In this document: in pieces, positions 1 through 64,000 of the stretch
Layout: the number at the start of each line of letters is the position of its first letter
How positions within the stretch are numbered: the stretch's first letter is position 1
Virus record (IMG/VR): IMGVR_UViG_3300035698_035366
Location: 232,120 to 296,119 of that record
Strand: one strand, 5' to 3'
DNA: 64,000 bases
Notes under the pieces: model-generated
Database searches by the model: none
Told to the model about the DNA's origin: nothing
Seen by the model: only the letters and a program-made list of their open reading frames with translations
Translations under genes and position numbers: made by a program

Positions 1-67
1 TACAATTGATGTAGAAAATGATGACACTGTTCTTGATATTGATCCAGATTTAACACACATTGATGTT

Positions 68-1348
68 TTGGAAGATGGTTTATATTTCATTGGGTATTCA
101 ATGGATGTTGATTCGGGATCTAATGCAACCACACTTTCTGTCCATCTTAGAGATGTTGGTATAACTCCTATTGTTGACATTCCGGGAACCGTTCGAACCT
201 ATGCTGACGCAGAACACGGAATACTTGCTGCCAGCTCATTCGTTTACCTTGATGCAGGAAGTCGGCTCGAGATTGAAGCAAAAAGAATTGGATCCAATAC
301 GCCCACCATAGTTAATCCAACCATGTATGCTATGAAGGTTGAAGGTGCTAAGGGTGATCAAGGTCCTGCAGGGTCTGGATCAAGTATTCTTGTTAAAGAT
401 GAAGGCACGAATGTTGTAAATACCCCACATGATGCATTAAACTTTGTTGGTCCCAGCGTTACAGTCACAGACGGTGGTAGTGGAGTTGCAACGGTTACGA
501 TTTCTGCAACCCCAGACCAGGACTTATTTAAAACGGTAGCTACCGATTCTGGTAGCTCGGTTGCAGATAATTCAACTGATACCTTGACTCTCAATGGCGG
601 ATCAGGAATTTCAACATCAGCTTCTGGTGATACAATTACGATAACAAACGATTCGCCGAATATTGTCCAAGATGTATTTAAGACCGTATCTAGTGACTCG
701 GGTAGCTCGGTTGCAGATAATTCAACTGATACTTTGACAATTACGGGTGGATCAGGAATTTCAACATCAGCTTCCGGTGATACAATTACCATCTCTAATA
801 CATCTCCAAATATTGTTCAAGATGTATTTAAGACAATTGTTGTAAGTGGGCAATCTAATGTTGTAGCAGAAAGTTCCGCTGATACCCTAACATTGGTTGC
901 TGGAACTAATATGACTATTACTACTGATGCTGGATCAGATACTGTTACGTTTGCAGCATCAGGCGGCGCCGCATATGGCGCGGGATTTGAAGAATCGTCA
1001 AGTGATTCGGAATCAAGCACTACATCATCATATAAACAAACGAAACTAAGCCATACAACCGCATCGTTAACAAGTGGACATAAATATAGAATTGGATATT
1101 CGTTTGAATGTAAAAACTCCAGTGATAGTGGCAAAGTTCTAGTTGATGTGGAAATTGATGGTACTGATATAGGCAATACCTATTATCAACCAGGCGAGGA
1201 TTGCTCAAATAACTATATTATGCAATCAGGTTTTTACTATTCCGATAGTTTGTCTGGTGCAGAAACTATTACAATAAAATTTAGTAACAGTGGTTATGGA
1301 ACAGCGTATATTAAGAAAGCTAGAATAGAAATTTGGAGAGTCTCATAA
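68..1348 (+). CDS. Virion structural / tail-fibre-like protein (probably 5'-truncated by the window edge)
   Basis: Thr/Ser/Gly-rich; short collagen-like GAKGDQGPAG; three ~50-aa repeats (QDxFKTV...DTLTLxGGSGISTSASGDTITI). Confidence 0.7.
   Translation: MEDGLYFIGYSMDVDSGSNATTLSVHLRDVGITPIVDIPGTVRTYADAEHGILAASSFVYLDAGSRLEIEAKRIGSNTPTIVNPTMYAMKVEGAKGDQGPAGSGSSILVKDEGTNVVNTPHDALNFVGPSVTVTDGGSGVATVTISATPDQDLFKTVATDSGSSVADNSTDTLTLNGGSGISTSASGDTITITNDSPNIVQDVFKTVSSDSGSSVADNSTDTLTITGGSGISTSASGDTITISNTSPNIVQDVFKTIVVSGQSNVVAESSADTLTLVAGTNMTITTDAGSDTVTFAASGGAAYGAGFEESSSDSESSTTSSYKQTKLSHTTASLTSGHKYRIGYSFECKNSSDSGKVLVDVEIDGTDIGNTYYQPGEDCSNNYIMQSGFYYSDSLSGAETITIKFSNSGYGTAYIKKARIEIWRVS
518..960 (+). repeat. 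~150-bp tandem repeat (x3, third copy degenerate) inside the tail-fibre-like gene
   Basis: ggtagctcggttgcagataattcaactgatac and ggatcaggaatttcaacatcagcttc recur at 150-nt spacing. Confidence 0.85.
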
Positions 1349-1369
1349 TATTATTGAGGATTATTAAAA

Positions 1370-2302
1370 ATGGCATTATATAACAAAAATAAAACTGGTT
1401 CAATTAAGACAAATCAGCTTCAAGTAGAAATTAACAATGATCTAACTATTGTTCCTTCTTGTACTTCTATATCAAGCAATGGGGATGATTTAATTATTGA
1501 ATTTGCTGATACTTTGACGGGTGCAGAGGAAACTCAGCTTGATACATTGGTTGAAAACCATGTACCAACCGCCGATTTGGTAAATGCTGCTATGTTCCCT
1601 ATATCAGATATTGATGGAATTAAATTAGCGGTTCATTCTTCCCCGAAACCTGATGTTCCCGGTGTAAAATCTATTGCAGTTTGGACTGGTGCTGGAGATG
1701 ATCCAATAACTGGCTCTATTGGAGGAGGTGAATTATTGGGTTTTGAGTGTACTCCAGGAACAGCACTGGTTGAAATTGATGTTAAGTTTTCACCAGTAAA
1801 CGGACGAATATGGATTCATGAAGGTTATTTGAAATTTGATAATGGTGGCGTTGGTGACTATATGGATTCATTGGTTATTTGCAATCCGACGCCATTGCAA
1901 ACATCAGTTAATTTGGATTTAGTTATTGACGGAGATTGGATTAAATATTCACTTAGTGGTCCAGGAACCGGAACTCATGGCTTCGCCGATCCTACTTTAA
2001 TTTCATTGGTGCCAAGACCCTTTTTAAAAGATGGTGATTGGGATTATGATGGGACAAATCTTACCCCTAATTTCGCAGGGGACGGAAATTCTAAAATTTC
2101 AGCTGTAGAGAAAGTTGTTAGCAAATTTCTAAATAAAATTCCTGTTAAGGGGACTTCATCGTTTTTCACAATGACTTCCGATGAAACTACTGAATTGCCT
2201 GCAAATTTCTTCCTTAGAATTCGTGCTCATAATGTATCAAATACGACATGGTCAGCAACGGCTATTATGGAAATTTATAGAGAAAAAACAGTCGACGATT
2301 AA
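1370..2302 (+). CDS. Putative virion structural protein
   Basis: 310 aa, RBS gagga, beta-rich, directly follows the tail-fibre-like gene. Confidence 0.55.
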   Translation: MALYNKNKTGSIKTNQLQVEINNDLTIVPSCTSISSNGDDLIIEFADTLTGAEETQLDTLVENHVPTADLVNAAMFPISDIDGIKLAVHSSPKPDVPGVKSIAVWTGAGDDPITGSIGGGELLGFECTPGTALVEIDVKFSPVNGRIWIHEGYLKFDNGGVGDYMDSLVICNPTPLQTSVNLDLVIDGDWIKYSLSGPGTGTHGFADPTLISLVPRPFLKDGDWDYDGTNLTPNFAGDGNSKISAVEKVVSKFLNKIPVKGTSSFFTMTSDETTELPANFFLRIRAHNVSNTTWSATAIMEIYREKTVDD

Positions 2303-2379
2303 AATTATTAAGAATATTGATATTCCTTCTATTATTTGTTATATTAAATTATAATATCATAATAAAAGGGTTATAATTT

Positions 2380-3312
2380 ATGGATAATCAATGCAGGACT
2401 ACGGAAGAATTATATGATGAATGTAATCGGATCGTTAAGGAATCTGAACATGTATCAATCACACCATCCAAATATGTAAATTTTGATCATGCGTTTGTGG
2501 AGAACCCAGAGCCAGTTTCAATGGTGTGGTACCTAAGTGAAGATACAGATGATCACCAACAGGCGTTTGGTGAATTTATAGTTTCTTCCGCCTTTAATGG
2601 TGGTTACTGGTATGATACAGATCCCGTAACACAATGGGAAGTAAATGGTTCCGGTAGCATGGCTATGGAAAAATGGATACGTGAGGAATTATTCAATAAC
2701 GGCCTTCATCCATATCATTGCCAAGACCGTCAAAAAGTTATAAAGAAGCTTTATCCAAGTCTTGATTTGCAGCCAAATGCAGCACATCGAAAAAGAATTA
2801 TATCTGAACTTGCGTTTAATAACCGTCGATTTGCAGAACCCATTATGCGTCAAAGACACACAAATCGAGAAGAATACACTTTCAATTGGCTCGATGTTTC
2901 ATTTTTAGCAGATTGCTTACCTGAATCATTTGGTGGAGATCCGTATTTGAAAAAGGCTTGTTTAGTATATCTCATATTTACGGGTTGGCTTCGATCAAAG
3001 GGTATTAAAGTTACTGCTGATTTCCCAATCCCAACCGATTATCAAATGCCACGAATTTTCCAATATGAAGGAGCAATTGATATTACAGTAGCTTTTGAAA
3101 ACGAATTGAATGCCGGGAAGCTTGTTGATGTAACATCACCAGAAGTAATGGCTTTTAGAGCAGCGGGAATTGTTGTCGCACATGAACTTGCTGAACGTTA
3201 TGGTCTCGATGATTACCAGATTGATAATGTACTGTTTAGTCTGTATCGCAAAGACGAAAACTTCATAAAAAACTCTGTAAAACCAATGCGTTGCATGAGC
3301 ATGTGGTTCTAA
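2380..3312 (+). CDS. Queuosine salvage / queuosine-nucleotide glycosylase-like protein (DUF2419/QNG1 family)
   Basis: Motifs F..DPYLKKAcL and PTDYQMPRIF..G.I, then EVMAFRAAGIVVAHEL and YQIDNVLF, match the family pattern. Confidence 0.7.
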   Translation: MDNQCRTTEELYDECNRIVKESEHVSITPSKYVNFDHAFVENPEPVSMVWYLSEDTDDHQQAFGEFIVSSAFNGGYWYDTDPVTQWEVNGSGSMAMEKWIREELFNNGLHPYHCQDRQKVIKKLYPSLDLQPNAAHRKRIISELAFNNRRFAEPIMRQRHTNREEYTFNWLDVSFLADCLPESFGGDPYLKKACLVYLIFTGWLRSKGIKVTADFPIPTDYQMPRIFQYEGAIDITVAFENELNAGKLVDVTSPEVMAFRAAGIVVAHELAERYGLDDYQIDNVLFSLYRKDENFIKNSVKPMRCMSMWF

Positions 3313-3313
3313 C

Positions 3314-3559
3314 ATGCATATTGACACCCTAATACAAGAATATGTTGTAATTCGCGATAAAATGCGAAAAGCGCAGGAAATTGAGCAGGATTTGCGTTCC
3401 AAATGGTTTAATGAAGATGATTATCTAACAAACAAAGCCATTATGAAAATACGCAAGTCATGGTTGAGCCAACTTGATATTGTTAGTAATTTGTCTCAAA
3501 AAGCTAACAAGGCCAAGCGTTTGATTACTGAAGAGCTTGACAATCTCCCCAGTTCATAG
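3314..3559 (+). CDS. Hypothetical coiled-coil protein
   Basis: 81-aa ORF tightly packed between neighbours. Confidence 0.5.
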   Translation: MHIDTLIQEYVVIRDKMRKAQEIEQDLRSKWFNEDDYLTNKAIMKIRKSWLSQLDIVSNLSQKANKAKRLITEELDNLPSS

Positions 3560-3570
3560 TATAATAAGCT

Positions 3571-4017
3571 ATGACAAACATTACAACAAACCGCCGCGCG
3601 AAATTTGACTACGAACTGGAACAATCCTACGAAGCGGGGATTGAGCTCGTTGGTTCAGAAGTTAAGACTCTTCGAACTCGTGGAGCCAGCATTGTCGAAT
3701 CATATGTAGAGGTCAAAGACGACGAATGTTGGTTAATTAATGCTAACATTGAACCATATGAACCAGCTAGGATTAATCATGAGCCAAAGCGTCGCCGGAA
3801 GCTTTTGTTGCACCGGCGTGAAATCGACCAGATGACAGTGAAAGTTCAACAGCGTGGATATACTATTGTCCCAGTAAAAATGTATTTTAATTCCAGAGGC
3901 CGAGTGAAGATTGAAATTGCTATCGGCAAGGGGAAGCATACATATGATAAGAAAAGGGCTATTCGTGATCGTATAGTTGATCGAGAAACCCAACGAGAGA
4001 TGAAGAATTTAGGTTAA
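3571..4017 (+). CDS. smpB: SsrA (tmRNA)-binding protein SmpB
   Basis: NRRAKFDY, EAGIELVGSEVK, RRRKLLLHRREI, GKGKHTYDKK; ATG 6 nt after a TATAAT box (leaderless). Confidence 0.97.
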   Translation: MTNITTNRRAKFDYELEQSYEAGIELVGSEVKTLRTRGASIVESYVEVKDDECWLINANIEPYEPARINHEPKRRRKLLLHRREIDQMTVKVQQRGYTIVPVKMYFNSRGRVKIEIAIGKGKHTYDKKRAIRDRIVDRETQREMKNLG

Positions 4018-4029
4018 CAGGCATATAAA

Positions 4030-4533
4030 ATGACTTTGATTTATTGTGATCCTGTAGAACTTATTAGACACCAAACAATACTCAAGCTATCGTCGGATAA
4101 CCCGATCCGAACATATGAGATCGAGAACGAATTCGTATTCTTACCATTTGCTCCATGTTTATATAACCGCCGAAAGAGGCGACAAGAGCAATATCGTGGT
4201 ATTATTGGTATGTGTCGAATCGATGTTAATGCATTTAATCAATTGCAAGAAGATTACACCGAAGAATTGGAGGGCTTACCGGATTGGAAGCACTGCGCCG
4301 CGACCCAAAAAAATGCTCTTGAATATGTATGGTACATAAATGGTCCAGTTGATTTCGATACTGATTTGGTCGATATTGAGGCAGATGATTATATAGCATT
4401 AAGAAACAATCTAAGAACTAATTGTCGTCAAAATTGGCGAGTTGCTAATCCTAATAAAATTTTCAGACGTAAGACCATTAATATCATGATGCGTCAATTC
4501 TTGATGACCCATTTGTCGGCGAGTGATTTTTAA
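4030..4533 (+). CDS. Hypothetical protein
   Basis: 167-aa ORF, co-directional with neighbours. Confidence 0.6.
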   Translation: MTLIYCDPVELIRHQTILKLSSDNPIRTYEIENEFVFLPFAPCLYNRRKRRQEQYRGIIGMCRIDVNAFNQLQEDYTEELEGLPDWKHCAATQKNALEYVWYINGPVDFDTDLVDIEADDYIALRNNLRTNCRQNWRVANPNKIFRRKTINIMMRQFLMTHLSASDF

Positions 4534-4545
4534 CTAAATACTTAT

Positions 4546-4959
4546 ATGGTACAAGAAAATCAATTTTTAGAAACTACTGGCGAGCGTGAAATTTTACATG
4601 ATACTGTTCACGCAATCGAATTTGAATTACGGTCTGAAAAGGCTATAATTATTCGAGCAGCAATTACAACCGATGAAGAGGCTCAAGCTTATTCATTGAG
4701 GATGTGGATTTCTCGACAACCATTCTCTACATCTATTCCTGACGTTTATTCAAGCGTTAATATTATTGGTGTTTATCATGTACCTACGATCCTCCCGATC
4801 AAAGCAAAAGACGCTAAAATGTCGGTTGAAGGATATCATATTATCGAGCCAGCCGGAACGCTTTATGTAAACTTGCATAATCGCTCTGGGGCGAATGGAG
4901 CGTATGTTATTGATATCACTGAATTAGATAAGGACATATGTTTTAATCCTGATGAATAG
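4546..4959 (+). CDS. Hypothetical protein (late, leaderless)
   Basis: TAAATA at 4535 followed 5 nt later by ATG. Confidence 0.6.
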   Translation: MVQENQFLETTGEREILHDTVHAIEFELRSEKAIIIRAAITTDEEAQAYSLRMWISRQPFSTSIPDVYSSVNIIGVYHVPTILPIKAKDAKMSVEGYHIIEPAGTLYVNLHNRSGANGAYVIDITELDKDICFNPDE

Positions 4960-4997
4960 CAACTAAATACTATAGTTAATAACATCAGGAGAAAGTT

Positions 4998-5261
4998 GTG
5001 GAAGCGATCGAAACACTAATAAATTTAATACTGGCCGGCGGACCACAAGCAGTAGCAGCAATTTTGATTTTAGTAGTATTTTTCTGCATCTATACTATTA
5101 GATCTCTAAATGCAAGAATAAAAGAAAAAGATATACTTTTGAAGAATCGGGAAGAGAGAAATGAGCAATTAATGGAGCGTTATCATGATGCTACTTTAAC
5201 AGTAGTTGGGGCATTGAATAATGTCGAGAAAGCTATTGTAGAAATTAAGGCGAAACTATAA
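4998..5261 (+). CDS. Small membrane protein, holin-like (1 TM + coiled coil)
   Basis: Hydrophobic AVAAILILVVFFCIY followed by coiled coil; RBS aggag; TAAATA upstream. Confidence 0.5.
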   Translation: MEAIETLINLILAGGPQAVAAILILVVFFCIYTIRSLNARIKEKDILLKNREERNEQLMERYHDATLTVVGALNNVEKAIVEIKAKL

Positions 5262-5279
5262 CAACTGGAGCAAATTGAA

Positions 5280-6221
5280 GTGGATTGGTTAAACTACCTG
5301 TACCATAAAAATCCCGATTTAGCGAAGAAAGAAATACTTCAAGTTAAGTCTGAAGAGAAATTTTTAGAACAAAGCTATAATCTTCTTGCGAATGCCGTAA
5401 AAAACACTTCAAACGCGGTCGATGATCTTATATCAGGTGATAATGATCCATTATTTAAAACCAAGCGTAGAATTAATGCTATGGGACATTTAATACATGA
5501 TGTAATTGCGGTGACATCCAAAGATGGAACGATTGATACAATATCAAATAAATGCAATGCAATGTTTGGCCATGACGAAGAATATTACATTGGGGAAAAC
5601 ATCAGTGAACTTTTTGCTATTAGTGTTAGAGAACAACATTTTGGCTATTTTAATGGTGATATGCCATATGACCATGATACGAACCCAACCATTGAAACAA
5701 TTATGTGTCGTGGTGATCATTCAGAATTTTATGCTGAATTTACAATAGAAAAATTTGAGGAAGACGATGAATGTATGTTTATGATAATAATACGTGATAT
5801 CACTTCTAGAAAAGATGATGAAGGAAAACTTCAAGAAGCCAAAAGAAATGAAAACTTCCACCGAATGTTAGCAACCTGTCTAGATCACATTGACGATATG
5901 GTAATCCTGGTTAATGCGGAAAAAAACGCGGTATATGTTAATAAAGCATTCACTGATCATTATGGATTTTGCCTCGATGATATCGTTGGAAAAAGACCAC
6001 GGGATGTCATCGGAGAACTCCCAATTAATCCAGAATTATATGAAAATATATATAGTGATTATTTGGATAACGGCCTTATATGGACAGGGCAATTACCTAA
6101 TAAAACTAAAAATGGTAATGGTGTTATTGACGATATTAAAATTATTCCTATAATGGGTGATGATAACAAGCCACAATTTTATCTTTCCATCCATAAATTA
6201 GTGGTTGACAATTCTGTATAA
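5280..6221 (+). CDS. Tandem PAS-domain protein with no output domain
   Basis: Two PAS repeats: N...MFG....IG.NI..L...IIRDIT.RK and YVNKAF...YGF...DIVGK.P. Confidence 0.85.
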   Translation: MDWLNYLYHKNPDLAKKEILQVKSEEKFLEQSYNLLANAVKNTSNAVDDLISGDNDPLFKTKRRINAMGHLIHDVIAVTSKDGTIDTISNKCNAMFGHDEEYYIGENISELFAISVREQHFGYFNGDMPYDHDTNPTIETIMCRGDHSEFYAEFTIEKFEEDDECMFMIIIRDITSRKDDEGKLQEAKRNENFHRMLATCLDHIDDMVILVNAEKNAVYVNKAFTDHYGFCLDDIVGKRPRDVIGELPINPELYENIYSDYLDNGLIWTGQLPNKTKNGNGVIDDIKIIPIMGDDNKPQFYLSIHKLVVDNSV

Positions 6222-6257
6222 TGTAATATAATATGCATGTAACTTAAAGGAAGCAAC

Positions 6258-8525
6258 ATGACTGTATATGCATATAAGACAGAATTCGAAGACGAACAAG
6301 TCCTTGCGATCGTTGCCGGCGATACAATTTCTGAAATGAATGGCTGGTGGAAAAAGAACGAATCCCGAGACGATGTTTATATTACTGATATTTTAATGGA
6401 TCATGTATCCGACGACGAACTGCGGAAGTTTAAACGACCCGTTGTCATGCTCAAGCTAAACGGCGCGACGCCTGAAAGTAAAGCAAGCGCCGAAAGTATT
6501 GAGCTAGTGCCTGGGCCCAATGCTGCAAAGTCATGTCAGGAGAATATGGTCGCCGAAGAAAATGATGTCGATGAGTATTCTGCTTCAACTGGTGACCGAC
6601 GAACTATTGGTGAAGTAACTGGTACTGCCCACGCTGATAAATGGGATAAGGCACCAACTGATGCAAAAACTATGAAGGCACCAGATGGCGTTACTGGTCA
6701 AGATGGGCAGGGCGGCACAGCCGGCAAGCTAAAGAAGACCGAAGAGCAGATTGAAGAAGAGCGTGGAAAAATCGTCGAACGCAAAACAAACAAAATCCTT
6801 ATTGCTGTACGAGAAGGTCGGTGTTCAACGCACGCTGTTCACACTCTTGCAGATGAAATGCTCGGCGAAGAAAAGATTTCCGAAATCGTTGCAAACTCAA
6901 TCAGGTCTTCAATTCCCAAGCTAAATGATGCAAAGAAGGAAGTTAAGCGCGTTGCACTTGCGGAAATGCGCGGATATATTGAAGAACTAAATTCCGCCAT
7001 TATCAATCCAGCACAAGAAGTTGTTGATGCTGATCGTAACTCAATTGGTGTTATCCGCAACGAACAGGACGCCCACGGAAACATTAACATTACGGCCATC
7101 CATCGCTCATCTGAAGAGCGTGCCGAAGCACTTCGTCATATTACCGAAGCACGTGAGTCGGCCCGGAAACAGGACGAGAAGAATAAGGTTGCAGTCCAGA
7201 CCGCCGCAGCCAAAGTTGGCATGGATCCGATGAAGCCTGGCACTGCAACTTCGATTCTTCCTGATGGTCGTGTTGCTCAGGAGCATGGAACGGCCAAGGT
7301 TGTGAAGATTGTTGATGTCGATGGTCAAAATGCAAAACATTACAGCGTAACTGAGCAGGGCGAAATTACAGCCGAAGAGTATGAAGAGAAAGTTTCAAAG
7401 GCTGATGCGGTTATCCAGCGCGACCTAACTGACGGTGAAGAATTTGCCGATGCTGTTGATTCGTTGAAGGCCGCCGTTGACACGCTCGGAGAAGCTGTTG
7501 AGGATTTGAATGGTGCTATCACAGGACCAGTAAATATGGATGACATTGATTTAGTCGTCGAATGCACTGAGATTGCAGAACCAGAGACAGTTGTAGAGTC
7601 GGACCCCATAGAAAACCCCGAAAATTGGGTGTTCGCGGTTGCTGGTGATGTTGACTACGAAGAGCTTGTTATTATTTATCGGGAGGTTTGGGAAAAGACT
7701 GGTAAGACAGAACAGCCCAATGCCGCTGATGTTGATTGGCTAAACATCAACAATTATCGTTACAAGGGAAACGGTCGCTGGACATATTTGACAGGTTCAG
7801 TAACCGATGGCCGTAACCGCCTCATTAGTTATGGTTGTGAAGAACTTCCGGCTCTTACTAACGAACTTGATGAAAAATATGATTGGAAAGTTGGTAAGCG
7901 TGGTCAGCGTCTTTTCAAAGATGAAGAAAAGGCAAAGGATTATTACTTTGCCATTTGCCCGCCAGGGTTTCATGCGGAAGAAGAAACGATCTTTGGTCAC
8001 CGCACCTGGGTTGTCATGTTCCCACGCAAACGGTTTGATGATGGTGAAAATCCAGGCGAGCAGGAAGACTCAATCAGCGAAAAGACATTGAAAAAGTATG
8101 GTTGGGAAAGTCACGGGAACAATGTGTTCTCTGTTGAAACCCCCGCTGGTCAGGTTTCAGTTGGGCTTCTTGCACAGGATGCAAAAGAAAATGGTCAGTT
8201 GCTTTACCGTATGGGTCTCGACCCCAACACGGTACCATATGATTGGCCTTTCCATTACCGAGATTCTGGTACGCGAAAGAGTTCAAATGATTTCCGCCAG
8301 GAAGCGATTCGGATCCTAGAAATTGCCCGTAAGCAGGGAATTGTTCTAGAAGATGATAACGGAGTTGTCGAACACTCGGCTCCAGTTGGCGTCAACCAAG
8401 AAGTGGTTGGTGATGAGAGTGGTGATGATATCACCGAAGACGTTCTTAAAACACTTGGCACTTCACTAGATGAAGTCAACGCGAAGAAGAATAAGGACAA
8501 AGACAAAGAAGACGATAAAGAGTAG
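6258..8525 (+). CDS. Large acidic hypothetical protein
   Basis: 755-aa ORF, sigma70-like promoter and RBS upstream. Confidence 0.75.
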   Translation: MTVYAYKTEFEDEQVLAIVAGDTISEMNGWWKKNESRDDVYITDILMDHVSDDELRKFKRPVVMLKLNGATPESKASAESIELVPGPNAAKSCQENMVAEENDVDEYSASTGDRRTIGEVTGTAHADKWDKAPTDAKTMKAPDGVTGQDGQGGTAGKLKKTEEQIEEERGKIVERKTNKILIAVREGRCSTHAVHTLADEMLGEEKISEIVANSIRSSIPKLNDAKKEVKRVALAEMRGYIEELNSAIINPAQEVVDADRNSIGVIRNEQDAHGNINITAIHRSSEERAEALRHITEARESARKQDEKNKVAVQTAAAKVGMDPMKPGTATSILPDGRVAQEHGTAKVVKIVDVDGQNAKHYSVTEQGEITAEEYEEKVSKADAVIQRDLTDGEEFADAVDSLKAAVDTLGEAVEDLNGAITGPVNMDDIDLVVECTEIAEPETVVESDPIENPENWVFAVAGDVDYEELVIIYREVWEKTGKTEQPNAADVDWLNINNYRYKGNGRWTYLTGSVTDGRNRLISYGCEELPALTNELDEKYDWKVGKRGQRLFKDEEKAKDYYFAICPPGFHAEEETIFGHRTWVVMFPRKRFDDGENPGEQEDSISEKTLKKYGWESHGNNVFSVETPAGQVSVGLLAQDAKENGQLLYRMGLDPNTVPYDWPFHYRDSGTRKSSNDFRQEAIRILEIARKQGIVLEDDNGVVEHSAPVGVNQEVVGDESGDDITEDVLKTLGTSLDEVNAKKNKDKDKEDDKE

Positions 8526-8573
8526 ACATATTTTTTCAAGAGAATTGGGCGCCGTGTGCGTCCATTTCTTTGA

Positions 8574-9023
8574 TTACTTGATTAGTTTTTTATAAATTTT
8601 TAATAAATCCGTCTTTTTCTCTTTACCGGTTAATTCTTGCTCGTGTTCTTCAATGAGAATTTTTACCTGTTCGGTTTTATTTAATCGTCTAAATTTCTTC
8701 CAACGATCCGACATGAGACTTGGATGCTCATAAGTTGTATGCTCTTTTTTCAAGTAAACTAAAAGTTGCTCAACCCATTCAACATAATCAGTTCCTCGAC
8801 CAACATGACCAGATCGTTTGAATCGATAGAGCATTGTACCTTCGAGGAGGTTGCATTTTTGGCATAAAACTGAACGGATCATTCCTGTTTCGTGATCGTG
8901 ATCTACGTGTTGATTTGACCCGGATTCATCTCTTAAATCAAGTTTACAAATACCACATTTATAATCTTGTTTCTCTAATAATTCTTTTCGAACTGCTGGT
9001 AAATCTTTGTTTGTAAGCCTCAT
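8574..9023 (-). CDS. Recombination endonuclease VII (T4 gp49-like)
   Basis: Q.YKCGIC...HVDHDHETGMIRSVLCQKCN..EG; likely start ATG 9023 after TAAATA. Confidence 0.9.
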   Translation of the reverse strand: MRLTNKDLPAVRKELLEKQDYKCGICKLDLRDESGSNQHVDHDHETGMIRSVLCQKCNLLEGTMLYRFKRSGHVGRGTDYVEWVEQLLVYLKKEHTTYEHPSLMSDRWKKFRRLNKTEQVKILIEEHEQELTGKEKKTDLLKIYKKLIK

Positions 9024-9036
9024 GCTACTATTTATA

Positions 9037-9070
9037 AGGTTGACAAAAGTGCGATCTGTGTTATAATAAT
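9037..9070 (+). promoter_or_regulatory. Sigma70-type early promoter (representative of a repeated module)
   Basis: aggTTGACA-N17-TATAAT followed by cataacgcaaacaggaga; near copies at 9687, 22155, 33845, 34069, 34332, 40023, 44087, 54040 and on the - strand near 39160. Confidence 0.85.
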
Positions 9071-9096
9071 GACATAACGCAAACAGGAGATACAAA

Positions 9097-9375
9097 ATGA
9101 AAATTTCAGATCGTCATTTAGAAATCTTAAACTTTGTTGCTGCCAATCCCGATTGTTCCACTAACAAAGTGTATATTGGCACCAGCCCCATTTGTCAGAG
9201 TACTGGTCGAACAAGATCGATGGGAACGTCGGGGTGGACTATCCCGGATACTCTCAAACGCAAAGGTTTGATTACAATTAAAAAGATCATGCCCAAAAAT
9301 ACGTCTTATCACAACACTCATTTGGTTCGTTATTACTGGAACCTCACCAAAAAGGGTCGCAATGCAATTGCGTAA
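9097..9375 (+). CDS. Small winged-helix-like protein
   Basis: LEILNFV...LKRKGLITI...YYWNLTKKG pattern; strong promoter and RBS. Confidence 0.55.
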   Translation: MKISDRHLEILNFVAANPDCSTNKVYIGTSPICQSTGRTRSMGTSGWTIPDTLKRKGLITIKKIMPKNTSYHNTHLVRYYWNLTKKGRNAIA

Positions 9376-9381
9376 TTAAAA

Positions 9382-9687
9382 ATGAAGAATTGGACCGAGC
9401 ATCACCAAATTAGTCAATCAATCAAGCACACTTGCGTGGTTAAAACCAATGAGGATTGGTATCCAACAGTCAATGGTGAATTGAAGATGTCGGTGATGAA
9501 ATACAATGCCGGTAAAGCAAACAAACTAAATCGAATTTGTATCTGGGGTGGGGATGATTTTGGAATGGATCGAGATTTCGAAGATTTCGACTCGATAACG
9601 TTTGACGAAATGAAAGAGATTGCGGATAATATCCCAGAACCAATAACTGTTAAATGGCTATTAGCAAATGGTTTCATTTATGCATAA
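9382..9687 (+). CDS. Hypothetical phage protein
   Basis: 101 aa, WGGDDFGMDRDF motif. Confidence 0.6.
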   Translation: MKNWTEHHQISQSIKHTCVVKTNEDWYPTVNGELKMSVMKYNAGKANKLNRICIWGGDDFGMDRDFEDFDSITFDEMKEIADNIPEPITVKWLLANGFIYA

Positions 9688-9748
9688 GGTTGACATCTCC
9701 CAGTTCTATGTTATAATTATAACATAAGCAAACAACAGGAGAAGATCG

Positions 9749-10153
9749 ATGGAAAAGTTGGTAATCAGTTATCAAGTAGGTGACGACACCTATTCGAATG
9801 AAGTAATCGAATGCGTGCATTGTGAATCGAAAGATCATTTCGGTGTCATGTTCATCGAAGAGGTAGAGAAATTTTACAAATCGGAAGATCGGGGCCAGAC
9901 ACTGTGGTCAACCGTTGAAGCTGCAACCTCTGCCGGTAACACTGACAAGGCTAATAATGCTTTCGAAGAATATCTCGAATGGCAAACATCTAGACCACGT
10001 TCTGTTATCGTATGCGGTAAGGATTTTGGTAGTTTCCAGGATATGACGTTTGATATAAAAGGCAAGATGACGTCATTTGAACTTCCGGAAATCCAGACCT
10101 TGGAAGAATGGTTCGATAGTCGAATCCCATACATGGAGAATGAAAATGAATAA
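9749..10153 (+). CDS. Hypothetical early protein
   Basis: Promoter module plus RBS aggag. Confidence 0.65.
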   Translation: MEKLVISYQVGDDTYSNEVIECVHCESKDHFGVMFIEEVEKFYKSEDRGQTLWSTVEAATSAGNTDKANNAFEEYLEWQTSRPRSVIVCGKDFGSFQDMTFDIKGKMTSFELPEIQTLEEWFDSRIPYMENENE

Positions 10154-10701
10154 GTCGATTAGGAATATTCTTATCACATGCTCAATTCTTGTGATCCCGG
10201 CATTTCTTACGGTCCAACACATCAGGAAACAGAATGCCGAAATTGTTTCCTTGAAGAATCAGGTTGGTGTTTTGTCGGCTCTAACATGGACAACAAGCAC
10301 CGCACGAATGAAACCCTCAACGGGAATAAAATCATCCAAACCCCGAACTAATACGAGAAGTATATCACATGCAACGGGTCGGTGGTTGCGACCCGGATAC
10401 ACGCACAAACCCACCTACCGCTCCTTCACGTCAAAGCCTCCAAATTCGATGCATAAAATAAATTATTCAAGAACGGTTGGTCCCGCTACCCCGTGCGGTA
10501 AAACTACAAAGGGAAGGCAATAACACAATGTATCAGAAACTTTTTTACACAGTAACGTCGCCCAATAACGAAGGGTTTCCTGATTGGCAATCCGCCTTGT
10601 TCGCAACAGTCGTTAATTTGGTTATCATCCCTGCCCAGATTTATGGTTTGGTGTTCTTAGTTACGACTGCTATCAAGCACGCTTGGAATTTTTAGAAACA
10701 A

Positions 10702-11037
10702 ATGAAAAACCTTTTCCAATGGATTAATGGTCGGCAATTAGATTGTGAATATCAAAAATTTACAATCTGGTTCTTCTCCATCGGAAATTTCGGAACCGAC
10801 TGTTACATATTGCACTATCTACCAAACACAAATCTTCCGGAGCATACGGATCCAGTAAAAGGAAAGAATCATTATCGTTTAAATATCAACTTGTTTGGCG
10901 GTGGCGGATTTATATGTAAGAATGTAATTTTTAAATTTGGGACAATCGTTTTGTTTCGACCAGACAATGAACCACATTCAGTTATCAATAGTAATCATAA
11001 TCGTTGGATTTTAAGCATCGGATGGGTAAAGAAATGA
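10702..11037 (+). CDS. 2OG-Fe(II) oxygenase-like small protein
   Basis: HTD...H(SV)...R(WILSIGW) facial-triad pattern. Confidence 0.7.
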   Translation: MKNLFQWINGRQLDCEYQKFTIWFFSIGNFGTDCYILHYLPNTNLPEHTDPVKGKNHYRLNINLFGGGGFICKNVIFKFGTIVLFRPDNEPHSVINSNHNRWILSIGWVKK

Positions 11038-11289
11038 ATCACCGTAAAGCAATTAGATCGCATGTATTGAAAAAGCTGTCAACTCGAATTGATGTTCATG
11101 ATGGAACGACTGTTATCACTGAACTAAAAAGGCAAATCCGTGAGGGCGAAGCAATCAAGTTGCGTAAATCAGATTTTCTAAAGAAACGTCATAGCAAATG
11201 GCGATGTTTTTATGATAACAACAACGTCGTTGTTGTATTCGACGAGTTACATTCAACTATTATGACTGTATATCTTTAAGGAATATATT

Positions 11290-11751
11290 ATGGGACGCCG
11301 TAGGAAACGTCGGGAACGAGCATACGATTCCCAGGAAAAGGTGACGCCAATCATCGTTGAATATTGGGGTAACTACCCAGTTGGCGGAAGTGGATTGAGT
11401 ACATCTATCCAAATCACATTACAAGGTATGGCTCTACGAATTGTTGACTTAGAAGAAGAGATCGATGTTAGCTTGTCAATCATTCCTGGATATCACAATG
11501 AAGATAACGAAGTCGGGTATGGTGAAATATTAGCATCTCTACCATATACAATCGAGATTACCAAACATAACTGGAACGGCTTCAAAGACTCGAATTATAA
11601 GCTAAACTTCTCCATTAAGTTGAAGGATTTCGAAACCCTTAAAACATTAATGGAATGGTATGATGACAATGTACCAGAGTTTACCGGCATTGATGAAATT
11701 AATATGGATTTTTCTAGTCGAAGGGTGCAAGCTATTGACCTTCTAGTATAA
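11290..11751 (+). CDS. Hypothetical protein
   Basis: 153-aa ORF with RBS aagga. Confidence 0.6.
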   Translation: MGRRRKRRERAYDSQEKVTPIIVEYWGNYPVGGSGLSTSIQITLQGMALRIVDLEEEIDVSLSIIPGYHNEDNEVGYGEILASLPYTIEITKHNWNGFKDSNYKLNFSIKLKDFETLKTLMEWYDDNVPEFTGIDEINMDFSSRRVQAIDLLV

Positions 11752-12048
11752 ATAAACTTAACAGGAGTACAGAGAGCGGAACCTTCCCAGAAGATTCCAA
11801 AGAATTATATTTTAGCAGATGTTTATCTGTGCATGTAGCAAAAGCGAAGCTAGTAAACAAAAAAGTTTGCTAAAATATATAGTAGTTACAACAACCTAGA
11901 AAAAGGATTGTGGATTTTTCCAATTTTTTTCAAAATAAAGGTTGACGTAACTACGAACCCACTGTATACTCCTAAAACTAAGCAAAGGAAACGATGCTTG
12001 GTGGGATTAACCTCCCAAAATTATTTTCAACTTTTTTAAAAAAAGGAG

Positions 12049-12077
12049 TTGACAATAGATCGAAGTTAGTGTAGTAT
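12049..12077 (+). promoter_or_regulatory. Sigma70-type promoter for the leader/tRNA array
   Basis: TTGACA-N17-TAGTAT; a second TTGACG-N17-TATACT at 11942-11970. Confidence 0.8.
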
Positions 12078-12146
12078 ATAAAAACATTAACAAGCGTTAA
12101 CGGGCAATGGTGCCCAAGCAATTTTAAGGACTTAGGACAAACGAAA

Positions 12147-12368
12147 ATGTTTATCGAGACCAGACATATACAGACAGCGATTGCAAATGGCGTAAGCCAT
12201 ATTGTCGAGCTGTTGACTGGTGGGCTAGAAACATTATCACCTTGGTCAAACGGTGGAATCGGCTCAATGCAACTGGTCCAAATATGTGAAGATGATACAC
12301 GACCAGTAAAGAACCCTGAATATCGTTTTATTAATATTAAGGGTGGAGGTTCAAGTATGTTGCGGTAA
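12147..12368 (+). CDS. Putative attenuator leader peptide of the tRNA array
   Basis: 73 aa, all 20 amino acids, 41 distinct sense codons; last codons form the 5' strand of an antiterminator. Confidence 0.65.
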   Translation: MFIETRHIQTAIANGVSHIVELLTGGLETLSPWSNGGIGSMQLVQICEDDTRPVKNPEYRFINIKGGGSSMLR

Positions 12369-12437
12369 AGAGCACATACATAGCGCACACGGCGCAAATT
12401 GAACCTTCCAAGCAAAACGGCTTAGGAAGGTTTTTTT
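12344..12437 (+). terminator. Intrinsic terminator with overlapping antiterminator (attenuator)
   Basis: Terminator aaccttcc-aagc/gctt-a-ggaaggtt + T7 (12402-12437); tggaggttcaa (12344-12354) pairs with ttgaacct(t)cca (12399-12410). Confidence 0.8.
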
Positions 12438-12762
12438 GTACCTAAGCGTTAAGATCGGAGAAGCGGAAGAGTGAAACAGTTGGAGTTAATGAATGGAAAA
12501 TGTGACTTAGAGATTACTTAAAGAATTACCAAATTGGCATCGAGGTGTCAAGGAGGTGAGTGGGATACGCGGAACGAGGCTGCGGGATTAACCACTATAA
12601 ATAAGATCCAAACGGGCGGCGGCGCGGAGTAACACAAAGCGTCGGTAGACACAGTCGTAGTTGACAGAGTCTACGGTGGTGTAGCCGTATGCGGCAACAT
12701 AACGCCACCAAAAAATAAGCAGAATTTGGGGGTGGGTTCACCGTCCGTGGCCCACCCCATAA

Positions 12763-12837
12763 CGCCCCATAGTTTATCGGTTTAGAATTCCGGTTTTTCA
12801 CACCGGCGAGCGGGGTTCGATTCCCCGTGGGGCGACC
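12763..12837 (+). tRNA. tRNA-Glu(TTC)
   Basis: cgcccca/tggggcg acceptor; ccggt-ttTTCac-accgg. Confidence 0.9.
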
Positions 12838-12851
12838 CAGTTAAAATTTAT

Positions 12852-12924
12852 AGCGGGTTGGAGAAGTAGTTATCTCGACGTCCTCATAAGGCGTAGGTCG
12901 GCAGTGCAATTCTGTCACCCGCAA
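12852..12924 (+). tRNA. tRNA-Met(CAT), initiator-like
   Basis: acgtc-ctCATaa-ggcgt; mismatched 1:72; T-loop variant gtgcaattc. Confidence 0.8.
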
Positions 12925-13040
12925 CAAAACTTGGCTCTCGACTGACCGTCCCGATATTAAGAGCAAAGGTCATATGATATTTAATTATCTGCCACAAGCA
13001 GATATGAAGGTCATTAAAAAATTGCCGCCAAGTATTTTAT

Positions 13041-13115
13041 GCTCCGTTAGCTCATTGGTGGAGCGGGACACTGAAGATGTCCGCGTAGGTAGTTCGATTC
13101 TATCACGGAGCACCA
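13041..13115 (+). tRNA. tRNA-Phe(GAA)
   Basis: ggaca-ctGAAga-tgtcc; CCA end. Confidence 0.92.
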
Positions 13116-13121
13116 ATTTAT

Positions 13122-13197
13122 GCCTTTCAAGCTAATCTAGAGAAAGCGACGGATTGAAGACCCGTAGAGCCTGGAGCGTAACCAGGGAAAGGCACCA
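13122..13197 (+). tRNA. tRNA-Phe(GAA), non-canonical T-loop
   Basis: acgga-ttGAAga-cccgt; T-loop agcgtaa; CCA. Confidence 0.8.
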
Positions 13198-13301
13198 AAC
13201 ATTATTTGGTCACTGCAAAGTGTGTTAGCGACGGCTAATAGTTTAGGTGAGTATAGCACTCTTAAAGGGTACAGAACCGTCGCCTAATGCCAATGTTTTA
13301 T

Positions 13302-13390
13302 AAGGGTTGATCCTGCCCGCGGTATCAAACCCGTGGTCTTGAATAAGGCAGGAAGCAGGACGAGGGGAGCGTTACCTCCAACCTTTGCTA
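13302..13390 (+). tRNA. Atypical Trp-like tRNA with rearranged D region and ambiguous anticodon loop (tatcaaac)
   Basis: aagggttg/caaccttt acceptor, G73; tcctgc pairs with gcagga 3' of the anticodon arm. Confidence 0.5.
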
Positions 13391-13396
13391 ATTTAT

Positions 13397-13476
13397 AGGG
13401 GTGCCTGTATCGGTGAACTAAGCCGTCTCCAAAACGGTGCTTCGGCCTGGGAGTTCGAATCTCTCCACCCCTGCCA
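13397..13476 (+). tRNA. tRNA-Trp(CCA)
   Basis: gccgt-ctCCAaa-acggt; G73-CCA; odd D arm. Confidence 0.85.
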
Positions 13477-13485
13477 ATATAATAT

Positions 13486-13570
13486 GGGAAGGTAAAGCTA
13501 GTGGCTCTAGCAAGTGGTCTGTAAAACCACTCTCTTCGGGGGCGAGGATCGATACCTCACTTTCCCACCA
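13486..13570 (+). tRNA. tRNA-Tyr(GTA)
   Basis: gtggt-ctGTAaa-accac; long variable arm; CCA. Confidence 0.88.
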
Positions 13571-13772
13571 ATTAAAGCAGATACAGTCAATAAACATTCT
13601 GCCGTAGACACCATGTGTTGGGCGCAACTCATGTTGAAAACGGGTGACCCTGTTGAGACTATATGAAGGACTTGGTCTCCTTTAATCTGCACATGGCCAG
13701 AGAATATCGAACGAGGTGGTGGCTGATCCTGTCCGGGATGGGCCGTATGTTTCATACCGGGGGCCACCCTAA

Positions 13773-13850
13773 CGCCCCATAGTTTATCGGTTTTAGAACG
13801 CCGGGTTCTCAACCCGGAAAGCGCGGGTTCAACTCCCCGTGGGGCGACCA
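13773..13850 (+). tRNA. tRNA-Glu(CTC)
   Basis: ccggg-ttCTCaa-cccgg; paralog of 12763; CCA. Confidence 0.88.
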
Positions 13851-14136
13851 AAATAATACTTGACAATAAATTGGATGTTGTTATAATACTTAAATACTGT
13901 TCGTTAATTGGACAGATTTACAACCGGGGAACTAGTCCACTACGACGCCGGAAACATTGTAAATCCCGAAAGACGATTTAGTGTGATGGTTATAAGGTTA
14001 GACGGTGTCGGTATGTGGTCAACCCGCCCGTGACGTTATAATCACAGCGCAGGCTGGAGGCCTTAATGCGGGACGCAGGTACCCGAGGTGAGATGATAGG
14101 CCGTTAGTGGATAGGATGGGATCCATTTATTTTTAT

Positions 14137-14211
14137 GTTCCTGATGCCGACGAAGTGAGGCCTTGGATTGCAAATCCAAAGTACCGGATGCAAGCGCCGG
14201 CGGGAACTCCA
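14137..14211 (+). tRNA. tRNA-Cys(GCA)
   Basis: ttgga-ttGCAaa-tccaa; U73-CCA; variant T-loop. Confidence 0.8.
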
Positions 14212-14311
14212 AAACAATACTTGACACTTATAAATAGATGTGTTAGTATTACAGAATAAGCATTGCGCTTATAACGCCATAATGGCAGTCAACATGATAA
14301 AGGAAAAGACA

Positions 14312-14650
14312 ATGGAATTAACAACTCAACATCAAGCTTCGATTTATAAAGGCATTGGTCACGTAATTGGGGCCATCCCAACCAAAGCATTTAGACTTCA
14401 TAACAATTTGCGGAATGTCAACCGATCAGTTCGGTTTTATGACAAATATGGAAACTCCATGTTATTTTCCGGTAATGAAATCTGCACCAACGATACTCTT
14501 AATCAACAAGGTGCTAGGTTGAATGTCGGTGAAGCAGGCCAAAAATACTCCTTGATTTGGCCAGATGACTTGGAAAAATTCAGGGAGATGTTCCAATACG
14601 ACGTTTCAAAGAAAAATGAAGTATTAATCGAAATCGTATCAATATTCTAA
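14312..14650 (+). CDS. Hypothetical protein
   Basis: Likely start ATG 14312 after aaggaa. Confidence 0.6.
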   Translation: MELTTQHQASIYKGIGHVIGAIPTKAFRLHNNLRNVNRSVRFYDKYGNSMLFSGNEICTNDTLNQQGARLNVGEAGQKYSLIWPDDLEKFREMFQYDVSKKNEVLIEIVSIF

Positions 14651-14764
14651 TTCAACAATTTGCATTACAGTCCACAGCGTTCAAGAGCTTAGGCATTAGG
14701 TGGCTACTGTGGTTGAACCCGTTCAAATCGGGTTAAGAGACTCTTGATAATGCAAAGATTTTAT

Positions 14765-14840
14765 GGACCATGACTCAGCAAGGAACGAGACCTGCTTTAC
14801 ATGCAGGATTTGCGGGGAGCGTTACCTCGATGGTCCACCA
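14765..14840 (+). tRNA. tRNA-Val(TAC), non-canonical T-loop
   Basis: cctgc-ttTACat-gcagg; T-loop agcgtta; CCA. Confidence 0.82.
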
Positions 14841-14845
14841 AATTA

Positions 14846-14982
14846 TGAGGTAGTTGGCTAGGTTGGCGGTTCGACTCCGTCGTTCCTGATGGTCAGGTGT
14901 GGTTCGAGTCCACGTTAAATTAAGCGGAAAACAAATAGGGTAGCACCCGCCTATTAAGGTTCAACTCCTTAATACCTCACCA
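14846..14982 (+). ncRNA. tRNA-like RNA with three T-arm hairpins
   Basis: tgaggta/tacctca-CCA acceptor enclosing ggttcgactcc, ggttcgagtcc and ggttcaactcc hairpins; no anticodon arm. Confidence 0.6.
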
Positions 14983-15053
14983 ATATAGTGTGCGCCAAAT
15001 GGCGAAGGCTCGGTCGCTCCGAGCATCTTGCGGGCCAAATTGGCCCGCATTAT

Positions 15054-15129
15054 CCGGGTGTGGGAAAGTCTGGCTTAATCCGTTCGCTTTGGGAGCGAAA
15101 GACCGCAGGTTCAAATCCTGCCCCCCGGA
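15054..15129 (+). tRNA. tRNA-Pro(TGG)
   Basis: ttcgc-ttTGGga-gcgaa. Confidence 0.85.
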
Positions 15130-15149
15130 CAGAGAAATTATAAACATAA

Positions 15150-15225
15150 CAGGGTATAGCTCAATCTGGTAGAGTAGGGGCCTCGGAAGCTTCGGGTGCC
15201 GGTTCGAATCCGGCTATCCTGACCA
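15150..15225 (+). tRNA. tRNA-Pro(CGG)
   Basis: ggggc-ctCGGaa-gcttc; CCA. Confidence 0.9.
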
Positions 15226-15235
15226 ATAAAACAAT

Positions 15236-15320
15236 GGGTGGCGCAGCTAATGCGATGTCTGGGACCGACGCGGGCTCTTAATCCGTGAACCAAGGGGTTC
15301 AATTCCCTCGCCACCCGCCA
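15236..15320 (+). tRNA. tRNA-Lys(CTT) with expanded D region
   Basis: gcggg-ctCTTaa-tccgt; gggtggc/gccaccc; ~25-nt D region. Confidence 0.7.
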
Positions 15321-15326
15321 ATTTAT

Positions 15327-15408
15327 CCCTGAGTGGCGGAACGGTATACGTAGCGAGCTTAAACCTCGTGGCTTCGGCATGTGAGTTCGACTCTCACCTT
15401 AGGGACCA
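15327..15408 (+). tRNA. tRNA-Leu(TAA)
   Basis: gcgag-ctTAAac-ctcgt; variable arm; CCA. Confidence 0.9.
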
Positions 15409-15418
15409 ATAAAATAAT

Positions 15419-15494
15419 GGACCGGTAGCTCAGAGGCAGTAGCGACGGGCTCTTAACCCGTAGGTCGAGATTTCGAAATTCTCCCGGTTCACCA
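15419..15494 (+). tRNA. tRNA-Lys(CTT)
   Basis: acggg-ctCTTaa-cccgt; CCA. Confidence 0.9.
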
Positions 15495-15545
15495 AAAATA
15501 TTGACATTAAACATAGATATGTGTATAGTTTATAAATACAAAATT

Positions 15546-15631
15546 GCCTGAGTGGCGGAACCGGTATACGCGAAGGTCTCAAAAACCTTTGTCCTTGCGG
15601 CATGTGAGTTCGAATCTCACCTCAGGCACCA
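15546..15631 (+). tRNA. tRNA-Leu(CAA)
   Basis: aaggt-ctCAAaa-acctt; CCA. Confidence 0.92.
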
Positions 15632-15674
15632 ATATATAAATTTAGGCAGGATTAATCCGTAAGTCCTATTTTAT

Positions 15675-15753
15675 GCCCGAGTGGTCAAATTGGTAAAGAC
15701 GTCCGCCTAAGAAGCGGAAGATTTTGTGGGTTCGAGTCCCACCTTGGGCACCA
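15675..15753 (+). tRNA. tRNA-Leu(AAG)
   Basis: tccgc-ctAAGaa-gcgga; A34 anticodon; CCA. Confidence 0.88.
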
Positions 15754-15850
15754 ATAGATTTTTGTTCGATTGTGCGGCTGGTCCCAAACAATCGTTCAAG
15801 AGAAGACCAGTTGAACGCAAACTGACCAGAGTGCGTTATTAAACTGGAGG

Positions 15851-15914
15851 CCGTCGTCTAAAAGAAAGGACGCCCCCGTTGAGGGGGAAATGGTGGGTGC
15901 GAGTCCCCTCGGCA
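15851..15914 (+). pseudogene. Degenerate tRNA-like element
   Basis: D-like tcgtctaa..ggac, ccccc-gttga-ggggg arm, gggtgcgagtccc T arm, short acceptor. Confidence 0.45.
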
Positions 15915-15939
15915 AAGTGCTTCTTACATAAATAGTTAT

Positions 15940-16164
15940 ATGAGATACGAACACATCATACAAGAAGAACCAGTTATATCAAGTTGGATTTCAGATCTAA
16001 CGTATGATGATGGTGACGTGATCATGGCATTAAATTCAGGGCGTGAATATCAAATACAAGATGTTCCGTTAGATGTTTATGAATCATGGATGGAATATGG
16101 TTCAAAAGGTCAATTTTGGCACGGGTATATCCGTGGTATGTACCAAGTTTGGCGAATTGCTTAA
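15940..16164 (+). CDS. KTSC domain protein
   Basis: SSWISDLTYD...SGREYQIQDVP..VYE.W....SKGQFW..IRG.Y. Confidence 0.88.
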   Translation: MRYEHIIQEEPVISSWISDLTYDDGDVIMALNSGREYQIQDVPLDVYESWMEYGSKGQFWHGYIRGMYQVWRIA

Positions 16165-16192
16165 ATTTACAATACAATTATACTTATACTGA

Positions 16193-16269
16193 TCCTAGCG
16201 GTCCCTGTCGGCAAGGGAGCGGCGCTGTTAACGCCGTTGTTCCAGGTTCGAGCCCTGGGCTAGGAGCCA
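16193..16269 (+). tRNA. tRNA-Asn(GTT)
   Basis: cggcg-ctGTTaa-cgccg; tcctagc/gctagga; G73-CCA. Confidence 0.85.
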
Positions 16270-16409
16270 AATTTGTTCAGACCTGATTTGCAAGTCAACT
16301 GAACATCGCTCGGACGATGGGCTTCATGAGCTTATCACATGCGAATTAAAATGGCTTTAACTGCGGCCGCGGTTGACTCCAGGAGATTTGCTTCCGAGCA
16401 ACCAATTAT

Positions 16410-16493
16410 GCGACGCGTAGGCGAGAAGGTTCTGCCGCTGGGCTTCCACCCCAGTCCGAAAGGTGTAGGGTTCGATTCCCTCGCGTCGCTCCA
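16410..16493 (+). tRNA. tRNA-Gly(TCC) with 8/4 fold and long variable arm
   Basis: gcgacgcg/cgcgtcgc 8-bp acceptor, 4-bp T stem aggg/ccct, ctggg-ctTCCac-cccag, U73-CCA. Confidence 0.75.
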
Positions 16494-16501
16494 ATATAAT
16501 T

Positions 16502-16660
16502 TTCTCTGTAGCTTAATGATCTTCATTGATGACGGTTCCGACGGGAACGGAATGAAGGCCGCAAGGCGTTGCAATGGTCTAGAACATTGTGTTAGTCGCC
16601 GATAAAAGGGCAGAGCGCCACCCGCGGAGGTTGGAGGTAGGGTTCAATTCCCTTAGAGAA
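16502..16660 (+). ncRNA. tRNA scaffold with ~90-nt structured insertion in the D loop
   Basis: ttctctg/tagagaa acceptor; tagcttaa...ggcagagc D arm split by an insert; agggttcaattccct T arm. Confidence 0.55.
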
Positions 16661-16668
16661 TTTAGTTT

Positions 16669-16742
16669 GCTCCTGTGATGTTCTGGGAACATATCCGGCT
16701 GTCTACCGGACGAGGTGGGTTCAATTCCCATCAGGAGCGCCA
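16669..16742 (+). tRNA. tRNA-Asp(GTC)
   Basis: tccgg-ctGTCta-ccgga; G73-CCA. Confidence 0.85.
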
Positions 16743-16745
16743 ATT

Positions 16746-16818
16746 GGGCGTGTGGTGAAGCGGTTAACACAGTGGATTGTCTATCCACCATTCGCAGGTT
16801 CAAGTCCTGTCACGCTCG
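16746..16818 (+). tRNA. tRNA-Asp(GTC)
   Basis: gtgga-ttGTCta-tccac. Confidence 0.87.
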
Positions 16819-16868
16819 CAAAGCTTAAATACTAAATAGTATATAATAATATTATTGAGGTTTAAATT

Positions 16869-17537
16869 ATGCGATTAAATGAAATAGACGCAAAACGTCC
16901 AGATCAAAGACATCCTGATGTAGAATACGAAGAGGTTCCAAAAAAGAAATCAGAACCTGATGTGATCGACAGCGTTATCGCATACCTTTCTGGCGGAGAA
17001 TCAGGAGCATACACAAAGCTTGCAAAAAGATTCAAAGATATAAAGGACGCTGAGGCGCAACTTATCGAGAATAAAAATAAATTAAATGCAGAACTAAAAG
17101 AAAACGTTGATAATTTATTTCCAGAAGCCGACGATATTTTTACAAGAGTTGTTGATACCGCGTCATTAGTTATTAAAATTGGGAAAGCAGAAAAAGCTCA
17201 CCAGATTGATAGATTTGATGCAGAAGGTTATATCAAAGAAATTGAAAAAATGTTTCCGGAGTTAACTGAATCTTTTAAAACAGTCCGTGAAAAATTTACC
17301 ACAGTTCAAGAGATTGCTGCAAAATCTCCCAAGCTTTTAACTCCCAAGTTGAAAGATAAAGGTGACGACAAGATTAAGAAAACAACAAAAACCGAAACCG
17401 TTATTTACGAAGGAATCGGCGAAAGATTTTCTCAGTATCTTCAAGCAGTTGCTAATAAAATCGGAAGGCTTCTTAGTAATTGGGACAAGAAATATGCAGA
17501 TATCAATTCAAGATTAGAATCTGCTATTGCAAATTAA
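16869..17537 (+). CDS. Hypothetical late protein (MRLNEI-type N-terminus)
   Basis: 222 aa; TAAATA motifs and RBS gagg upstream. Confidence 0.7.
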   Translation: MRLNEIDAKRPDQRHPDVEYEEVPKKKSEPDVIDSVIAYLSGGESGAYTKLAKRFKDIKDAEAQLIENKNKLNAELKENVDNLFPEADDIFTRVVDTASLVIKIGKAEKAHQIDRFDAEGYIKEIEKMFPELTESFKTVREKFTTVQEIAAKSPKLLTPKLKDKGDDKIKKTTKTETVIYEGIGERFSQYLQAVANKIGRLLSNWDKKYADINSRLESAIAN

Positions 17538-17560
17538 TCAAATACATATTATAATATTAT

Positions 17561-17650
17561 ACTTGGCGTAGCTCAGGGATGCTTGATAAGCAGGGTAGAG
17601 CAGCCGCGCGAGAACAGCGGTGTGACGGTGGTTCGAAACCATCCCCAAGT
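17561..17650 (+). ncRNA. tRNA-like RNA with a hairpin inserted in the D loop and a 9-nt anticodon loop
   Basis: tagctcag[ggatgcttgataagcag]ggtagagc; gccgc-gcgagaaca-gcggt; ggttcgaaacc. Confidence 0.55.
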
Positions 17651-17660
17651 ACAAAATAAT

Positions 17661-17739
17661 GCCCTTGTGGTCAAATTGGAAAAGGCGCTCGGTTTAGGTC
17701 CGAGAGATTTTGCAGGTTCGAGTCCTGCCAGGGGCACCA
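17661..17739 (+). tRNA. tRNA-Leu(TAG)
   Basis: ctcgg-ttTAGgt-ccgag; CCA. Confidence 0.9.
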
Positions 17740-17747
17740 GAAATTAT

Positions 17748-17821
17748 ATCCTTGAGGTCCAGGGAATGGACACCTCCTTGTCCGGGAGGAGATCACCACT
17801 TCGATGTGGTCAAGGATGCCA
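17748..17821 (+). tRNA. tRNA-Asp(GTC), divergent
   Basis: cctcc-ttGTCcg-ggagg; atccttg/caaggat; G73-CCA. Confidence 0.72.
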
Positions 17822-17902
17822 AGCTTAGAAGTGGATGGGAATTGACACCTTGTTACTCTCCCAGGTAATGTAGGATGCAAGCCACGCTAGGCGTAAAATT
17901 AT

Positions 17903-17980
17903 GCATCTGTATCCCTGTCCGCTGCGAACGGATTGAAAGGTAATTGGATCATGCACGTTCGAATCGTGTCAGGTGCGCCA
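17903..17980 (+). tRNA. tRNA-Arg(GCG) with D-loop displaced 3' of the anticodon arm
   Basis: gcatctg/caggtgc; only 7 nt before gtccg-ctGCGaa-cggat; taattgga after the arm; canonical T arm; CCA. Confidence 0.72.
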
Positions 17981-17990
17981 AAACAAATAG

Positions 17991-18147
17991 GTGAACGGTA
18001 GTAGCCTTTGATGTGCGGATGGAGTTCGATTCTCCTACTGGATGGGTTCGACTCCCACCCGGGCTTGGTTTAGCAAAACATCATACGCGAGAGCGTGTCG
18101 CGTCAACATTGGTCGATCCAACGGAAACCAAGGATTGAATGGCGCAC
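17991..18147 (+). ncRNA. Structured RNA with two tandem T-arm hairpins
   Basis: ggagttcgattctcc and gggttcgactccc side by side; tgatgt/acatca and cttggttt/aaaccaag pairings. Confidence 0.5.
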
Positions 18148-18158
18148 TTTTATTTTAT

Positions 18159-18237
18159 GCGTCTGTATGCCGCCGGTTTTCGAGACCGGAGAAAGCTAAC
18201 TGGACACATGCGGGTTCGACTCCTGCCAGGCGCGCCA
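18159..18237 (+). tRNA. tRNA-Arg(TCG) with D-loop displaced 3' of the anticodon arm
   Basis: gcgtctg/caggcgc; ccggt-ttTCGag-accgg; agctaactgga after the arm; CCA. Confidence 0.72.
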
Positions 18238-18253
18238 AGTTATAAATACTTAC

Positions 18254-18922
18254 ATGATATATAATGAATTATTAGAAGGCCGCGACGCATCACTTTGGCA
18301 TGGTATACAAATGAAGTATGCCCATGAGATTCTATCTAATATGAAAATAGAAGGTCGAACAACTCAAAGATATTGGCCTGACGGAATGCGGAGAAGAGAA
18401 GATGATCCAGACTATGAAGATAGCTTTTGGATGAAAGGCATTTCAACAACTCGTGATCCGTTATATGCATCTAGTTGGGGAAGCTTAGTTTTAGAATTAG
18501 ATCAAGCAGCGATAACACGGAATTACAAAATTGTTCCGTATAGCTGGGGATTCCATATGAAGGGTGCCAGCACTAAGAGAGAACGAGAAGAATTTATTAT
18601 TCTGTCGATGACTGGCAAGTCTATGAAAGATTATGAAAAAATATCAAATGATTCCATGCAAACTGATAACCCAACAAGTGCAATGAATTTATGGTATGCC
18701 CCAGAAGGAAAAGCATTAGATTTGAACAAATGCTTAAAAGGTGTATACATATCGGATTCAACATTTGAAATATATGGCGAAGATAATGATGAGATACAAT
18801 ACATCATGAAACATCCAAAATTCAAAGGATTGCTTCCAAGCACTATTCGTTCGGACAATCCAGAAAAGAAAGCTGCACGTAAAGAATTACGTGACCGAAT
18901 TAATAGTCAAATCAAAAATTAA
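18254..18922 (+). CDS. Hypothetical late protein (possible ADP-ribosyltransferase-like fold)
   Basis: LWHG...GISTTRD...EREEF pattern; leaderless after TATAAATA. Confidence 0.55.
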   Translation: MIYNELLEGRDASLWHGIQMKYAHEILSNMKIEGRTTQRYWPDGMRRREDDPDYEDSFWMKGISTTRDPLYASSWGSLVLELDQAAITRNYKIVPYSWGFHMKGASTKREREEFIILSMTGKSMKDYEKISNDSMQTDNPTSAMNLWYAPEGKALDLNKCLKGVYISDSTFEIYGEDNDEIQYIMKHPKFKGLLPSTIRSDNPEKKAARKELRDRINSQIKN

Positions 18923-18934
18923 ATTCTATATTAT

Positions 18935-19011
18935 GGTGAGCATGGTGTAGTGGTTGCACAACAGACTGTGACTCTGTTAGAGTTGGGTTCGATTCCCACT
19001 GTTCACCCCCA
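18935..19011 (+). tRNA. tRNA-His(GTG)
   Basis: acaga-ctGTGac-tctgt; G-1 and C73. Confidence 0.9.
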
Positions 19012-19068
19012 CAGTTTGACAACATGACAAATATACTGTATATTTATTTTGTAATTATATGGGATTGA

Positions 19069-19581
19069 ATGATGTCTACTGTTATTTGGTATAAAGGAAA
19101 ATTATATTCCGATAGTCGGGTTACGAATGACTTATTAAATACGGAAACAGGTGATCTAGTAGATAGAATAATTGGAAAAGGTAAGAAACTTTTCCGCCAT
19201 CCCAAGAAAAATAAAATTTATGGTGTTACTGGTACGCTTGAAGGATTCGCTGATTTCAAAAGTCGTGGATATAAAGGATCATTGCGCTGGGGTACTGAAT
19301 CTTCATCGAAAACTTTGGTCATTGAATGGGATGGCGAACATTTGATTGGATGGGTTTACAAGGAAAAATATATCAAATGGCTTAGGATTTACATTTCCAA
19401 GTTTGTAAAAACAAAATATAATTGGAAGGATGCTCCAGAATTCAAGATATCAATGGGATCTGGTACCGAATATGCTAGTGAAATGTTAGATTACGGGTGT
19501 TCAATTAGAGAAGCAATTCAATATGCATCGGATCGAGATGAATATACCGACGATGAAGTTGTTACGTTAGAATTAGAATAA
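19069..19581 (+). CDS. Ntn-hydrolase / proteasome-subunit-like phage protein
   Basis: N-terminal STVIW..GKLYSDSRVT, SMGSG..YA, AI.YA...D.YT pattern. Confidence 0.6.
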   Translation: MMSTVIWYKGKLYSDSRVTNDLLNTETGDLVDRIIGKGKKLFRHPKKNKIYGVTGTLEGFADFKSRGYKGSLRWGTESSSKTLVIEWDGEHLIGWVYKEKYIKWLRIYISKFVKTKYNWKDAPEFKISMGSGTEYASEMLDYGCSIREAIQYASDRDEYTDDEVVTLELE

Positions 19582-19582
19582 T

Positions 19583-19657
19583 GGTCTGTTAGTACAGTGG
19601 CTAGTACCCCCGCCTGATGAGCGGGTAACTCCAGTTCGAATCTGGAACGGACCACCA
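19583..19657 (+). tRNA. tRNA-Ile(GAT)
   Basis: cccgc-ctGATga-gcggg; CCA. Confidence 0.88.
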
Positions 19658-19681
19658 AAAAGGTTTGTAAGATAATCCTAT

Positions 19682-19751
19682 AGCGAGTTGGCCTGGGGCC
19701 GCGCAGTGTTTTGAGCTCTGCTGGGAGGGATCGTAACCTTCACCCGCTGCT
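19682..19751 (+). tRNA. Degenerate tRNA-Gln(TTG)-like
   Basis: gcagtg-ttTTGag-ctctgc; mini D arm; T-loop atcgtaa. Confidence 0.5.
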
Positions 19752-19760
19752 AAAATTTAT

Positions 19761-19834
19761 GGGCTTGTAGCTTAGTTGGCTAAAGCATTCGGTTGATAAC
19801 CGAAAGACCGCTGGTTCGAGTCCAGCCAGGCCCA
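19761..19834 (+). tRNA. tRNA-Ile(GAT)
   Basis: ttcgg-ttGATaa-ccgaa. Confidence 0.92.
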
Positions 19835-19851
19835 CCCAATTTTTTAATCAT

Positions 19852-19927
19852 GGTCTTGTAGTGTTAGCGGCAAGCACGCTGGTTTTGTATTCCAGTAGCC
19901 GGAGTTCGAATCTCCGCGGGACCTCCA
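19852..19927 (+). tRNA. tRNA-Thr(TGT)
   Basis: ctggt-ttTGTat-tccag; CCA. Confidence 0.82.
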
Positions 19928-19939
19928 ATTAGAAGCTTT

Positions 19940-20014
19940 GCCCTTAAAGCATATAAGGTGATGCACGGCTCCCGTAAAGCTGTGAACCACGTTCGAGTCG
20001 TGGTAAGGGCACCA
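19940..20014 (+). tRNA. tRNA-Thr(CGT)
   Basis: cggct-ccCGTaa-agctg; CCA. Confidence 0.82.
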
Positions 20015-20020
20015 ATTTAT

Positions 20021-20097
20021 TGCGGAGTGGAGCAGTGGTCAGCTCGTCGGTCTCATAAGCCGAAGGTCGAAGGTTCGAATCCTTCCTCACGCAACCA
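20021..20097 (+). tRNA. tRNA-fMet(CAT)
   Basis: tgcggagtggagcagtggtcagctcg initiator-type 5' half; ctCATaa; CCA. Confidence 0.88.
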
Positions 20098-20106
20098 AAC
20101 AAAAAT

Positions 20107-20187
20107 CCTCCGGCCGCTGGGACGGGTTGTGGTCTTCTAAGCCCTTGTCTTTGAACTAGCTAGGTTCGATTCCTAGACGGAGGACCA
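20107..20187 (+). tRNA. Atypical tRNA-Arg(TCT)
   Basis: ggt-ctTCTaa-gcc; mini D arm; long variable region; ctaggttcgattcctag; CCA. Confidence 0.6.
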
Positions 20188-20248
20188 ACAATTTGTTGAT
20201 TATTTTTCTATCATGTTGTATAGTAAATTCTTACTATAAGGAAATAAA

Positions 20249-20869
20249 ATGGCCAAGACTATCGACGTACAGAAAATTGTAACAAATTTTCCACAATCAA
20301 GTTTAACATTATATCCAAGGACTAGAACACCTGGATATGATAATGATTCAAGCGAACAATTAATTACAATATTATGTGCTGGCCCCTGGGTTCCTGCTAG
20401 ACAGAACCAGGTTAAAGCTCAAGCGTTGGAATGGTATCGATCGAATAATGTTTCCGACCTGCGCGAACTAAACTTGGTTAATGTTAAGGCTGAAAATCCT
20501 TATCCGTTATTTTGGCAAAAGAAGTTGTTATATAATATAATTGCAACTTGCCAAACATCATTTTATACGTTCAACCAACACGTTGAAAAATGGCGATCAG
20601 ACCAAATACCAAAAAGAGCTATTCTAGATTTTTTCGATTTTTGTGGTGTTGGTGAATCCGGAACAAAAATTTCTTGGTCATTCGTCAGGGACCATTTAGA
20701 TCATGATGGTTTTCCGATTGATAGATGGGTGCGTCGTGGTTTGAAATATTTTGATTTGCCTATTGACGCCCATTATATCATCGAAGCGTGTAATGAAGGC
20801 GGTGTTAACGTTTCGAAATTTAACTACGATATCAAAGCTTTTGCTAGGATGAACAAATTAACTGGATAA
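20249..20869 (+). CDS. HhH-GPD-like DNA glycosylase
   Basis: GVG..G.KI...F......FPIDRWVRR motif; next to denV. Confidence 0.55.
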   Translation: MAKTIDVQKIVTNFPQSSLTLYPRTRTPGYDNDSSEQLITILCAGPWVPARQNQVKAQALEWYRSNNVSDLRELNLVNVKAENPYPLFWQKKLLYNIIATCQTSFYTFNQHVEKWRSDQIPKRAILDFFDFCGVGESGTKISWSFVRDHLDHDGFPIDRWVRRGLKYFDLPIDAHYIIEACNEGGVNVSKFNYDIKAFARMNKLTG

Positions 20870-20870
20870 T

Positions 20871-20940
20871 GCCTTGACCGACTGGACCGGAGTTTGGCCT
20901 CCTAAGCTAAAACCTGCAGGTTCGAATCCTGCTCAGGGCA
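20871..20940 (+). tRNA. tRNA-Arg(CCT), shortened D arm
   Basis: ttggc-ctCCTaa-gctaa; gcaggttcgaatcctgc. Confidence 0.75.
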
Positions 20941-21003
20941 CGAAAAATAACATTTGATAATGAAATAATAATATGTTAAATTATGTTTTGATAGGAGAAC
21001 AAA

Positions 21004-21417
21004 TTGACACGTATTAACATCGTTCCACCCACCGAACTTACTGACCAGCATCTTGTTGCTGAGTACAGAGAAATTTTTATGGTGGGTCCTTCCTTACAAA
21101 GAAGTATTAAAAGCAAGGCTGGGGTGCATGGTATACCGAATCGCTATACCTTAAACAAAGGGCATGTTAAGTTCTTCTATAATAAGGGAAAATATCTGCA
21201 TAACCGGTATTTATCCTTAATAGCAGAAATGAGAGATCGCGGAATGAATCCAAATCCAGATCGTGTTTTTTCGGTTGATCATTTTCCAGATCCATATTAT
21301 AATGACTGGTGTCCAGAAGACGGTGATTTCGACATTGTCCGAGATAGGATTCGGCTTCGGATTTCGGAACGACCCGGGTGGTATAAACGTAACGGAAAAA
21401 AGATTGAGAAGGTGTAA
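21004..21417 (+). CDS. denV: Pyrimidine-dimer DNA glycosylase (endonuclease V)
   Basis: MTRINIVP..L.DQHLVAEYREI, GHVKFFYNKGKYL..RY..L..EM..RG. Confidence 0.95.
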   Translation: MTRINIVPPTELTDQHLVAEYREIFMVGPSLQRSIKSKAGVHGIPNRYTLNKGHVKFFYNKGKYLHNRYLSLIAEMRDRGMNPNPDRVFSVDHFPDPYYNDWCPEDGDFDIVRDRIRLRISERPGWYKRNGKKIEKV

Positions 21418-21418
21418 A

Positions 21419-21832
21419 ATGGCTGTTTTCAAATTAACCGGAACTGATGCAACTGATGACGAGCAGAAAAGAGGATCATTTATTAATGCCATAGCTCGCA
21501 GTTTGGAGGCTGTTAAGGAACACCCGGCTCTTAACGAATCAGCCCACCAAGCGAATGTTCAAGATATTCAAGATGAAGTTGTTGCGTTTACCGGGTTTAA
21601 GATTAAGACGACAAATCGAAAATCGAATTATTACGAGACTCATCGATTTGATATTAAGGGATTTAATGTCCCCGGAACGTCTCTAAAGTTTGATTGTTGT
21701 TACCAGATGAATTTTACCCAAAAGAACGCTATTGCGTTGGAAAGCCATTTGGTGGCAGTATTTCCGAATCTTAAGATTAACGTTAGTTTTGGTGATGGTA
21801 AGGCACGTTTTGTTGTTCATGTTTGCCTGTAA
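21419..21832 (+). CDS. Hypothetical protein
   Basis: Likely start ATG 21419 immediately after denV. Confidence 0.6.
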   Translation: MAVFKLTGTDATDDEQKRGSFINAIARSLEAVKEHPALNESAHQANVQDIQDEVVAFTGFKIKTTNRKSNYYETHRFDIKGFNVPGTSLKFDCCYQMNFTQKNAIALESHLVAVFPNLKINVSFGDGKARFVVHVCL

Positions 21833-22217
21833 AGGTTGACATTGATCTATATGATGTTAAAATAATACATAACGAATAACGTTTACGAATTGTTATAATT
21901 TTTGGAAAGGATGATGGTTATGAGTCTTGAGATCGTCGACGTTTATCAGACGTCAGTTGGTTATTTTCGAACTCTTGAAGAGGCATCTCGGAAGAAGAAT
22001 TGTCCAAAAACCACGGGTGGTGGATGGCGTGAACCCAACGTCAGAGAGATGCCCAAAATGGTATCAGCGTTGATTGATATCGATACCCAAAGGGTATTCC
22101 GATTGGAGAATATTGATCTAATAGTCGAATAATATTCGACAATTTTCTGAGATAAGGTTGACAGCCTGTCAATTTATGCTATAATTATGGCATAAGCAAA
22201 CAACAGGAGATCGAAAC

Positions 22218-23411
22218 ATGGATGCAAAACAGTTTATAGAGATCGGAAATACGGTGTTTGGTGTTGATACCCGTTGGGGTTCTAAGATGGCAACAGCCAT
22301 TGGTGTAACACCAGCCACTGTTTCGAATATCCGCACCGGTCGCGCCAACATTAGCGAAAAACTCACAAACCGTATCGCTGCACTGGTTGCAAATCGTAAA
22401 GTTGATACTGAAGGTGCAATTAGCTTCGCAGACACCGAAATTGCAGGCGATGCATGTTTTAAGCTTCGGCTTACAGCAACTGATCTTTCCAGCAATAAGT
22501 TTGTTAAGGTTGCTGATGTTAACCCGGCGCTGTTTTTCCCGCGCTTTGCTCCTGAGCCGCAGGTTATGGTTCAGCAGTTTGTCCAGGGTAGTAAGACTGC
22601 GCCGACGGCTTGCAGCGACGATAACCTGACAGACCAGGAAATTTTGGATCGAATTGGTAAGCGTGTTCGTGTTATGGACACCATTACCAACAGTGTTATT
22701 GCTGGTGATATTCCGAGCATGGTTGTTTACGGCGCCCCCGGGGTTGGAAAAAGCTACTCAGTTATGAAGGCGCTGAATGATACGGCGCGGTCGGATACGG
22801 AATTCAAGTTTGACGTGATCAAGGGTTCAGTAACAGCCGCTGGGCTTTACCGAGCACTGTTCAACCAGCGCAACGGCGGTATTGTTATGCTTGATGATTC
22901 GGATTCGATCTTCAAGGACGAGGAAAGCTTGAACCTCTTGAAGGCCGCTCTTGATAGCAGCGATGTTCGCCAGCTCAGCTGGAGGAAACAGTCTCGCTGG
23001 TTGGAAGAGCTTGCTGAAGAAAACGGTTTACGCCTGGAAGACGTCCAGGACTTTGAGTTTGAGGGTGGTGTAATTTTTATCACCAACATCAACCTCAAGG
23101 AGAAAGCACAGGCCGATTCGCGGATGTCACCGCATTACTCGGCTCTTATTAGCCGGTCGTTTTATGTGGACCTTACAACTGACAGTACCCGCGCCCGGTC
23201 CCTTCGTGTTAAGCAGGTGTTTGTTGACGGTACGATGGCAACGGCGCTTGGACTGGATGCGGATCAGGCGGAAGAGATTATGGAGTTTATTTCCGAGAAC
23301 AAGGATGAACTGATGGAAGTCAGCCTTCGGATGGCGAACTCAATTGCCAAGCTTTACCTGGCGGACGCTGACACTTGGAAAGAGATCGTCGAAGTGACGA
23401 AGATGAAATAA
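22218..23411 (+). CDS. HTH + AAA ATPase protein
   Basis: N-terminal HTH (MATAIGVTPATVSNIRTG); Walker A GAPGVGKS; Walker B VMLDD; IFITN. Confidence 0.85.
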   Translation: MDAKQFIEIGNTVFGVDTRWGSKMATAIGVTPATVSNIRTGRANISEKLTNRIAALVANRKVDTEGAISFADTEIAGDACFKLRLTATDLSSNKFVKVADVNPALFFPRFAPEPQVMVQQFVQGSKTAPTACSDDNLTDQEILDRIGKRVRVMDTITNSVIAGDIPSMVVYGAPGVGKSYSVMKALNDTARSDTEFKFDVIKGSVTAAGLYRALFNQRNGGIVMLDDSDSIFKDEESLNLLKAALDSSDVRQLSWRKQSRWLEELAEENGLRLEDVQDFEFEGGVIFITNINLKEKAQADSRMSPHYSALISRSFYVDLTTDSTRARSLRVKQVFVDGTMATALGLDADQAEEIMEFISENKDELMEVSLRMANSIAKLYLADADTWKEIVEVTKMK

Positions 23412-23413
23412 GG

Positions 23414-23761
23414 ATGGAAACGATGGAACAAGACCTATTATTATCATGTCCCTGGGTCAATATAACGGTTCTAGGGAAAACGTCGACCCTCAACTCAGTT
23501 GAAATCGAAGGTTGTAATTTATTTACGCGCCGAATACCAATTAAATGGCCAACGGCTGATTACATTGTAAATTTTATTGACGCCGACGATGAAAACGGTT
23601 ATGATTATGTCATGGTCCATGATCGAGACTTTACTAAAGTGGAATTCATATATGATGTTTCTGCTGAATGCTGGATTGATGTCGAAGTGTTTGATTCGGA
23701 ATCCAATACTTTTAGTGCCGATGAATATATGAATCGAGCAAAGTTTTTAGTTAATAAATAA
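23414..23761 (+). CDS. Hypothetical protein
   Basis: ORF follows the ATPase; start uncertain. Confidence 0.5.
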   Translation: METMEQDLLLSCPWVNITVLGKTSTLNSVEIEGCNLFTRRIPIKWPTADYIVNFIDADDENGYDYVMVHDRDFTKVEFIYDVSAECWIDVEVFDSESNTFSADEYMNRAKFLVNK

Positions 23762-23767
23762 CACGAT

Positions 23768-23836
23768 GGCGGTCGTGCAAGGTCACAGTTACCCTTCATA
23801 CGGGTGATCTGCCAGGCGCAATACCTGGGTCCGCTA
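23768..23836 (+). tRNA. Atypical tRNA-Met(CAT)
   Basis: ttaccc-ttCATac-gggtga; mini D arm; T arm ccagg-cgcaata-cctgg. Confidence 0.6.
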
Positions 23837-23840
23837 CAAA

Positions 23841-23974
23841 CGAGCCGAAGACAAATGGGTTATCATCTTGAAAATGGCCAGCGGGGGTTCGAATCCCTCA
23901 CCTTCCACTAATTTATATATGGGAGGTTAGTGTAGCGGATAGCACGGAAACGCTCCATAGTCATAACTTGCTCG
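23841..23974 (+). ncRNA. Y RNA-like (YrlA-type) RNA
   Basis: cgagcCGAAg.../...cttgctcg terminal stem with the GNCGAAG motif; T arm precedes a closed acceptor stem (accttcca/tgggaggt) then the D arm; cat-ctTGAaa-atg hairpin. Confidence 0.8.
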
Positions 23975-23980
23975 TTTTAT

Positions 23981-24055
23981 GGGGTACGCTCTGGGGAAGC
24001 GGTTTGCACCTGCAATGCGAATGTCTGCCGAATTCGATTTTCGGGTACTCCACCA
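23981..24055 (+). tRNA. tRNA-Ala(TGC), atypical
   Basis: G3:U70; ttgca-ccTGCaa-tgcga; CCA. Confidence 0.75.
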
Positions 24056-24120
24056 AATAACGCTTAATCAAGCGTTATATTGACTTGCATAATAAATATC
24101 GCTATAATAGAGGTATTAAT

Positions 24121-24717
24121 ATGGCTACGTATGAAGATATTGATCTCGACGTTGTAGACTTTGAAGGTTGCGAAGAAGGTTATAGAGAACCAAAGCGTGC
24201 AAAACGCCGTCGGGTAAGAGAACAAAAAATTGAATATACAAAGAAATGGTTAAAAGCAGAACGGAGTCGATACAAAGTTAAAGAACCACATCGCTATCTG
24301 TTTTTAGACCCAGAAGATGATGAAGATATGATGTTTATATGGTCTCTAACAGATGATGATCTAAAACCGTTTAGGGGGTTTCGAAATGAAATCGTTTATT
24401 ACATTGAGGGTTATGGAGTTAAAAATCCGCCAGTGCCATTAATTGATTGGTGTGGACATGAATACACACCAGATTTACCGTTTTTAACTGATGAAGATAT
24501 TGATAAATCAATACGAGCTGAAGCTGTAAAAATTCACAACACACCCAAGCAATGTAATTGTGATTCTTGTAGCAATAAGCGTTCTTATCGTGGAAAGAAA
24601 TATGGTACACGGCAAGAAAGAAGAGCAAGAGAGTCTTTTATAAATATTATGGAAGAATTTGGATACAACCCAAACCCGTTTGTTGGGAAGAGAATAACAA
24701 AGGGTAATGGTTGGTAA
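24121..24717 (+). CDS. Hypothetical protein (C-x-C-x2-C motif)
   Basis: PKQCNCDSCSNKR...TRQERR; RBS gagg. Confidence 0.65.
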   Translation: MATYEDIDLDVVDFEGCEEGYREPKRAKRRRVREQKIEYTKKWLKAERSRYKVKEPHRYLFLDPEDDEDMMFIWSLTDDDLKPFRGFRNEIVYYIEGYGVKNPPVPLIDWCGHEYTPDLPFLTDEDIDKSIRAEAVKIHNTPKQCNCDSCSNKRSYRGKKYGTRQERRARESFINIMEEFGYNPNPFVGKRITKGNGW

Positions 24718-24722
24718 GAAAT

Positions 24723-24805
24723 GGAAGCTTAATTGGGCTGGGCCCGAGACCGCCTTGAAAGCGGATCGTACCGAGAGGTATGGGGTTCGATTCCTCAGGC
24801 TTCCG
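24723..24805 (+). tRNA. tRNA-Ser(TGA)
   Basis: ccgc-ctTGAaa-gcgg; long variable arm; G73. Confidence 0.87.
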
Positions 24806-24815
24806 CAGAATTTAT

Positions 24816-24889
24816 TGGGGTATAGTATAATGGTAGTGCAGAGGGTTTTGATCCCTCTGGCCCGGGTTCGATTCCTGGTACCCCAGCCA
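24816..24889 (+). tRNA. tRNA-Gln(TTG)
   Basis: gaggg-ttTTGat-ccctc; CCA. Confidence 0.92.
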
Positions 24890-25168
24890 AATATTAAAGT
24901 TGGTTATAATGAAATATATTGATAAATTTTTAAGTAAATTACCGCATAGGAATAGAATTAATTTAACTCCAGATCAATGCGGAACGGTATGGGTTTCACT
25001 AAATGAACATACGCAATCAGGCAGTGTTGTCATTCGTTCCGACATAAAACAGTGGTTAGAGGATAATAATATTCATTACCAATTTATTGGTCATAGAAAA
25101 CAGTTATGTTTTTTGAAGAAGAATGATGCTATAATGTTCCAGTTAACCTGGGTAGAATAGAATTTAAT

Positions 25169-25256
25169 GGAAAGTAAATCTAGCAGGGTCTAGAGGGGGA
25201 TTGCTAATCCTTTCGCACTTGAAAAATAGTGTTCGGTTCGAGTCCGATGCTTTCCT
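25169..25256 (+). tRNA. tRNA-Ser(GCT)
   Basis: gggga-ttGCTaa-tcctt; long variable arm. Confidence 0.85.
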
Positions 25257-25260
25257 CAAA

Positions 25261-25377
25261 GGGCCGATAATAAAAGGTTACCCAAACAGCAGGTCGTGAG
25301 TTCAAACCTCACTCGCAGTCATTGTTGATTGTGATAGCTCAGTTGGTAGAGCAGCCGTCATTACGCTTTTATTGCCC
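25261..25377 (+). ncRNA. Y RNA-like (YrlA-type) RNA
   Basis: gggcCGA..aataaaag/cttttatt-gccc stem; T arm, closed acceptor tcgcagtca-ttgt-tgattgtga, then D arm tagctcagttggtagagc. Confidence 0.8.
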
Positions 25378-25393
25378 ACTTGCCCTTTACTTT

Positions 25394-25477
25394 GGACGAT
25401 AATCTTGGATGGGTCCAAGGACTGCCTCGAAAACAGATTGTACCGAAAGGTATCTGGTTCAATTCCAGTGTCGTCCG
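25394..25477 (+). tRNA. tRNA-Ser(CGA)
   Basis: ctgc-ctCGAaa-acag; variable arm taccgaaaggta; G73. Confidence 0.82.
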
Positions 25478-25490
25478 CACGAGGATTAAA

Positions 25491-25697
25491 ATGAGATATC
25501 TAACAGACAAAAAACGCCATCTTATATGTGAACCATATAGTATAGAAAATTTGCATATTATGGCAAATGATTTAGGTATCAAACGTTGTTGGTTCCATCG
25601 AACACATTATGATATACCAAAGAGAAGAATAAAAGAAATTGAGGACCAATGCGAGATAGTATCATCGCAAGATATTGTTCGTATAATTAAAATTTAA
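25491..25697 (+). CDS. DUF4031-like small protein
   Basis: HLI...S.ENLH.MA..LGIKRCWFH..HYDI. Confidence 0.75.
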   Translation: MRYLTDKKRHLICEPYSIENLHIMANDLGIKRCWFHRTHYDIPKRRIKEIEDQCEIVSSQDIVRIIKI

Positions 25698-25788
25698 TGC
25701 CGTCAGAACAAGTGTTCAGAGGGGTCTTATAAGCCCTTTCCACCAGATTAGTGGCTTTGGCTGGGAGCGTTACCCAGGGCGGCGACCA
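25698..25788 (+). tRNA. tRNA-Ile(TAT), atypical D arm, variable arm and T-loop
   Basis: ggggt-ctTATaa-gccct; D arm gaac-aagt-gttc; T-loop agcgtta; A73-CCA. Confidence 0.7.
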
Positions 25789-25859
25789 ACTAAGTAAATT
25801 CTTGTCTTATTGAAGAATAAAGTATAAATAATAAAAACACTTTATGCAAGGATTTCAAA

Positions 25860-26417
25860 ATGTCAAAAGAACTTAAAAAACATATGCGCACAATGCTTGA
25901 TCTAATGGAGGCTGATGTTACTCAGGGACCTTGGACTGGTCAAGGTGTTGGTCCGCAACAAGGTACAGGTAATATGTACAATATGACGACAGGACAGAAA
26001 GTCACTGGTCCAATGGATATGTCAAAGGCTGAAAAGCTAGATCTAGCTGATGTTTTTGGTGGCGATGAATATTCAACTATTAGAAAGCTCGGTTATACAT
26101 GGTTTGAAAAGCCAGGATATTTTAGTGATATTAAGGAGAAGACTTCCATTCCAAGAGGCGAGGTCGCCCGAGTTGAGCGTGCAATTGGTAGAAAATTAGA
26201 AAATGTTTACATGGGTGATTTAATAGTTCCATTTAAAGATGGGAATTATTATCCACAAGCTGATGCTGATTTTGAACGTTACCCAGAAGAAACTGTAATT
26301 GTCACTGTCAGTAAATGGGACGCAGAAGATAGCGATGAAGTTAGAGATGGTGATATATTTCTTGCAAACCGTACAGGTGCAAGCAAGTATTATCGTATGT
26401 GGATGCGCGTCATTTAA
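25860..26417 (+). CDS. Hypothetical late protein
   Basis: TATAAATA and RBS aagga upstream. Confidence 0.65.
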   Translation: MSKELKKHMRTMLDLMEADVTQGPWTGQGVGPQQGTGNMYNMTTGQKVTGPMDMSKAEKLDLADVFGGDEYSTIRKLGYTWFEKPGYFSDIKEKTSIPRGEVARVERAIGRKLENVYMGDLIVPFKDGNYYPQADADFERYPEETVIVTVSKWDAEDSDEVRDGDIFLANRTGASKYYRMWMRVI

Positions 26418-26429
26418 TCTCAAGTTTAT

Positions 26430-26503
26430 AGGGGGATAGTATAATGGTAGTGCAGCGGGTTCTGATCCCGCTGGTCGGGGTTCGATTCCCTGTCCCCCTG
26501 CCA
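26430..26503 (+). tRNA. tRNA-Gln(CTG)
   Basis: gcggg-ttCTGat-cccgc; CCA. Confidence 0.92.
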
Positions 26504-26688
26504 AATGAGAAAATTTATAATTATCTCAATATTTTGTTTTCTAACAAGCTGTACATCATATAGCCAATGTGCCAAGAATGGTGAAAATTGGGGGTATGTT
26601 TATGGTATATTTAAAACTAAAAATCCAGTTAAAATTAAAATCTATTCAATAGTAGGCCAAGAAATAGGTTCTAAATATTGCAAATAAC

Positions 26689-26760
26689 GCCGGTATAGTG
26701 ATAATGGTAGCACGAGGCATTGGTAATGCTTTAGTGGTGGTTCAATTCCTCCTATCGGCA
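26689..26760 (+). tRNA. tRNA-Thr(GGT)
   Basis: aggca-ttGGTaa-tgctt. Confidence 0.87.
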
Positions 26761-26872
26761 CTCAATTAAAAGGTTGACTAATGATGTAATCGTGTTATAA
26801 TAAAACATATTAAGGGAATGCCACGCGCCCATGCATATTGCAGAAAAACGTAAACTCCAATGGAGAAGCACA

Positions 26873-27607
26873 ATGGATCGAAAAGTTTGGAACATCGAAG
26901 AGTTTAACAAGGTTAATCTCCCCGAGGTTATTGGTTCAATAACCAATCGAAATAGATTCTCAGAATTTAACAGGACTCGCGTATTGGACCTGCCAATTCA
27001 TATGCCCGGGCAGGGATGGAAGATTCCATCCGAGATTAATAATTTCTTAGAACCAATCAAATTGGCTGCAAAAGCTGAAAGCCGCTTTGGTGATTTCCTA
27101 AACACTCATTACGTTTATGTGACAATTGATCAAAAGGTTGTCCAAGCCGGGAAGACTGGCCGTCGTGCTGGCGCCCATTCGGATGCCTATATAGAAGTAG
27201 ACGAAGAACAGCTTGATCTGATAGCTGAAAATGCTGATGCTATCGCTAAAGAAAAACAAGAAGTATCACATACATATGTTATTGCTGATCAAGTACCAAC
27301 GGAGTTTTTCAATGCGAAATTCCCGTTAGTGGATAGTTCATGCAACGGCGGATCATTAAAAACTTTTGATGAGATTGCAGAAAAAGCAGAAATAATAACG
27401 TATCCAGGATACACGTTGCTTCGTATGGATCCATATGTTGTTCACAGAAGCGCATTGGTTACAGAGACGATGGAACGAACATTTATGAAAATTAGCTTTT
27501 CGCGCAAAAAATATGCGAGGAAAGGAAATACAGTTAACCCAGGATTTGAATATGACTGGGAATTGACAGCGCGTTCACCTGATAAAAGAAATCATCCCTG
27601 GAAATAG
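26873..27607 (+). CDS. Putative 2OG-Fe(II) dioxygenase
   Basis: H-S-D ... VVHRS ... RTFMKISFS pattern; start 26873 after ggag. Confidence 0.55.
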   Translation: MDRKVWNIEEFNKVNLPEVIGSITNRNRFSEFNRTRVLDLPIHMPGQGWKIPSEINNFLEPIKLAAKAESRFGDFLNTHYVYVTIDQKVVQAGKTGRRAGAHSDAYIEVDEEQLDLIAENADAIAKEKQEVSHTYVIADQVPTEFFNAKFPLVDSSCNGGSLKTFDEIAEKAEIITYPGYTLLRMDPYVVHRSALVTETMERTFMKISFSRKKYARKGNTVNPGFEYDWELTARSPDKRNHPWK

Positions 27608-27662
27608 ATAGATAACTATACAATAATATTGTATACTGTTATCTTAATATAGGAGCGTTATT

Positions 27663-28526
27663 ATGACAGGATACACAACAAGAATTGCACCAAGCCCAAC
27701 GGGTGATATGCACCTGGGGACCGCTCGCACGGCTTATTTCAATTGGCTGATGGCTCGAGCATCAGGTGGTAAATTCATTCTTCGTATTGATGATACTGAT
27801 CTCGCAAGGAACGATCAGAAACATATTGATATTATTCTAGAGACAATGGAGTGGCTTGGGTTAACTTATGATGAGCTAGAATATCAGAGCAAACGTATCG
27901 ATGTGTATTATCGAGCAACAAATGATCTTGTCAAAAAGGGATTTACGACTACATTAGAGAATGGTGCAATTGCTGTTAATCTATCTTCTGTGATTGATTT
28001 CCCAACCACATGGCGCGATGAGATTTCAGGTGATATTAATATCACATCAACCAACCACGATCAAACAGATGGTATGATTCTTATTAAAGGAAATGGATAT
28101 CCGGGTTACAATTGGGCTTCGGTGGTTGATGATGTTGATCTTGGTGTAGATTATATTATTCGAGGCCATGATCATATCACAAACACTTCAAGCCAAGCAA
28201 TTCTTTATAAGTTACTAGATAAGCCATTGCCCAAATTTGCGCATGTTGGTTTAATTCACGCCAATAAAAAGAAAATGTCCAAGCGTGATGGTGCTGCGAG
28301 TATGATGCAGTATAAAGCCGATGGGTATGATCCAGACGCATTGTTGAATTTTATGCTTCGTCTTGGATGGGGGCCAACTATCGACGATAAAACGACTAAG
28401 ACTATTGACAAGGATCGTGCATTAGAGTTGTTTATTAATGGTGGACGAATGCGATCCGCCCCATCAAATTTAGATACAGCAATGCTAAATTCATATGATA
28501 GAAAATATAAGGCTAGAAAGAAATAA
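27663..28526 (+). CDS. Minimal glutamyl-tRNA synthetase-like protein (catalytic domain only; GluQ-RS-like)
   Basis: RIAPSPTGDMHLGTARTA, LRIDDTD, IRGHDH, KMSKR; 287 aa, no Zn-cysteine cluster, no anticodon-binding domain. Confidence 0.88.
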   Translation: MTGYTTRIAPSPTGDMHLGTARTAYFNWLMARASGGKFILRIDDTDLARNDQKHIDIILETMEWLGLTYDELEYQSKRIDVYYRATNDLVKKGFTTTLENGAIAVNLSSVIDFPTTWRDEISGDINITSTNHDQTDGMILIKGNGYPGYNWASVVDDVDLGVDYIIRGHDHITNTSSQAILYKLLDKPLPKFAHVGLIHANKKKMSKRDGAASMMQYKADGYDPDALLNFMLRLGWGPTIDDKTTKTIDKDRALELFINGGRMRSAPSNLDTAMLNSYDRKYKARKK

Positions 28527-28541
28527 TCTAGCCTTAGATCG

Positions 28542-28612
28542 ATGAGCCGAAGGTTTAGGGTTATCATTTTGACTTCTAATCAAACCAACACCCTTTTCCA
28601 CTCCTTGCTCAT
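28542..28612 (+). ncRNA. Minimal Y RNA-like RNA carrying an Arg(TCT) anticodon stem-loop
   Basis: atgagcCGAAGG/CCTTgctcat stem; gggttatcat shared with 23841; tttga-ctTCTaa-tcaaa. Confidence 0.7.
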
Positions 28613-28950
28613 TCTTAATAGGAAAAATAAATGAACATCGACGATATGATAAAACTAATTCGGCCAATACATAACGATATTTGTATTCTTTATGATACTA
28701 ATTTGGTTCGAGTTGTTGGTGTGGCTGAAGATGAAAGGGATTTGTATTATATTGTTCGAGATTTGGAACATCGAGATCATCCAGAACACTGGGCATCTGC
28801 GGTTGGGCATATTGTCAGCCTGAATGGGATTTACCCTGAAGAGCGATATAAACATATGGATGATGTATTTCGGATGAATGGTGCAGAAAGAAGTGAAGAA
28901 TTTATTGTTATCGTAGAAGAATAAGAGTTGTTCTTCTGACTAAATACGAT

Positions 28951-29361
28951 ATGTCATACAAAATTAGATACATACCGAATCTCATCGCGGCTCTTATAAC
29001 CAACACCATCGAGCCACCACCAGATAGAATGGTTGAGATACAAGAATGGTATGATCATATCAAAAAAAGCATATTAGAAGAAGGTTTCCGCAATCCCGTT
29101 GTCTTAACAGCAAAAGACGGTAAACTGGAACCACGTTATGGTGGTACAAGGGTTAAAATTGCACAAGAACACGGAATGAAAATACCAGCTATTATTGCAG
29201 ATTTTGATGATCAATTTCCCGAAGCTGAAACATTGGAAACATGGGAAGTTCCAGATAAATTCCTAGACAAACCAAAGAAAATACTCTTTAAGACCTATGG
29301 AATCAATGCTTCGGGCTTACCTGATACCGTAGAAGAATTCAATAAAAAACTTGACAAATAG
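28951..29361 (+). CDS. ParB/Srx-like domain protein
   Basis: SILEEGFRNPVVL...GGTRVKIA. Confidence 0.7.
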   Translation: MSYKIRYIPNLIAALITNTIEPPPDRMVEIQEWYDHIKKSILEEGFRNPVVLTAKDGKLEPRYGGTRVKIAQEHGMKIPAIIADFDDQFPEAETLETWEVPDKFLDKPKKILFKTYGINASGLPDTVEEFNKKLDK

Positions 29362-29409
29362 ATAAAACACTATACAATAGTTATTGTAATTATATAGAAA
29401 GATCGTATC

Positions 29410-30519
29410 ATGCGTATTGGAGAAATCGTAACGGTAGTTGTTTTTGTGTTTTTCATGTGTATCTCATATGGAGCAAACGCAACTGTAATCGGACAGAGCG
29501 AAGGCTTGTCTTTTATCAAAGCCGCCAATAACGCTCGCAGCGGGACGACAATGGATTTCCGCCAGCTTCAGAATTTTTTTAGCCCGACACAGGGAAACGA
29601 TAACCAGATTTTGAGCCGCACCGAAGCTCTTCTGGCGGAACTTGATGACGATGACAGCATCAAGCGGATATCGGTGATCGCAACCTTAATGCTTGAATCA
29701 GGAAAGGTTTATGAAGCCAACATTACAAACGGCTATCAGCTTTCCGTTGATAGCACGGGTTGGGATTTTGGTCCCAACGGTTCGCCTGTTCATAAGGATT
29801 TCCGTAAAGTAACTGAACATGATGTGGTATCTAGCGGATACGCTGTAAGCGATAACGATCTCGTTGACGGTCTTTCTGGAGTTCGAAATTTCTCAGATCG
29901 CGCAATCAACGGTGTTTATACTGTAACAGTCGTGTTTACTGGTCGGGATACGAAATTCGATACATTTGAAATTAATGGGTCTAACGTGATCGTTCGAAAC
30001 GTTAGTGAGATATCTAACCGTTTGGATATGACGAAACCAGGAGATGAGAAACTGCACAAGTCAATTGCAATTCGAACTTGGACAGTTGTAACTGAAAATC
30101 AGCTTAATGTTGCTTTCCCGAAGTTTCCTGAAAATTCCGTATTGTCGGCAATCATTATTACTCCAGTCAACATGCTACAGGTAATTGACCGTCGAGTTGA
30201 GGATTTGATCGACTCTCGCAAGCCGTTCGTGTACAATGCTGGTGGGTTTGGATCACGTAATGGATTTGATTATGGCATATCCCGATATTTTGCATACTCT
30301 AAGGATGGGTTCATCTCTACCCGAGGCCATGGTGGTTGCTGTAGTATCCCAGGCGATGATGGGCCATACGACGTACCGGTGTTTGTTCCTGGCGGAGACG
30401 GTGACCCAACCGATGTTCCAGGTATTACCATTCCAGGTACCGTTCCGGAACCCGGTGCGCTTGCACTATTCGGAATCGGCATTATTGGATTATTAATTAC
30501 TCGTCGTAGGAAAAAATAA
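29410..30519 (+). CDS. Secreted PEP-CTERM protein
   Basis: N-terminal signal peptide; C-terminal VPEPGALALFGIGIIGLLITRRRKK. Confidence 0.9.
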   Translation: MRIGEIVTVVVFVFFMCISYGANATVIGQSEGLSFIKAANNARSGTTMDFRQLQNFFSPTQGNDNQILSRTEALLAELDDDDSIKRISVIATLMLESGKVYEANITNGYQLSVDSTGWDFGPNGSPVHKDFRKVTEHDVVSSGYAVSDNDLVDGLSGVRNFSDRAINGVYTVTVVFTGRDTKFDTFEINGSNVIVRNVSEISNRLDMTKPGDEKLHKSIAIRTWTVVTENQLNVAFPKFPENSVLSAIIITPVNMLQVIDRRVEDLIDSRKPFVYNAGGFGSRNGFDYGISRYFAYSKDGFISTRGHGGCCSIPGDDGPYDVPVFVPGGDGDPTDVPGITIPGTVPEPGALALFGIGIIGLLITRRRKK

Positions 30520-30794
30520 TGTTTTACCTTTATTATGAAATATTTATAGGGCTCAAATCCGAACCTGAATATTATGTTGATAGCCATGAAGGTCCTGGGC
30601 TGTTTACTTTTACTAGAAAACGTGGTTCACTCAATACTACACAAATGGCTCATCGTATATGGGAACAGAACAGTGAAGATGGCTCTGTGAGATATCTAAA
30701 AAATAAATTAACAGAAGATCTAATTGTTGATATTGAAGAATTTAAAATAGTAAAATTATCAGCGTCAGAAGTATCACACGATTCTTTCAGGTAA
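30519..30794 (+). CDS. Hypothetical protein (paralog of 30801)
   Basis: Shared RIW.Q..DGS...LKN...VDIEEFKI.KLSASE. Confidence 0.7.
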   Translation: MFYLYYEIFIGLKSEPEYYVDSHEGPGLFTFTRKRGSLNTTQMAHRIWEQNSEDGSVRYLKNKLTEDLIVDIEEFKIVKLSASEVSHDSFR

Positions 30795-30800
30795 AAATAA

Positions 30801-31058
30801 ATGATAACATTATATTTTGAGATGCCAACAACTTGGGGTAGAGATCATATTGATTTCCTATATTACTATAAGGAAACTTCTAAATATTTAATTGAACCAT
30901 TACATTCTGTCCCGTTGGGTTATTCATATAAATCAACCCGTATATGGTTACAAAAAGAAGATGGTTCAATAATGTTTCTAAAGAATAGACATTCCGGACA
31001 CCAAACGGTTGATATTGAAGAATTTAAGATAATAAAATTATCAGCATCAGAAATTTAA
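30801..31058 (+). CDS. Hypothetical protein (paralog of 30519)
   Basis: Shared C-terminal motif. Confidence 0.7.
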   Translation: MITLYFEMPTTWGRDHIDFLYYYKETSKYLIEPLHSVPLGYSYKSTRIWLQKEDGSIMFLKNRHSGHQTVDIEEFKIIKLSASEI

Positions 31059-31127
31059 TTTATTACTTGACATTATCTAACAACTCTGTTAGTATAAATA
31101 ATACAAACAAACAAGGAGATTATTATC

Positions 31128-31157
31128 ATGTTTAAGAGACTCAAACACAAACGATAA
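31128..31157 (+). CDS. Lys/Arg-rich leader peptide MFKRLKHKR upstream of the tRNA-Lys cluster
   Basis: TTGACA and TATAAATA promoters, strong RBS aaggag; stop codon lies in a switchable hairpin. Confidence 0.65.
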   Translation: MFKRLKHKR

Positions 31158-31204
31158 TAACTCTAGGCCCGCGATCCTAGAGTTGTTGTTGAATAGCAAT
31201 TTTA

Positions 31205-31290
31205 GGATCATGCAGCATAATCGGCAGGCTGGGCCGCCAAGGGACTTTTAACCCCTCGCTTAAAAGGTTCGATTCCTTCTTGATCCTCCA
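31205..31290 (+). tRNA. tRNA-Lys(TTT) with expanded D region
   Basis: aggga-ctTTTaa-cccct; ggatca/tgatcc; CCA. Confidence 0.68.
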
Positions 31291-31301
31291 GATTAAATTC
31301 T

Positions 31302-31384
31302 GGACGGGTGACCCGAGTGGCGATGGGCCTGGACTCTTAATCCAGTATTATACACCGTGGGTTCGAATCCCACCTCGTCCACCA
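31302..31384 (+). tRNA. tRNA-Lys(CTT) on a class-II-like body
   Basis: ctgga-ctCTTaa-tccag; long variable loop; CCA. Confidence 0.8.
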
Positions 31385-31394
31385 GATATGTTAT

Positions 31395-31517
31395 GGACCG
31401 GTAGCTCAGAGGCAGAGCAGCGGGCTTTGGTAGAAAGGGTTTCAAGCCCATTAGAGTGCAAATCTCAAATCTACAAACCTAATCCGCGTGTCGAGATTTC
31501 GAAATTCTCCCGGTCTA
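31395..31517 (+). tRNA. tRNA-Lys-like gene with a 51-nt insertion (intron?) in the anticodon loop
   Basis: Flanks nearly identical to tRNA-Lys 15419; loop 31425-31482 is 58 nt; removing 31429-31479 gives ctTTTaa. Confidence 0.7.
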
Positions 31518-31924
31518 CTAAATTTATATTGAATTCTGCTTAATTAAAAATCGTCGTTGTATCGTGGATCGAGTCTTCTGTTGATTTCATTCATTAAGCG
31601 ATGCTCTAATTCATTTGCATCATTTAGACCAAATCTTGGTTTATCAATGAAGTTCTGTTGTAATTTTTCGATTGCATCCGAATTTTTCTCAATCTGTCTT
31701 CGATCTGTACTCGCACTTGTAACCAACGATTCCGTTCTTAATGATTCAGATCGAACTGTTTCGTCGATCGAATGTAACAAAGAATAAACGGTTTGAAATG
31801 CCCAACCAGCGGCGCTTATTCCTGCAATAATGATTGCTATAGAAATCTTGTTTAATATTTTACCAATTTCAGGTTGACTTTATCAATAAACTTAGTTATA
31901 ATCTAGAAATTGGTGTATAGAAAT

Positions 31925-32001
31925 GCGCCCGTAGCTCAGCTGGATAGAGCAACAGATTTCTAATCTGTGGGTCGCAGGTTCAAATCCTGCCGGGCGCACC
32001 A
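31925..32001 (+). tRNA. tRNA-Arg(TCT)
   Basis: Canonical; acaga-ttTCTaa-tctgt; CCA. Confidence 0.95.
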
Positions 32002-32724
32002 AAAACTATATAAAAAATGAAAATAAAAGGTTGACATTATTTCATTTTCTGCTATATTAAATACAGTTGTTGACCGAAACGCTGGCGAACGCGGCAAAGT
32101 AGAAAGCAACTGTTAAGCAAACCTATAGAGAATGATTTAGTAAAAATATTGAGAAACTGGGCCCCGGGACAATGTTCCGGGGTTCAGCGTATCTGGGTCT
32201 TTAAAAAATATAAAAAATATAAAAAATCTAAAAATAATTGGTGATAAAGGTTGACACTGTACCATTTCCTGCTATAATACACGGACAAACAAAGACACAC
32301 TAACACGTTAAAGGTGTTTTAAAATTAAAGGATATGAAAATGGCTGATAATAGACTTACTAAGGATGAAACTGTTGCATTGAAACAAATGTTGTTGGTGG
32401 CTTGTAACAGTCTGGACTATTCACAAATTTCCCGTCTTGTTGGACGATTTAACAAGTTAACGGACGAAAGTGTTGCAAAGTTAATCGAGAAACACAATAA
32501 TTGAGGAGTGAAATCTAACGCGGGAGAACAACTCCGTAAGTCGTGAGTAACTGCCAGTTGACGCTCACACGTTGTAGATGCTCCTGGCCTTTTTATTATG
32601 GTGCAAACGGCCCGCGATGTTGTCCACCCTAAAGGACCCGGGTACGAGTTGAATGGTGTATACACGGTAAGTCCTAGTGCCCCAGCCAGCGTTTTAAAGA
32701 GATGACCAATTTATACAGAATTAT

Positions 32725-32812
32725 GCCAGTGAAGCTGTAGGTCAGCGGCCGGGTAAGACCCGGTGACAAACAAACCCTGATCAGGTATGGGTTCAATTCC
32801 CAAGCTGGCACC
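32725..32812 (+). ncRNA. tRNA-like RNA without a canonical anticodon loop
   Basis: gccagt/gctggc acceptor; ccgggt-aag-acccgg arm; tgggttcaattccca T arm. Confidence 0.5.
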
Positions 32813-32819
32813 TAATTAT

Positions 32820-32900
32820 GTCCTGTCAACGTGAGATGCGTTGCTCCGGAGGTGATATCACCGGAGTAGGAGTGCGGTGCAATACCGACGCAGGACTCCA
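32820..32900 (+). ncRNA. tRNA-like RNA without a canonical anticodon loop
   Basis: gtcctgt/gcaggac-tCCA; ctccgg..ggtgatatcacc..ggag arm; cggtgcaataccg T arm. Confidence 0.5.
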
Positions 32901-33610
32901 AAATTTGCGGCTGTGAAAACCGGTAAGTAGCAGTTGCGAGATCATCGTGTCGTGTTATCCTCCTTCCTTTAACGGTAGGTTCGGTGGTTCGACTCCAAAT
33001 AGACACGGTGTGTAATAGAAAGAGCGTGGTGGCGAGGCTTTGAATAGCACGGGATAACACAACTTTTTAAGAATTATGGACTGAAGGTGGACGTATGCCC
33101 TGGGATTGAGTTATCATCAATTAAATCGACGCGTAGGTTTGTTGTTAGTTAGCCAATCAAAATCGGACAGAACCTGGCTTAACAGCCGAAAGGACTTAGG
33201 GGCATATTTTAGAGGCATCGGCGGGCGACTATCTTAAACGTGATAGCAAGTGCTGATCGAGCCCATCGCGCTCGATGGGGCCGGAAGCTAAAAGAGTCGG
33301 CAAAATGGAGCCAAGCTGTGGGAGTTAAATCTCACAGCCCAGATTCGTCCGAATGGACATGTTTTAACAAGGAGAGAAGAAATGGGAAAGAAAACGCTTA
33401 AAGATAAAGTTGTCGACGTAAACGACCCAGCGTATCTAAAAGAGCTCCTTCAAAAGGCTCTTCCGTTCCTCGAAAGTTATGATCTAATGGGAACTGGTGG
33501 TCTTGTTGATCGCTCTGAATATGGCGAAATGAATATGTTGGAGAAGGAAATTGCCGAGGCTATCGGTGAAAACTCCAACGATTATGGTTTTCATAACTCG
33601 AGTGGTTAAA

Positions 33611-33841
33611 ATGGCTAAAATGGTTGCAGTAAAATGTGAAAATTGCCCTACGGTATTTGAAGCGCGAGTTGCTGATCGCAAGCGCGGCTGGGGTAAATTT
33701 TGTTCTAAATCATGTAAAGCAAAAAAACAAGAAAAGCGCACTGGTCAATATAAAAGGTTTATGGACCGTCAAGATTCAATGGATGAGCAGTATGAACCGC
33801 ACCCGTTTAGTTCCGAAGCTTTAGGACAATGGGATGATTAG
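33611..33841 (+). CDS. Small Zn-finger protein
   Basis: CENC...RKRGWGKFCSKSCK. Confidence 0.7.
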   Translation: MAKMVAVKCENCPTVFEARVADRKRGWGKFCSKSCKAKKQEKRTGQYKRFMDRQDSMDEQYEPHPFSSEALGQWDD

Positions 33842-34402
33842 CAAAGGTTGACATCTCCTTGGTTGGTGTTATAATAAGGTATAACGCAACAAGGGGATTT
33901 GATATGCAGGACTTAGTCACAGAGTTATATGAATCGGACAAAACGTCAGAACTTACGAACCGCGCCGCTCGAGAAATTGAACGCCTGCGTGTAGAAAATG
34001 AACGTCTGCGTGTAGAAAATGAACGCCTGGAGTTTGAATCAAATATTGTTACCTTTGGTTTCTAAGCAAAGGTTGACAGCTTAACAAATTATGTTATAAT
34101 AAATGTACAAGTAAGCAATAACGCTTAACAAACACAAGGGAAAAGATCGATGGATTACGAAACGTGGAAAGAATTGAGCATTGAACAACGGCTTGAAGCC
34201 GATGCAAAAGCAGCGAGCACGCGCGAAGAGCCCAGTTTCCCTTCAGCTGAAGAATGGGAATTGCTTGAGTTCAAACAGAAGAGTATTATGGAGTTCGTTT
34301 CCGCGCAAAAAATTTAAAAAGTTGACAAGAAAAGGTTGACAGCTTAACAAATTATGTTATAATATAGGAACAGTTAAGCAATAACACTTAGATAGAGGAG
34401 AA

Positions 34403-34624
34403 ATGGATATGGCTATTAGAACCGCAAAGAAGGAAGGTTACTAGCGTGGTCATTGGTGGGTCCGCTTGTTTGAGGATGGTAAACCGGTTGACTACATAGG
34501 ATTCCCAGTAAAGGGATTTGACGGTAGTGATTTTGACACTGAATATCGCAAGGCCCGAAGGTCCCGAGATTCTTGGATTAAAAAATGGTTAAAGCATGAA
34601 ATAGATCTTGACGATTCCATATAA
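34403..34624 (+). pseudogene. Early small gene interrupted by an in-frame TAG (34442-34444)
   Basis: Promoter + gaggag RBS; MDMAIRTAKKEGY*RGHWWVRLFEDGKPVD... open to TAA 34624. Confidence 0.55.
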
Positions 34625-34666
34625 TATGCTATAATATAGGAACAGTTAGGGAATACAGTTTAGTGA

Positions 34667-34938
34667 AACTTGGGGTATTATGCCCCGCCCTAACGGAGTG
34701 CTAGAGCAAAGATCGTTAGCTCGCCCCGTTAGGTTTTTATTAGCCCGAATGGGCAAAGGTTAAGGTCGGTGGATTAGACTCCCGCCGCTAAGTTGAGGGG
34801 AAGATGAGACCCTTAAACCGTAGAAACAACGGCAGGAGCGCAACTTAACTCCGTAAGCCCGATGAACTTGGGGCTTGTTCCCCGCCCTAGTGGAGTGCTT
34901 GAGCAAAGATCGTAAGCTCGCCCCACTAGGTTTTTATT
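34667..34938 (+). repeat. Two copies of a ~75-nt structured RNA element (34667-34741, 34865-34938)
   Basis: aacttgggg..ccccgcc-ctaacgg/ctagtgg-agtgct.gagcaaagatcgt.agctcgcc-ccgttag/ccactag-gtttttatt, with compensatory changes. Confidence 0.85.
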
Positions 34939-35082
34939 TACCCGTGATAACCAGCGGGCCATGGTTGGATAGTGCCGGGGCAGGCAAAAAAGCGATTTCG
35001 ATATCGTAGCTGTAATGGTTAGCAGTTCAGGTTGGATAATAGTTGTGCCATAAAACGGTTCGAATCCGTCGAATTTTAAGAG

Positions 35083-35211
35083 TTTGTAGTAGCATAATAA
35101 TCCTGGGTCGCACTTGGGATAATGCCCCGGCGTTAAACCGGAAGATGAGTGTAGAAATGTTGGGTCGACACGACAAAGTAAGCTGGGTTAAATTACCATC
35201 CTACAAAGCCA
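35083..35211 (+). ncRNA. tRNA scaffold with insertions in the D loop and variable/T region
   Basis: tttgtag/ctacaaa-gCCA; gcat/atgc D stem around atcctgggtcgcacttgggat; ccgg-cgttaaa-ccgg. Confidence 0.5.
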
Positions 35212-35583
35212 TTTTTGGAGTCCAAGATGAAATACTGGTACACAGATCTTTACAAAAAGAAAAATTGGTTAGAAACCGACGAGACCGATCCTCTGAAAAT
35301 TATTAAGCGTTACTATAATGCTGAATGCATAGTCCATGACGCAGATGTTTGCGGAGATGAAGAAATTTTCTTTATTTTTGACACCAATATTGCATATTGT
35401 TTATCATACAATTGGTGGATCGAATACGATCCAGAATGGGAAATATTCAATGAACATTATATCAAAGAAGTACCTTTATTAGCATTCAAATATCCAGAAA
35501 ATCGGGATTGGTTAGACCTAAAACGTTGACATGCAATTTGATTGTGTTATAATAATATTATAACGCAAACAAAGGAATATTTA

Positions 35584-35877
35584 ATGAGGATCTTTTCTTA
35601 TATATTCGCATCGGTCTTATTGATAGTATCGGTATTGGATATTGCTTCGACCAATACGGGACTTGCTGTCGGCGCTGTTGAAGTAAACCCAGTAATGAGT
35701 TTTTTCCAAGATGTATTCGGCGGCTATTGGTATATTCCGAAGATGGTGCTTATTGGTTGTGCAATTTACATTATGATCCTGCATCCAAGCACACCTGTTT
35801 TTGTTGCAATGAGTGTTGTAATATTATATACTTGCGTGATAGTATATGGAAATTTTAGTTTAGCTGGTGTAATATAA
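35584..35877 (+). CDS. Small membrane protein (DUF5658-like)
   Basis: LDIAST..GL..GAVEVNPVM motif; 3 TM segments. Confidence 0.7.
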   Translation: MRIFSYIFASVLLIVSVLDIASTNTGLAVGAVEVNPVMSFFQDVFGGYWYIPKMVLIGCAIYIMILHPSTPVFVAMSVVILYTCVIVYGNFSLAGVI

Positions 35878-35952
35878 GCCCTGTTAGTTCAACGGCAGAA
35901 CGGCGCCCTCATAAGGCGACAGTTGGGGGTTCGAATCCCTCACGGGGCACCA
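35878..35952 (+). tRNA. tRNA(CAT) Met or Ile2
   Basis: cgcc-ctCATaa-ggcg; A73-CCA. Confidence 0.88.
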
Positions 35953-36365
35953 ACACAAGTAAATAATGTTGTGTCAATACAAGTTTTAATGCGGAGAAAT
36001 GTTATGCAGAGAAATAAAAGTATTCAAACCCATAATCTCATGGAGGATATTATGGATGACCGTGATAACATTTCGACCACCGAAAAGTCTTCTCGAAATA
36101 TAGCTTGGGAAAACAATCGACCAACTAATACTAAGATTAGTAAATCAATGAAAGGACGGCGCTTAACGAGTCGAGAAATGTCAGTCCTTCGTCGTTTGGA
36201 ACAAATCTACCCTGGAGATATTCAAGCCGATGCCGATTCGCTGCGCGGATTTAATGTTTCATAATTGTTACAAGTAATAGGATCGAGAAGATGCATAGCA
36301 ACGTTGAAGTGTAGGTATTTCTAGTAGCAGCATAAATATATGCGGAGTAGTTTTGAGGATAACGA

Positions 36366-37424
36366 ATGAAAATAAGTATCATCGGTGGCGGCATTATTGG
36401 ATGGAGTACAGCCTATCATATTGGTTCACAAGCTGATGTCACTGTTTATGAGAAAGACCCAAGTTATTCTTTAAGCAGCTTTGCCCGTAGCTGCGGTGGT
36501 TTACGATTCCAATATTTTACCAAAACAAACATTGAAATGAGCCGATGGTCAATCGACTTTATCAAAACACAAACAGATGTTGATTTTACGCCAAATGGCT
36601 ATTTGATGCTATTTGGTAATGATCAAAAGGAAAATCACGATCATAGTTTAGCGGTACAAACTGCTCACGGTGCTACAACGATAAGTATGTCGCCCGATAT
36701 ACTTTTGCCCTACTATCCCTATATAAACATTGGTGATTTATATCGTGGAAGCGTAACTAGGGATGGATCTGAGGGATGGATAGATCCTGTAATACTGCAT
36801 TCATGGTTCAAAACAAACGCACAATCATTTGGTGTAAAATCAATAATTGCTGATGGCACATTGGTCAATCATGATGATGTAGACGCGGTAATTATTTGCT
36901 CTGGCTGTTGGTCTGATGAAGTTGGAAAACACTTCGGTTTGAACATACCAGTGAAAGGTCATAAACACACTGTATTCAATGTTGATACACAAGCGTCACA
37001 TATTCCAGACATGCCGTTGATAGCTGATCTAATAACAGGAATTTATCTTCGACCTGAGGGAAACGGTTATATCGTTGGTTATGATGGCAATGGCGAATGG
37101 GGATCAGATGATTTAGAGCCCAATTACGAAAGTTGGGAGAAGGTATGGGAATTATTATACCATCGTTTCCCAACAATCTTCGATGCAGCAAAAATGACTG
37201 GTGCATGGAGTGGATATTATGATACTTCGACGATTGACAATAACGCCATAATCGATCAAGACGGTAAGTTTTTCTTTGCAACTGGTTTTACGGGTCGAGG
37301 CTTAATGCATTCACCTGCGGTTGGTTTAACAATGAGCGAATTGGTTTTAGATAATGAATTAACATTCAATATCGATAGCTATCGTTTAAATAGATCTCCT
37401 AATATTGAAAAATATGTAATTTAA
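36366..37424 (+). CDS. FAD-dependent oxidoreductase (DAO / sarcosine-oxidase-beta-like)
   Basis: IIGGGIIG Rossmann motif; S.GGLR.QY; WSGYYD; ATGFTGRGLMHSPAVG. Confidence 0.9.
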   Translation: MKISIIGGGIIGWSTAYHIGSQADVTVYEKDPSYSLSSFARSCGGLRFQYFTKTNIEMSRWSIDFIKTQTDVDFTPNGYLMLFGNDQKENHDHSLAVQTAHGATTISMSPDILLPYYPYINIGDLYRGSVTRDGSEGWIDPVILHSWFKTNAQSFGVKSIIADGTLVNHDDVDAVIICSGCWSDEVGKHFGLNIPVKGHKHTVFNVDTQASHIPDMPLIADLITGIYLRPEGNGYIVGYDGNGEWGSDDLEPNYESWEKVWELLYHRFPTIFDAAKMTGAWSGYYDTSTIDNNAIIDQDGKFFFATGFTGRGLMHSPAVGLTMSELVLDNELTFNIDSYRLNRSPNIEKYVI

Positions 37425-37477
37425 TTATTGACATTATGTTTCTTGTATAATATTGTATATATGCAAAGGAGAGTATT

Positions 37478-38086
37478 ATGGGCGGATGCGTTAATGTGTT
37501 TCTAAGAGACAAGGATCGAAACTTCCATCAGATGACGCGTTGGACAAATATATTGCCATCTTTTCTAGATTGCATTGGTAACGTAGAAGACGAAGATGAA
37601 CATCTCCAGGAATATATGGAGACCTGGTTTGAAATGAAAGAAGATTGGGAGAAGAATCGTCAGACCGCAGATTTCGAACACCCGATGACGTCGATGTATT
37701 TTCCCAGTCCAACAAAAATATGTCAATCAGAATATGGCTTGGTATTTGTTGATTATATAACGAAGACAATTGTTTCCTATCAGGATTATACTTCTATTGG
37801 GATTGTTAGCATAGCGGCAATTATGGTTTCGTATGACAATGATGAACGTGATCGCATTCTTAAAATTGCTGATGCTGGTAGAATATCTTACCAACCATTT
37901 ACTCTTGATATATCGAGTAGACGAAAGGTCGAAGACACTGCTCATATGGAACAATTGATTAAAGACCGAGAAGGTGACTTGCCACAATTTATTGTTGATA
38001 ATAGTCCTTGGAATATAATTGATTGTGATAAATGCGTAAGATTTACAAAGATAAAGTCCGGTATAAATCAAATTTTAGCGAAATAA
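37478..38086 (+). CDS. Hypothetical protein
   Basis: Promoter and RBS aaggag; 202 aa. Confidence 0.65.
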   Translation: MGGCVNVFLRDKDRNFHQMTRWTNILPSFLDCIGNVEDEDEHLQEYMETWFEMKEDWEKNRQTADFEHPMTSMYFPSPTKICQSEYGLVFVDYITKTIVSYQDYTSIGIVSIAAIMVSYDNDERDRILKIADAGRISYQPFTLDISSRRKVEDTAHMEQLIKDREGDLPQFIVDNSPWNIIDCDKCVRFTKIKSGINQILAK

Positions 38087-38128
38087 GGTTGACAAATTAT
38101 TTAAATTGTATTATACTGTAAAAACTAA

Positions 38129-38203
38129 GCCCTTTTAGCTCAATGGATTTAGAGCGTATCCCTCCGAAGGATAAGGTCGCGGGTTCGATCCCCGCCAAGG
38201 GCT
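38129..38203 (+). tRNA. tRNA-Arg(CCG)
   Basis: tatcc-ctCCGaa-ggata. Confidence 0.88.
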
Positions 38204-38706
38204 CATGAAAAGCGAAAAGGAAATAAGTGTACCTGAAAAAACACTAGAGGATTTCTATGCTAAGTGCGGAAAAATCCTTGAAATAGAGCATACTTGGGTA
38301 ACACCACATGTTCGAAAAGGCGGGCGTTGGAATCGCAAACTTGGTAATGGTCGTTTCTCAGGATACGGAGTAATTCGTCCCTGGGGATCAGGTTATCAAG
38401 TTATGAGTCGATCCAATGGTACCAAATTGTTTAACACTCAACAAGAGGTTTATGAGTTCCTCGAAAGATAAAACTCTTTTTAGATCGAATTTAATATCCC
38501 ATATTTTGACCAGTTTTGAAACGGACAATTTGTTCCTGTTCCAACTGCTTGAAATCAAGGTGATCATCTTCCGGAATAAGTACCGTTGCCAGTGTCGACC
38601 ATGTTCCAGCGTCGACGACGCATTCAATGCCAAACAAGCGCATTGCAACAACCAGGCCAATCGTTCCAACTTGTTCTTCAATCATTTTATTCTCCAGTTC
38701 CAAAAT

Positions 38707-39090
38707 TTAGTTGCAAAATTCTTCAAAACGGTGGGCTTCGCTGTAGCTGAGACCTAGTGTGTAACAGATGTAATCACCGCCATACATGCGGTCATCTTCG
38801 TTAAGGTCCATGCTGTCCAAGATCCAGCGAATTGCTGTCTTCTCGTCGCCAGCGCCCAGGTCGATAGTTTCTTTAACCTGGGCTGTGAAATCCGCCAGGG
38901 CGGCGGCTTCATTCCGTTTGTCTTCTTCCATTGCCGCGTCCATTGCCCTGAGGAGCTAATCCCAAATATTCTGCTTTTCATCGTCGGATACTTCGTTCCA
39001 ATTTTCAAACCAGGCGCAGGTCGGACGGAAGCCATAAGCGTCTTTGTGGAGGTCCGAAACAATCTGGGAATCAAAAGTGAAAGTAGACAT
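38707..39090 (-). pseudogene. Phage early gene with an in-frame TAG (38956-38958)
   Basis: MSTFTFDSQIVSDLHKDAYGFRP...KQNIWD*LLRAMDAAMEE...; promoter module and ggag RBS upstream of 39090. Confidence 0.65.
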
Positions 39091-39192
39091 TTAAGTAACT
39101 CCGATCTATGTTTGCGTTTTGCTTATGTCCTTATTATAACATTAAATTGGAGACTGTCAACCTTTACACCGTATAATAAATTCTGCATATTT

Positions 39193-39486
39193 TTATAATC
39201 TTTGGTCATTCCCATAACGGATGATGCCAAATTTTACTTCAGCGATTGCATCTTCGGATGATAGCCTAAACCATTCACCCTTCTCACGATGATGACTGAT
39301 TTCTCTATGTATCGCTTTCTCAACTAATCTCACACGTTCATCTGCAACTTCTTCGATGTGATAGATTTTAAGATTTTCGATATTTCCTGTTTGTAATGAA
39401 CTCAAACGCTTCTTAGGATCCTGGCTAAATCCTATTTTCATAAAACCATTTTCGTTCTCTGGGCCTATGACATAAATGTAATTCAT
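39193..39486 (-). CDS. T5orf172/MUG113-like GIY-YIG domain protein
   Basis: YIYVIG...KIGFS.DP.KRL..LQTGN...E..IH......GEWF. Confidence 0.88.
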   Translation of the reverse strand: MNYIYVIGPENENGFMKIGFSQDPKKRLSSLQTGNIENLKIYHIEEVADERVRLVEKAIHREISHHREKGEWFRLSSEDAIAEVKFGIIRYGNDQRL

Positions 39487-39558
39487 ACATATATTTAATG
39501 TAAAAAGTTGACAGCTTTCCTAATTGTGTTATAATAATGGTATACAACGGAAAACAAG

Positions 39559-40044
39559 ATGAACAAGATGAACAAGACAATTGCAGAGCTTTTAATTTAT
39601 ATCGGAACCGATGAGGGAATCGTGCTTGATAAGAACGAATTCAATATCATCATTAACCAGCTTACTGATATCCAGAAGCAGGCGATTAAGGACCAGTGCG
39701 GAGGATCTGCACCGGTAGTCGTTGATATCACATTAACGAATCCGAAAGTGAGCACGTTCATCAGTTGGAGTATTTACGAAGACACATCTGCGGAAGATCC
39801 GGATGATTGGGTTGAAGACTATAGCATCGCCGCTCCGGATGGCGTCTACACTGTTCGTTTCGATTATCTCGATAAACAATTTGGAGAGCGACATGGTGTC
39901 CAGGTTAAGGACGGTATGGTTGTAAATCCCGAAGAAACGCTCGAACTGGTCGGCCAGGCTCGAAATGAAGCTGGTTACTGGGGAACATTTTTAGAGAGAC
40001 TAGAATTCGACGGTAAGAAGATCACCGCCCGCATCGGTAGTTAA
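39559..40044 (+). CDS. Hypothetical early protein
   Basis: Sigma70 promoter upstream; 161 aa. Confidence 0.6.
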   Translation: MNKMNKTIAELLIYIGTDEGIVLDKNEFNIIINQLTDIQKQAIKDQCGGSAPVVVDITLTNPKVSTFISWSIYEDTSAEDPDDWVEDYSIAAPDGVYTVRFDYLDKQFGERHGVQVKDGMVVNPEETLELVGQARNEAGYWGTFLERLEFDGKKITARIGS

Positions 40045-41709
40045 GGTTGACAAGTTACCGATTTGTGCTATAATATTGGTACGAAAGGAAGTTAAGCAAT
40101 GACTTTTGAACAGGATATGCAGATCTTTTTTGGAAAACCAAGTACCGCAGTAGATTGGGAAATTGGTGGAACGAAAATACAAACAAACCGCCGCTGGGTT
40201 AAGGCAATCGGAACATTTACCAATCGAGCCAGTGCGGAAAGAACCATTGGTATGCTGGATAAAAGTCAAAAGTATCGTATCGCCAGAGAAGGCGATGGTT
40301 TTATCATTCAAACATTCAAGGTGGAATAAAACAATGACCAACACAAAAATGATTTACCGTAGTCGTACATTCGGAGATGATGTCCTTACACTCGATACAG
40401 CCAAGGGCTATTTCCCGGATCCAGATCGAACGGTGTTCCGCGTAATGTATGCTGAATTCATCGGATTTGGCGACCTGGACAACAAGGAATTCAACTCAGT
40501 AAACATGGAACTATTCACAGATCGCGATACTGCAATCCGCGCCTATGAAATTCGACTGAAATCGGATAATCCGGTAGCAGAATCGGGCGTAACAAATGAT
40601 CGCCTGGAAAAAGAGTCTTTAGCCGATATCCTCGCAAAAGCACTGGGGTAAACCAATGAAAATTAGCATCAAATTATCTATCGCCGGTCTTATTGTGTGG
40701 ATTGGACTTGGGTTTCTAATGCATATCCTTTTCCTTGGGACTGCAATTGATTGGTCAAGTGCCCTGTCTTGGTTCGTGATCTTGCTTTGGCCGGCGTATA
40801 TTGTTTTCAAACTGTTCATAATTTTCCTATATGCGGCAGCAATTGTGGCAATCATCGCCGTTACATATCTTGTGGGCGAATGGCTCTATACCAATTACCT
40901 AAAATCATGGATTGAAAAGGAATAACAATATGCCATCTGCTGAACAGAAGTCTGCTCACGAAATTATTCGAAATGCTATAAACGAAATTAGGCAAGAATT
41001 TATGCCTGTTTTTGAAGAAGATAGCGAAATGGTCGATATGGTTATTTCATCGGCATTGATGGCAACCGCAGAGAAGATGCTCGTTGATATGCATGGAACT
41101 TTGCATACAAGCGAAATGCTTTATGCGGCTGCGGATGATATGCAGACTCGACATGCTGTTGAGATTCTCGAACGGGACGAACGGGACGAAGACTAACAAT
41201 TATCGTTCCTAACATTGACAGACCTGAAAAACCATGTTACAATAAGTAACTAAATTGAAAGGAGAGATCGATGCGTAAATTTTATATCCAAGGTGTTGAT
41301 GTTTACACTGAAGTCGATGAATATGGTGTTGAACAATTCCGTCAGACTATTGTATGCGACGTAAAGACACTGGTAATTTTTTCCTGTGCTAATGTCGTTG
41401 GATTTGTTAAATCACCATCCTTTGCCCGGATAGTCTTCCAGACATTTTTTGGCACTGCCATGTTTATGGCAGGATTTTTTTACGCAACACTGTGAAAGAA
41501 AGGAACAGACCAATGAAGTATCGTGCAGTTCTAAAGTTTTACGATGAATCAGGCCTGACCAAGACAGTCCCGGTTCCGGACGCGAAGTGGCGTTCAGCGC
41601 GTGAACAGGCCGTTGATGATCTCGTTCAGTTTGTTCTTTCCGGTGAAACAGTTGATGTTCCGGAAAAGTGGTCTCCGGCAGGGAACGACGTTCAGAAACG
41701 TTCTAATTA

Positions 41710-42177
41710 ATGTCATCGGACATACGGTATACGCCATTCAAACACCGGATCAACCTACATCCGAAATTCGTAGATGAACCAACTCCGCATTGGAGACAGT
41801 GTACTCATGAATTTATTGTTGCGAAGGTTAGCGCATTATGGAAGATGTATGTTCGTTTAGAAATTGAAAAAGACAAGGATTCGTATTACACGGATCAAGA
41901 ATTGGCTGCAAATTTCAAAGTACGAGCAAACATCAATACGAAGATGAATATTGCATCTGTTAAACTTTCAAACCAACAAGCATTGAGTTTTACTTTATGG
42001 GTTGAACAAGATGATTCAGGCAGTAGAACTATAATGTTCCCTGGAAATATTAAATGGGCGGGCGGATCAATTCCCAATCTATCTCTTTCTCCCAATGCTA
42101 TGGATATGTTCGTTTTTACTACTTGGAATTCAGGCGCTGTTTGGTATGGCGCTATTGGTGGAATGGATTTTGATTAA
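41710..42177 (+). CDS. Protein with a C-terminal tail-fibre-type beta domain
   Basis: SFTLWVEQD.SGSRTI.FP.NIKWAGG..P.LS...NA.D.F.F.T...G..WYG. Confidence 0.65.
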   Translation: MSSDIRYTPFKHRINLHPKFVDEPTPHWRQCTHEFIVAKVSALWKMYVRLEIEKDKDSYYTDQELAANFKVRANINTKMNIASVKLSNQQALSFTLWVEQDDSGSRTIMFPGNIKWAGGSIPNLSLSPNAMDMFVFTTWNSGAVWYGAIGGMDFD

Positions 42178-43703
42178 TGCTCAATAGACAATTAGCAATA
42201 AGTGCATCCAATATGATAATTGCAACCAGTGATTCTATTAATGTTTTTGAATTTGCCGTAGCAAATATTCCAATTTCAAAATTATTATCCAATGACATCG
42301 ATCTAACTAAATCACCACCTTTAACTATTACAGAAGTCTGTAATGTTGTGGGTGGTAGAGCAGCAATTAGCGGGGGTAGTATTCTTTTTAATTGCCTTGT
42401 TAGAGCAGGAGAAACAGCGTCCTTCAAATATCGAGTGAAAAACAAAATAGGTAAAGCTGCTCTTGGAACAGTAAATTTAACAGTTTTACCAACACCAAGT
42501 ATTGTCGCCCGCGATACATCAGTTGAAATAAAACAAGATTCAAGCTTCATTATTTCTAATGAAGAGTTATTAAAGAATGTTAAAACTAAAAATCTTCCGG
42601 TAACAATATCATCGATTGATTCACCAGTTGGCGGAACATTAAATGTAATTGGTAATGGAGTTGAGTTCACACCTAATGTTCAGTGTGGAAAATCAGCATC
42701 GTTTAGATATACAGTACAGGACTCGATGTCAAACAATGCTGCTGGTAATATGTGGGTTAACCTTAGCCACCTTCCTGATACCGAAGCCTTCATTTTCAAC
42801 AATACATCTAGATTCAATAATTTCATAAAGTCATATGCCCCTCCTTCTAGACCCAATACACTGGCCAAATGGAATAGAATTGAAAACAATGAATTATTCC
42901 AATTTGCTAACGGCACCAGTGAAAATGCATCTGGGTGGAAAGGTAATCATAATCTTGACCGAATCGAAACAACAAAGGGGTCATCATCCTTCATTGGTCT
43001 TATAGACCCATCCAATTCATCTGACAATTTTACATTTGAAGCAGATCTTGGATCCACTTGCGTTCATCGCAATCTTGTTGGTGTTATTGTTGCATTTAGA
43101 AGAATGAATAATATTAATCATTACATTGCAGCTATTCGAACAACTAACGGATTTGAAAATATTGGCTACCCGTCGGTTCATAATTGGTCTCTAGTTTATA
43201 ATCTCAAAGGTCTCCAATCTTCATTCTTTCCTGGCTCAGTTGTTCTTGAAAATAAACCTTTAACACAACTCGACCCGCCAGTAAATGATTGGCATACTTG
43301 TGGAACCACAAGAGTTAAAGTAATTCGCCGAGGAAATATTATCGAATGTTTTTCATCACCATTTGGAAGCAACGTAATTGATGCAGATTCAAAAATTGTT
43401 ATTGATTTAGAAAAAGATGCCCGCCTTGATTGGGCTAAAGATACACAATTACCACATGGTTATTGCTCAATGGGTCAAACAAATGCTATCTTTTCAAATC
43501 CCAATACGTCATCTGGTATTGATACCAGTAAAGCGTTTGATGCTGTTAATAATTTGGTATATGAATTCAAAGATAATAAATGGCAAATTGTTGCAAATAA
43601 AACAATAGCTGAAATAATTGGATATCCAAGAACAGTAACTAATCCAGATACTGGTCTAACATTTAACATTGATTATTCTGGTAATATTAAACTTTCTCTA
43701 TAA
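42177..43703 (+). CDS. Cadherin/Ig-like repeat + lectin-like domain protein (adhesin / tail accessory)
   Basis: Two LL.ND.D/..ITI..V....GG...F....G..ASF.Y.V.D repeats, then a beta-sandwich. Confidence 0.7.
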   Translation: MLNRQLAISASNMIIATSDSINVFEFAVANIPISKLLSNDIDLTKSPPLTITEVCNVVGGRAAISGGSILFNCLVRAGETASFKYRVKNKIGKAALGTVNLTVLPTPSIVARDTSVEIKQDSSFIISNEELLKNVKTKNLPVTISSIDSPVGGTLNVIGNGVEFTPNVQCGKSASFRYTVQDSMSNNAAGNMWVNLSHLPDTEAFIFNNTSRFNNFIKSYAPPSRPNTLAKWNRIENNELFQFANGTSENASGWKGNHNLDRIETTKGSSSFIGLIDPSNSSDNFTFEADLGSTCVHRNLVGVIVAFRRMNNINHYIAAIRTTNGFENIGYPSVHNWSLVYNLKGLQSSFFPGSVVLENKPLTQLDPPVNDWHTCGTTRVKVIRRGNIIECFSSPFGSNVIDADSKIVIDLEKDARLDWAKDTQLPHGYCSMGQTNAIFSNPNTSSGIDTSKAFDAVNNLVYEFKDNKWQIVANKTIAEIIGYPRTVTNPDTGLTFNIDYSGNIKLSL

Positions 43704-44152
43704 TAAAATTGACTTAGCATTTCCGATAATATAAATTAAATAAAAACAACGGAGAACAAAATGAACTACCCCGAAATTACCGTCGAATGCCCCTCATCTA
43801 TAAACGAATTTTTGGGACTTTCTTTTGAGCATCAAGCAATAATCAAAGAACAAAATCAAAAAATCGCGCAGGAAAACACACAATTAATTGAAGACCAAAT
43901 TTTCATCGCAATTGACGATGAAGCAAAGAAAGTTTTAACTGAACTAAAAATTAAAGAACTACGTTATATTGTTGACCAACGTGTAATATTTCCCTGGAAC
44001 GAGCGTGATATAGCTGCTCGAGAATTGTATATTATGGGGTATGATGTTCATAATCATTACATTTTAGAAAAATATAACGAACGATAAGGTTGACGCCTTT
44101 CCATTTTGTGTTATAATAATGACATAACGCAAGCAGCAACACGGAGATCGAA

Positions 44153-44503
44153 ATGCTTATTAATGTTTATCACAAGGATATGAGCAACGAAAAGACCGCA
44201 GTTTTTGAACAGGTTGCAACTGTTAAAACTGACATCGTTGGTGTTATGAACGCTTTGGAATATGCATACCGTTGGACAAACAACGTTGAAGGCTCTTGGA
44301 GTAGTAAAGAAGCAATCCTCGAGTATGATGGTGAAACTTATCCCAATGGCGACTTGAACGACAATGTTGAAGTTACTGCACCGCTCCCCACGCATTTGGG
44401 TAGGACAATGGGACATCGAAGTACATCAAGGTTCGACGAGATGGAAATTGTTGAGACAGGCGAACGCTTCCGTGTTGCAATGTGTGGCTTTGAAAAGGTT
44501 TAA
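44153..44503 (+). CDS. Hypothetical early protein
   Basis: LEYAYRWTNNVEGSWS...RSTS..D motif; promoter module. Confidence 0.65.
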   Translation: MLINVYHKDMSNEKTAVFEQVATVKTDIVGVMNALEYAYRWTNNVEGSWSSKEAILEYDGETYPNGDLNDNVEVTAPLPTHLGRTMGHRSTSRFDEMEIVETGERFRVAMCGFEKV

Positions 44504-45301
44504 TTGAGATCGATAAAGAATAAGCTTCATGATGCGCCAGGCCCAACAAACCCGGACGACATTATCTCCAAGGATCCTACCACTGTTTACACCGTGGTGT
44601 AATTAAGCGGGATCCACCTTACACTAAGGTTCGGAGTATCAAGGGTACAGCGGTCAATGAGGCTTTAATTTTTTAATTGGAGAAGACAATGGGCGACGCA
44701 TTTAAATGGGAATTAACATATATCGATAAAGATCATATCGGTGTATCATGCAATGGGCGCATCTTTGTTTTGCGTGAGCGCGGAGAAGATGGTCAAATTT
44801 GGTGGGATATTTTTTATATCGACGAATACAGAATAGTTGATAGTGATGTTGATGCCCCTTATTGGCAAGACAGTATTGGTAGCTTTGAAGCCGCGCTTGA
44901 ATGTATCCCGGATATGATTGGAAATTGGACCGACGAAGAACTAGAAGAATTGGGTGAAAGCGATGACTAAATTCAAAGACGTTACGATCTCGGCCGAAGA
45001 TTTTGAGAAGTTGACAAATCTTTTGACTCTTGCTAATGTTGGTAAGGAGTCATGCCAGGATCAAAAGGACGTTATTTGGCCCATCTCAAATGAAACTATG
45101 GATGATGCGGTTGAGTTTGGATACGACATTGTTTCTGCAATGGTTGGAAGTTAAATATTTTTGGAACTGGCCCGGCGAAAACGAATAGCCCACTATGGAA
45201 ATGGGGTGAAAGAATTTCCGGGTCTTTTTCATTTTTTTGTTGACACTTAAAAAACAATCTGTTATTATGTATAAATAATAACGTTAAACCCAGTAAGAAA
45301 T

Positions 45302-45374
45302 GGGGCCTTAGCTCATCTGGGAGAGCGACGCCTTTGCAAGGCGTAGGTGGTCGGTTCGAGTCCGACAGGCTCCA
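45302..45374 (+). tRNA. tRNA-Ala(TGC)
   Basis: G3:U70; acgcc-ttTGCaa-ggcgt. Confidence 0.93.
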
Positions 45375-45529
45375 CAAATGTGAAAAGGGGTATTTCCCTT
45401 GTGATGCGGTTGACTGTGTTTACACAGGTATCCTGGAAGGTGAATCTTCTAGAACGCATGAGGGGGTTCGACCGAGACTCTTAATGATCGCGATAACCAG
45501 GCCTTTTGGCATTAAGAGAAACAGTATAT

Positions 45530-45602
45530 GCGGCTATAGCTCAATGGTAGAGCGGTTCGTTGCCAACGAACATACCAGGGTTCGATTCCCTGTAGCCGCT
45601 CC
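45530..45602 (+). tRNA. tRNA-Gly(GCC)
   Basis: gttcg-ttGCCaa-cgaac; U73. Confidence 0.92.
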
Positions 45603-46125
45603 GAAGAAAGAAGATGATATGAAATGGCTTGAAAAAAATAAAGTCGATGTTACTGAAATGTCTGTTGAAGTGCTCGCTAGAGTCGGCATTCCAATTATCG
45701 CTATTGTTGTTCTTGTTCTTTGTTTCCTTCCTGGATTTGCTAAGAGTCTACATGCGGATGATAGTTCTCAAAAATTAAGTAATCATATCGAACGACAATT
45801 GCAATGTTTCTGTAGTGTTTGTTATAAAGGAATTGATTAATGTACACTATTGATAGAAAGAAAGTAGTTTTCGAAACAATTTTAGATATTGACATTTAAC
45901 CAATTTTAATATATTATAAATAATAATACGGTTTGCCCATGAACCGCCTAATTCGTTAGGTTCCCAACTCAGGGAAGAAGCATATGACAAGGATGGTAAC
46001 CCAGTTAGTAGCAATATGCGAAAAGAACAGAGGCCAAGGGTGAGCCATCCGGTGAGATGGACAGGGAGCCAGGCCCCTTAAGATCTGGCGAATATACCGG
46101 GGTGGGTCTATTGGCCCACCCCATT

Positions 46126-46815
46126 TTAATATTTCCAATTATTAATTCTGTCAAGCAATACACTATACGACATATTACTATTATCATTTTTTCTTTTATT
46201 ATCTAAATGAATCATTAATTTGCAATTGGCAGGATGTGCAAGATTTTTTGGATTGTAATCGTTTTTAAATCCTTCCGAAATTGATATTATATGATCACGT
46301 GAAACCCCATTGATATTTTTAGGAAGGTTACTTCTCTTTTGTCCTGGACAAGTATACCATCCATGTTTTTCAATTAATGATAAATTGAAATAATCAGGGA
46401 AATCGAAAACATTAAATTTAAAACGTGATAACTCGTAATATTTTTCTTTTTCTGTTTTAATATAAGGAGACTGTTGTCTCCTGCCACCGCCTGGTCCAAT
46501 GGAACAATATATCTTTCCAGTAATATCGCATTTAATAAAATCGACTTTTCTAAACGGAAAAATTGTTTTTTCTGGGCCACTTTTTAATCGGGGTATTAAA
46601 TTTGTAACTGTAGCCGAGCACGAATGAGAACAATATTTATTTCTTCTTTTTTCATATACCAGTGGTATATTACAATTATTACAAAATTTTGGTTTAGTAT
46701 TATATTTTTCTACACGTGATAATTTTAATTGATTGTTTCGATGTGTTATTTGACAAGACAGGGAACAAAATTTTGGATTTTTTGTCAATTCGTTACAATT
46801 AAGGCACTTTTTCAT
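46126..46815 (-). mobile_element. HNH-type homing endonuclease with N-terminal Cys motifs
   Basis: CLNC..KFCSLSC and CNNC..KYCSHSC; SRDHIISI...HPANC..M.H..N..K; antisense insertion within the tRNA region. Confidence 0.8.
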
Positions 46816-46848
46816 TTGCTTTTCCATGGTCGTTGTGTTATTATAAAC

Positions 46849-46928
46849 TATAAATAATGGAGCGGGACAGCCCCTCTCCATGGTGGGTTTTTGTTGTTAG
46901 AGCAACAAATTACCGCCAATATTATTTA
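46849..46928. promoter_or_regulatory. Structured leader of the HNH gene (motif shared with the GIY-YIG gene)
   Basis: tataaata..gcgggacagccc-ctctccatggt-gggt..ttgttg/caacaa-attaccgc..tattta. Confidence 0.7.
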
Positions 46929-46944
46929 GTATAAATATTAATAT

Positions 46945-47018
46945 GCGAGTGTCGTCCAGTGATAGGGCCTTAGATTTCCAATCTAAAGACGAGGGTTTGA
47001 TTCCCTCCACCCGCTCCA
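46945..47018 (+). tRNA. tRNA-Gly(TCC)
   Basis: ttaga-ttTCCaa-tctaa; U73-CCA. Confidence 0.88.
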
Positions 47019-47235
47019 ACTTTTAGTATAGGATAAAATGTCCAAACTTAAAATATATCCCACCATACAAGAACAATTAGATTTATTGCTAGAAAATTAT
47101 CAAACAGCCAAAACTAAAAAAAATGCTGACCGTTGTTTTAGAGAATATCAAGAATTTTCTACATTTGTCGATGATTGTTATTTGGGAAGTGGCATAAAAC
47201 CTCCACATTCTCCAAAATAAAAGGTTAATCAAAAA

Positions 47236-47700
47236 ATGATTATATCAAAACCACCTAAATACCTAAAAAATACAAAGGGTAAGAGTATTTTTCTTGCTGG
47301 ATCCATCGAGATGGGCAAAGCAATTGATTGGCAATCTAAAATCCAAAAAGCCTTAAAAGATTATAATGTTACCATCTTCAATCCGCGGCGTGATGATTGG
47401 GATAGTTCATGGGAACAGTCAATTGATAATAAAGAATTTAAGACCCAAGTAACATGGGAATTGGATCATATTGACAAGGCCGACATTGTCGTTGTATATT
47501 TTGACAAAGATACACAATCACCAATTACTTTATTAGAATTGGGCCTCGGTGCTGCCAAGTATCCAGAAAAATTTATTGTTTGTTGCCCAGATGGGTTCTG
47601 GAGAAAAGGCAATGTTGATATTGTCTGTGAACGTTATGCCGTGCGACAAGTTGATTCGACCGAAGAATTGATACAGGTATTGGAAATCTTAATTCAATAA
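47236..47700 (+). CDS. Nucleoside 2-deoxyribosyltransferase-like protein
   Basis: IFLAGSI..G.A.DWQ, FNPRRDDWD, QV.WEL, SPITLLELG. Confidence 0.9.
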   Translation: MIISKPPKYLKNTKGKSIFLAGSIEMGKAIDWQSKIQKALKDYNVTIFNPRRDDWDSSWEQSIDNKEFKTQVTWELDHIDKADIVVVYFDKDTQSPITLLELGLGAAKYPEKFIVCCPDGFWRKGNVDIVCERYAVRQVDSTEELIQVLEILIQ

Positions 47701-47756
47701 CTTGATTACACGGATAAATAAAATGGTACTATTACTATTTTAACCGAGGATCAAAT

Positions 47757-48965
47757 ATGAAATTTAGAAATTTGGTGTTTATCACCGCATTAATTGCATT
47801 TATTGCACCAGCGGGCGCTCAACCACATAATCCTGATACCACAACATCAATCGAAACCATTGATGAATCTTCAAAAGATTATCAACAGCGTATCTTGTTC
47901 AATTACATACTTGATTATATCCAAAAAAATCATTACAAAAAAGCCACAACCGAGGAATTGGTTCAAGCAGCTATTCAAGGTATGATGCGATCTCTTGACG
48001 CTCATTCGTCATATACCGCTCCAAAGGATGCAGAAAAACAACGAAATGATTTACGCGGTGAAATATCTGGTATCGGCGCTACTTTAACAATTGATAAAGA
48101 ACGTGGAAATAGTCTTACTATTGTTGACGTTCTACCTGGAGGACCAGCAGACAAAGCTGGTATAAAAGCCGGTGACATAATTGATGAAGTGGATGGTCAT
48201 CCTACTAGTTTAGTTGATCTTCAGGGAGCAATTGAAAAAATCACAGGACCAGTTGGCACAGAGGTTAAATTAAAAATTATTCATAAAGGTAAAAAGGAAT
48301 GGTTTACGCTTACAAGAGCAGTTATTAAAAAGCCAATTGTTCGGTTTGAAATATTACAAGATGATATTGCATTTGTACGTTTAGAGCAATTTACACCAAA
48401 TGCAAGTGAACAGATTCGTAAAGCATGGAAAAATATGACAGCTATTACTCCAGCAACGAATATAAAGGGGATTATCTTAGACCTTCGATATAACCCAGGC
48501 GGTTTACTTGATCAAGCAGCAACCATCGTTGATATGTTTTCTTCCCATGGAACAGCGGTAATAGTTAAGGATGGAAACGGTGTTGAGACAGAACGATTTG
48601 ATGTTAGTAAGGAAGTGTTCTTCCCAGAAAATATACCATTAGTTATTCTTATTAATCGTTATTCGGCCTCGGCCTCAGAAATTGTTTCCGGCAGTTTAAA
48701 ACAAATGGGACGAGCATTTCTTATTGGAGAAAAGACTTATGGAAAGGGATCAGTACAAACAGTTTCACCAGTATATAATGGTGGGTTGTTAAGATTAACC
48801 ATGCAGCATTATTTTACGCATAATGATACTAGCCCACACGATGTGGGAATTGAGCCCAACTTGGCAATTATTAACGATGTTAAAAAAACAATCCGCCGCA
48901 CTGGAAAAATACCATTCGATGATCAATTACGGGCAGCTATTAATCATATCAATGCATCTAAATAA
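47757..48965 (+). CDS. S41 carboxy-terminal processing protease (CtpA-like)
   Basis: Signal peptide; LDAHS; PDZ (GIG, PADKAGIKAGD); DLRYNPGGLL; SASASEI; TYGKGSVQ. Confidence 0.95.
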   Translation: MKFRNLVFITALIAFIAPAGAQPHNPDTTTSIETIDESSKDYQQRILFNYILDYIQKNHYKKATTEELVQAAIQGMMRSLDAHSSYTAPKDAEKQRNDLRGEISGIGATLTIDKERGNSLTIVDVLPGGPADKAGIKAGDIIDEVDGHPTSLVDLQGAIEKITGPVGTEVKLKIIHKGKKEWFTLTRAVIKKPIVRFEILQDDIAFVRLEQFTPNASEQIRKAWKNMTAITPATNIKGIILDLRYNPGGLLDQAATIVDMFSSHGTAVIVKDGNGVETERFDVSKEVFFPENIPLVILINRYSASASEIVSGSLKQMGRAFLIGEKTYGKGSVQTVSPVYNGGLLRLTMQHYFTHNDTSPHDVGIEPNLAIINDVKKTIRRTGKIPFDDQLRAAINHINASK

Positions 48966-49164
48966 TAGGCATAAGGAGTTAATATTATGAATGAACTTTC
49001 CACCGATGCGTTAAAAATCGAAATTAATGAAATTCAAGTTAAGACTGAAAAATTAATGAAGAAAGCCGACGATGATGGTATGACTGTACCAAAAATCATT
49101 ATGGATGGTCTTAAAGCTCAATATGCCTCTCTTAATGCTGAATTAGATTCTAGGAGATAACACG

Positions 49165-49632
49165 GTGGTCGGCAACCCACAAAATATGCGTAAGTTTGTT
49201 AATTTATTGGAAAATAAGAAACAGATCAAAGAAGATCAGGTTTCTCTTCGTGATCAAATGGTTGAACGGTTGAAAACAGCCGATAAGAATGATTTTTGGA
49301 GTATTGTTCATGCTATTGGTTGGGGATCAGAGACAACCGATTCCGATTTAATTAAGTCTGCATTACGTGAAGTTTTTACACCAACCCAAATCGAAAGATT
49401 GGATAATAAAGCTGTCGAGTTTAGAAAAGCTCTTCAAACTAGAATTTGGCAATATGAAAAAGAACATGGAATCGTCAATCTTTATGGTGTTGGCGACGAT
49501 GGGTTCTGGGACGTCACGGCTCATGTCGTTGGTTTGGGAAAAGATTTCTATAGCCAAGTTATGAAAGATCCTGGTAGCTATTCGGGAAGAGGGGCGGTTG
49601 AAAATTTTGAATATTCCTTTAGCAAATATTAA
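49165..49632 (+). CDS. Hypothetical protein
   Basis: FWSIV...GDDGFWDV.AHVVGLGKDFY. Confidence 0.6.
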   Translation: MVGNPQNMRKFVNLLENKKQIKEDQVSLRDQMVERLKTADKNDFWSIVHAIGWGSETTDSDLIKSALREVFTPTQIERLDNKAVEFRKALQTRIWQYEKEHGIVNLYGVGDDGFWDVTAHVVGLGKDFYSQVMKDPGSYSGRGAVENFEYSFSKY

Positions 49633-49916
49633 AAACAACTTGACATTGCATATATAATATTGTTAAATTAAGTTTGGGATTTAAATTATGAATATCGCAT
49701 TTAATGAATTTTTCTTAGTAATAATTGTCGCAGTCTGGTTATTTACTGGACAACGAATATATCACATTGTTTCAAATTTCTTGCTGGCTTATCCATTGTT
49801 CATTTCTTCTTCAAGTGAGGAAATACCTGAACGCAATCGTAAAACCAAATAATAAGCATTCTATTGGGATTTTTCACTCCGCCATTGGTTATTGGTATTA
49901 TCTTTTGTTTATTTGA

Positions 49917-50285
49917 CTAATTTGCTGGATGAATAATCGTATTTTTCAAAGCATTTCGGCCAAGGATAAATGGATAGGTCATATTTGATCTATCAGCCAA
50001 GGAAACTTTGATATTCTTTATGATACCATTTACGCTGACTTTCATACGAACAATATAACTTTCTCTGGAACCATTTGCATTTCTAATCGTTTTTGTTCCT
50101 ACCAACGGGAAAGATAATTCAGTACCATTGTGATCAAAGGTAACTATTTCGTTTTTAATCTTGATGTTGTCAGCATGGATTGAAGACGTAGTCGCGCCTG
50201 TATCTATTCTAGCATCCAATTTACCGATTTTTGGTATCTTAACAACTGTTTTATATCCGAAGATTTCAATCGTTTTCAGAGACAT
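49917..50285 (-). CDS. RimK-associated retropepsin-like (putative Zn/Asp) protease
   Basis: ARIDTGATTSSIHA; SLADRSNMTYPFILGR. Confidence 0.9.
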   Translation of the reverse strand: MSLKTIEIFGYKTVVKIPKIGKLDARIDTGATTSSIHADNIKIKNEIVTFDHNGTELSFPLVGTKTIRNANGSRESYIVRMKVSVNGIIKNIKVSLADRSNMTYPFILGRNALKNTIIHPAN

Positions 50286-50936
50286 TTACTTGTTCTTCTG
50301 AATCTTCATCTTGTAATGATTCTTTATTTTCATCTAATGTTGGATCTGATTTTCTATTTGGATCCATTTCCGCGTCGTTTTCAGCTGTCAAATCAGCTAT
50401 TTGCTTGATTGGCGCATTAGTTTGCCATTCAGCTATAACTTCTTTCCATCTCATATTACAATACTCATTATTAAACGTATACTATTTATACCCATTATTG
50501 TTGACAAGAAGTCAAATCGTGTTATAATAATATTATAAACAACTTATAAGGTGATTTAAATGTCTACAATATTTAAAGGTTTAGCGTGGGTTTGGTTAAT
50601 TATCGTTACGCTTATCCTGATGACATTTGTTATTGACACCAATGAACAAAGTTATATTGGGGTAGCGGTTGTGTGGATGATATTCAATATCCCGACTGTT
50701 ATCACATATGGCTTTGGTGCGGTTTTGAAAAGAATCTAAAAACATATAAATCTGTATTGTGTTTTGGTTAAATATAGTATAATATACAAAGTAGCCAATA
50801 CATGATAGTAAATTAGTGGTTTAATACATAAAAGCGATAAATTTTCGTAAATAAATCAAGGTGTTATAAATGCTATTGTGTGAGAGATGCGTGTTGCTAC
50901 ACAACTAGCATATTGTTAACTATTAAGGGGATTATA

Positions 50937-51551
50937 ATGCCATTAGATCCAGGAACTGAAGAAGAATTAACCAACGCTTATCGCAAAATGATGATCCGCA
51001 CCGACAAGATGTATAATCACCCAGGGGATCGATCATACAGAGTTTATAATTTCTCTTTGCGTGGAAATGCCATATTTAATTATGCTGTGCCTCCATCTGC
51101 CGGATGTCATTATCCTGATGCCGAAAAGCGTCAAATATCTGAAGATCATTATATTGAGCAGTTCGATAAGAAAAATAGTAATTTCTATGCAAATCTTGAA
51201 CAAGATGTTTTAAAGAATGGTTTTCGTAATCCAATCTTAATTACGCGCGGCTGGGCTCCAGATAGTGCAAAAAAGCGAATTGATCAGGGATTTCCTGATA
51301 TGGATTATGAAAATACCATGTTTTGTTGCACATTCGGGGGAAGCCGTCTCTGGGTTGCAACAAAGCATAAAATGCTTATTCCGTGTATTGTGGTTGATTA
51401 TACCAATGGTCCATTAATATCTTCTAGAATTGACTATGTCGGTGATTTATATCGTTTATTTAATGATATGCCTGGTCCAATTATGTTCAATGATGATTCA
51501 TTGCGCATCACACCACCCAAATTTTCTCCAACGAATTATCCACTAGCATAA
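50937..51551 (+). CDS. ParB/Srx-like domain protein
   Basis: VLKNGFRNPILI...GGSRLWVA; paralog of 28951. Confidence 0.65.
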   Translation: MPLDPGTEEELTNAYRKMMIRTDKMYNHPGDRSYRVYNFSLRGNAIFNYAVPPSAGCHYPDAEKRQISEDHYIEQFDKKNSNFYANLEQDVLKNGFRNPILITRGWAPDSAKKRIDQGFPDMDYENTMFCCTFGGSRLWVATKHKMLIPCIVVDYTNGPLISSRIDYVGDLYRLFNDMPGPIMFNDDSLRITPPKFSPTNYPLA

Positions 51552-51579
51552 TTATCTCGGTTCAACACTTAAATACTGG

Positions 51580-52275
51580 ATGAAAAGAATAATGTATGAA
51601 CTAGTAGAAATCAAGCGATCGCATAATATTTTGTGTGCATTTATGAAACAGGATCCAATTCATCCTCTTCATGGTGCTGCAAATCTTAGTCACAGGTTTT
51701 CTGCATCACATCGCAATTATGCATATGTTAATGAGAATAATGATCCGGTAATGATTTGTTGCATCAAACTATCCCATAAACCAATTGGCAAAATGGATGA
51801 TATTTTTAATACCGTCGACGATTATAATGACAAGGACGCCAAAATTAGAAATGTCCTAACATTTTATAGTATATTTAGGACAAAGGTTGAAAGTGTAGAT
51901 ATTGGAAAAGATTTGGGTTTATCGTTAATGATGGATGTAACAAAATTGATTCACAGCGAATTTGATGAAATCAAGGTTATAAGAACACTAAGTCCGATAC
52001 CCACATTATCTGAACATTGCGCAAACCTCGTTGGAGAAGAAGCTGTTAGCAATTATATAAAAAGCAAACGAGATCCTGTTGCTAAATTCCATCTGCGTAA
52101 TAAGGCGAAAATGTCGGGAGTTATATTTAATGCAGATTGCAGCAAACTACGCCAGGAACAAAGTTATGGGTGGATGGTAGCATATGATTATTCTGATTGT
52201 TCATTATTTAAAAAAGATGAAGAAGTTGCTGAAGAACTCAAGGAAGTAATACCAAGTAAAGTAGAAGGTAAGTAA
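51580..52275 (+). CDS. Malonyl-CoA decarboxylase-like (catalytic GNAT domain only)
   Basis: DPIHP, TFYSI, TLSPIP, DPVAKFHLRN.A, AD.S....QSYG.MV.Y.Y. Confidence 0.8.
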   Translation: MKRIMYELVEIKRSHNILCAFMKQDPIHPLHGAANLSHRFSASHRNYAYVNENNDPVMICCIKLSHKPIGKMDDIFNTVDDYNDKDAKIRNVLTFYSIFRTKVESVDIGKDLGLSLMMDVTKLIHSEFDEIKVIRTLSPIPTLSEHCANLVGEEAVSNYIKSKRDPVAKFHLRNKAKMSGVIFNADCSKLRQEQSYGWMVAYDYSDCSLFKKDEEVAEELKEVIPSKVEGK

Positions 52276-52336
52276 TATAGACATCCAAGTAATAATCCTT
52301 TATTATTGTATTTTTACTAATAAAGGATTAATAAAA

Positions 52337-53314
52337 ATGTCCAATTACAAATATATTGTTTATTTCGCTGGTCCCATAACAGGCCTCTCTTACGGTTCTG
52401 CTACAGACTGGAGAGATTATGCTAAGTCCAAATTAGACGCAAGTATTGTTGGAATGAGTCCATTGCGTGGTAAGTCATATCTAAGTCAAATTGAAAATAT
52501 TCAAAACACACATGAAGATATCGCATTAAGTTGCGCAAAGGGAATTACCGCCCGGGACTTCAATGATTGCAAACGCGCCGATATGGTAATTGCTAATTTT
52601 GTTGAATCCAACATTCAAGATGAATTCGCAAAACAACATGGTTATGCCGGCATGGCAGATCTACTCGATGAAGCATTCATTCTTAATAATACCCTTCCCA
52701 ATACGCTCAACGAAGAAAAGTTACGCAATCTTCCATACGGTATTGTTTATATCAATGCTGATATTTGGGGAAAGTTGAGACAAAAAGCGGCAGATATTTT
52801 ACGGGTAAACACAATGGCTTGGGCCCGTCTCCGCCTTCCATTTAAAGATGATATAGCAATCGATCAAGTGACACTTGTTAACACATGGGTTGAAAACTTT
52901 ATTATATGCATTGAAGAAAAAGTTAAAATGGATAAACTAATGTCGATTTCTGGTCACGGTTTTAAGACAGATGACTTTGATACCAGTAGAGAACTATGGA
53001 TTAGACATGATTCATGGTGTTCATACGCGACACGAGTTTTGTCAAATTGGAGCGAATTTTGCAAGTTATATTCGTTAGAATCATATTTTTCTATCGCCAA
53101 GAAACAGGCATTAAACAATGATAAACAGGGATTAGTGGAATTTTTCAATGGTCTGTTTGAATTACTGTTGATTAACATGGCATTATGGAAAGTTAGAGAA
53201 AATTGGTGTCCAAAGCCTTCACCGCAGGATTATTCAATTTCAAGCTTCCACGATGACATGGCTGCAGAAGTAGCCAAACGATTTCTTAATGAACGAGATA
53301 AAGATGATTATTAA
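52337..53314 (+). CDS. N-terminal nucleoside-deoxyribosyltransferase-like region fused to an unknown domain
   Basis: VYFAGPITG...DWR...SPLRGK...RD..D....D.VIANF. Confidence 0.65.
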   Translation: MSNYKYIVYFAGPITGLSYGSATDWRDYAKSKLDASIVGMSPLRGKSYLSQIENIQNTHEDIALSCAKGITARDFNDCKRADMVIANFVESNIQDEFAKQHGYAGMADLLDEAFILNNTLPNTLNEEKLRNLPYGIVYINADIWGKLRQKAADILRVNTMAWARLRLPFKDDIAIDQVTLVNTWVENFIICIEEKVKMDKLMSISGHGFKTDDFDTSRELWIRHDSWCSYATRVLSNWSEFCKLYSLESYFSIAKKQALNNDKQGLVEFFNGLFELLLINMALWKVRENWCPKPSPQDYSISSFHDDMAAEVAKRFLNERDKDDY

Positions 53315-54107
53315 GCTTGACATTTAATTTAGATATGTTATCATTAGTTATTGAAATTATAGCAAATGGAATGAGAATATGTCTCTACTGAAGCGCAAAT
53401 TGGTTATAAAGGCCTGCAGAGTATGGGCTAAGACTGATAATCGAACATTCAGATTACAAATGCGCCCCATTGCCGAAATGGCGCGAGGATTTGTTATCGT
53501 TGAATCAATCAACACCCTCGAATTTGGCATTCCCGGAGATGAGCTACTTCGAGAAGAAATTGATAATATTCTGAAGAATAACGCCCTTGACATTCGGAAT
53601 GGAACGTTGACGATTGATATTATCAAAGGCTAAACCACCAGCAAATAATGTAATTATTGATAGAAAGAATTATTATGAACCCCTCCGCAGAATGGCTACA
53701 AGGTCGGAATTATCTCGCAACTTTTTACGGTGAGCGATTCGCTGATGCCTCGATAGCTTCTGCAAAAGTACAGATGCTGAAAAATAACGCAAACTTTAAG
53801 CGCATGGATGACCTCCGATGGAAATCGGTTCATTTCAAAAGCGGGATGATCGGTCGCCTGGTTGCTAAGATCGCGTATTATTTCCTCAATGTGTGTTATC
53901 CATATCGTTTGTACGAAGAAGAACAAATCGCCCTCGCTGAGCGCATGATCCGAATCGGTGAGGCCATTGTTTTTGTTACCCCTCCCAATAGTTCTTGCAT
54001 GTTTCCAAGCAACTGGTATCAAGCTAAACACCGTTCCAAAGGTTGACAAGCTTCAAACCTATGCTATAATAGTGGAACAAGCAAACAACTTACATGGAGA
54101 TCGAAAA

Positions 54108-54404
54108 ATGGTAAAGCATGATTTTAAGGTTGGTGATGGTGTGTCCTACAGCGCAGGAAGCGATCGTTATCCCGGTACCGTGATTCGAGTTACGAATACT
54201 CGGATTTTTGTTCAGGACGACAAATATGAATGCACAAGCCCCGCAAGCGCATACGGCGCAGATGATGCCGTTTTCAAATTCACGCCCAACACTGAAGGCG
54301 GCGTCCGGATGTACAGCGTGAAGAATAACGGTCGAATTAGCGGCAAGGGTGGTTATGGCGGCATTGGCCATGGTCGGCGCTATTACCAGGATCCAAGTTT
54401 TTAA
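54108..54404 (+). CDS. Hypothetical early protein (SH3-like)
   Basis: VGDG.....SDRYPGTVI...GRRYYQDPSF; promoter module. Confidence 0.7.
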   Translation: MVKHDFKVGDGVSYSAGSDRYPGTVIRVTNTRIFVQDDKYECTSPASAYGADDAVFKFTPNTEGGVRMYSVKNNGRISGKGGYGGIGHGRRYYQDPSF

Positions 54405-54516
54405 GGTAGGAACAATCTCCTTTCAAACGGCGATTAGTAACGTCAGTTAAAAAGATTTCTTGACAGTGGCATGTTCCTACCGAGGGTGTGAGTGGCCCAA
54501 AGAAATCATTTACTAA
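54405..54516 (+). ncRNA. Candidate double-pseudoknot RNA
   Basis: ggtaggaaca/tgttcctacc; gatttct/agaaatc; ttagtaa/ttactaa. Confidence 0.55.
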
Positions 54517-54550
54517 ACACAGAACCCGGACAATCCGGGTTTTGTTGTGA
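54517..54550 (+). terminator. Terminator-like hairpin
   Basis: cagaacccgga-caa-tccgggttttg. Confidence 0.65.
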
Positions 54551-55203
54551 ATAGTGGTTGACACCCAGACAAGTGTGTTATATTATATTGTTGAATAATA
54601 ATTGGAGCATGTAATGAAGATTAATGTTATCAAAAAAGAAATACATCGCCTAAACGGAATTATGTCTTTAGCGAAATTGATCGAACGGCCGCAAGAACGT
54701 ATTCAATATTCAGGAAAAACTAATCGGTTATTGAATGTTACGGATACCGATAATATCCTGGGAGACGCTGTACAAAAATTTGCAATCTTTTTTGTTAACG
54801 ATGTGGGGATACGATTCCAAACAGTCTTATCAAAAAATAGGTTTATTCGAAACGACGTAGTTCTTGCTTCGGTTCGAAAAGCTGATATACCAGTTTATCA
54901 AAAACTAGCCCAGATCAAAATTGACCCAAATACCGTTATCGAAGGAAAACTCTATATTTCACCAGAGCTTGTTCGATTTAACGATTTTGAATTAAACATG
55001 AGTTCATTCCAAAAAGCTACGAAGTCGAGATACGCACCATACGATGTCGCCGGAGCCTTCCAGAACTCTTATGGATGGTCTTGGAATATTGTTATGGTTC
55101 CCGCAATTAAAGAGTGGCTTGAAAAGAATAACATTGAACTTTAGGGGTTGACATCAACATTTATTATGTTATACTTTACAAAATTATAACTATGGAGATC
55201 TAG

Positions 55204-57576
55204 ATGCGCCTGAGCAATAATATTGAAAACGTAGAGACCACTGGTGTTAGTGACCAGGTAAATTTCTCAATTACCGCTAGTGCGAAAGCCTTCCAGATTC
55301 TTTCGGATGGACTTTATTCTGATAAGATTCGAGCAATTATTCGTGAGCTGGCATGCAATGCACATGATGCTCATGTTGCCGCTGGATGCCCAGATCGCAA
55401 ATTCGATGTACAGTTCCCAACGGCGATGGAACCTGAATTCGTTATTCGGGATTACGGAATTGGGTTGAGTTATGATGACGTAATGCATCTGTACACCACA
55501 TATTTTGACAGCACAAAAACCCAGTCAAATGATTTCACCGGCGCACTTGGTCTTGGCTCAAAGAGTCCATTCAGTTACACCAAATCCTTTACCGTCATCA
55601 GCTATCATGGTGGTAAGAAGATGACGTTTACGTCGTTTATTGGTGAGAATGGCACGCCGCAATGTGCTCATATGTTCACCGAGCCAAGCACGGAAGAAGT
55701 TGGTCTTGAAGTCCGCTTCGGTGTTAATGATAGCGACTTTTATCAATTCGAAAATCGAGCCCAGCGCGTTTTCCGCTTTTTCAATAATGTTCCGAATATT
55801 ACTGGGATAGAATTTATCCAAGAGGAACAGACCATTATCGCCAGCGGTGAAGGCTGGCGGATTATCCGAAATGGTCGGCACCATAATGGTCGTGTTTTTG
55901 TTGTTCAAGGAAATGTTGGTTATCCCGTTAACGCAGATAGTATCAAGTTTGCAGACAATGAAACACCAATCCACAAGTTCCTGTCTCTTTCCAATGCCAC
56001 TGTTGAAATTGATTTCCCAATCGGTGAGCTCCAGTTTGCTGCTAGTCGCGAAGAACTTGGGTATGATGACGGGACACAGAAAAATCTCAAGGATCGTACC
56101 CGTGAAATTATGGCGGAAATCGCTGCAATGGTTAGCGATGATATTAAGGACGCCAAGACGCTTTGGGAAGCCCATATCAAACTTCATGATATTACTGAAA
56201 ATTATGGTCAATCATTGCTTGACTCATTGTCGGATGACTTTGCTCCAACCTGGCAAGGTCGACCGGTTCATAAAGAGAAATTAATGGTTGACTTGGATGA
56301 ATTTTCAGTAAGCCGTGGATATACTAAGTGGGGTGGCGGGAAATTCGACGAAGATGAAAACACTTTGGACTTGATGGTTAGCAAGTTTATCGAACCGTCA
56401 GAAGGTATTAATTGGAAAAAGATCAACGATGATCGTACATATGGTCGCGGCGCATATACAACACACATTTTTGACCGAACAGGATCCAAAATTACCATCC
56501 GTCCGGCATCACGTGTAACAATCATCGTTGATGATGTTCGCAAGCGCGGCATTTACAGCCGTATCAATAATGCGCTGCAAGATGCTCAATGGCGGAAGGC
56601 GAATAATGTACAGAGGCAAACCCTTGCGCTGTTTGAATTCTCAAACGACAATGATCAAGAAGCACTTCTAAACGAACTTGGAAATCCACCGGTTATCAAG
56701 GTTAGTGAACTACCTGCAAAGGTTGTTGGAAATAGCCGCGGCGATCATAATATCTTTCAATGCTCGTTCAAAGGACATAATGTTCGTGACCGTTGGACCC
56801 CAGAAACAGAGATTGGTCTAGAAGATGGTGGCATTTATGTGGAATTAAAGGCATTTATTCCGTATAAAGCAAATAGGGACAAATGGGACAATTCATTGTT
56901 TCGTAATATTATTAATGACGCAGTAGCATTGGGACTTCTCAAAGATGTATCTGATGTTAAGGGTTTCCGTGTTGCCCAGGTTAAAGAATACGAATTGGAT
57001 AAAAACCCAGATTGGATTGAATTTGGTGATTTCATGCGGGCTGAGATTTTGAAGAAATTGAAATGGACGCGCCTAGGTAAAAAGACGGTCCAGTCTTCTT
57101 CGAATCGGTTCGGCAATCGAGAGTATAAAATTGATAGCTTAAATGCAAAAAACAAGAATTGGGATCTTCTTGATAAGGAAACTGATCTCTGGAAGTTTAT
57201 TGAAAAAATACGCGATGTTAACCGAGACGAAATTAAACTTCGAGTACCAAAGTCTTTTGAAAAATATAACAAAGCCAATAATAACCGTTATAACGTAACA
57301 TGGGATATCAAGCTTGTTGAGATGGCTCGCATTATGCATATTAATATTCACGACGAGTTTGTTCTTGAACAGGATAATTTGAGCAAACAATACGATGAAA
57401 TTGCAACCAAATATCCAATGGTTTGTGCAATTGAACTAGATAGCTATGAACATAAACGAGCCGATCTATCCAACCCCAAACCCGTGATATCACAAGAGCC
57501 TGGCAACTATCGAACAGACATCAATGATGTTATGGCATGGCAATTGTGGGATGCAGTTGTTAATATCAAAGATTGA
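55204..57576 (+). CDS. rIIA: RIIA lysis-inhibition / exclusion-protection protein (GHKL domain)
   Basis: AFQILSDGLYSDKIRAIIRELACNA.DAH; IRDYGIGLS; SNDFTGALGLGSKSPFSY. Confidence 0.93.
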   Translation: MRLSNNIENVETTGVSDQVNFSITASAKAFQILSDGLYSDKIRAIIRELACNAHDAHVAAGCPDRKFDVQFPTAMEPEFVIRDYGIGLSYDDVMHLYTTYFDSTKTQSNDFTGALGLGSKSPFSYTKSFTVISYHGGKKMTFTSFIGENGTPQCAHMFTEPSTEEVGLEVRFGVNDSDFYQFENRAQRVFRFFNNVPNITGIEFIQEEQTIIASGEGWRIIRNGRHHNGRVFVVQGNVGYPVNADSIKFADNETPIHKFLSLSNATVEIDFPIGELQFAASREELGYDDGTQKNLKDRTREIMAEIAAMVSDDIKDAKTLWEAHIKLHDITENYGQSLLDSLSDDFAPTWQGRPVHKEKLMVDLDEFSVSRGYTKWGGGKFDEDENTLDLMVSKFIEPSEGINWKKINDDRTYGRGAYTTHIFDRTGSKITIRPASRVTIIVDDVRKRGIYSRINNALQDAQWRKANNVQRQTLALFEFSNDNDQEALLNELGNPPVIKVSELPAKVVGNSRGDHNIFQCSFKGHNVRDRWTPETEIGLEDGGIYVELKAFIPYKANRDKWDNSLFRNIINDAVALGLLKDVSDVKGFRVAQVKEYELDKNPDWIEFGDFMRAEILKKLKWTRLGKKTVQSSSNRFGNREYKIDSLNAKNKNWDLLDKETDLWKFIEKIRDVNRDEIKLRVPKSFEKYNKANNNRYNVTWDIKLVEMARIMHINIHDEFVLEQDNLSKQYDEIATKYPMVCAIELDSYEHKRADLSNPKPVISQEPGNYRTDINDVMAWQLWDAVVNIKD

Positions 57577-57605
57577 CAGTCCTGAATAACGTGTTATAAT
57601 ACATT

Positions 57606-58094
57606 ATGACTGAAACTTGGTATAAATCTTCGGGAACGATTGTTTATGATCCCCCGCGTCCGAAGCTTCGAAAGCGACCGGACCATTGGGTTGTAATCAA
57701 TGCTGATTATGAAATCGCCCGTTATTTCCGCTATTGGGTGGATAAGGAAGTCTTGAACCCTCTTGGTTTTGAGAAGGGTGGTCTCGCTGAGCCCAGCTGG
57801 GGAGCCCATATTAGTATCATTCGCGGCCTTAACGATATACGCAATTGTCCGTTTGATTGGAAGACTATCTGGAAGCGTTATCACGGACAGAAAGTTGAGT
57901 TTGAATATAGCAATAAGGTCCGTTATACTGGCGATACTACTGGGCACGATCGTCCGGGAGATTATTGGTTCGTTGAGGTTCGTTGCCCGTTAGCGGAACA
58001 GATACGCGACGAATTCAAGTTGATCCGTGATTGGTCGCTACATCTTACGATTGGTCGGACTTGGCCTGATCGCGTTGTAAAGCTCAAGAAGTAG
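57606..58094 (+). CDS. 2H phosphoesterase
   Basis: Two HxS/T motifs: AHISII and LHLTIG. Confidence 0.8.
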   Translation: MTETWYKSSGTIVYDPPRPKLRKRPDHWVVINADYEIARYFRYWVDKEVLNPLGFEKGGLAEPSWGAHISIIRGLNDIRNCPFDWKTIWKRYHGQKVEFEYSNKVRYTGDTTGHDRPGDYWFVEVRCPLAEQIRDEFKLIRDWSLHLTIGRTWPDRVVKLKK

Positions 58095-58797
58095 TATCGA
58101 GGTGCTTCCAGGTTCGTCCAGCAATGATGTCCTGGATAGTGCCTTGAGCTACGCCATATTCCTTACACCAAGCATTTAATATTTTACCACGGTGACCTAT
58201 CGGAGTTGTTTTATATGTTTGAGCAGAAGCCTTAATAATGCGGACAGCTTGCTCTGTCATCTTGGCAAGATAGCAATTTTCACCTTGGACTTTCTTTCTA
58301 CCTTCATAATATTTGGCAGTTTGTTTTTTGCCATACATTGGATTGCCAGATCCTTTTCTTTGATCACTTATTTCTTTCTTTCTTTCTTTGGAAAATTTAC
58401 AACCTTGTCTATTTTGCAAAGCGTTACCTTTCATTCGTTTCCGGAATTCGTCGCGTCTTTTTTCAGCCCCGTCAAGAAGCCAAGGATTAGGAGGATTGAC
58501 TCCTAAGGCAATATTCATCAAACAACCTTGAGGTTCGATTTCACGCCTTCCAAAGAATAATATCAATTCTTCCTCTATCCTGATCGCCTCATTTTCTTCT
58601 AATCCTGTATGGACTAATCGAATTATTGGTTGCTGCCCAGAGCGGAGTATCTTTTGGAGTTTTCGATATTTACGTTCGTTAATAGTTGTATCAACAGTTT
58701 CGTTTAGATGAGCCTGCCAGCGTTTATTACATCCTTTTCCGATGTAGAATGGTTTAAGATCTGTCGGATCTATATAGACATATACATAATATTTCAT
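58084..58797 (-). mobile_element. GIY-YIG homing endonuclease (NUMOD3-type repeats)
   Basis: YYVYVYIDP....FYIGKG...R...H; GSGNPMYGKK; inserted antisense between rIIA and rIIB. Confidence 0.9.
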
Positions 58798-58822
58798 ATT
58801 GATTCTCCTTGGTTTTTCGTGT

Positions 58823-58902
58823 TATAAATAACCAAGTAACGGGACAACCCGCCTCCTTGGTGGGCCTTGATTGCTCAAACAATCAATTACCGTTACTATT
58901 TA
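58823..58902. promoter_or_regulatory. Structured leader of the GIY-YIG gene (motif shared with the HNH gene)
   Basis: tataaata..gtaacgggacaaccc-gcctccttggt-gggc..ttgattg/caatcaa-ttaccgttac-tattta. Confidence 0.7.
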
Positions 58903-59100
58903 GCAGTTTTTTTGACAGGATCGATCCTTTTCTTTCGAAGTAATGGATCGCGCTCAGCCTTTAACTCTTCGAGCTCTTTCATATCACGCTTCTTCTTGTG
59001 GTGGGCTATCTCTTTGTATCTCATACTCATATTTAGCTTGACAATCGCGTAGAATGTGTTATTATGCTATAATTGGATATAGTGAAAACGGGATAATTTG

Positions 59101-59469
59101 ATGAAAAAATTACTTTTAGCCGTTGTAATATTGGTAATGGCTGTGAATGTTTCTAAAGCTTCGGAATTAACGAATGAAGAAATAATTAAAATGAATGAAT
59201 ATTGCGCCACTGTTAGAAATAGCAAATATGAAATACTGCTAAAAATGTATGAAAAGAACAAGTTGAAACTGTCGAAGGGGAAGTGGAAAAACCCAAAACT
59301 ACAACAAATGCTTCTAGATCAAAATAACCAATTTATAGATAAACACCGCGCGCAAAATCGAAACACGAAAGATATTGATTGGTGGGCCTATATGAATCGA
59401 CGTTCTAAAGCGAGTAATTGGAAAAAAGACACCATGAAGTGTTATTATTTTTATCTTAAAATACAATAG
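59101..59469 (+). CDS. Secreted hypothetical protein
   Basis: Signal peptide MKKLLLAVVILVMAVNVSKA. Confidence 0.6.
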   Translation: MKKLLLAVVILVMAVNVSKASELTNEEIIKMNEYCATVRNSKYEILLKMYEKNKLKLSKGKWKNPKLQQMLLDQNNQFIDKHRAQNRNTKDIDWWAYMNRRSKASNWKKDTMKCYYFYLKIQ

Positions 59470-59569
59470 AGGACCGAAAGGTTAAGATTCGAAAATAAAT
59501 GTTGACAATAGCGTTTCAACGTGTTACCATTTATGTTAACTGTACTAAACTTTGATGGAGTAGAAACCA

Positions 59570-61201
59570 ATGAGCAAGCTTGATGCTGCAATCGCTGGTA
59601 GCGATTATATCACCGTGACAATCGATGGTGTGACACATTCACTCACCGAATCACACCCAAATTACGAAAAAGCTCGAGAAGCTCTAAAGATTCGGGATGC
59701 TGATCTGCTCTCGACCCTCGTTGATATTCCAAAATCCATTAATACGTTCAGTGGTGGTAAGGTCACCGTTGAAGGTGGTGTGATTATGTTTTCGGGGAAA
59801 GCCATTCATAACAGCCTAACACGGCGTATGATTGAGATGATGAAGGAAGGTTTTGACATCACATCTCTTGCCAATTTCTTGAAAAACATCCAGGGCAATC
59901 CAAGCTTCCGGGCAGTGAATGAACTTTATACGTTTTTGGAAGAGAACAAGCTTCCAATTACGGATGACGGGCATTTCCTAGCTTACAAGCGTGTTCGATC
60001 CAACTTCACAGATATCTTTACTGGAACATTTGATAATAGCCCAGGTAAGACGTGCGCGATGCCTCGTAACCAGGTCAACGAAGATAAGGACCAAACTTGC
60101 TCGGAAGGTCTACACTTCTGCTCAATCGAATACCTACCGCACTTTGGTTCGTATGGCGGAAATGACAACATCGTCATCGTTAAGATTAACCCAAGGGACG
60201 TTGTTTCGATTCCTTCCGATTACAACAATGCCAAGGGTCGAACTTGTCGCTATGTGGTAGTTGACCAATGGATGGGTTGGGAAGAGTTCGTCAAGGAACA
60301 GAAGGACTTCTTCGACAAGAGCGTAGTTAATGATTATACACCACCGTCCACCAAGGGCTCTGATGGTGAGACGCTAATGGACTTTGATCAAGCCGCTGAT
60401 CTCATTTGTGGTCATACACAGAACCCAGCTTCGTCTCTCCGTAAGCGTATCAATCGCGGAACCATTCGTACGGTAAATGGTCAGGTTGTTGTTGACGGCT
60501 TTTATACGCCACCAGTAACCATTGACGAAACACCTTCTAAGGTCGATATGACCGATGACGAAAAGAAGGATACTCGCGCCTGGAAGAATGGTTGGACTGC
60601 TGGCCGCGATGCAGCCTTAAATGATGTTTATTCACCAACGAGTGGTGTTGAAGCCCACCTAACAGACGAGCAGCGGCAAAATCCAGGACTTTACACAGAA
60701 GGATTTAGGGCCGGCTATGAAGGTATACAACCCATTGAGGTCATTGACGATGTCATTGATGCAAAGACCGGTGAAGTTAATTCCATTGAATGGCATCGGG
60801 GATTTTCCGAGGGAATTGTTATGGCTGATAAAGACATTGTCGATAATGATGTTTACGGTGATGGGTATGATGATATTGCTGGAGAACCTGGTGATAGAAA
60901 CGCTGGTTTTATTGTTGGTTATGATGAAGCATATGAGGCTTGGGTCAAGAGCGGAAAGGGTCGTCGAGCAGGCGCATCAAACAGTGAAGATTCAAAGCAT
61001 ACCGACCGTTCTTGGATCCAAGGAATCACTGACGGTATGAGTTCAGGAAAGATGGATAAAGTGTCTGGAAAAACGAAAGATGGTTGGCATAGGCCACCTG
61101 ATAATGTTTCACGCACGGATTATTACACTGAAGCATATACTCTTGCATATGAGCGAGTGTGGGACAATAGTGGGTGGAACTGGTTTGACGGCGACCGGTA
61201 A
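59570..61201 (+). CDS. rIIB: RIIB protein with a long repeat-containing C-terminal extension
   Basis: NPSFRAVNELY.FL, ITDDGHFLAYK, MPRNQV, CSEGLH, INPRDVVSIPSDYNNAKGRTCRY. Confidence 0.93.
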   Translation: MSKLDAAIAGSDYITVTIDGVTHSLTESHPNYEKAREALKIRDADLLSTLVDIPKSINTFSGGKVTVEGGVIMFSGKAIHNSLTRRMIEMMKEGFDITSLANFLKNIQGNPSFRAVNELYTFLEENKLPITDDGHFLAYKRVRSNFTDIFTGTFDNSPGKTCAMPRNQVNEDKDQTCSEGLHFCSIEYLPHFGSYGGNDNIVIVKINPRDVVSIPSDYNNAKGRTCRYVVVDQWMGWEEFVKEQKDFFDKSVVNDYTPPSTKGSDGETLMDFDQAADLICGHTQNPASSLRKRINRGTIRTVNGQVVVDGFYTPPVTIDETPSKVDMTDDEKKDTRAWKNGWTAGRDAALNDVYSPTSGVEAHLTDEQRQNPGLYTEGFRAGYEGIQPIEVIDDVIDAKTGEVNSIEWHRGFSEGIVMADKDIVDNDVYGDGYDDIAGEPGDRNAGFIVGYDEAYEAWVKSGKGRRAGASNSEDSKHTDRSWIQGITDGMSSGKMDKVSGKTKDGWHRPPDNVSRTDYYTEAYTLAYERVWDNSGWNWFDGDR

Positions 61202-61274
61202 TCACAAATGGAAATATAATGCACGTTTAGGACCCGGCGGGTCTAGGGGGCTCGGGGAAACTCGAGCCTCTTTT

Positions 61275-61610
61275 TTATGACAAATTAGCCTGATCTAATT
61301 CTTCCTTAACCTTGAAAACAATTTCAAGTTCATTTTGTGTACCAGGACGAACAAGATATTCATCAGATAGACCAGTTTTTTCTAAATGACTTAGTTGCTT
61401 AGTCGAATAACCATATACATTATCCTTAATTGTGACTATAGCTTCACGGTCATTATCTTCATCATAAATAACTCCAAAACCATCGGTCTCAATTGGTAAC
61501 CCGATTCTATCAAATGCGTAATGGATTAATTTCTGGATGTTTTCCTCACGAGTCATTAGAGCATCATCATCCTCTTCATTTTCCCGAACTATATCAACAA
61601 ATTTTTTCAT
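61275..61610 (-). CDS. Hypothetical late protein
   Basis: 111 aa; RBS aagga on the - strand. Confidence 0.6.
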   Translation of the reverse strand: MKKFVDIVRENEEDDDALMTREENIQKLIHYAFDRIGLPIETDGFGVIYDEDNDREAIVTIKDNVYGYSTKQLSHLEKTGLSDEYLVRPGTQNELEIVFKVKEELDQANLS

Positions 61611-61678
61611 AATCAGTCCTTTGTTTGTGTATTGTTATTTATTGTTTAATAAATATTAGAAACATTTGGTGAGTTAAG

Positions 61679-62035
61679 ATGGACCATAAACTAGAACAAA
61701 AATTGTTGGATAGCTATCCAAAATTATTTACCCCTGATTATCGTGGTTGCTCGGTGAGTAATGGGTGGTTTAATTTATTAATAGAATTATTTGACGCAAT
61801 ACACAATTACCCACTTGACAATGACACTTATCCTGTTATTATATTGGATATACAATCGATATATGGTGAACTTCATATTCACTATTTAGGTGGAGATAGT
61901 ATCATACATCACTTAGTGGCACATGCCATGTATATGAGCAGAAATACATGTGAAATATGCGGAAAGCCCGGGATGGCAACATCAAAGACTTGGATTATGA
62001 CACTTTGTAAGGAACATAGAACACATGACGCCTGA
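61679..62035 (+). CDS. Hypothetical protein (paralog of 62025)
   Basis: GW..L..ELFDA.H...G.L...S..TCE.CGKPG....WI.TLC.EH. Confidence 0.75.
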   Translation: MDHKLEQKLLDSYPKLFTPDYRGCSVSNGWFNLLIELFDAIHNYPLDNDTYPVIILDIQSIYGELHIHYLGGDSIIHHLVAHAMYMSRNTCEICGKPGMATSKTWIMTLCKEHRTHDA

Positions 62036-62375
62036 ACTTGTTACGAAAATTAAAGATACATATCCACTCGCCAAAGAATATCGAGGAGGGTTTGATTTCA
62101 GTGATGGTTGGTATGATATTATTATCGAGCTCTTTGATGCGCTACACAACCATACACTTGATCCCGAGGATGATCCGTTGCAATTCACAACGTTCAAGGA
62201 AAAGTTCGGAACACTGAGCATTTATAGTTATGGTGGCGATGAAACTACCTACGAACTAATTCGCCATGCAGAAAAACGAAGCGATCATACATGCGAAGAA
62301 TGCGGAAAACCTGGAGAAATGCGTTCTGGATCTTGGATTAGGACTCTATGTGACGAGCATACGAAAGCCACATAA
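62025..62375 (+). CDS. Hypothetical protein (paralog of 61679)
   Basis: KEKFGTL; TCEECGKPG; WIRTLCDEH. Confidence 0.75.
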   Translation: MTPELVTKIKDTYPLAKEYRGGFDFSDGWYDIIIELFDALHNHTLDPEDDPLQFTTFKEKFGTLSIYSYGGDETTYELIRHAEKRSDHTCEECGKPGEMRSGSWIRTLCDEHTKAT

Positions 62376-62468
62376 AGATATTTTAATCTTGCAATTCCTA
62401 GCATTCTTTGCTATAAATAATGTAACAGTTTACAGTTTTATTACAAAATCCCAGACTAGGAGACCACG

Positions 62469-63422
62469 ATGAAACTAATCGCCGGTAACTCGAATCCCGA
62501 ACTTGCAGAAGAAATTGCTGACTATTTGGATACGCATTTGGCAGATGTTAAAATTTCCAAATTTTCAGATCTTGAAACAAATGTTGATATTCGAGAAAAT
62601 GTTCGCGGTGAGGATGTTTTCATTATTCAATCTACATGTTCCCCAGTTAATGAACATTTGATGGAACTTTTAATTACAATCGATGCATTGCGTCGTTCAT
62701 CAGCAAAGAGAATAACGGCCGTATTGCCATATTTTGGTTATGCACGCCAGGACCGAAAGTCTGCACCAAGAACACCAATTACGGCTAAGCTTACTGCCAA
62801 CTTGCTTGAGACTGCTGGCGCAAACCGAATCCTTACAATGGATTTACACGCTGATCAGATCCAGGGATTTTTTGATATTCCCGTTGATAATTTGTATGCT
62901 CTACCAATTCTTGTAAAGGATATTCGGAAACGACTAAATGTAGATAATATGGTTATCGTATCACCTGATGTTGGTGGTGTTAAACGTGCCCGGGCCGCCG
63001 CCAAAAAACTCGGATGTGAGCTTGCTATTATTGATAAACGACGTGAAAAGACCAATGAATCCGAAGTAATGAATATTATTGGTAACGTAGAAGGACGTGA
63101 ATGTGTCATGATCGATGACATGGTTGACACGGCTGGTACACTCGTTAATTCGGCTCGAGCACTTGCAAACGCTGGAGCATTAGCGGTTGATGCTTACGCT
63201 ACACACGGAGTTCTTTCAGGGCCAGCAACAGAACGTTTGAATGAAAATGCCGATGTATTGCGGTCGTTAACAATCACCGACTCTATTCGTTATCCATTGT
63301 CACCAAAGGCACCCATTACTGATGTTGCAAAAAATATCCGAAAAGTTACAGTTTCAACTTTACTTGCCAAGGCAATTGGGCGTATAGCCAATGAAAGCAG
63401 TGTCTCGGAGTTACTCAACTAA
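62469..63422 (+). CDS. prs: Ribose-phosphate pyrophosphokinase
   Basis: [47 protein letters not shown]. Confidence 0.97.
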
Positions 63423-63685
63423 CTTGAAAAGAGTTGCATATCGTGAAGCTTTTCTATCTGGGTATCATTGTGTGGAAATTGCAGATGATGTACCTATAAA
63501 CATTATTTTTGATTGGCTTGAGAAGCATGGGGCTAAAGAATATGCTATGGCAGGAATGAAGAATTCTCGTTGTATAGCTATTAAGGATACGAGTATTGCG
63601 GCTTTGTTCAAATTAACCTGGATGGTTTGACATTCATACCAGTGTATGCTACACTAAGAGTTATAAAAATATATGGAGAAGTATT

Positions 63686-64000
63686 ATGGCTAGTGAAGAA
63701 ATACAGGAATTGTTGGACATTATCAAGGAAAACCAGACCATAATTGAAAATGTGGTTAGTGACATTATTAATCCATGTAAACAAAAAATCCACAATATAG
63801 AACAGCAAATAACAATTAAGATCGCCAACGATCTAAAAAATAAAAATCTTAAAGAACATGCCAATTTGAACCCAAATAATCTCCTATTGGGATTCTGGAA
63901 CTGTGAAGATAGCCCCACAGGTGAATGCGTGTATGATGAGTTCGATGACCCGATGAGCGATAATTGTTTATACTGTGGTGAACCCGATGAACGAAAATAA
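63686..64000 (+). CDS. Hypothetical Zn-binding protein
   Basis: WNCEDSPTGECVY...CLYCGEPDERK; RBS ggag. Confidence 0.65.
   Translation: MASEEIQELLDIIKENQTIIENVVSDIINPCKQKIHNIEQQITIKIANDLKNKNLKEHANLNPNNLLLGFWNCEDSPTGECVYDEFDDPMSDNCLYCGEPDERK

What the first reader, a model, noticed from the sequence alone, without database searches (positions are those of the whole stretch)
29410..30519. Phage-encoded PEP-CTERM surface protein
SEEN: signal peptide plus a textbook VPEP-TM-RRRKK tail. KNOWN: PEP-CTERM proteins are exosortase substrates tied to exopolysaccharide/floc formation in Gram-negative bacteria. INFERENCE: the phage uses the host exosortase to remodel the cell surface (superinfection exclusion, aggregation); this also constrains the host range.
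Basis: partly seen in the sequence, partly recalled or inferred. Interest (0 to 1): 0.6.

Follow-up and report, generated by a model that had tools for sequence, protein, structure and literature searches.

The report
Jumbo-phage gene for exosortase-sorted protein
A giant bacteriophage from salt-lake metagenomes carries a conserved gene, captured long ago from Alphaproteobacteria, for a secreted sugar-binding-type protein whose PEP-CTERM tail can only be processed by a host exosortase, so the phage probably plants its own protein in the host's surface slime layer.

Summary
Window 29410-30519 (+) is an intact 369-aa ORF with a cleavable-type signal peptide (residues 1-24). Its terminal PEP-CTERM domain (VPEP, hydrophobic helix, RRRKK) scores above the curated cut-offs of TIGR02595 and PF07589.

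It is a phage gene, not a chimera:
- The record is a jumbo myovirus related to Sinorhizobium phage Phosso and Agrobacterium phage Atu_ph07.
- The same locus was assembled independently in several salt-lake samples.
- A diverged sister phage keeps the gene and its neighbours (dN/dS 0.08).

That family is mostly alphaproteobacterial: 560-850 aa proteins that themselves end in PEP-CTERM tails. In Kordiimonas marina the homologue abuts a complete XrtA exopolysaccharide locus.

The domain folds as a four-helix bundle plus a galactose-binding-like β-sandwich. The phage copy is a shortened version that lacks the family's second β-sandwich.

No exosortase was found in about 316 kb of the phage, so dependence on a host XrtA is inferred. 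Expression and surface function could not be tested.

PEP-CTERM-tailed ORFs also turned up on nine other IMG/VR contigs. The phenomenon is therefore rare rather than unique, and I found no description of it in the literature.

The parts
29351..29378 (+). Sigma-70-type promoter-like site: TTGACA, 16 nt, TACAAT (11 of 12). It lies in the 48-nt gap before the gene, with the -10 element ending 32 nt before the ATG.
   Evidence: The motif TTGACA-N16-18-TAnAAT occurs 34 times on the + strand and 2 times on the - strand of the record. 23 of the 34 lie within 120 nt upstream of a + strand ORF start. No transcript data are available.
29396..29402 (+). Weak Shine-Dalgarno-like AGAAAGA, 7 nt before the ATG.
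   Evidence: Read from the sequence. Inference only.
29410..30519 (+). Coding sequence of the 369-aa PEP-CTERM protein (P0001), stop codon included.
   Evidence: dN/dS is 0.079 against the sister-phage copy in L006. An identical gene occurs in six contigs from salt-lake assemblies.
29410..29481 (+). Signal peptide, residues 1-24 (n-region Arg2, h-region 6-19, A-N-A|T cleavage motif).
   Evidence: Hydropathy. Conservation with P0002 begins at residue 23. Identity is 58% here against 89% in the next segment. No SignalP-type tool was available.
29500..29697 (+). Four-helix subdomain, residues 31-96.
   Evidence: AlphaFold2 model m42af9fba370a has helices at model residues 7-72 with pLDDT above 90. 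The segment aligns with the bacterial homologues. dN/dS is 0.025.
29704..30165 (+). Galactose-binding-domain-like β-sandwich, residues 99-252. It carries the family motif Y-x-L-x(3,4)-G-W-D-F-G-P ... D-G ... N-G-x-Y.
   Evidence: Model. VIA-align: YxiM N-terminal domain 2o14, Z 10.3, rmsd 2.9 Å over 119 residues; BuGUS-2 C-terminal domain 6d50, Z 9.5; CBM35 3zm8, Z 8.6. Foldseek E 3e-4. ESM Atlas leads to malectin and AGA-YXIM_GBD clusters.
30172..30438 (+). Low-confidence region, residues 255-343: a short helix, then a Gly/Pro/Asp-rich linker with a CC pair. It has indels between the two phage copies.
   Evidence: pLDDT is below 50. Identity to P0002 is 66% with gaps. No bacterial homologue aligns here.
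30439..30516 (+). PEP-CTERM sorting domain, residues 344-369: VPEP motif, transmembrane helix 348-365, RRRKK.
   Evidence: TIGR02595 28.1 bits (cut-off 16) and PF07589 28.7 bits (cut-off 20.7). It is the only hit in the record. VPEPG is invariant between the two phage copies while the linker before it has indels.
28951..29361 (+). Upstream neighbour, 136 aa, weakly ParB/methyltransferase-N-like. It is syntenic in the sister phage.
   Evidence: PHROGs E 2e-3 to 7e-3. PADLOC MTase_II E 5e-4. 78% identical in L006.
30519..30794 (+). Downstream neighbour, 91 aa, unknown function. Its start overlaps the stop of the PEP-CTERM gene. It is syntenic in the sister phage and has a paralogue at 30801-31058.
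   Evidence: 73% identical in L006.

Best explanation
The gene encodes a phage-borne substrate of a host XrtA-type exosortase.

**Shown**
- An intact gene under purifying selection lies inside a jumbo myovirus.
- The protein has a signal peptide, a four-helix plus galactose-binding-like β-sandwich domain, a flexible Gly/Pro linker and a canonical PEP-CTERM tail.
- The passenger domain is homologous to a mostly alphaproteobacterial family of PEP-CTERM proteins.
- The phage copy lacks that family's second β-sandwich domain.

**Inferred mechanism**
1. The gene is transcribed from its own sigma-70-type promoter by the host RNA polymerase.
2. The protein is exported by Sec and held in the inner membrane by the C-terminal helix.
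3. The host's exosortase recognises the tail and cleaves at the PEP motif.
4. The protein is passed to the cell surface or the exopolysaccharide (EPS) matrix.
5. There the β-sandwich binds a glycan, most likely the host's own XrtA-linked EPS.

**Most likely use to the phage**
As a shortened mimic of a host matrix protein, it alters the EPS or surface layer of the infected cell. The most likely effects are masking or re-organising the layer that incoming phages must cross (exclusion of competitors), or changing cell-cell aggregation.

**Consequence**
The host must be a Gram-negative bacterium with an XrtA/PEP-CTERM system, probably an alphaproteobacterium.
For: **Tail and signal peptide:**

**The gene is in a phage**
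- Terminase, portal, sheath, tube, baseplate and tail fibre lie in the same record.
- rIIB, homing endonucleases and 34 tRNA genes flank the gene.

**It is not a chimera**
- An identical locus occurs in six contigs from JGI and Logan salt-lake assemblies (four places shown), with more fragments in two further runs.
- The sister-phage fragment L006 is 74.5% identical in DNA, keeps gene order and gives dN/dS 0.079.
- Gene GC is 0.45 against 0.54-0.63 for the bacterial homologues. Codon usage is at the 71st percentile of phage ORFs of similar length.

**Bacterial family**
- The profile search gives E 1e-31 to 1e-8 over residues 30-256.
- Members end in PEP-CTERM tails.
- Named members are Alphaproteobacteria.
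- The phage pair nests in a 98/98-supported clade of that family.

**Link to the exosortase**
- PF09721 is present in 4 of 4 alphaproteobacterial carrier genomes. It is absent from the gammaproteobacterial MAG whose copy has no tail.
- In Kordiimonas marina the homologue lies about 2.7 kb from PrsT. It lies about 16 kb from XrtA (TIGR03109, 270 bits, cut-off 208) inside a complete XrtA EPS locus.

**No phage exosortase:**

**Fold:**

**Promoter:**

**Phage relatives infect Alphaproteobacteria:**
Against: - No RNA or protein data exist. All five holding runs are DNA.
- The host is unknown, so no cognate exosortase has been seen.
- About 46 kb of the 363-kb contig, and more of the 408-kb one, were not inspected.
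- Typical PEP-CTERM genomes hold many such proteins. The phage has one.
- The carbohydrate-binding reading rests on fold similarity only. Z 8-10 is modestly above the background of 7-8 stated by the tool. There is no Pfam CBM or malectin sequence match.
- The tree places the phage pair on a long branch (2.8) with deviant composition.
- The surface-remodelling role is inference by analogy.
Confidence: 0.55

Rival explanations
1. The protein is an exosortase-independent membrane anchor. The tail serves only as a C-terminal transmembrane helix with a positive-inside stop-transfer. The protein then stays tethered to the inner membrane facing the periplasm, for example as an injection-blocking or periplasmic glycan-binding protein, and never reaches the surface.
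For: - The phage has no exosortase.
- It has only one PEP-CTERM protein.
- Signal peptide plus C-terminal helix plus basic cluster would give this topology by default.
- Known phage exclusion proteins act in the inner membrane or periplasm (general knowledge, not tested here).
Against: - VPEPG is invariant between two phage copies whose adjoining linker has indels and 66% identity.
- The tail scores twice the curated cut-off of the PEP-CTERM model.
- The whole bacterial family it derives from keeps the tail and co-occurs with exosortase.
Confidence: 0.2
2. The gene is an assembly chimera or a host flank of a prophage. It would then belong to a bacterial chromosome joined to phage DNA, as the IMG/VR 'provirus' label might suggest.
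For: - IMG/VR classes the record as a provirus.
- The parent contig (407,795 bp) is longer than the record.
- The homologues are bacterial.
Against: - The gene lies about 33 kb inside the trimmed end, with phage genes on both sides.
- Six contigs from JGI and Logan assemblies carry the identical locus (four places shown).
- A diverged sister phage keeps the synteny.
- Composition and codon usage are phage-like.
- The ~20 kb beyond the trim is more phage-style DNA: small same-strand ORFs, EF-Tu, EF-Ts, an RF-1 domain protein and metabolic genes. There is no integrase or core bacterial neighbourhood.
Confidence: 0.03
3. The gene is a decaying passenger: a captured host fragment with no role for the phage, and the tail is a relic.
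For: - It is truncated relative to the bacterial family.
- There is no PHROG family for it and no relative in cultured phages.
Against: - dN/dS is 0.079 with dS saturated at about 1.7, and the frame is intact in both lineages.
- It has its own near-consensus promoter.
- Its composition is ameliorated, which implies long residence.
Confidence: 0.05
4. The phage supplies its own sorting enzyme. An exosortase would be encoded in the part of the genome not examined, making the system host-independent.
For: Only about 316 kb of a 363-408 kb genome was examined. CheckV puts the record at 79% complete.
Against: - Two exosortase models find nothing in 296 kb.
- No PF09721 appears among the called genes of the next ~20 kb.
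- No literature precedent was found for a phage exosortase.
Confidence: 0.03

Closest known systems
PEP-CTERM/exosortase (XrtA) system substrates of Gram-negative bacteria (TIGR02595, PF07589; for example the floc protein PepA of Zoogloea, NF033554)
   Same: - Signal peptide.
- Passenger domain followed by a low-complexity linker.
- Terminal VPEP motif, helix and basic cluster scoring above curated cut-offs.
- Bacterial homologues sit in genomes with XrtA, and in Kordiimonas beside the XrtA EPS locus.
   Different: - It is encoded by a jumbo phage that has no exosortase and no other PEP-CTERM protein.
- It matches PepA and other named subfamilies only in the tail: 31.9 bits against a cut-off of 80.
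Unnamed, mostly alphaproteobacterial family of 560-850 aa PEP-CTERM proteins (P0003, P0004, P0007-P0009, P0014; Kordiimonas marina ORF L033:9740-12283)
   Same: - The N-terminal four-helix plus β-sandwich domain is homologous, E down to 1e-31 with 24-32% identity and the GWDFGP motif.
- The tail is of the same type.
- The phage copies nest within the family tree.
   Different: - The phage protein is 369 aa.
- It lacks the long Ala/Pro/Ser-rich spacer and the second β-sandwich domain.
- It has low GC and a long branch.
- No Pfam or NCBIfam model exists for the shared domain.
Galactose-binding-domain-like / CBM35 / CBM6 / malectin β-sandwiches (YxiM N-terminal domain 2o14; BuGUS-2 C-terminal domain 6d50)
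   Same: Jelly-roll fold of residues ~108-254: Z 10.3 and 9.5, rmsd 2.9-3.5 Å over 119-124 residues. Foldseek probability 1.00.
   Different: - 12-19% identity, and no Pfam CBM or malectin hit.
- Ligand-binding residues were not assessed.
- The preceding four-helix bundle has no counterpart in these structures.
Phage-encoded substrates of other host surface-sorting pathways, such as prophage-borne LPXTG sortase substrates (SasX of S. aureus) and phage lipoproteins used for exclusion (T5 Llp). Recalled from memory, not tested here.
   Same: The logic is the same: the phage supplies only the cargo with a sorting signal, and the host machinery installs it in the envelope. The known roles are aggregation, colonisation or exclusion.
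   Different: The sorting pathway differs (exosortase rather than sortase or Lol). The virus is a lytic-type jumbo myovirus rather than a temperate phage. No function has been demonstrated.
PEP-CTERM domain protein HOG10 of Dehalococcoides IME1 elements (bioRxiv 10.64898/2026.09.15.751708)
   Same: It is the only mention I found of a PEP-CTERM domain on a virus-like mobile element.
   Different: The element type is different (an integrative element with features of a filamentous or budding virus). That paper does not mention an exosortase (zero occurrences of the word). No sequence relation was tested.

Membership tests
PEP-CTERM exosortase substrates (TIGR02595 / PF07589) | PEP motif, hydrophobic helix and basic cluster at the extreme C-terminus, scoring above the curated cut-off | tested here: met
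   TIGR02595 28.1 bits (cut-off 16). PF07589 28.7 bits (cut-off 20.7). Residues 344/345-369 are the last residues of the protein. The six-frame scan gives 32.1 bits.
PEP-CTERM exosortase substrates (TIGR02595 / PF07589) | N-terminal signal peptide for Sec export | tested here: met
   Arg2, hydrophobic residues 6-19 (Kyte-Doolittle 2.67) and A-N-A|T. Conservation between the phage copies starts at the predicted cleavage site. This was judged by sequence features, with no dedicated predictor.
PEP-CTERM exosortase substrates (TIGR02595 / PF07589) | An exosortase gene in the same genome | tested here: not met
   PF09721 and TIGR02602 find nothing in the 296-kb phage record or in the next ~20 kb. 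The relevant genome is the host's, which is unknown. All four alphaproteobacterial genomes tested that carry a tailed homologue have an exosortase.
PEP-CTERM exosortase substrates (TIGR02595 / PF07589) | Exosortase-dependent cleavage and sorting of the protein | not testable with these tools
   This needs biochemistry. The one complex prediction gave no verdict.
PEP-CTERM exosortase substrates (TIGR02595 / PF07589) | Several PEP-CTERM paralogues per genome (the usual pattern) | tested here: not met
   There is a single hit in the phage record.
Unnamed GWDFGP-domain PEP-CTERM family (mostly Alphaproteobacteria) | Homologous N-terminal helical plus β-sandwich domain | tested here: met
   hmmsearch E 1.4e-31 (P0003) to 1e-10 over query positions 30-256. 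Alignment A3. The phage pair is nested in a 98/98 clade.
Unnamed GWDFGP-domain PEP-CTERM family (mostly Alphaproteobacteria) | Long low-complexity spacer plus a second C-terminal β-sandwich domain before the tail | tested here: not met
   Both are absent from the 369-aa phage protein and present in P0003, P0004, P0007-P0009.
Unnamed GWDFGP-domain PEP-CTERM family (mostly Alphaproteobacteria) | Genomic association with an XrtA EPS locus | tested here: inconclusive
   The association is adjacent in Kordiimonas marina. In the MAGs the exosortase is on other contigs. P0003 has an ordinary chromosomal neighbourhood. The feature does not apply to the phage.
Flocculation protein PepA (NF033554) and other named PEP-CTERM subfamilies | Full-length match above the curated cut-off | tested here: not met
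   31.9 bits against a cut-off of 80, with only tail residues 344-369 matching. The same holds for EDSAP-1, THxN and XDP1.
Carbohydrate-binding modules of the galactose-binding-like superfold (CBM6 / CBM35 / malectin / AGA-YXIM_GBD) | β-jelly-roll fold | tested here: met
   Z 10.3 (2o14), 9.5 (6d50) and 8.6 (3zm8) over ~115-125 residues. Foldseek E 3e-4.
Carbohydrate-binding modules of the galactose-binding-like superfold (CBM6 / CBM35 / malectin / AGA-YXIM_GBD) | Sequence membership in a CBM or malectin Pfam family | tested here: not met
   Pfam reports only PF07589 for the phage protein and its homologues.
Carbohydrate-binding modules of the galactose-binding-like superfold (CBM6 / CBM35 / malectin / AGA-YXIM_GBD) | Demonstrated glycan binding | not testable with these tools
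   This needs a binding assay.
Integrated prophage (the IMG/VR 'provirus' label) | Bacterial chromosomal genes flanking the viral region | tested here: not met
   The ~20 kb past the trimmed end holds small same-strand ORFs, EF-Tu, EF-Ts, an RF-1 domain protein, PRPP synthetase and similar genes in phage-like arrangement. The far ends of the parent contig were not seen.

The most novel reading that the evidence does not exclude
Phages exploit the exosortase pathway as a delivery route. This jumbo phage deploys a truncated mimic of a host EPS-matrix protein through the host's XrtA to re-engineer the infected cell's slime layer, either blocking rival phages or changing floc formation. It would be the best-documented member of an overlooked class of virus-encoded exosortase substrates. 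That class also appears on other large phage contigs and on Mu-like phages in IMG/VR (L039, L042, L043-L047).
Probability: 0.3. Interest if true: 0.65.

Novelty: new member of a known kind. Interest (0 to 1): 0.45.

Why it matters
PEP-CTERM/exosortase sorting is widespread in environmental Gram-negative bacteria but is still poorly understood mechanistically.

- **A minimal model cargo.** A phage that carries only a cargo is a natural, small (369 aa), single-domain substrate. It could serve as a tractable model for studying XrtA processing.
- **A host marker.** The gene marks the host of an uncultured ~360-410 kb phage as an XrtA-positive bacterium, probably an alphaproteobacterium.
- **Ecology.** If the protein alters EPS or aggregation, phage infection could influence floc or biofilm structure in these lakes.
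- **An uncharacterised family.** The work also defines a bacterial domain family (four-helix plus galactose-binding-like sandwich, GWDFGP motif) that no Pfam or NCBIfam model matched.

Tried and rejected
- **First structure prediction.** With only the two phage sequences the model was unusable (pLDDT 31.5). It was superseded by the 23-sequence alignment.
- **Relatives in cultured phages.** tblastn of the protein against 50,697 phage records found nothing.
- **Relatives in IMG/VR.** A pattern scan with the full-length alignment found no relatives. A nine-sequence tail alignment was too variable to scan with.
- **PHROGs and PADLOC.** Neither has a family for the protein.
- **Complex prediction.** The Kordiimonas XrtA (residues 1-300) was run against the phage tail (residues 325-369). 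The verdict was 'no answer' (score 0.03). This is not evidence either way.
- **Whole-contig search.** Searching the 363-kb JGI contig via its locus handle failed because the record is not held. I therefore walked only ~20 kb past the window and stopped, so as not to hold more of that metagenome record.
- **Expression.** No RNA run holds the gene. Laying contigs on it shows presence only, with no variants.
- **Sample provenance.** No paper mentions the sample or run identifiers. The Ace Lake paper describes other huge phages and could not be tied to these contigs. I recall the JGI sample series as Antarctic saline lakes, but this is unverified. I give the habitat only as 'salt lake metagenome'.
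- **A corrected guess.** I first thought the 202-aa ORF of L006 matched window 37478-38086. It does not.
Full report
**1. The observation**

Window 29410-30519 (+) is a single open frame of 369 codons with an ATG start. It is the first start after the upstream stop.

The N-terminus has the parts of a Sec signal peptide:
- Arg2.
- A hydrophobic core at residues 6-19 (Kyte-Doolittle maximum 2.67).
- An A-N-A|T peptidase motif at residues 22-25.

The C-terminus reads VPEP, then an 18-residue hydrophobic helix (348-365), then RRRKK and the stop. TIGR02595 scores 28.1 bits against a cut-off of 16. PF07589 scores 28.7 bits against 20.7. Both match up to the last residues. Named PEP-CTERM subfamilies (PepA, EDSAP-1, THxN, XDP1) match only the tail and stay far below their cut-offs. 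A six-frame scan of the whole record finds this one site only (32.1 bits).

**2. Where the gene lies**

The window is the last 64 kb of a 296,119-bp IMG/VR record labelled 'provirus'. CheckV estimates the record at 79% complete.

The rest of the record encodes clear phage hallmark genes:
- Large terminase.
- A portal gene that carries an HNH insertion.
- Tail sheath, tail tube, baseplate wedge and hub, and tail fibre.
- DnaB-like helicase, SbcC and an EF-G-like factor.

The window itself holds 34 tRNA genes, a truncated class-Ic tRNA-synthetase-like gene, T4 rIIB, T4-endonuclease-V-like and homing-endonuclease genes.

The closest cultured phages are:
- Sinorhizobium phage Phosso: terminase 56% identical, baseplate wedge 41%.
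- Agrobacterium phage Atu_ph07: 51% and 40.5%.
- After those, PA5oct and RaK2.

The record is therefore a jumbo myovirus of the Atu_ph07/RaK2-like assemblage.

**3. Chimera or prophage flank?**

The evidence says neither.
- The protein is encoded, letter for letter and with the same neighbours, on six contigs read from JGI assemblies (one of 362,903 bp) and Logan assemblies, four of which were shown. The longest contig on record is 407,795 bp.
- Contigs from two further salt-lake runs cover parts of the locus at 100% identity.
- A 3.6-kb contig from an unrelated run (L006) carries a copy that is 76-79% identical in protein and 74.5% in DNA. It keeps the order 136-aa gene, PEP-CTERM gene, 91-aa gene, tRNA region.
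- Between the two copies dN/dS is 0.079 with dS saturated at about 1.7. The helical part gives 0.025 and the sandwich 0.088.
- Gene GC is 0.45. Phage ORFs average 0.38 with a standard deviation of 0.05. The bacterial homologues are at 0.54-0.63. Codon usage is unremarkable for this phage.
- Past the IMG/VR cut, the parent contig continues for at least 20 kb in the same style of small same-strand ORFs. It holds PRPP synthetase, an AIR-synthase-like gene, aldehyde dehydrogenase, a carbamoyltransferase, thioredoxin, an RF-1 domain protein, EF-Tu and EF-Ts.

The 'provirus' trim therefore looks like CheckV reacting to cellular-type genes in a huge phage.

**4. What the protein is**

The word-index search found only the sister-phage copy, and the family scans explained only the tail. 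This justified the exhaustive profile search. It found 36 proteins at E up to 1e-3, of which 13 reach E up to 1e-10. About a dozen (P0003-P0012, P0014) align to query positions ~30-256 at E 1e-31 to 1e-10, and further members are weaker.

The complete members share one architecture:
- 560-850 residues in length.
- A signal peptide, then the shared domain.
- A long Ala/Pro/Ser/Gly-rich spacer.
- A second domain of about 170 residues.
- A PEP-CTERM tail.

Named genome hits are Alphaproteobacteria MAGs, a Rhodospirillaceae MAG and Kordiimonas marina. There is also one Gammaproteobacteria MAG, whose copy has a different architecture and no tail. P0005 is annotated as coming from an Alphaproteobacteria MAG. 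No Pfam or NCBIfam model matches the shared domain.

In a maximum-likelihood tree the two phage proteins form one long branch inside a 98/98-supported clade of the alphaproteobacterial proteins. They are sister (94/85) to P0003 plus P0005. The long branch and skewed composition call for caution. The simplest reading is an old capture from a bacterium of this group, followed by loss of the spacer and the second domain.

**5. Link between the family and the exosortase**

All four alphaproteobacterial genomes tested that carry a tailed homologue encode an exosortase (E 1e-55 to 1e-61). The gammaproteobacterial MAG with the tail-less copy shows none.

In Kordiimonas marina the homologue (scaffold positions 252,287-254,830) lies about 2.7 kb from PrsT, at the edge of a full XrtA locus. 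That locus holds PrsT, the chain-length determinant TIGR03007, the outer-membrane protein TIGR03016, FemAB TIGR03019, the stp1 glycosyltransferase, XrtA (TIGR03109, 270 bits, cut-off 208) with an EpsI domain, and the amidotransferase TIGR03108. All score above their cut-offs. P0003, by contrast, sits in an ordinary chromosomal neighbourhood, so the linkage is not universal.

**6. Fold**

With the 23-sequence alignment, AlphaFold2 gives pLDDT 79.6 and pTM 0.77 for residues 25-320.
- Four helices span protein residues 31-96.
- A β-sandwich spans residues 99-252.
- The region 274-310 is disordered.

The sandwich matches galactose-binding-like modules:
- YxiM N-terminal domain: Z 10.3, rmsd 2.9 Å over 119 residues.
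- The C-terminal CBM-like domain of Bacteroides uniformis β-glucuronidase 2: Z 9.5.
- CBM35: Z 8.6.
- The malectin-like domain of FERONIA: Z 8.0.

Foldseek (E 3e-4) and the two Atlas searches agree. The top matches stand only modestly above the tool's stated background of Z 7-8. The fold class is well supported, but glycan binding is inferred. The helical bundle found no match. The second domain of the bacterial proteins, absent from the phage, looks like another small β-sandwich that is also found in short PEP-CTERM proteins (a lead only).

**7. Expression signals**

A TTGACA-16-TACAAT site (11 of 12) lies in the 48-nt gap upstream. Overall counts of promoter-like sites in that region equal the shuffled expectation. 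The strict motif, however, is strongly strand-biased in this genome: 34 on the coding strand against 2 on the other. 23 of the 34 lie within 120 nt upstream of ORF starts. This suggests a genuine class of host-RNA-polymerase promoters. No RNA run holds the gene, so expression remains untested.

**8. Mechanism**

Shown:
- The cargo architecture.
- Bacterial ancestry.
- Purifying selection.
- Absence of an exosortase from the phage DNA examined.

Inferred from what is established for PEP-CTERM/XrtA systems:
- Sec export.
- Retention by the C-terminal helix.
- Recognition and cleavage by the host exosortase.
- Delivery to the surface or EPS.

I commit to the view that the protein is a shortened mimic of a host EPS-associated protein that the phage installs in the infected cell's surface layer. 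The first candidate effect is shielding against further phage adsorption. The second is altered aggregation. The specific role has no direct evidence.

The main rival is an exosortase-independent inner-membrane anchor. It is weakened by strict conservation of VPEPG next to a variable, indel-bearing linker, and by the family's consistent association with exosortase.

**9. How unusual is it?**

- Phosso, Atu_ph07 and PA5oct have no PEP-CTERM tail.
- PHROGs has no family for the protein.
- A deliberately narrow tail pattern nevertheless found nine more IMG/VR contigs with small, signal-peptide-bearing, PEP-CTERM-tailed ORFs. Two lie on 94-kb and 153-kb contigs among helicase, SbcD and homing-endonuclease genes. 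A 110-124 aa family recurs on five high-GC contigs, one of which (L044) carries a Mu-like transposase next to it.
- Literature searches found no description of phage-borne exosortase substrates. The only related item is a 2026 preprint noting a PEP-CTERM domain on Dehalococcoides IME1 elements.

The protein passes every sequence test for a PEP-CTERM protein, so I file it as a new member of a known kind in an unusual carrier. It is moderately interesting. It mainly serves as a host marker, as a minimal model cargo, and as a pointer to an overlooked class of phage genes.

**10. Operator notes**

Read laying was given 3,601 letters. No alternative genetic code and no spliced model were used. Nothing required referral.

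Noticed in passing
window 12763-47018: There are 34 tRNA genes, all on the + strand, covering 17 amino-acid specificities. They include duplicates (Asp-GTC x2, Ile-GAT x2, Gln-TTG x2, Met-CAT x3). This is a very large tRNA island even for a jumbo phage.
   Followed up: no
window 27663-28526: A 287-aa ORF matches the class-Ic (Glu/Gln) tRNA-synthetase catalytic domain (PF00749) and phrog_35649. It is much shorter than a full GluRS, so it may be a YadB-like glutamyl-Q-tRNA synthetase or a truncated enzyme.
   Followed up: partly
window end and beyond (L048, L050; Ga0222664_1000004 positions 297-317 kb): The IMG/VR 'provirus' boundary at window position 64000 looks like over-trimming. The parent contig continues with PRPP synthetase, an AIR-synthase-like gene, aldehyde dehydrogenase, glucosaminidase, a carbamoyltransferase, thioredoxin, an RF-1 domain protein, EF-Tu and EF-Ts. 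These lie among small same-strand ORFs.
   Followed up: partly
G000 whole record; window 29351-29378 is one instance: The strict promoter motif TTGACA-N16-18-TAnAAT occurs 34 times on the + strand and 2 times on the - strand. 19 of the 34 lie in record positions 235-290 kb, the tRNA and small-ORF region. This suggests a block of genes dependent on the host RNA polymerase, possibly early genes.
   Followed up: partly
window 30519-30794 and 30801-31058: Two adjacent small ORFs (91 and 85 aa) are paralogues sharing a C-terminal D-I-E-E-F-K-I-[VI]-K-L-S-A-S-E motif. The first overlaps the stop codon of the PEP-CTERM gene and is conserved in the sister phage.
   Followed up: no
L039:5302-6102, L042:5356-6075, L041:190-849, L043-L047: Other IMG/VR contigs encode small signal-peptide proteins with PEP-CTERM-like tails. 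L039 (266 aa) lies on a 153-kb contig and L042 (239 aa) on a 94-kb contig, both among phage replication and homing-endonuclease genes. A 110-124 aa family recurs on five high-GC contigs. Only L044 was checked, and it has a Mu-like transposase nearby.
   Followed up: partly
G000:C1:63043-66045 (L013): The 1000-aa portal ORF matches the portal family in two stretches, with an HNH-endonuclease match at residues ~436-540 between them. This suggests an intein or an in-frame homing-endonuclease insertion.
   Followed up: no
G000:C1:25498-37923: There is a single 4,141-aa ORF on the minus strand, next to the baseplate genes. It was not analysed.
   Followed up: no
G000:C1:87486-89609 (L016): A 706-aa ORF matches phrog_6880, 'translation elongation factor' (E 5e-124). 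Together with the EF-Tu, EF-Ts and RF-1 domain genes on the parent contig, this indicates an extensive translation gene set.
   Followed up: no
L053 (Kordiimonas marina scaffold, 255,000-274,900) and L033:9740-12283: The Kordiimonas homologue ends in a variant tail, V-P-A-P-A-G instead of VPEP, with a long basic stretch. It scores below the Pfam and NCBIfam PEP-CTERM reporting thresholds, yet lies next to a complete XrtA locus. It may be a divergent sorting signal.
   Followed up: partly
L035:7014-9638: A Gammaproteobacteria MAG has the GWDLGP β-sandwich at residues ~170-400 of an 874-aa protein with no PEP-CTERM tail. The structure search points to clusters of proteins with a GH123-type C-terminal domain, so the domain also occurs in a possible glycoside-hydrolase context.
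   Followed up: no

Follow-up and report, generated by a model that had tools for sequence, protein, structure and literature searches.

Introduction

The closest precedent for the element described here is the group of "enigmatic" introns reported in the tRNA genes of Lak megaphages (Devoto et al. 2019, Nat Microbiol, PMC6784885), which are short, are not group I introns, interrupt the anticodon loop, are missed by tRNA finders set for bacteria and have no known mechanism of removal. Table S6 of that work shows four introns of 79-114 nt, inserted after position 36 or 37 in Tyr, Phe, Thr and Gly genes, and its authors noted that one of them may encode a tRNA. By our reading of the table, each starts with a small hairpin and an A/T-rich linker, followed by a nested tRNA-like domain with a full 7-8 bp acceptor stem and a canonical GTTCGAATC T arm, which ends 1-2 nt before the 3' exon. 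Our literature searches for phage tRNA introns returned only this paper, with no follow-up on how such introns work. Otherwise, the textbook view is that bacterial-type tRNA introns are self-splicing group I introns, found in the anticodon loops of tRNA-Leu(UAA), tRNA-fMet, tRNA-Ile and tRNA-Arg, and that protein-spliced tRNA introns, cut at a bulge-helix-bulge (BHB) motif by EndA/TSEN and joined by RtcB or Trl1, belong to archaea and eukaryotes.

Here we examine a lysine tRNA gene of a huge phage, at positions 31395-31517 of a 64,000-nt stretch of DNA (hereafter the window), whose anticodon loop is split by a folded 51-nt insert. The window is the last 64 kb of the 296-kb IMG/VR record IMGVR_UViG_3300035698_035366, which was cut from a 363-kb contig of a salt-lake metagenome. 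A preliminary description made from the sequence alone had proposed an interrupted tRNA-Lys(UUU) gene with a structured insert. That observation is confirmed in full, while its interpretation is partly supported.

Results

Structure of the interrupted gene

All features lie on the plus strand. The 5' exon (31395-31428) comprises the acceptor 5' strand, the D arm, the 5' strand of the 5-bp anticodon stem (31420-31424) and loop positions C32 U33 U34 U35 (31425-31428). The insert occupies 31429-31479, between anticodon positions 35 and 36. The 3' exon (31480-31517) carries U36 A37 A38, the 3' strand of the anticodon stem (31483-31487), the T arm, the acceptor 3' strand and the discriminator A73 (31517), after which CTA stands in the place of CCA. 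The anticodon loop is thus 58 nt long, and removal of the insert would give CTTTTAA. In the minimum-free-energy fold all four cloverleaf stems form, including a 7-bp acceptor stem, and the insert folds as a three-way junction in which helix P1 (gtaga, 31430-31434, with tctac, 31470-31474) encloses hairpin 2 (gggt-ttcaa-gccc, 31437-31449) and hairpin 3 (gag-TGCAAAT-ctc, 31454-31466, loop 31457-31463), followed by a single-stranded tail (aaacc, 31475-31479). The folding energy is not better than that of shuffled sequence (z = -1.5 and -0.9), so the case for structure rests on covariation and not on energy.

Default ARAGORN and the Rfam tRNA model RF00005 do not detect the gene with its 58-nt loop, and it becomes a standard tRNA only once the insert is removed. 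ARAGORN with introns allowed finds it with a 51-nt intron but picks the Arg(TCT) register. The second intron call made by ARAGORN in the window (tRNA-Leu, 14681-14890, 115 nt) is not an element of this kind and seems to bridge other tRNA-like sequences. Contigs of two sequencing runs span the region without a difference, and a 199-nt contig of a third run covers 31332-31530, also without a difference. The first two runs may be the source samples, but the insert is not an assembly artefact.

A family of related inserts

Scanning viral contigs for the tRNA body with an over-long anticodon arm found the same gene in another phage (contigs L009-L011, also L024, L026 and L029), with exon flanks identical to ours and a 49-nt insert that differs in sequence but has the same helices. 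That phage also carries an interrupted tRNA-Asn. The relative with Lys2 and AsnA (listed below) comes from bog-lake samples. Further pattern scans and two covariance models (R1 and R2) raised the count to nine distinct inserts of 35-62 nt, four in tRNA-Lys and five in tRNA-Asn genes: Lys1 (this window), Lys2 (contig L009), Lys3 (contig L076, 526-591), Lys4 (L245), AsnA (L052), AsnB (L076, 665-725), AsnC (L074, from a 350-kb record), AsnD (L081, from a 359-kb record) and AsnE (L226, from a 453-kb contig). All nine lie in tRNA arrays of phage contigs. The preliminary description had taken an insert unique to this assembly as the outcome that would overturn it, and this clearly fails, since homologous inserts occur in at least eight other sequence variants from other phages and sites.

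Exact-word scans for the insert found nothing beyond the same contig, and most hits of the looser patterns were chance matches in coding DNA. A resemblance between the insert and a stretch in contigs L004, L007 and L008 turned out to be an ordinary if odd tRNA and not a homologue. A similar pattern scan of one genome for each of 185,579 prokaryote species gave 79 hits, about the number expected by chance, none of which the model placed in a tRNA gene. The insert is single-copy in its genome, and model R2 finds copies only in tRNA anticodon loops in five phage records, so it is not a repeated palindromic (MITE- or REP-like) DNA element.

Conserved design and covariation

Every member splits a loop C32-U33-N34-U35|U36-A37-A38. 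The insert begins with GG, so that the 5' junction is always U|GG. The first G (31429 here) is unpaired and is a G in all nine variants, and the second opens P1, of 4-6 bp, with an invariant G-C pair. A variable middle follows, either hairpin 2, which is present in Lys1-4 and AsnC and absent in AsnA, AsnB and AsnE, or a linker of 9-10 nt. In eight of nine variants there is then a hairpin of 3-6 bp with the T-loop-like loop UGCAANU, in place of which AsnD has a different small hairpin. After 0-3 bases comes the P1 return strand and then the tail, which is 5 nt and starts with AA in eight of nine variants and is 2-3 nt in Lys4.

As MAFFT misaligned P1, the structure-aware alignment was obtained through a two-step covariance model. 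On the nine-sequence alignment, 99.2% of 123 cells form standard pairs and 11 of 15 pairs change on both sides. No shuffle in 500 reached the observed percentage paired or covariation score, and sliding the partners by 1-3 columns drops pairing to 28-39%; a 6-sequence version of the analysis also contributes to this evidence. In P1, 100% of cells pair and 4 of 5 pairs change on both sides, and in hairpin 3, 4 of 5 pairs covary. The alignments were fitted to the model's structure, which inflates pair counts somewhat, but the margin is nevertheless large.

Identity of the tRNA

Three registers are possible for this gene taken alone. Across the family, only the cut between positions 35 and 36 gives one identity per body type, namely UUU for all four bodies with discriminator A73 and GUU for all five with G73, the latter having acceptor stems that also look like bacterial tRNA-Asn. 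A cut one base earlier would turn near-identical bodies into Arg or Lys, and into Thr, Ile or Asn. The His reading that ARAGORN gives for AsnC and AsnD would need G-1 and C73, which are absent. Spliced forms best match uninterrupted Lys or Asn genes, and the spliced Lys1 body is 93% identical to an uninterrupted tRNA-Lys(CUU) in another phage contig (L005) and 86% identical to the tRNA-Lys(CUU) at 15419-15491 of the window. The Lys(UUU) register preferred in the preliminary description is therefore the one that comparative evidence favors.

Signs of constraint and of mobility, and genomic context

Lys1 and Lys2 are 96% identical in their exons, with identical 5' exons, but only 62% in their introns, and Lys2 and Lys3 differ by compensatory changes in the D and T stems that keep the cloverleaf. 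A dead gene would not behave like this. AsnA and AsnB show the opposite, with 55% identity in the exons and 74% in the introns. The intron seems to have moved between unrelated tRNA-Asn genes, or to have been swapped in along with the anticodon arm. Together these patterns suggest a functional tRNA carrying a mobile intron.

AAA makes up 65% of lysine codons in 127 long ORFs of this phage, and the 34 standard tRNAs of the record include two tRNA-Lys(CUU) but no standard tRNA-Lys(UUU). A caveat is a degenerate tRNA-like element with the loop CUUUUAA just upstream (31205-31292), which scores far below threshold; with it, the window holds a cluster of three odd Lys-type genes at 31205-31517. In this record and in the fragments G002 and G003, the interrupted genes are the only standard-looking source of Lys(UUU), but several relatives carry uninterrupted Lys(UUU) and Asn copies beside the interrupted ones, so the interrupted copies are not always needed for decoding.

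The preliminary description had suggested looking for RtcB, an RNA ligase or a splicing endonuclease. In five phage records there is no match to tRNA_int_endo (PF01974) or to RtcB (PF01139), and nothing above cut-off for Tpt1 (PF01885). ATP-dependent RNA ligases are present. An Rnl1-like and an Rnl2-like ligase, a PNK-like kinase and a Thg1-like protein are among the roughly 22 proteins shared by the three large intron-bearing phage records, all of which have a gp23-type capsid, that is, they are T4-like. The phage's Rnl1-like gene lies at G000 11076-12383, the Rnl2-like gene at 190473-191132 and the PNK-like gene at 196846-197382. T4-like phages commonly carry RNA ligases, so their presence is not specific. 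A search for a shared splicing enzyme among intron-bearing phages found none, the phages share few proteins, and no neighboring or co-occurring nuclease was identified as a candidate. The one gene found next to an interrupted tRNA in another phage (L009, 10882-11721) encodes an HNH-like protein of unknown function (phrog_23051), more likely a homing endonuclease. Gene content is of bacterial type, with a permuted tmRNA in relatives and a PEP-CTERM protein.

Discussion

Comparison with described systems

The element resembles the Lak introns as a non-group-I insert in the anticodon loop of a huge-phage tRNA gene (relatives lie in contigs of 350, 359 and 453 kb) and, in principle only, in holding a tRNA-like top half. 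It differs from them in its size of 35-62 nt, its site always at 35|36, its occurrence only in Lys(UUU) and Asn(GUU) genes, the absence of a 5' hairpin and linker, a P1 of only 4-6 bp and the UGCAANU loop. No sequence similarity to the Lak introns was seen, and the phages are T4-like lake phages and not Lak phages. What is new is therefore this particular family, while unexplained short introns in huge-phage tRNA genes were already known.

Group I introns of bacterial tRNA genes share the anticodon-loop location and a 5' exon ending in U, but they are 200 nt or longer, have a conserved P3-P8 catalytic core, a guide sequence pairing to the 5' exon and a terminal omega-G, and splice themselves; the insert here is too small and has neither such a core nor a terminal G. 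Archaeal and eukaryal tRNA introns are likewise small, lie in or near the anticodon loop and leave the exon halves held together by the tRNA body, but here there is no BHB motif, the position is different, the phage records have no endonuclease or RtcB homologue and the surroundings are of bacterial type. The T4 tRNA repair system, in which Pnkp and Rnl1 heal and seal tRNA-Lys cleaved by PrrC, involves a phage of the same broad lineage with similar ligases and kinase, and the same tRNA and loop. T4, however, repairs damage done by the host to a host tRNA, whereas here the break would be a programmed step in making the phage's own tRNA, and any link between these ligases and the intron remains hypothetical. 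In tRNA-like punctuation and scaffold processing (mascRNA, mitochondrial tRNA punctuation, MHV68 tRNA-miRNA), a tRNA-like fold directs RNase P or RNase Z to release a neighboring RNA. Those systems cut at the ends of a tRNA-like unit in a linear transcript, and none nests the unit inside another tRNA's anticodon loop or needs re-ligation.

Proposed mechanism

We favor the view that the locus is a functional tRNA-Lys(UUU) gene of a T4-like huge phage, interrupted by a member of a small family of structured, probably mobile mini-introns. The analysis establishes that the family exists as nine variants in Lys(UUU) and Asn(GUU) genes only, that its insertion site is fixed, that its design from the U|GG junction to the UAA after the tail is conserved, that both helices covary and that the exons stay under tRNA-type constraint. 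That the insert is cut out and the halves are joined to restore CUUUUAA, and by which enzymes, is inferred from sequence alone. We consider a spliced intron of a working tRNA about as likely as not.

In this view, P1 stacked on hairpin 3 would imitate the acceptor/T-arm half of a tRNA. UGCAA fits the U-N-N-R-A pattern of T-loops, and the same loop stands at the T-loop position of a paralogue of the tmRNA acceptor piece in contig L071. Counting along the 3' strand from the loop to the base opposite the first intron G gives 11-12 nt in the eight members that have the hairpin, compared with 12 in a tRNA, and the intron ends 4 nt later (1 nt in Lys4), like a tRNA 3' end with or without a CCA-length tail. 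The U|G junction matches the -1/+1 preference of bacterial RNase P. Cellular tRNA end-processing enzymes may therefore make the cuts, RNase P at the 5' junction and an RNase Z-like or other endonuclease at the 3' junction, leaving 3'-OH and 5'-phosphate ends that the phage's own ATP-dependent Rnl1-like and Rnl2-like ligases could seal. This enzyme assignment is the weakest step and we regard it as doubtful. AsnD lacks the UGCAANU hairpin, which hence cannot be essential for every member; a 3' cut 5 nt after P1 is not where RNase Z normally cuts (after the discriminator), and we know of no enzyme that makes that cut; and U35 can pair with the second tail base, which might shift an RNase P cut.

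Alternative explanations

The preliminary description had offered a protein-spliced intron, a cleavage-activated pro-tRNA or a nuclease decoy, and the present evidence does not decide between the three. Its judgments that the insert is structured with a T-arm-like hairpin, and too small to be a group I or II intron, are supported; the insert is also too poor in conserved bases. The main rival, less likely in our view but live, is that the insert is never removed and the 123-nt RNA is a tRNA-shaped decoy or inhibitor, which would keep the body and the U36-A-A-U-C element that anticodon-arm nucleases read without being used or cut productively, and so soak up host defence nucleases aimed at tRNA-Lys and tRNA-Asn. 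The family is confined to two of the three tRNAs cut by the PARIS effector AriB, which reads UAAU next to its cut site and which phage T5 escapes with variant tRNAs (PMC12409363), and all nine variants keep TAATC. The intact copies in relatives and the cluster of odd Lys-type genes fit as well, and conservation of the exons and loop halves would be expected for a decoy too. A precursor that binds such nucleases but is not cut, or a pro-tRNA hidden from them, fits these facts as well. However, a decoy does not explain why the loop halves always add up to exactly seven bases with the cognate anticodon, nor the conserved U|GG junction and fixed tail length, which look like processing signals, and it sits less well with the interrupted genes being the only standard-looking Lys(UUU) source in some records. 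It is also possible, though unlikely, that the tRNA is mainly a processing scaffold for a small stable T-loop RNA, with or without re-joining of the tRNA. The greater similarity of the AsnA and AsnB introns than of their tRNAs, the conserved loop and the tRNA-like domain of Lak introns speak for this, while the absence of the hairpin in AsnD, the free drift of intron sequence outside the loop, the lack of a known target or partner and the stronger constraint on the Lys exons speak against it.

A dead pseudogene produced by a selfish DNA insertion or an assembly error would account for the rejection by default tRNA finders and the CTA at the 3' end, but is largely ruled out by the identical contigs of three runs, the presence of a single copy of the insert in the genome, the finding of model copies only inside tRNA genes and the conserved exons beside introns with compensatory changes. 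A self-splicing or self-cleaving RNA is similarly improbable. The 5' exon ends in U and a three-way junction is a common ribozyme topology, but 35-62 nt is far below any group I core, the last intron base is C in this gene and C, G, A, T or U across variants, so there is no omega-G, and only about five intron bases are invariant outside the hairpin-3 loop. An Rfam scan of 31280-31560 up to E = 10 gave no match to an intron, a ribozyme (hammerhead, twister, pistol, hatchet and HDV considered) or another Rfam family, and the junction strands AA, AUUA and AAA do not fit the hammerhead core. Least likely is a BHB intron, in spite of the size range and location. Folds of seven variants and inspection show 5 unpaired bases 5' of P1 and 8 bases 3' of it, so that no two 3-nt bulges separated by a conserved 4-bp helix can be drawn around the junctions, and the site is 35|36 and not 37|38. 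By inspection, tail-to-5'-exon guide pairing, a pistol core and a kink-turn are not conserved across the variants either.

Implications

The finding matters for annotation, as standard tRNA finders miss these genes or give them the wrong amino acid. It also offers a compact and well-defined case, only 35-62 nt long, with a fixed insertion site, two helices supported by covariation and nine natural variants including one that lacks the T-loop hairpin. A more speculative reading, which we hold only tentatively, is that bacteria and their phages have an undescribed protein- or RNase P-dependent tRNA splicing pathway, in which a mobile mini-intron shaped like the top half of a tRNA is cut out by ordinary end-processing enzymes and phage Rnl-type ligases re-join the halves. 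Restriction to tRNA-Lys(UUU) and tRNA-Asn(GUU), which defence nucleases target, would then reflect an arms race, the pro-tRNA being invisible to the nuclease until it is needed. If the intron is spliced, it adds a third route of tRNA splicing; if it is not, it is a new kind of tRNA-shaped RNA aimed at the tRNAs that defence nucleases attack.

tRNA genes and tRNA-like elements near the interrupted gene

The interrupted tRNA-Lys gene (window 31395-31517, plus strand) is preceded by two further unusual genes of Lys type, so that three of them lie in a row. Directly upstream of the two Lys genes, a degenerate tRNA-like element at window 31205-31292 (plus strand) has an acceptor-like stem, a good T arm (GGTTCGATTCC) and a loop CTTTTAA, but carries extra bases between the D arm and the anticodon arm. 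It is found by ARAGORN only at a lowered threshold, and its best Rfam score is 16.7 bits (tRNA-Sec). The middle gene, at window 31302-31384 (plus strand), lies 10 nt upstream of the interrupted gene and is an 83-nt tRNA with anticodon CTT (Lys) but with an 11-nt variable loop and a long D loop; it scores 49 bits in Rfam. Elsewhere in the window, the doubtful tRNA-Leu with a 115-nt intron called by ARAGORN (14681-14890) contains what looks like an unconventional tRNA at 14766-14842 (plus strand), with the acceptor GGACCAT/ATGGTCC followed by ACCA, a loop TTTACAT (anticodon TAC, Val) and an odd T loop. This sequence is missed by both tools at default settings.

A tRNA-related element was also seen in contig L071, at about 1850-1882 on the minus strand, where a paralogue of the tmRNA acceptor piece (T arm, acceptor 3′ strand and CCA) lies 300 nt upstream of a real permuted tmRNA. 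The T loop of this paralogue reads UGCAAAU instead of UUCGACU, and it is preceded by a perfect sigma-70-type promoter.

Protein genes, decoding and host

A protein of unknown function (phrog_23051) with CxxC motifs and a weak HNH-like C-terminus is encoded at window 46126-46881 (minus strand) and at 10882-11721 (minus strand) of L009, a contig of another phage with an interrupted tRNA-Lys, the two copies being 32% identical. In L009 it lies 240 nt from the interrupted tRNA-Lys, while in the window it lies next to tRNA-Gly, and it may be a free-standing homing endonuclease of tRNA arrays. The 287-aa protein encoded at window 27663-28526 (plus strand) consists only of the class I Glu/Gln-tRNA synthetase catalytic domain (PF00749, E = 5e-62), which is the size and layout of a glutamyl-queuosine tRNA-Asp synthetase. 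Outside the window, the parent record of the same phage (G000:C1) carries an RNA repair and tRNA toolkit composed of an Rnl1-like ligase (11076-12383), an Rnl2-like ligase (190473-191132), a PNK-like P-loop kinase (196846-197382), a Thg1-like 3′-5′ polymerase (180570-181385) and a macro domain protein (214800-215243). All of these are shared with the 350-kb and 359-kb phages that also have interrupted tRNAs.

The relatives L009, L026, G001 and G004 each carry two tRNAs with anticodon CTA (amber suppressors), which suggests that they read TAG as an amino acid. The phage to which the window belongs has no such tRNA, and its long ORFs are open under the standard code. As to the host, a 369-aa protein encoded at window 29410-30519 (plus strand) ends in a PEP-CTERM sorting motif (E = 1e-6), which hints at a Gram-negative bacterium with an exosortase system.

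Variety of anticodon-loop inserts and apparent reuse of the tRNA scaffold

Inserts of other designs were found in further viral contigs. Three tRNA-like genes, at 212539-212670 of G001:C1, at 1211-1330 of L042 (minus strand) and at 1402-1571 of L261 (minus strand), carry larger inserts of a different design (37-93 nt). L261 comes from the same phage type as AsnE, the interrupted tRNA-Asn of contig L226, and has a 93-nt insert in a tRNA-Tyr-like gene, the same length as the Tyr intron of the Lak megaphages. Two further tRNAs on the same body scaffold as the interrupted gene, in L131 (minus strand, about 4536-4616 of the reverse complement) and in L132 (6237-6312), carry simpler hairpin inserts of 25-30 nt at other loop positions. 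One of these inserts appears to lie at 33|34, while the other could be read as Lys(CTT) or as Asn(GTT). Short inserts in phage anticodon loops are more varied than the family at 35|36. In the salt-lake sequencing runs (X1-X4), many contigs share the D and T arms of the tRNA at window 31395-31517 but carry different anticodon arms (Lys CTT, Asn GTT, Trp CCA and others), and one tRNA scaffold seems to be reused with swapped anticodon arms.

What the first reader, a model, noticed from the sequence alone, without database searches (positions are those of the whole stretch)
34640..35080. Duplicated structured RNA element with compensatory changes in a promoter-driven non-coding tract
SEEN: two ~75-nt copies about 200 nt apart. 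The closing stem covaries (cctaacgg/ccgttagg vs cctagtgg/ccactagg), the internal agtgct.gagcaaagatcgt.agctcgcc is conserved, and each copy ends in a T tract. Different GC-rich hairpin segments follow each copy. INFERENCE: a repeated sRNA, a processing site, or a protein/ligand-controlled terminator.
Basis: partly seen in the sequence, partly recalled or inferred. Interest (0 to 1): 0.62.

Follow-up and report, generated by a model that had tools for sequence, protein, structure and literature searches.

The report
Duplicated terminator-ended phage small RNA module
A giant salt-lake phage carries two old copies of a 75-base RNA module that no database knows (small hairpin, long bulged hairpin, U run), set behind a strong early promoter and kept more strictly than a nearby tRNA gene; its job is unknown.

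Summary
Two 75-nt copies (34665-34739 and 34864-34936, 84% identical, 197 nt apart) lie in a 590-nt ORF-free tract. A near-consensus sigma-70 promoter (34608-34635) precedes it. Each copy is a GGGG/CCCC hairpin, then a 45-nt bulged hairpin, then UUUUUA and a small GC hairpin. The window is the early, tRNA-rich region of an uncultivated jumbo phage (296-kb record) found in salt-lake metagenomes.

The new evidence is one related phage contig, L020. It has both copies in the same order with the same copy-specific stem variants, so the duplication predates the split of the two phages. Silent sites in flanking genes are 51% identical between the phages. The modules are 91-95% identical, more than tRNA-Met (79%).

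No Rfam family matches. There are no further copies in this genome and no other carriers in the collections searched. No RNA data exist.

My best reading is that the copies are intrinsic-terminator modules of an early non-coding RNA, and also a sequence-specific docking site for some factor. The 5' leader can mask the first terminator, but that rests on weak evidence. A leader peptide, an alternative inner helix, and membership of HK022 put, T4 rnaC/rnaD or PeSL were rejected.

The parts
34608..34635 (+). Sigma-70-type early promoter, TTGACG-16 nt-TATAAT with TG extended -10. The predicted start is about 34642.
   Evidence: 11 of 12 matches, TG present. It is one of 24 such promoters in the genome. 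In L020 the -35, the extended -10 and the first 27 transcribed nt are kept, while the spacer is only 56% identical.
34642..34671 (+). Conserved 5' leader. GUUAGGG (34645-34651) is complementary to the 5' arm of terminator 1. A weak AU hairpin hp0 is formed by 34657-34661 with 34666-34670.
   Evidence: The -10 plus leader is 89% identical to L020. Folding of growing transcripts pairs GUUAGGG with CCCUAAC until the 3' arm is made, in both phages. 2.8% of shuffled leaders do as well.
34665..34739 (+). Module copy 1: GAAACUU, hp1 (34672-34686), hp2 (34689-34733: outer stem CCUAACGG/CCGUUAGG, three 5'-side bulges, 11-nt loop AAAGAUCGUUA), then UUUUUA (34734-34739).
   Evidence: Hairpin energy is -18.1 kcal/mol, directly followed by T5. 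It is 94.6% identical to L020:3174-3250.
34743..34754 (+). hp3: GCCC-GAAU-GGGC hairpin just after the U run of copy 1.
   Evidence: In L020 the stem is kept and the loop changes (GAAU to AAGU).
34764..34789 (+). hp4: GGUCGGUGG...CCCGCCGCU hairpin in the conserved part of the spacer.
   Evidence: Two one-sided changes in L020 (U.G to C-G, G-C to G.U) keep the pairing on the + strand only. This segment is 89% identical.
34796..34863 (+). Variable spacer, 63% identical with a 7-nt indel. It holds a 14-codon mini-ORF (ATG 34804-34806) that is not conserved.
   Evidence: The ATG reads AAG in L020.
34864..34936 (+). Module copy 2: GAACUU, hp1 (34870-34883), hp2 (34886-34930: outer stem CCUAGUGG/CCACUAGG), then UUUUUA (34931-34936).
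   Evidence: Hairpin energy is -18.8 kcal/mol followed by T5. It is 90.7% identical to L020:3365-3441.
34941..34958 (+). hp3': CCCG...CGGG hairpin after copy 2. L020 has GCCC-GUAU-GGGC at this place.
34994..35077 (+). Degenerate tRNA-like segment with T arm ACGGUUCGAAUCCGU.
   Evidence: ARAGORN finds it only at a relaxed threshold. Rfam tRNA gives nothing at E up to 10. Its T arm is identical to that of tRNA-Pro. L020 has another tRNA-like segment at the same relative place.

Best explanation
The two copies are paralogous RNA modules on the + strand. Each ends in a factor-independent (intrinsic) terminator. They sit in a non-coding transcription unit driven by a strong host-type early promoter.

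Transcription from about 34642 would give an RNA of about 95 nt ending in the U run at 34734-34738. Polymerases that read through would give an RNA of about 295 nt ending at 34931-34935.

The whole module is held almost invariant in sequence, including both strands of the stems, the bulges and the first nine loop bases (AAAGAUCGU). I therefore infer that it also serves as a sequence-specific docking site for a conserved partner, either a phage or host protein or RNA polymerase itself.

Shown: the anatomy, the strand, the age of the duplication, the purifying selection, and the absence of any known family. Inferred: transcription, termination, and the existence of a partner.
For: Promoter: 11 of 12 consensus matches with TG. 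The functional parts are conserved in L020 while the spacer has diverged.

Terminator anatomy: stable 45-nt hairpins (-18.1 and -18.8 kcal/mol) abut T5, among the most stable of the 40 hairpin-plus-T5 sites scanned in the genome. UUUUUA is invariant in all four copies.

Strand: the U run lies 3' of the hairpin only on the + strand. The wobble changes in hp4 pair only on the + strand. All neighbouring genes are on the + strand.

Structure: 19 of 19 pairs are formed in all four copies, and two pairs changed on both sides.

Selection: the modules are 94.6% and 90.7% identical between the phages. The comparison values are 51% at four-fold degenerate sites, 56% in the promoter spacer and 34% after copy 2. 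tRNA-Met is 79% identical and shows compensatory stem changes.

Stand-alone RNA gene rather than a leader of one gene: the sequence after copy 2 is unrelated in the two phages, and L020 has a different next gene.

Non-coding: no ORF is conserved, the mini-ORF start is lost in L020, and indels break the frames.
Against: There is no expression evidence. All nine sequencing runs that hold the locus are DNA, and the four that were laid on it gave only identical DNA contigs.

hp3 and hp4, downstream of the first U run, are as conserved as the modules (89%). So terminator 1 cannot be fully efficient, or these parts act differently.

The next gene (35227) has no recognisable sigma-70 promoter of its own. 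That fits a regulated terminator as well as it fits an sRNA gene.

Ordinary terminators need no sequence conservation, so termination alone does not explain the constraint. No partner and no base-pairing target was found.

Only two genomes carry the element, so covariation support is thin.
Confidence: 0.5

Rival explanations
1. The modules are conditional terminators (attenuators) that gate read-through from the block of strong early promoters into downstream genes. For copy 1, the 5' leader GUUAGGG pairs with the 5' arm of the terminator (CCCUAAC) and forms a three-way junction with hp0 and hp1. A factor or ligand decides between this antiterminator and the terminator.
For: Folding of growing transcripts predicts the leader/5'-arm helix in both phages until the 3' arm emerges. 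The two conformers differ by only 2.2 kcal/mol. The downstream ORF at 35227 lacks its own consensus promoter. Overlapping alternative folds would explain why both stem strands are sequence-constrained.
Against: 2.8% of shuffled leaders pair as well. There is no covariation in this helix. No conserved antiterminator exists for copy 2. The downstream sequence and the next gene differ between the two phages. No known aptamer matches. The candidate leader peptide is not conserved.
Confidence: 0.22
2. The modules are RNA processing and stabilising cassettes. Long early or stable-RNA precursors would be cut in the AU-rich single strand (UUUUUAUUA) between hp2 and hp3, by an RNase E-like enzyme, or within the bulged hairpin, by an RNase III-like enzyme. 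This would leave hairpin-protected ends, as in the T4 and T7 early and tRNA transcripts.
For: In all four copies an AU-rich linker is flanked by two stable hairpins. The locus lies in a tRNA-rich region, and a tRNA-like segment follows in both phages. Sequence downstream of the first U run is conserved.
Against: The hairpin has about 15 bp with three bulges, short for an RNase III site. A U5 run directly after a stem is the signature of termination. Nuclease sites rarely need 45 invariant bases. The host and its RNases are unknown.
Confidence: 0.12
3. The module is a cis-acting RNA that binds the transcribing polymerase, in the manner of HK022 put: two bulged stem-loops just downstream of an early promoter that change the elongation and termination behaviour of RNA polymerase.
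For: The module is about 70 nt with two stem-loops separated by 1-2 nt. There are two similar copies per genome, and copy 1 starts about 25 nt after the predicted start site. This is the description of put in PMC9378689. The sequence-level constraint exceeds that of a tRNA.
Against: Covariance model R2 finds nothing in the HK022 early region. Both copies lie in one transcription unit. Each is followed at once by a U run, which put lacks.
Confidence: 0.08
4. The feature acts at the DNA level. The inverted repeats would be protein-binding or recombination sites of the modular early region (PeSL-like shuffling cassettes), or single-strand DNA hairpins.
For: The region is an array of near-identical promoters, with whole promoter-ORF modules present or absent between the two phages, as described for PeSLs (PMC4122927). 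A GATC lies in the conserved loop.
Against: No promoter follows either copy. There are only two copies in 296 kb. The wobble-compatible changes and the U run point to RNA of the + strand. Symmetric changes in both arms are what a hairpin predicts. A protein site that tolerates variation would not need them.
Confidence: 0.06

Closest known systems
Intrinsic (Rho-independent) terminators, including tandem terminators behind strongly transcribed units and the long-stem terminators described in PMC10325885
   Same: A stable hairpin is directly followed by a U run, on the transcribed strand, after a battery of strong promoters. Two lie in tandem. The stems are longer than in the ordinary terminators of this genome.
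   Different: 45 nt of hairpin with three bulges and an 11-12-nt loop are invariant in sequence across paralogues and orthologues. A conserved upstream hairpin and a conserved downstream hairpin belong to the unit. Ordinary terminators are not sequence-constrained.
Tandemly duplicated bacterial small RNA genes, such as OmrA/OmrB and PrrF1/PrrF2 (from my own knowledge)
   Same: Two paralogous RNAs of about 80-100 nt lie side by side, each ending in a terminator hairpin with a U tail. The 3' scaffold is conserved and the 5' parts differ.
   Different: Only the first copy has a recognisable promoter. No seed-target pairing was found. The host and any chaperone are unknown.
HK022 putL/putR antiterminator RNAs (PMC9378689)
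   Same: About 70 nt, two bulged stem-loops, two similar copies per phage genome, placed just behind an early promoter, with sequence-specific constraint.
   Different: There is no sequence or structure match. Both copies lie in one unit. Each copy is itself followed by a U run.
Phage T4 stable RNAs rnaC and rnaD (species 1 and 2) in the tRNA region
   Same: Small non-coding RNAs of unknown function embedded in a phage tRNA region. T4 rnaC carries a tRNA-like T arm, as does the segment after copy 2 here.
   Different: Model R1 gives only a 17.5-bit hit on the opposite strand in the T4 region. The T4 RNAs do not end in terminators and are not paralogues of each other.
PeSL promoter-early/stem-loop cassettes of T4-like phages (PMC2839356, PMC4122927)
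   Same: The same kind of genomic setting: arrays of near-consensus early promoters and small ORFan modules that come and go between close relatives.
   Different: A PeSL is a simple stem-loop immediately followed by a promoter and occurs in many copies. Here no promoter follows, there are only two copies, and the hairpin is complex and sequence-constrained.

Membership tests
Intrinsic terminator | Stable GC-containing hairpin immediately followed by a run of U on the transcribed strand | tested here: met
   Hairpins of -18.1 and -18.8 kcal/mol abut T5 with no gap. UUUUUA is invariant in four copies.
Intrinsic terminator | Transcripts actually end in the U run | not testable with these tools
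   No RNA run holds the locus. The laid runs are DNA contigs only.
Any Rfam family (release 15) | Covariance-model score at or near the gathering threshold | tested here: not met
   The window gives only tRNAs at the gathering threshold. For 34300-35300 at E up to 10, the only hit is a 13-nt chance match of 12.8 bits to Ocean-VII.
HK022 put RNA | Sequence and structure similarity to putL/putR | tested here: not met
   Model R2, run without filters over HK022 24000-31000, gives a best score of 8.6 bits, E 0.5.
HK022 put RNA | About 70 nt with two bulged stem-loops downstream of an early promoter | tested here: met
   hp1 plus hp2 span 62 nt. Copy 1 starts about 25 nt after the predicted start site. 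This is a resemblance only.
HK022 put RNA | Makes RNA polymerase resistant to downstream terminators | not testable with these tools
   This needs in vitro transcription.
PeSL cassette | Stem-loop immediately followed by an early promoter, in many copies across plastic regions | tested here: not met
   After copy 1 no promoter-like site lies before copy 2. After copy 2 the first is a weak 9-of-12 match at 35165, about 230 nt on, and the next strong promoter is at 35526. There are only two copies in the genome.
Riboswitch or attenuator | Conserved alternative (antiterminator) pairing that competes with the terminator | tested here: inconclusive
   Copy 1 has a 7-bp leader/5'-arm helix, predicted in both phages, but 2.8% of shuffled leaders do as well and there is no covariation. 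Copy 2 has no conserved alternative.
Leader-peptide attenuator | Conserved short ORF upstream of the terminator | tested here: not met
   The mini-ORF ATG at 34804-34806 reads AAG in L020. The GTG at 34663 is also lost.
T4 rnaC/rnaD stable RNAs | Sequence and structure similarity | tested here: not met
   Model R1, run without filters over the T4 tRNA region, gives a best hit of 17.5 bits on the strand opposite to rnaC.
tRNA or tmRNA | Cloverleaf or tRNA-like domain within the repeated module | tested here: not met
   ARAGORN and Rfam find nothing in 34665-34940, even at relaxed thresholds.

The most novel reading that the evidence does not exclude
The module is a new class of cis-acting RNA that talks directly to the transcribing RNA polymerase or to a phage-encoded elongation factor. 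In this reading the first copy is held open by the 5' leader and the second acts as the real stop. The pair would then work as a programmable gate that separates immediate-early from later transcription in a jumbo phage. This would explain why every base of both stems is frozen.
Probability: 0.15. Interest if true: 0.7.

Novelty: new variant of a known kind. Interest (0 to 1): 0.48.

Why it matters
Small RNAs of large phages are almost unexplored, and those known from T4 (rnaC, rnaD) have been without a function for decades. This is a compact RNA motif that can be synthesised. It has clear signs of function: it is older than the split of two phages and is kept more strictly than a tRNA or the neighbouring proteins. 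It sits at a defined place in the early transcription programme.

If it is only a pair of terminators, it is a useful, well-delimited insulator from a halophilic phage. If the sequence constraint reflects a partner (polymerase, nuclease, chaperone or a defence protein), it gives an entry point to early gene control, or to RNA-based host takeover, in uncultivated jumbo phages.

Tried and rejected
1. Known RNA family: rejected. The neighbouring GC-rich tract also gave nothing.

2. Alternative inner helix GCUA/UAGC versus GCUU/AAGC, which looked like a third covariation between the two window copies: rejected. L020 copy 1 has U and C at those positions, and copy 2 has an insertion.

3. Leader-peptide attenuation by a 14-codon Arg/Asn-rich mini-ORF: rejected, because the start codon is not conserved.

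4. Coding under a TAG-recoded code. The upstream ORF has an in-frame TAG and L020 carries a tRNA-CUA. The genome shows no sign of recoding, and the tract has only ORFs of 46 aa or less even with TAG read as sense.

5. More copies or relatives.
- Three DNA pattern scans (two of the viral contigs, one of the metagenome contigs) returned only this phage or chance hits.
- The one hit in the genome collection, in a Marinimicrobia MAG, is chance.
- Neighbour proteins have no relatives in the viral contigs.
- The word-based protein search with the 100-aa neighbour found only itself.
- More distant DAO and 76-aa relatives lack the element.

6. Strain variation from sequencing runs: only identical low-depth DNA contigs.

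7. Base-pairing targets of the invariant loop, the hp4 loop and the leader in both phages: the counts are as expected by chance.

8. Membership of put, T4 rnaC/rnaD or PeSL: not met.

9. Type III antitoxin repeats, CRISPR-like repeats, retron and DGR were considered from the anatomy only. I dropped them because the repeats are not head-to-tail, the differences are not adenine-specific, and no gene identified in the neighbourhood is a partner for any of these systems.

10. I aligned the downstream 100-aa protein with its L020 orthologue but did not fold it. Adjacency alone seemed too weak a reason.

Full report
**Setting.** The window is the last 64 kb of a 296-kb IMG/VR virus record. It holds rIIA and rIIB genes, 34 tRNA genes and many near-perfect sigma-70 promoters with an extended -10. 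It is therefore the early, tRNA-rich region of a jumbo phage. No GenBank phage is close: RIIA is under 41% identical to any. Nine sequencing runs hold the locus, all salt-lake metagenomes and all on record as DNA. The four runs laid on the stretch gave only identical low-depth contigs. Longer contigs of the same phage exist, at 363 kb and up to 408 kb, and they are identical here.

**The observation.** It holds in every detail.
- The repeat tool finds two 75-nt copies, 84% identical and 197 nt apart.
- BLAST and two covariance-model searches, one without filters over the whole window, find exactly two copies.
- Each copy has the same parts. GAACUU comes first. Then hp1, a GGGG/CCCC hairpin with a variable loop. 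After one or two unpaired bases comes hp2, a 45-nt hairpin. Its outer stem has 8 bp. A, U and UN bulge on the 5' side only, followed by 2+4 inner pairs and an 11-12-nt loop. UUUUUA follows directly.
- A short GC hairpin, hp3, follows each copy.
- The promoter at 34608-34635 matches 11 of 12 consensus positions and has TG.
- The tract 34640-35226 has no ORF above 49 aa. No Rfam family matches, even at E up to 10.

**A relative.** The neighbouring FAD-dependent oxidoreductase (36366-37421, Pfam DAO family) has an 87%-identical homologue on an 8.1-kb Logan contig, L020. L020 is syntenic with the window. The model built from the two window copies finds two matches in L020, at 105 and 98 bits, in the same order and 191 nt apart.

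L020 copy 1 has the stem CCUAACGG/CCGUUAGG and L020 copy 2 has CCUAGUGG/CCACUAGG. These are exactly the variants of the window's copies 1 and 2. The duplication and the two compensated pairs are therefore older than the split of the two phages. In all four copies every one of the 19 modelled pairs is a standard pair.

The relative also removes two ideas. A possible alternative inner helix is not kept. The start codon of a 14-codon mini-ORF between the copies reads AAG in L020.

**Selection.** Identity between the two phages, unless noted:

| Segment | Identity |
|---|---|
| Four-fold degenerate sites of four flanking genes | 51% |
| Promoter spacer | 56% |
| Variable part between the copies | 63% |
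| Sequence after copy 2 | 34% |
| Module 1 | 94.6% |
| Module 2 | 90.7% |
| hp3 plus hp4 | 89% |
| -10 plus leader | 89% |
| tRNA-Met, with compensatory stem changes | 79% |

The modules show no stem change at all between orthologues. Conserved and diverged stretches alternate on a scale of 20-70 nt, so a recent exchange of the segment between the phages does not explain the pattern. The constraint is on sequence as well as on fold.

The strand is +. The U run follows the hairpin only on that strand. The two changes in hp4 (U.G to C-G, G-C to G.U) pair only on that strand.

**What it most likely does.** A stable hairpin abutting an invariant U5 on the transcribed strand is the anatomy of an intrinsic terminator. 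These two are among the most stable such sites in the genome. The genome's ordinary terminators are simple hairpins of 20-33 nt.

I therefore read the locus as a promoter-driven non-coding unit. It would give an RNA of about 95 nt, and by read-through an RNA of about 295 nt that ends at the second module. Termination alone does not need 45 frozen bases. I infer a sequence-specific partner, but I found none. I also found no base-pairing target for the invariant loop, the hp4 loop or the leader.

The sequence after copy 2 and the next gene differ between the phages. This favours a stand-alone RNA gene over a leader of one particular gene.

**A possible switch.** Folding of growing transcripts predicts that the leader GUUAGGG (34645-34651) pairs with CCCUAAC, the 5' arm of terminator 1. 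This closes a three-way junction with hp0 and hp1 until the 3' arm is made, in both phages. The two conformers differ by 2.2 kcal/mol. This could make terminator 1 conditional, and it would explain why hp3 and hp4 downstream of it are conserved.

The evidence is weak. 2.8% of shuffled leaders pair as well. The helix shows no covariation. Copy 2 has no conserved counterpart.

**Comparison with known systems.**
- The anatomy resembles tandem terminators and long-stem terminators (PMC10325885), and tandem sRNA paralogues.
- The architecture resembles HK022 put RNAs: about 70 nt, two bulged stem-loops, two copies, just behind an early promoter (PMC9378689). Model R2 finds nothing in the HK022 early region, and put lacks a U run.
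- T4 rnaC and rnaD share the setting in a tRNA region but not the sequence or fold.
- PeSL cassettes (PMC4122927) describe the surrounding promoter array well, including whole modules missing in L020. No promoter follows the modules, however, and there are only two of them.

**Verdict.** The feature is real, conserved and previously undescribed as an RNA motif. It is known so far from two related uncultivated phages. It belongs to a familiar kind, a terminator-ended phage small RNA or attenuator, but has an unusual degree of sequence constraint and an ancient internal duplication. Its function is unproven for lack of any RNA data.

Noticed in passing
window 34403-34624: A small ORF with a good Shine-Dalgarno sequence and ATG has an in-frame TAG after codon 13 (34442-34444), then stays open for 59 more codons. 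None of the genome's 34 tRNAs has a CUA anticodon, and stop-codon statistics show no TAG recoding. The whole promoter-ORF module is absent from L020.
   Followed up: partly
L020 5903-5978: The related phage carries a tRNA with anticodon CUA (an amber suppressor, which ARAGORN labels tRNA-Pyl). It lies in a 400-bp insertion just upstream of the oxidoreductase gene. Its acceptor stem resembles that of the phage tRNA-Met. The window phage has no counterpart at this place.
   Followed up: no
window 32505-33380 (L020 1158-2030): A second long GC-rich (about 51%) tract with no + strand ORF over 43 aa, conserved at 83-85% with L020. That is more than the flanking genes. It gives no Rfam match beyond a weak tRNA-like hit. 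It contains the doubtful tRNA-Leu(aag) call at 32724-32812, a T-arm-like GGUUCGACUCC near 32986, and a hairpin followed by TTTTTATTA at 32590, the same tail as after module 1. It may hold further unknown stable RNAs.
   Followed up: partly
window 34994-35077; L020 about 3521-3614: Degenerate tRNA-like segments with good T arms follow copy 2 in both phages, although the surrounding sequences do not align. T4 rnaC likewise carries a T arm (L038:1409-1547).
   Followed up: partly
window 35112-35129: ACUUGGGAUAAUGCCCCG resembles hp1 of copy 1 (86% over 14 nt). It may be a remnant of a third module. The motifs GAAGAUGAG, UUAAACCG and GUAGAAA recur in a different order at 34799-34830 and 35131-35158.
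   Followed up: no
window 33848-35553: Five near-perfect TTGACA-16-TGnTATAAT promoters lie 225-270 bp apart, each driving a tiny ORFan. Two of them share 48 nt including the first 13 transcribed bases. L020 lacks two of these modules. The pattern matches PeSL-type modular shuffling described for T4-like phages.
   Followed up: partly
window 36366-37421: A phage-borne FAD-dependent oxidoreductase (Pfam DAO family) has hundreds of 55-69%-identical homologues on large marine and other metagenomic phage-like contigs. It appears to be a widespread auxiliary gene.
   Followed up: no

Follow-up and report, generated by a model that had tools for sequence, protein, structure and literature searches.

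Two nuclease genes on the minus strand of the window, the 64,000-nt stretch of DNA analysed here (positions 232,120–296,119 of IMG/VR record IMGVR_UViG_3300035698_035366), are each preceded by the same small structured element. Gene A (46126–46815) encodes a protein of 229 aa, or 233 aa if translation starts at the ATG at 46827. Its N-terminal part has Cys-rich zinc fingers, and its C-terminal domain is HNH-like and shared with nuclease C, the gene beside a third copy of the element in this phage. The protein matched phrog_23051 (E=4e-35), and 250 homologues were found; D174-H175, N197, and N206 are invariant in the 24 homologues compared. The HNH assignment given in the earlier note is plausible from these invariant residues but was not confirmed by other means: no Pfam hit was obtained, a PDB profile search found only zinc fingers, and a Foldseek search with the AF2 model (pLDDT 89) gave nothing with E<1, the colicin E9 DNase hit having E=1.3. 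Gene B (58084–58797; 237 aa) encodes a GIY-YIG homing endonuclease with a NUMOD3 motif (PF22945, 3.1e-8; PF07460, 1.5e-5; both above their cut-offs) and is inserted antisense between rIIA/2H-phosphoesterase and rIIB.

The two elements fold on the + strand into a three-way junction. In element A (46862–46916), P1 is 46862–46865 paired with 46913–46916, J1/2 (GACAG) is 46866–46870, P2 is 46871–46887, P3 is 46890–46896 paired with 46903–46909, and J3/1 (UUA) is 46910–46912. In element B (58836–58896), P1 is 58836–58842 paired with 58890–58896, J1/2 (GACAA) is 58843–58847, P2 is 58848–58864, P3 is 58867–58873 paired with 58880–58886, and J3/1 (UUA) is 58887–58889. The fold z-scores of A and B were −4.75 and −3.98 on the + strand against −1.55 and −2.53 on the minus strand, and the MFE structure of B is the three-way junction itself. 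Covariance-model hits scored 85 bits for A and 94/85 bits for B. P1, P2, and P3 carry compensatory differences between the two copies, and the core pattern CGGGACA..ATTACCG occurs exactly twice in the window against 0 in 100 shuffles.

The P2 loop of each element repeats the translation initiation region (TIR) of the adjacent gene. The sequence tccatggt is at 46823–46830, where it reads ACCAUGGA on the mRNA of gene A, and again in the loop at 46877–46884. Similarly, ctccttggt is at 58805–58813, where it reads ACCAAGGAG on the mRNA of gene B and includes the Shine-Dalgarno sequence, and again in the loop at 58853–58861. This repeat was reached in only 18 (A) and 11 (B) of 20,000 shuffles of the RBS region. 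On the + strand, the late-type promoter-like motif TATAAATA reads into both elements (46849–46856 and 58823–58830), and the predicted +1 is G46862 in A and G58836 in B, the first base of P1 in each case, P1 of B being 7 bp long. In A the motif is preceded by a weak sigma-70-like TTGCTT-17-TATTAT at 46816–46844. On the other flank, TATTTA (46923–46928 and 58897–58902) reads TAAATA on the minus strand and is either a candidate face-to-face promoter for the nuclease mRNA or the 3' arm of an outer helix, P0; in B it is followed on the + strand by a U7 run at 58907–58913. The segments atggag (46857–46862) and aaccaag (58830–58836), complementary to both the loop and the RBS, are also present. Every coordinate that the earlier note gave for the two sites was confirmed.

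A family of elements beside mobile nuclease genes

Strict sequence patterns found only the source phage, whereas relaxing GGTGGG to GGG revealed a wider family. Fourteen distinct members (A–N) were found in at least seven phage contigs, several over 190 kb, including three copies in the window phage (A, B, and C), three in a related 543-kb phage, and two in a related 195-kb phage. Thirteen of the 20 pairs of the junction carry compensatory changes. Every member lies 11–38 nt from the start of a divergently oriented gene. These genes, encoding products of 106–434 aa, are GIY-YIG, HNH or HNH-like, Vsr-like, or DUF723-type nucleases, or TnpB, including four decayed or split copies; TnpB is flanked by an IS1595 transposase. 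The element is not tied to the gene A nuclease family, since homologues with 50–57% identity in other T4-like phages sit antisense in tRNA arrays but lack it. A search of bacterial and archaeal genomes gave one chance hit in an L10 leader, with no P3, and a blastn search of GenBank phages found no cultured carrier.

The earlier note had held that a match to an Rfam family, or loss of the loop/RBS identity in homologues, would count against its reading, and neither was observed. At the Rfam 15 gathering threshold, the window gave only tRNAs. A permissive scan (E≤10) of both sites gave only chance-level partial hits, the best being SAM-II at 18.7 bits against a gathering score of 44 and outside the junction. 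tRNA-like and ribozyme readings were also rejected, because the 3–5-nt connectors do not fit tRNA or hammerhead geometry and no self-cleaving ribozyme family was among the permissive matches. In contrast, the loop/TIR identity holds over 6–10 nt in all 14 members, with 12 different sequences. The longest common substring averages 7.8 nt for cognate pairs against 4.2 nt for non-cognate pairs, and high values among the latter occur only between close relatives. The identity tracks substitutions and one indel: an A-to-T change between A and B, a 1-nt deletion at both sites in C, and a T-to-C change at both sites between D and E. In K the match covers the start codon itself. Member D keeps a perfect 9-nt match although its nuclease gene is a 40-codon remnant. 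Only A has an AUG in the loop in frame with the gene, and this is not conserved, which led us to reject a leader-peptide reading.

The several copies per genome, their position at the 5' border of unrelated accessory genes, and the end of homology at the start codon raise the possibility of a DNA-level mobile regulatory cassette like PeSL, a repeated module that would serve as a recombination point, supply promoters in both directions, and have no regulatory role as RNA. PeSLs are described as promoter/stem-loop composites that mediate modular shuffling (PMC4122927). We consider this reading very unlikely. PeSLs are simple terminator-like stem-loops with sigma-70 early promoters, whereas the flanking motifs here are TAAATA-type and the sigma-70-like match is weak (8 of 12 in A and D). 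The covariation at 13 pairs with an invariant junction implies selection on a folded strand, recombination does not explain a loop that tracks the RBS of each gene, and the partners are always nucleases or transposon genes, not accessory ORFs in general.

Another reading is that of a guide-like RNA serving the mobility or self-protection of the cassette, its loop recognizing DNA at the cassette border in the manner of bridge, omega, or seek RNAs. The programmable loop in a conserved scaffold next to mobile nuclease genes, one of them TnpB, and the position of the matched DNA segment, which abuts the constant TAAATA motif in F and J–N like a TAM or PAM, are in line with this idea. However, the partner proteins belong to at least five unrelated families, so that no common RNA-binding effector exists, the matched segment always coincides with the SD or start codon, which points to translation, and 6–10 nt in a hairpin loop is unlike known guides. 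This is the least likely of the readings considered.

Strand and mode of action

The earlier note proposed mainly a pseudoknotted leader on the nuclease mRNA, in which a cis anti-RBS segment pairs either with the RBS (off) or with the decoy loop (on), and/or an antisense sRNA from the + strand late promoter. Its interpretation was partly supported. It was right that the same three-way junction lies upstream of unrelated nuclease genes, copies the RBS in its P2 loop, is portable between nuclease families, and is more elaborate than the T4 RBS hairpins, and its secondary suggestion is the one that the family-wide evidence favors. The cis switch is not supported and seems unlikely. In A, B, and C a 5–7-nt segment just 5' of P1 on the + strand is indeed complementary to both copies, and RNAfold pairs it with part of the RBS in B. 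In addition, all neighbors of K, M, and N are on the nuclease strand, so that polycistronic minus-strand RNAs must contain the element as a leader, and the stems are equally valid on the minus strand. However, the anti-RBS segment is absent in the other 11 members, in which the 4–9 nt between TAAATA and P1 show no complementarity to the matched segment, and a systematic search found no third complementary segment at a consistent position on the minus strand. In A and C the segment is the same ATGGAG although their loops differ. The TIR is predicted to be mostly unpaired in the minus-strand leader, with a mean unpaired probability of 0.30–0.91, and at least 0.5 in 10 of the 14 members.

Two identical segments on one strand cannot pair with each other, whereas the loop on a + strand RNA is complementary to the RBS on the nuclease mRNA, and opposite-strand RNAs explain the match directly. 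The one internal mismatch (H: loop CUUCGAG, TIR CTCCGAG) becomes a U·G wobble only in the duplex of the + loop with the minus mRNA. In most members the matched segment lies in an 8–11-nt P2 loop and is predicted to be mostly unpaired in the + RNA (mean 0.42–0.85). The + strand folds better than the minus strand in 11 of the 14 members. NNTAAATA lies upstream on the + strand in 12 of the 14 members (C has TAAGTA and I has TATATA), and under the T4 spacing rule the predicted start falls 0–3 nt from the first base of P1 in all 14. TATTTA is conserved downstream in 14 of 14. On sequence evidence, the TAAATA-type motif behaves as a promoter elsewhere: in the window, as TATAAATA, it sits 7 nt before tRNA 5' ends (15531/15546 and 46930/46945), close to the 5 nt before P1, and is biased 14:3 to the + strand, and TAAATA also precedes unrelated genes in the 543-kb and 195-kb phages. 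In member M a strong bidirectional intrinsic terminator follows the element, which delimits a predicted + RNA of about 110 nt and would force the nuclease mRNA to start at the minus-strand TAAATA.

Some observations weigh against an antisense RNA from the + strand. The G·U asymmetry in the stems, which favored the + strand with four copies, vanished with 14 (13 against 11), and both strands would fold equally well on that test; wobble at the edges of the loop/TIR match is confounded by base composition. In E the T-to-C change that keeps the loop/TIR match breaks a + strand A-U pair but keeps a minus-strand G·U pair. Eight to ten base pairs is a short target, and member D keeps its match although only a remnant of its nuclease gene is left. 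Whole-RNA duplex energies were only weakly better than for shuffled targets (fraction of shuffles at least as good, 0.006 for A and 0.08–0.14 for B–D), and the duplex-energy matrix was not discriminating because RNAduplex allows large interior loops. The phage is known only from metagenomes, and only DNA runs were found for it. Contigs of four salt-lake runs compared with 57000–60200 for an empty site or strain difference gave only short low-depth contigs and no joints.

In H, J, K, L, and N the flanks are complementary beyond the TAAATA core, suggesting an outer helix P0 (UAAAUAGA / UCUAUUUA) that can form only in read-through RNAs that do not start at these motifs. P0 has 8–10 perfect pairs in J, K, L, and N and about 9 in H, its flanks (GA/TC, GC/GC) are not part of the general promoter context in those phages, and the matched segment abuts its 3' arm directly in F and J–N. 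This raises the possibility of T4-style temporal control, in which P0 in early or middle read-through transcripts closes the junction against the SD and hinders initiation, whereas late transcripts, starting at the TAAATA within the 5' arm of P0, lack that arm and are translated. On this view the TAAATA on the opposite strand is only the pairing partner of the promoter. The same logic is established for I-TevI, segB, and mobE, and phage 25 seg43(25) has a stable hairpin at the foot of an unsequestered RBS (PMC2988022). However, this model does not explain the loop/TIR identity, the strongest signal. The SD itself is never inside P0, P0 is only the 6-bp core in A, B, C, D, E, and M, and in M a terminator precedes the minus-strand TAAATA, so that little read-through RNA can exist. 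We regard it as unlikely on its own, although it can coexist with an antisense RNA.

We presume, with no more than moderate confidence, that the element is a small RNA gene, or a 5' leader, read from the + strand as a face-to-face antisense RNA with a programmable loop. In this view, the TAAATA-type late-like promoter between the RBS and the element would start transcription at the first base of P1 and give a compact RNA whose conserved junction (GYGG-GACAG-CCC...GGG-UUUU-P3-AAUUA-CCRC) presents a large, variable P2 loop, complementary over 6–10 nt to the Shine-Dalgarno/start-codon region of the adjacent nuclease mRNA. Pairing there would block 30S binding and hold down translation of a potentially toxic selfish nuclease. 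The second TAAATA probably starts the nuclease mRNA, and the two RNAs would then also overlap face to face across the element, as in IS10 RNA-IN/RNA-OUT. The outward + promoter would in addition re-supply transcription to the phage genes downstream of the insertion: tRNA-Gly at A, the rIIB side at B, and thrS in relatives D and E. The analysis itself establishes the structure and its covariation, the association with nuclease genes, the cognate-specific loop/RBS match, and the positions of the promoter motifs, whereas the existence of both RNAs, their pairing, and the repressive effect are inferred.

The very strong conservation of the junction, which also weighs against this reading, is more than a plain antisense RNA needs. 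A more tentative possibility is that the junction is a dedicated, portable silencer scaffold, which phages or the selfish nucleases themselves would re-program by changing one loop, giving each nuclease gene in a genome its own orthogonal antisense regulator. The invariant junction would then be the docking site for a phage- or host-encoded RNA chaperone or RNase shared by all copies, and the whole would be a natural, modular, programmable translational repressor system for taming at least five unrelated families of mobile nucleases, TnpB included.

Comparison with known systems

How phage genomes tolerate dozens of selfish nuclease genes is only partly understood, and the T4 answers are gene-specific hairpins and autorepression. 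The present family, a new structured-RNA family for databases, would be the first shared, portable RNA module found in front of GIY-YIG, HNH, Vsr-like, DUF723-type, and TnpB genes alike, with a loop re-written for each gene. It suggests a compact natural scaffold for programmable translational repression, and that such cassettes may bring an outward promoter restoring expression of the phage genes they interrupt, which bears on how homing endonucleases persist.

The T4-type RBS-sequestering hairpins with an embedded late promoter (I-TevI, I-TevII/III, segB, and Aeh1 mobE; PMC2988022) control homing endonuclease genes at translation, as the present element would, and have a late promoter motif in the 5' arm of a helix just upstream of the RBS, as the minus-strand TAAATA would be in the putative P0. 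Here, however, the RBS is not paired in the structure, which is a covarying three-way junction rather than a simple hairpin, is shared between nuclease families, and carries a loop copy of the RBS. The CfrI antisense RNA of cyanophage S-PM2 (Millard et al. 2010, as summarized in PMC12197685) is likewise associated with a free-standing homing endonuclease gene in a T4-like phage, but is described as a cis-antisense RNA linking psbA and the F-CphI gene and is not a conserved portable scaffold with a programmable loop. The PeSL cassettes of T4-like phages (PMC2839356, PMC4122927) are short, repeated, promoter-bearing structured motifs at the borders of variable genes and are portable between unrelated ORFs, but they are implicated in recombination and have no three-way junction, no loop/RBS match, and no exclusive link to nucleases.

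In the divergently encoded type I toxin-antitoxin pairs with limited complementarity (tisB/istR-1, zorO/orzO, and shoB/ohsC), the sRNA is transcribed away from the toxic gene from an adjacent promoter, carries a short stretch complementary to the 5' region of the mRNA, and does not overlap the coding region. Those targets are small hydrophobic membrane peptides and the pairing is about 18–20 nt, often at a standby site, whereas here the putative targets are nucleases of 100–430 aa and the match is 6–10 nt at the SD or AUG. A further comparison is the P1/P7 c4 antisense repressor RNA (cited in PMC12197685, ref. 46). c4 is a small structured RNA with short loop sequences complementary to the RBS region of a target outside the RNA gene, and loop and target covary between related phages, which gives specificity. 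It is, however, encoded on the same strand upstream of its target and processed from the same transcript, controls an antirepressor, and has an unrelated structure.

In IS10 RNA-OUT/RNA-IN and similar cis-antisense control of mobile-element genes (also P22 sar/ant and IS200 art200), a selfish element limits translation of its own DNA-cutting or transposase gene with a small, stable, structured antisense RNA, which comes from a promoter facing that of the gene and contacts the TIR with one of its loops. The complementarity of the putative + RNA to the TIR was found in 14 of 14 members of the present family. In those systems the antisense RNA physically overlaps the RBS. Here the overlap, if the minus-strand TAAATA is the mRNA promoter, would cover only the leader, and the RBS is matched by a separate copy in the P2 loop of a conserved three-way junction shared by at least five unrelated nuclease families.

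The two elements and their phage context

The 296-kb metagenomic phage contig IMGVR_UViG_3300035698_035366, of which the window is the last ~64 kb, represents a phage that is also assembled as the 363-kb Ga0222664_1000004 from salt-lake samples. The window carries 34 tRNA genes, rIIA/rIIB, and endonuclease VII, and megablast found no relative of it among GenBank phages. Almost all genes run on the + strand, including the 34 tRNA genes (12763-47018). Many of the tRNA genes are preceded by a composite promoter motif, TTGACA-17-TAnnAT immediately followed by TATAAATA, which ends 7 nt before the tRNA 5′ end (for example, 15531/15546 and 46930/46945). The window also encodes an aminoacyl-tRNA synthetase-like gene with a class I Glu/Gln-type catalytic domain (27663-28526), and another ORF (29410-30519) carries a C-terminal PEP-CTERM sorting motif (E=1.3e-6), which is unusual for a phage gene.

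Two nuclease genes lie antisense to their neighbours. Gene A (46126-46815) sits between two tRNA-Gly genes, and gene B (58084-58797) sits between rIIA/2H-phosphoesterase and rIIB. Gene B is a GIY-YIG plus NUMOD3 enzyme. Gene A has Cys-rich zinc fingers and a C-terminal domain with invariant D-H...N...N residues, although Pfam, a PDB profile search, and a fold search of a confident AF2 model did not confirm it as HNH. A 44-codon lysine-rich ORF on the minus strand (58896-59030) ends exactly at the TAG of CTAAATAG beside element B. It has no family match and is not conserved at a third copy of the element (copy C, described below), where only a 10-codon ORF in another frame is present.

The earlier note had described the same three-way junction in front of both genes, with a P2 loop repeating the ribosome-binding site (RBS) of the adjacent gene. 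This observation held, and every coordinate in it proved correct. The core CGGGACA-N-ATTACCG occurs twice in the window and never in shuffled sequences. Both copies fold into the same three-way junction, with compensatory differences in P1 and P3. The 8- and 9-nt loop/RBS repeats are rarely reached when the RBS region is shuffled (18 and 11 of 20,000 shuffles), and no Rfam family matches at any threshold.

The family and its partner genes

Searches with strict sequence patterns recovered only the source phage, plus the third copy (C) outside the window, which lies in front of a third nuclease. A metagenome scan added copy D from another phage. Relaxing the invariant-looking GGTGGG to GGG, followed by covariance-model filtering, gave ten more distinct members. 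These come from other phage contigs, including contigs of 359, 543, and 195 kb; the 543-kb contig carries three copies and the 195-kb contig two. No member was found in 185,579 bacterial and archaeal genomes, in which the one hit is a chance match in an L10 leader, and none was found by blastn in GenBank phages.

The consensus on the element strand begins with NNTAAATA and 4-9 nt, followed by G-Y-G-G (P1), GACAG, CCC-[variable loop]-GGG (P2), UUUU, P3 (7-9 bp), AAUUA, and C-C-R-C (P1), and it ends with 3-6 nt and UAUUUA. On the 14-member alignment, 90.8% of cells are paired. Thirteen of 20 pairs carry changes on both sides, none of 500 shuffles reaches this value, and slid controls collapse. 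This is a genuinely selected fold of one nucleic-acid strand. The invariant GGGACAGCCC (46864-46873 and 58841-58850 in the window, and present in all members) can also form its own 3-bp hairpin, GGG/CCC with an ACAG loop, which RNAfold prefers in A and C. This hairpin competes with P1 and P2, and it could be an alternative conformer once the P2 loop is engaged.

In all 14 members, an ORF starts on the opposite strand, 11-38 nt from the covariance-model match. Ten members have a recognisable or plausible intact partner. The partner of A has zinc fingers plus an HNH-like domain, that of B is GIY-YIG/NUMOD3, that of C is HNH-like, and that of E is a SegE-type GIY-YIG/NUMOD3 protein. The N-terminus of the G partner resembles GIY-YIG by eye, but it has no Pfam hit. 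The H partner has the same zinc-finger module as A, fused to a Vsr/DUF559-type nuclease, and the I partner shows a weak HNH match (E=0.006, below the Pfam cut-off). The partners of J and N are DUF4379/DUF723/DUF7487 proteins, and that of K is TnpB, with an IS1595 transposase next door. The other four members have decayed or split partners: a 40-codon remnant in D, a 52-codon fragment in F, a 67-codon fragment in L, and a split ORF in M, of which the second part carries NUMOD3.

Some of these loci have further features. In the 543-kb contig carrying K (L214:552-2887), the order is an IS1595-family DDE transposase, the element, and TnpB (OrfB_IS605 plus Cas12f-like TNB). The element is at the 5′ end of tnpB, whereas the usual omega RNA would be at the 3′ end. 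In H (L206:5728-5795), the loop-matched RBS serves a 10-codon upstream ORF. The Vsr-like nuclease ORF starts 13 nt after the stop of that ORF and has no Shine-Dalgarno sequence of its own, suggesting translational coupling, and a tRNA 3′ fragment follows the element. At the G locus (L203:1746-2114), ARAGORN calls a permuted tmRNA on the element strand that overlaps the 3′ end of nuclease G. The sequences just downstream of elements F and G are conserved and GC-rich, and the cassette may sit inside or beside a phage tmRNA-like gene.

Homology between copies stops at the start codon, and homologues of gene A in other T4-like phages lack the element. Such homologues (L197:940-1680 and L198:2380-2530, in two of these phage sequences) are also inserted antisense into tRNA arrays, and their start codons lie next to orphan tRNA 3′ fragments (T-arm plus acceptor). 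Back-to-back TATTTA/TAAATA motifs stand there in place of the three-way junction. The element is therefore a portable 5′ module and not part of any one nuclease lineage.

Cognate match between the P2 loop and the translation initiation region

In every member, the interior of P2 repeats, on the same strand, 6-10 nt of the translation initiation region (TIR) of the divergent gene. The matched segment is TCCATGGT in A, CTCCTTGGT in B, CTCCAGGT in C, TTCCTTGGT in D, TTCCTTGGC in E, ACTCCAAG in F and G, CTCTGACTGG in I, TTCACCGA in L, ACTCCTGA in M, and ACACCTGC in N. In K, the segment is CATCTGCT, which covers the start codon. In J, it is TTCCTG plus two wobble-compatible positions, and in H, the loop has CTTCGAG whereas the TIR has CTCCGAG. 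Cognate matches average 7.8 nt and non-cognate matches 4.2 nt, and the only long off-diagonal values are between close relatives.

The identity includes positions outside the Shine-Dalgarno core, a 1-nt deletion shared by both sites in C, and a T-to-C change shared by both sites between the orthologues D and E. In D (L140:381-503), the GIY-YIG gene is reduced to 40 codons, while the orthologous E copy (L204:1-468) is intact; the element and a perfect 9-nt loop/RBS match are kept in both, and the T-to-C change is present at both sites in E. Convergence of both sites on the host anti-Shine-Dalgarno sequence cannot explain these features, and neither can recombination over 8 nt. Selection for base pairing can. 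Our confidence that the structure and the loop/TIR coupling are real and selected is very high.

Candidate pairing partners and related systems

Two identical segments on one strand cannot pair with each other. The solution proposed in the earlier note was a third, cis-acting anti-RBS segment. That segment exists only in A, B, and C, and in A and C it is the same ATGGAG although their loops differ. A systematic search of the nuclease-strand RNA found no complementary segment at a consistent place, and the TIR is predicted to be mostly open. The interpretation in the earlier note was partly supported: its cis switch is not borne out across the family, whereas its secondary suggestion of an antisense RNA from the + strand is the reading that we favour.

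This alternative needs no third partner, because the loop on a + strand RNA would be the exact complement of the TIR on the minus-strand mRNA. Several features of the sequence support a + strand RNA. NNTAAATA lies directly upstream on the + strand in 12 of 14 members (C has TAAGTA and I has TATATA), and it is a perfect TATAAATA in A, B, D, E, and M. With the T4 spacing (+1 at the sixth base after the motif), the predicted RNA starts 0-3 nt from the first paired base of P1 in all 14 members; P1 is 7 bp where the spacer is 3 nt longer (B, D, and E) and 4 bp where it is shorter. In the window, the same motif sits 7 nt before the 5′ ends of tRNA genes (against 5 nt before P1), precedes ORFs, and is biased 14:3 to the + strand. 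TAAATA also precedes unrelated genes in the 543-kb and 195-kb phages. The + strand folds better in 11 of 14 members, although the stem G.U test does not discriminate between the strands with 14 members. The single internal mismatch, in H, is a U.G wobble only in the + loop/minus mRNA orientation. In M, a strong bidirectional intrinsic terminator (GGGCGGGA...UCCCGCCC; L207:1180-1215), flanked by an A-run and a U-run, follows the element and lies between the upstream 728-aa gene and the minus-strand TAAATA of the element, which delimits a predicted + RNA of about 110 nt.

A second TAAATA on the other flank, conserved in 14 of 14 members, would start the nuclease mRNA face to face with the + RNA. 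The two RNAs would then also overlap across about 65-75 nt, and the "decoy" copy of the RBS in the mRNA leader would be a geometric by-product of that arrangement rather than a selected feature. The fold and the loop/TIR coupling are established by the comparative analysis, whereas both transcripts, their pairing, and any repression are inferred from sequence alone, and we regard the antisense mechanism as about as likely as not. In H, J, K, L, and N, the flanks are complementary beyond the promoter core (TAAATAGA / TCTATTTA), with flanks that are not general promoter context. An outer helix P0 may therefore form in read-through RNAs. This recalls the T4 logic of a late promoter inside the inhibitory helix (PMC2988022), and it could act together with the antisense RNA.

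In A, B, G, H, and I, the neighbours run on the element strand, so the + promoter would also feed downstream phage genes. In D and E, the element is the 5′ leader of a thrS-like gene (L140:636-1051 and L204:598-1816, respectively), which was judged to be ThrRS-like only by eye from its translation. In K, M, and N, every neighbour is on the nuclease strand. The near-invariant junction is more than an antisense RNA needs, and it hints at a protein partner.

The element is not a T4-type RBS hairpin, not a PeSL (PMC4122927), and not an Rfam family. Antisense control as such has precedents; what is new here is a structured-RNA family, a conserved and portable scaffold with a gene-specific loop, attached to at least five unrelated families of mobile nucleases. 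Functionally, the closest precedents are IS10 RNA-OUT and similar cis-antisense controls, the sRNAs of divergent type I toxin-antitoxin pairs, the loop-programmed c4 RNA of P1/P7, and the CfrI antisense RNA next to a cyanophage homing endonuclease (PMC12197685).
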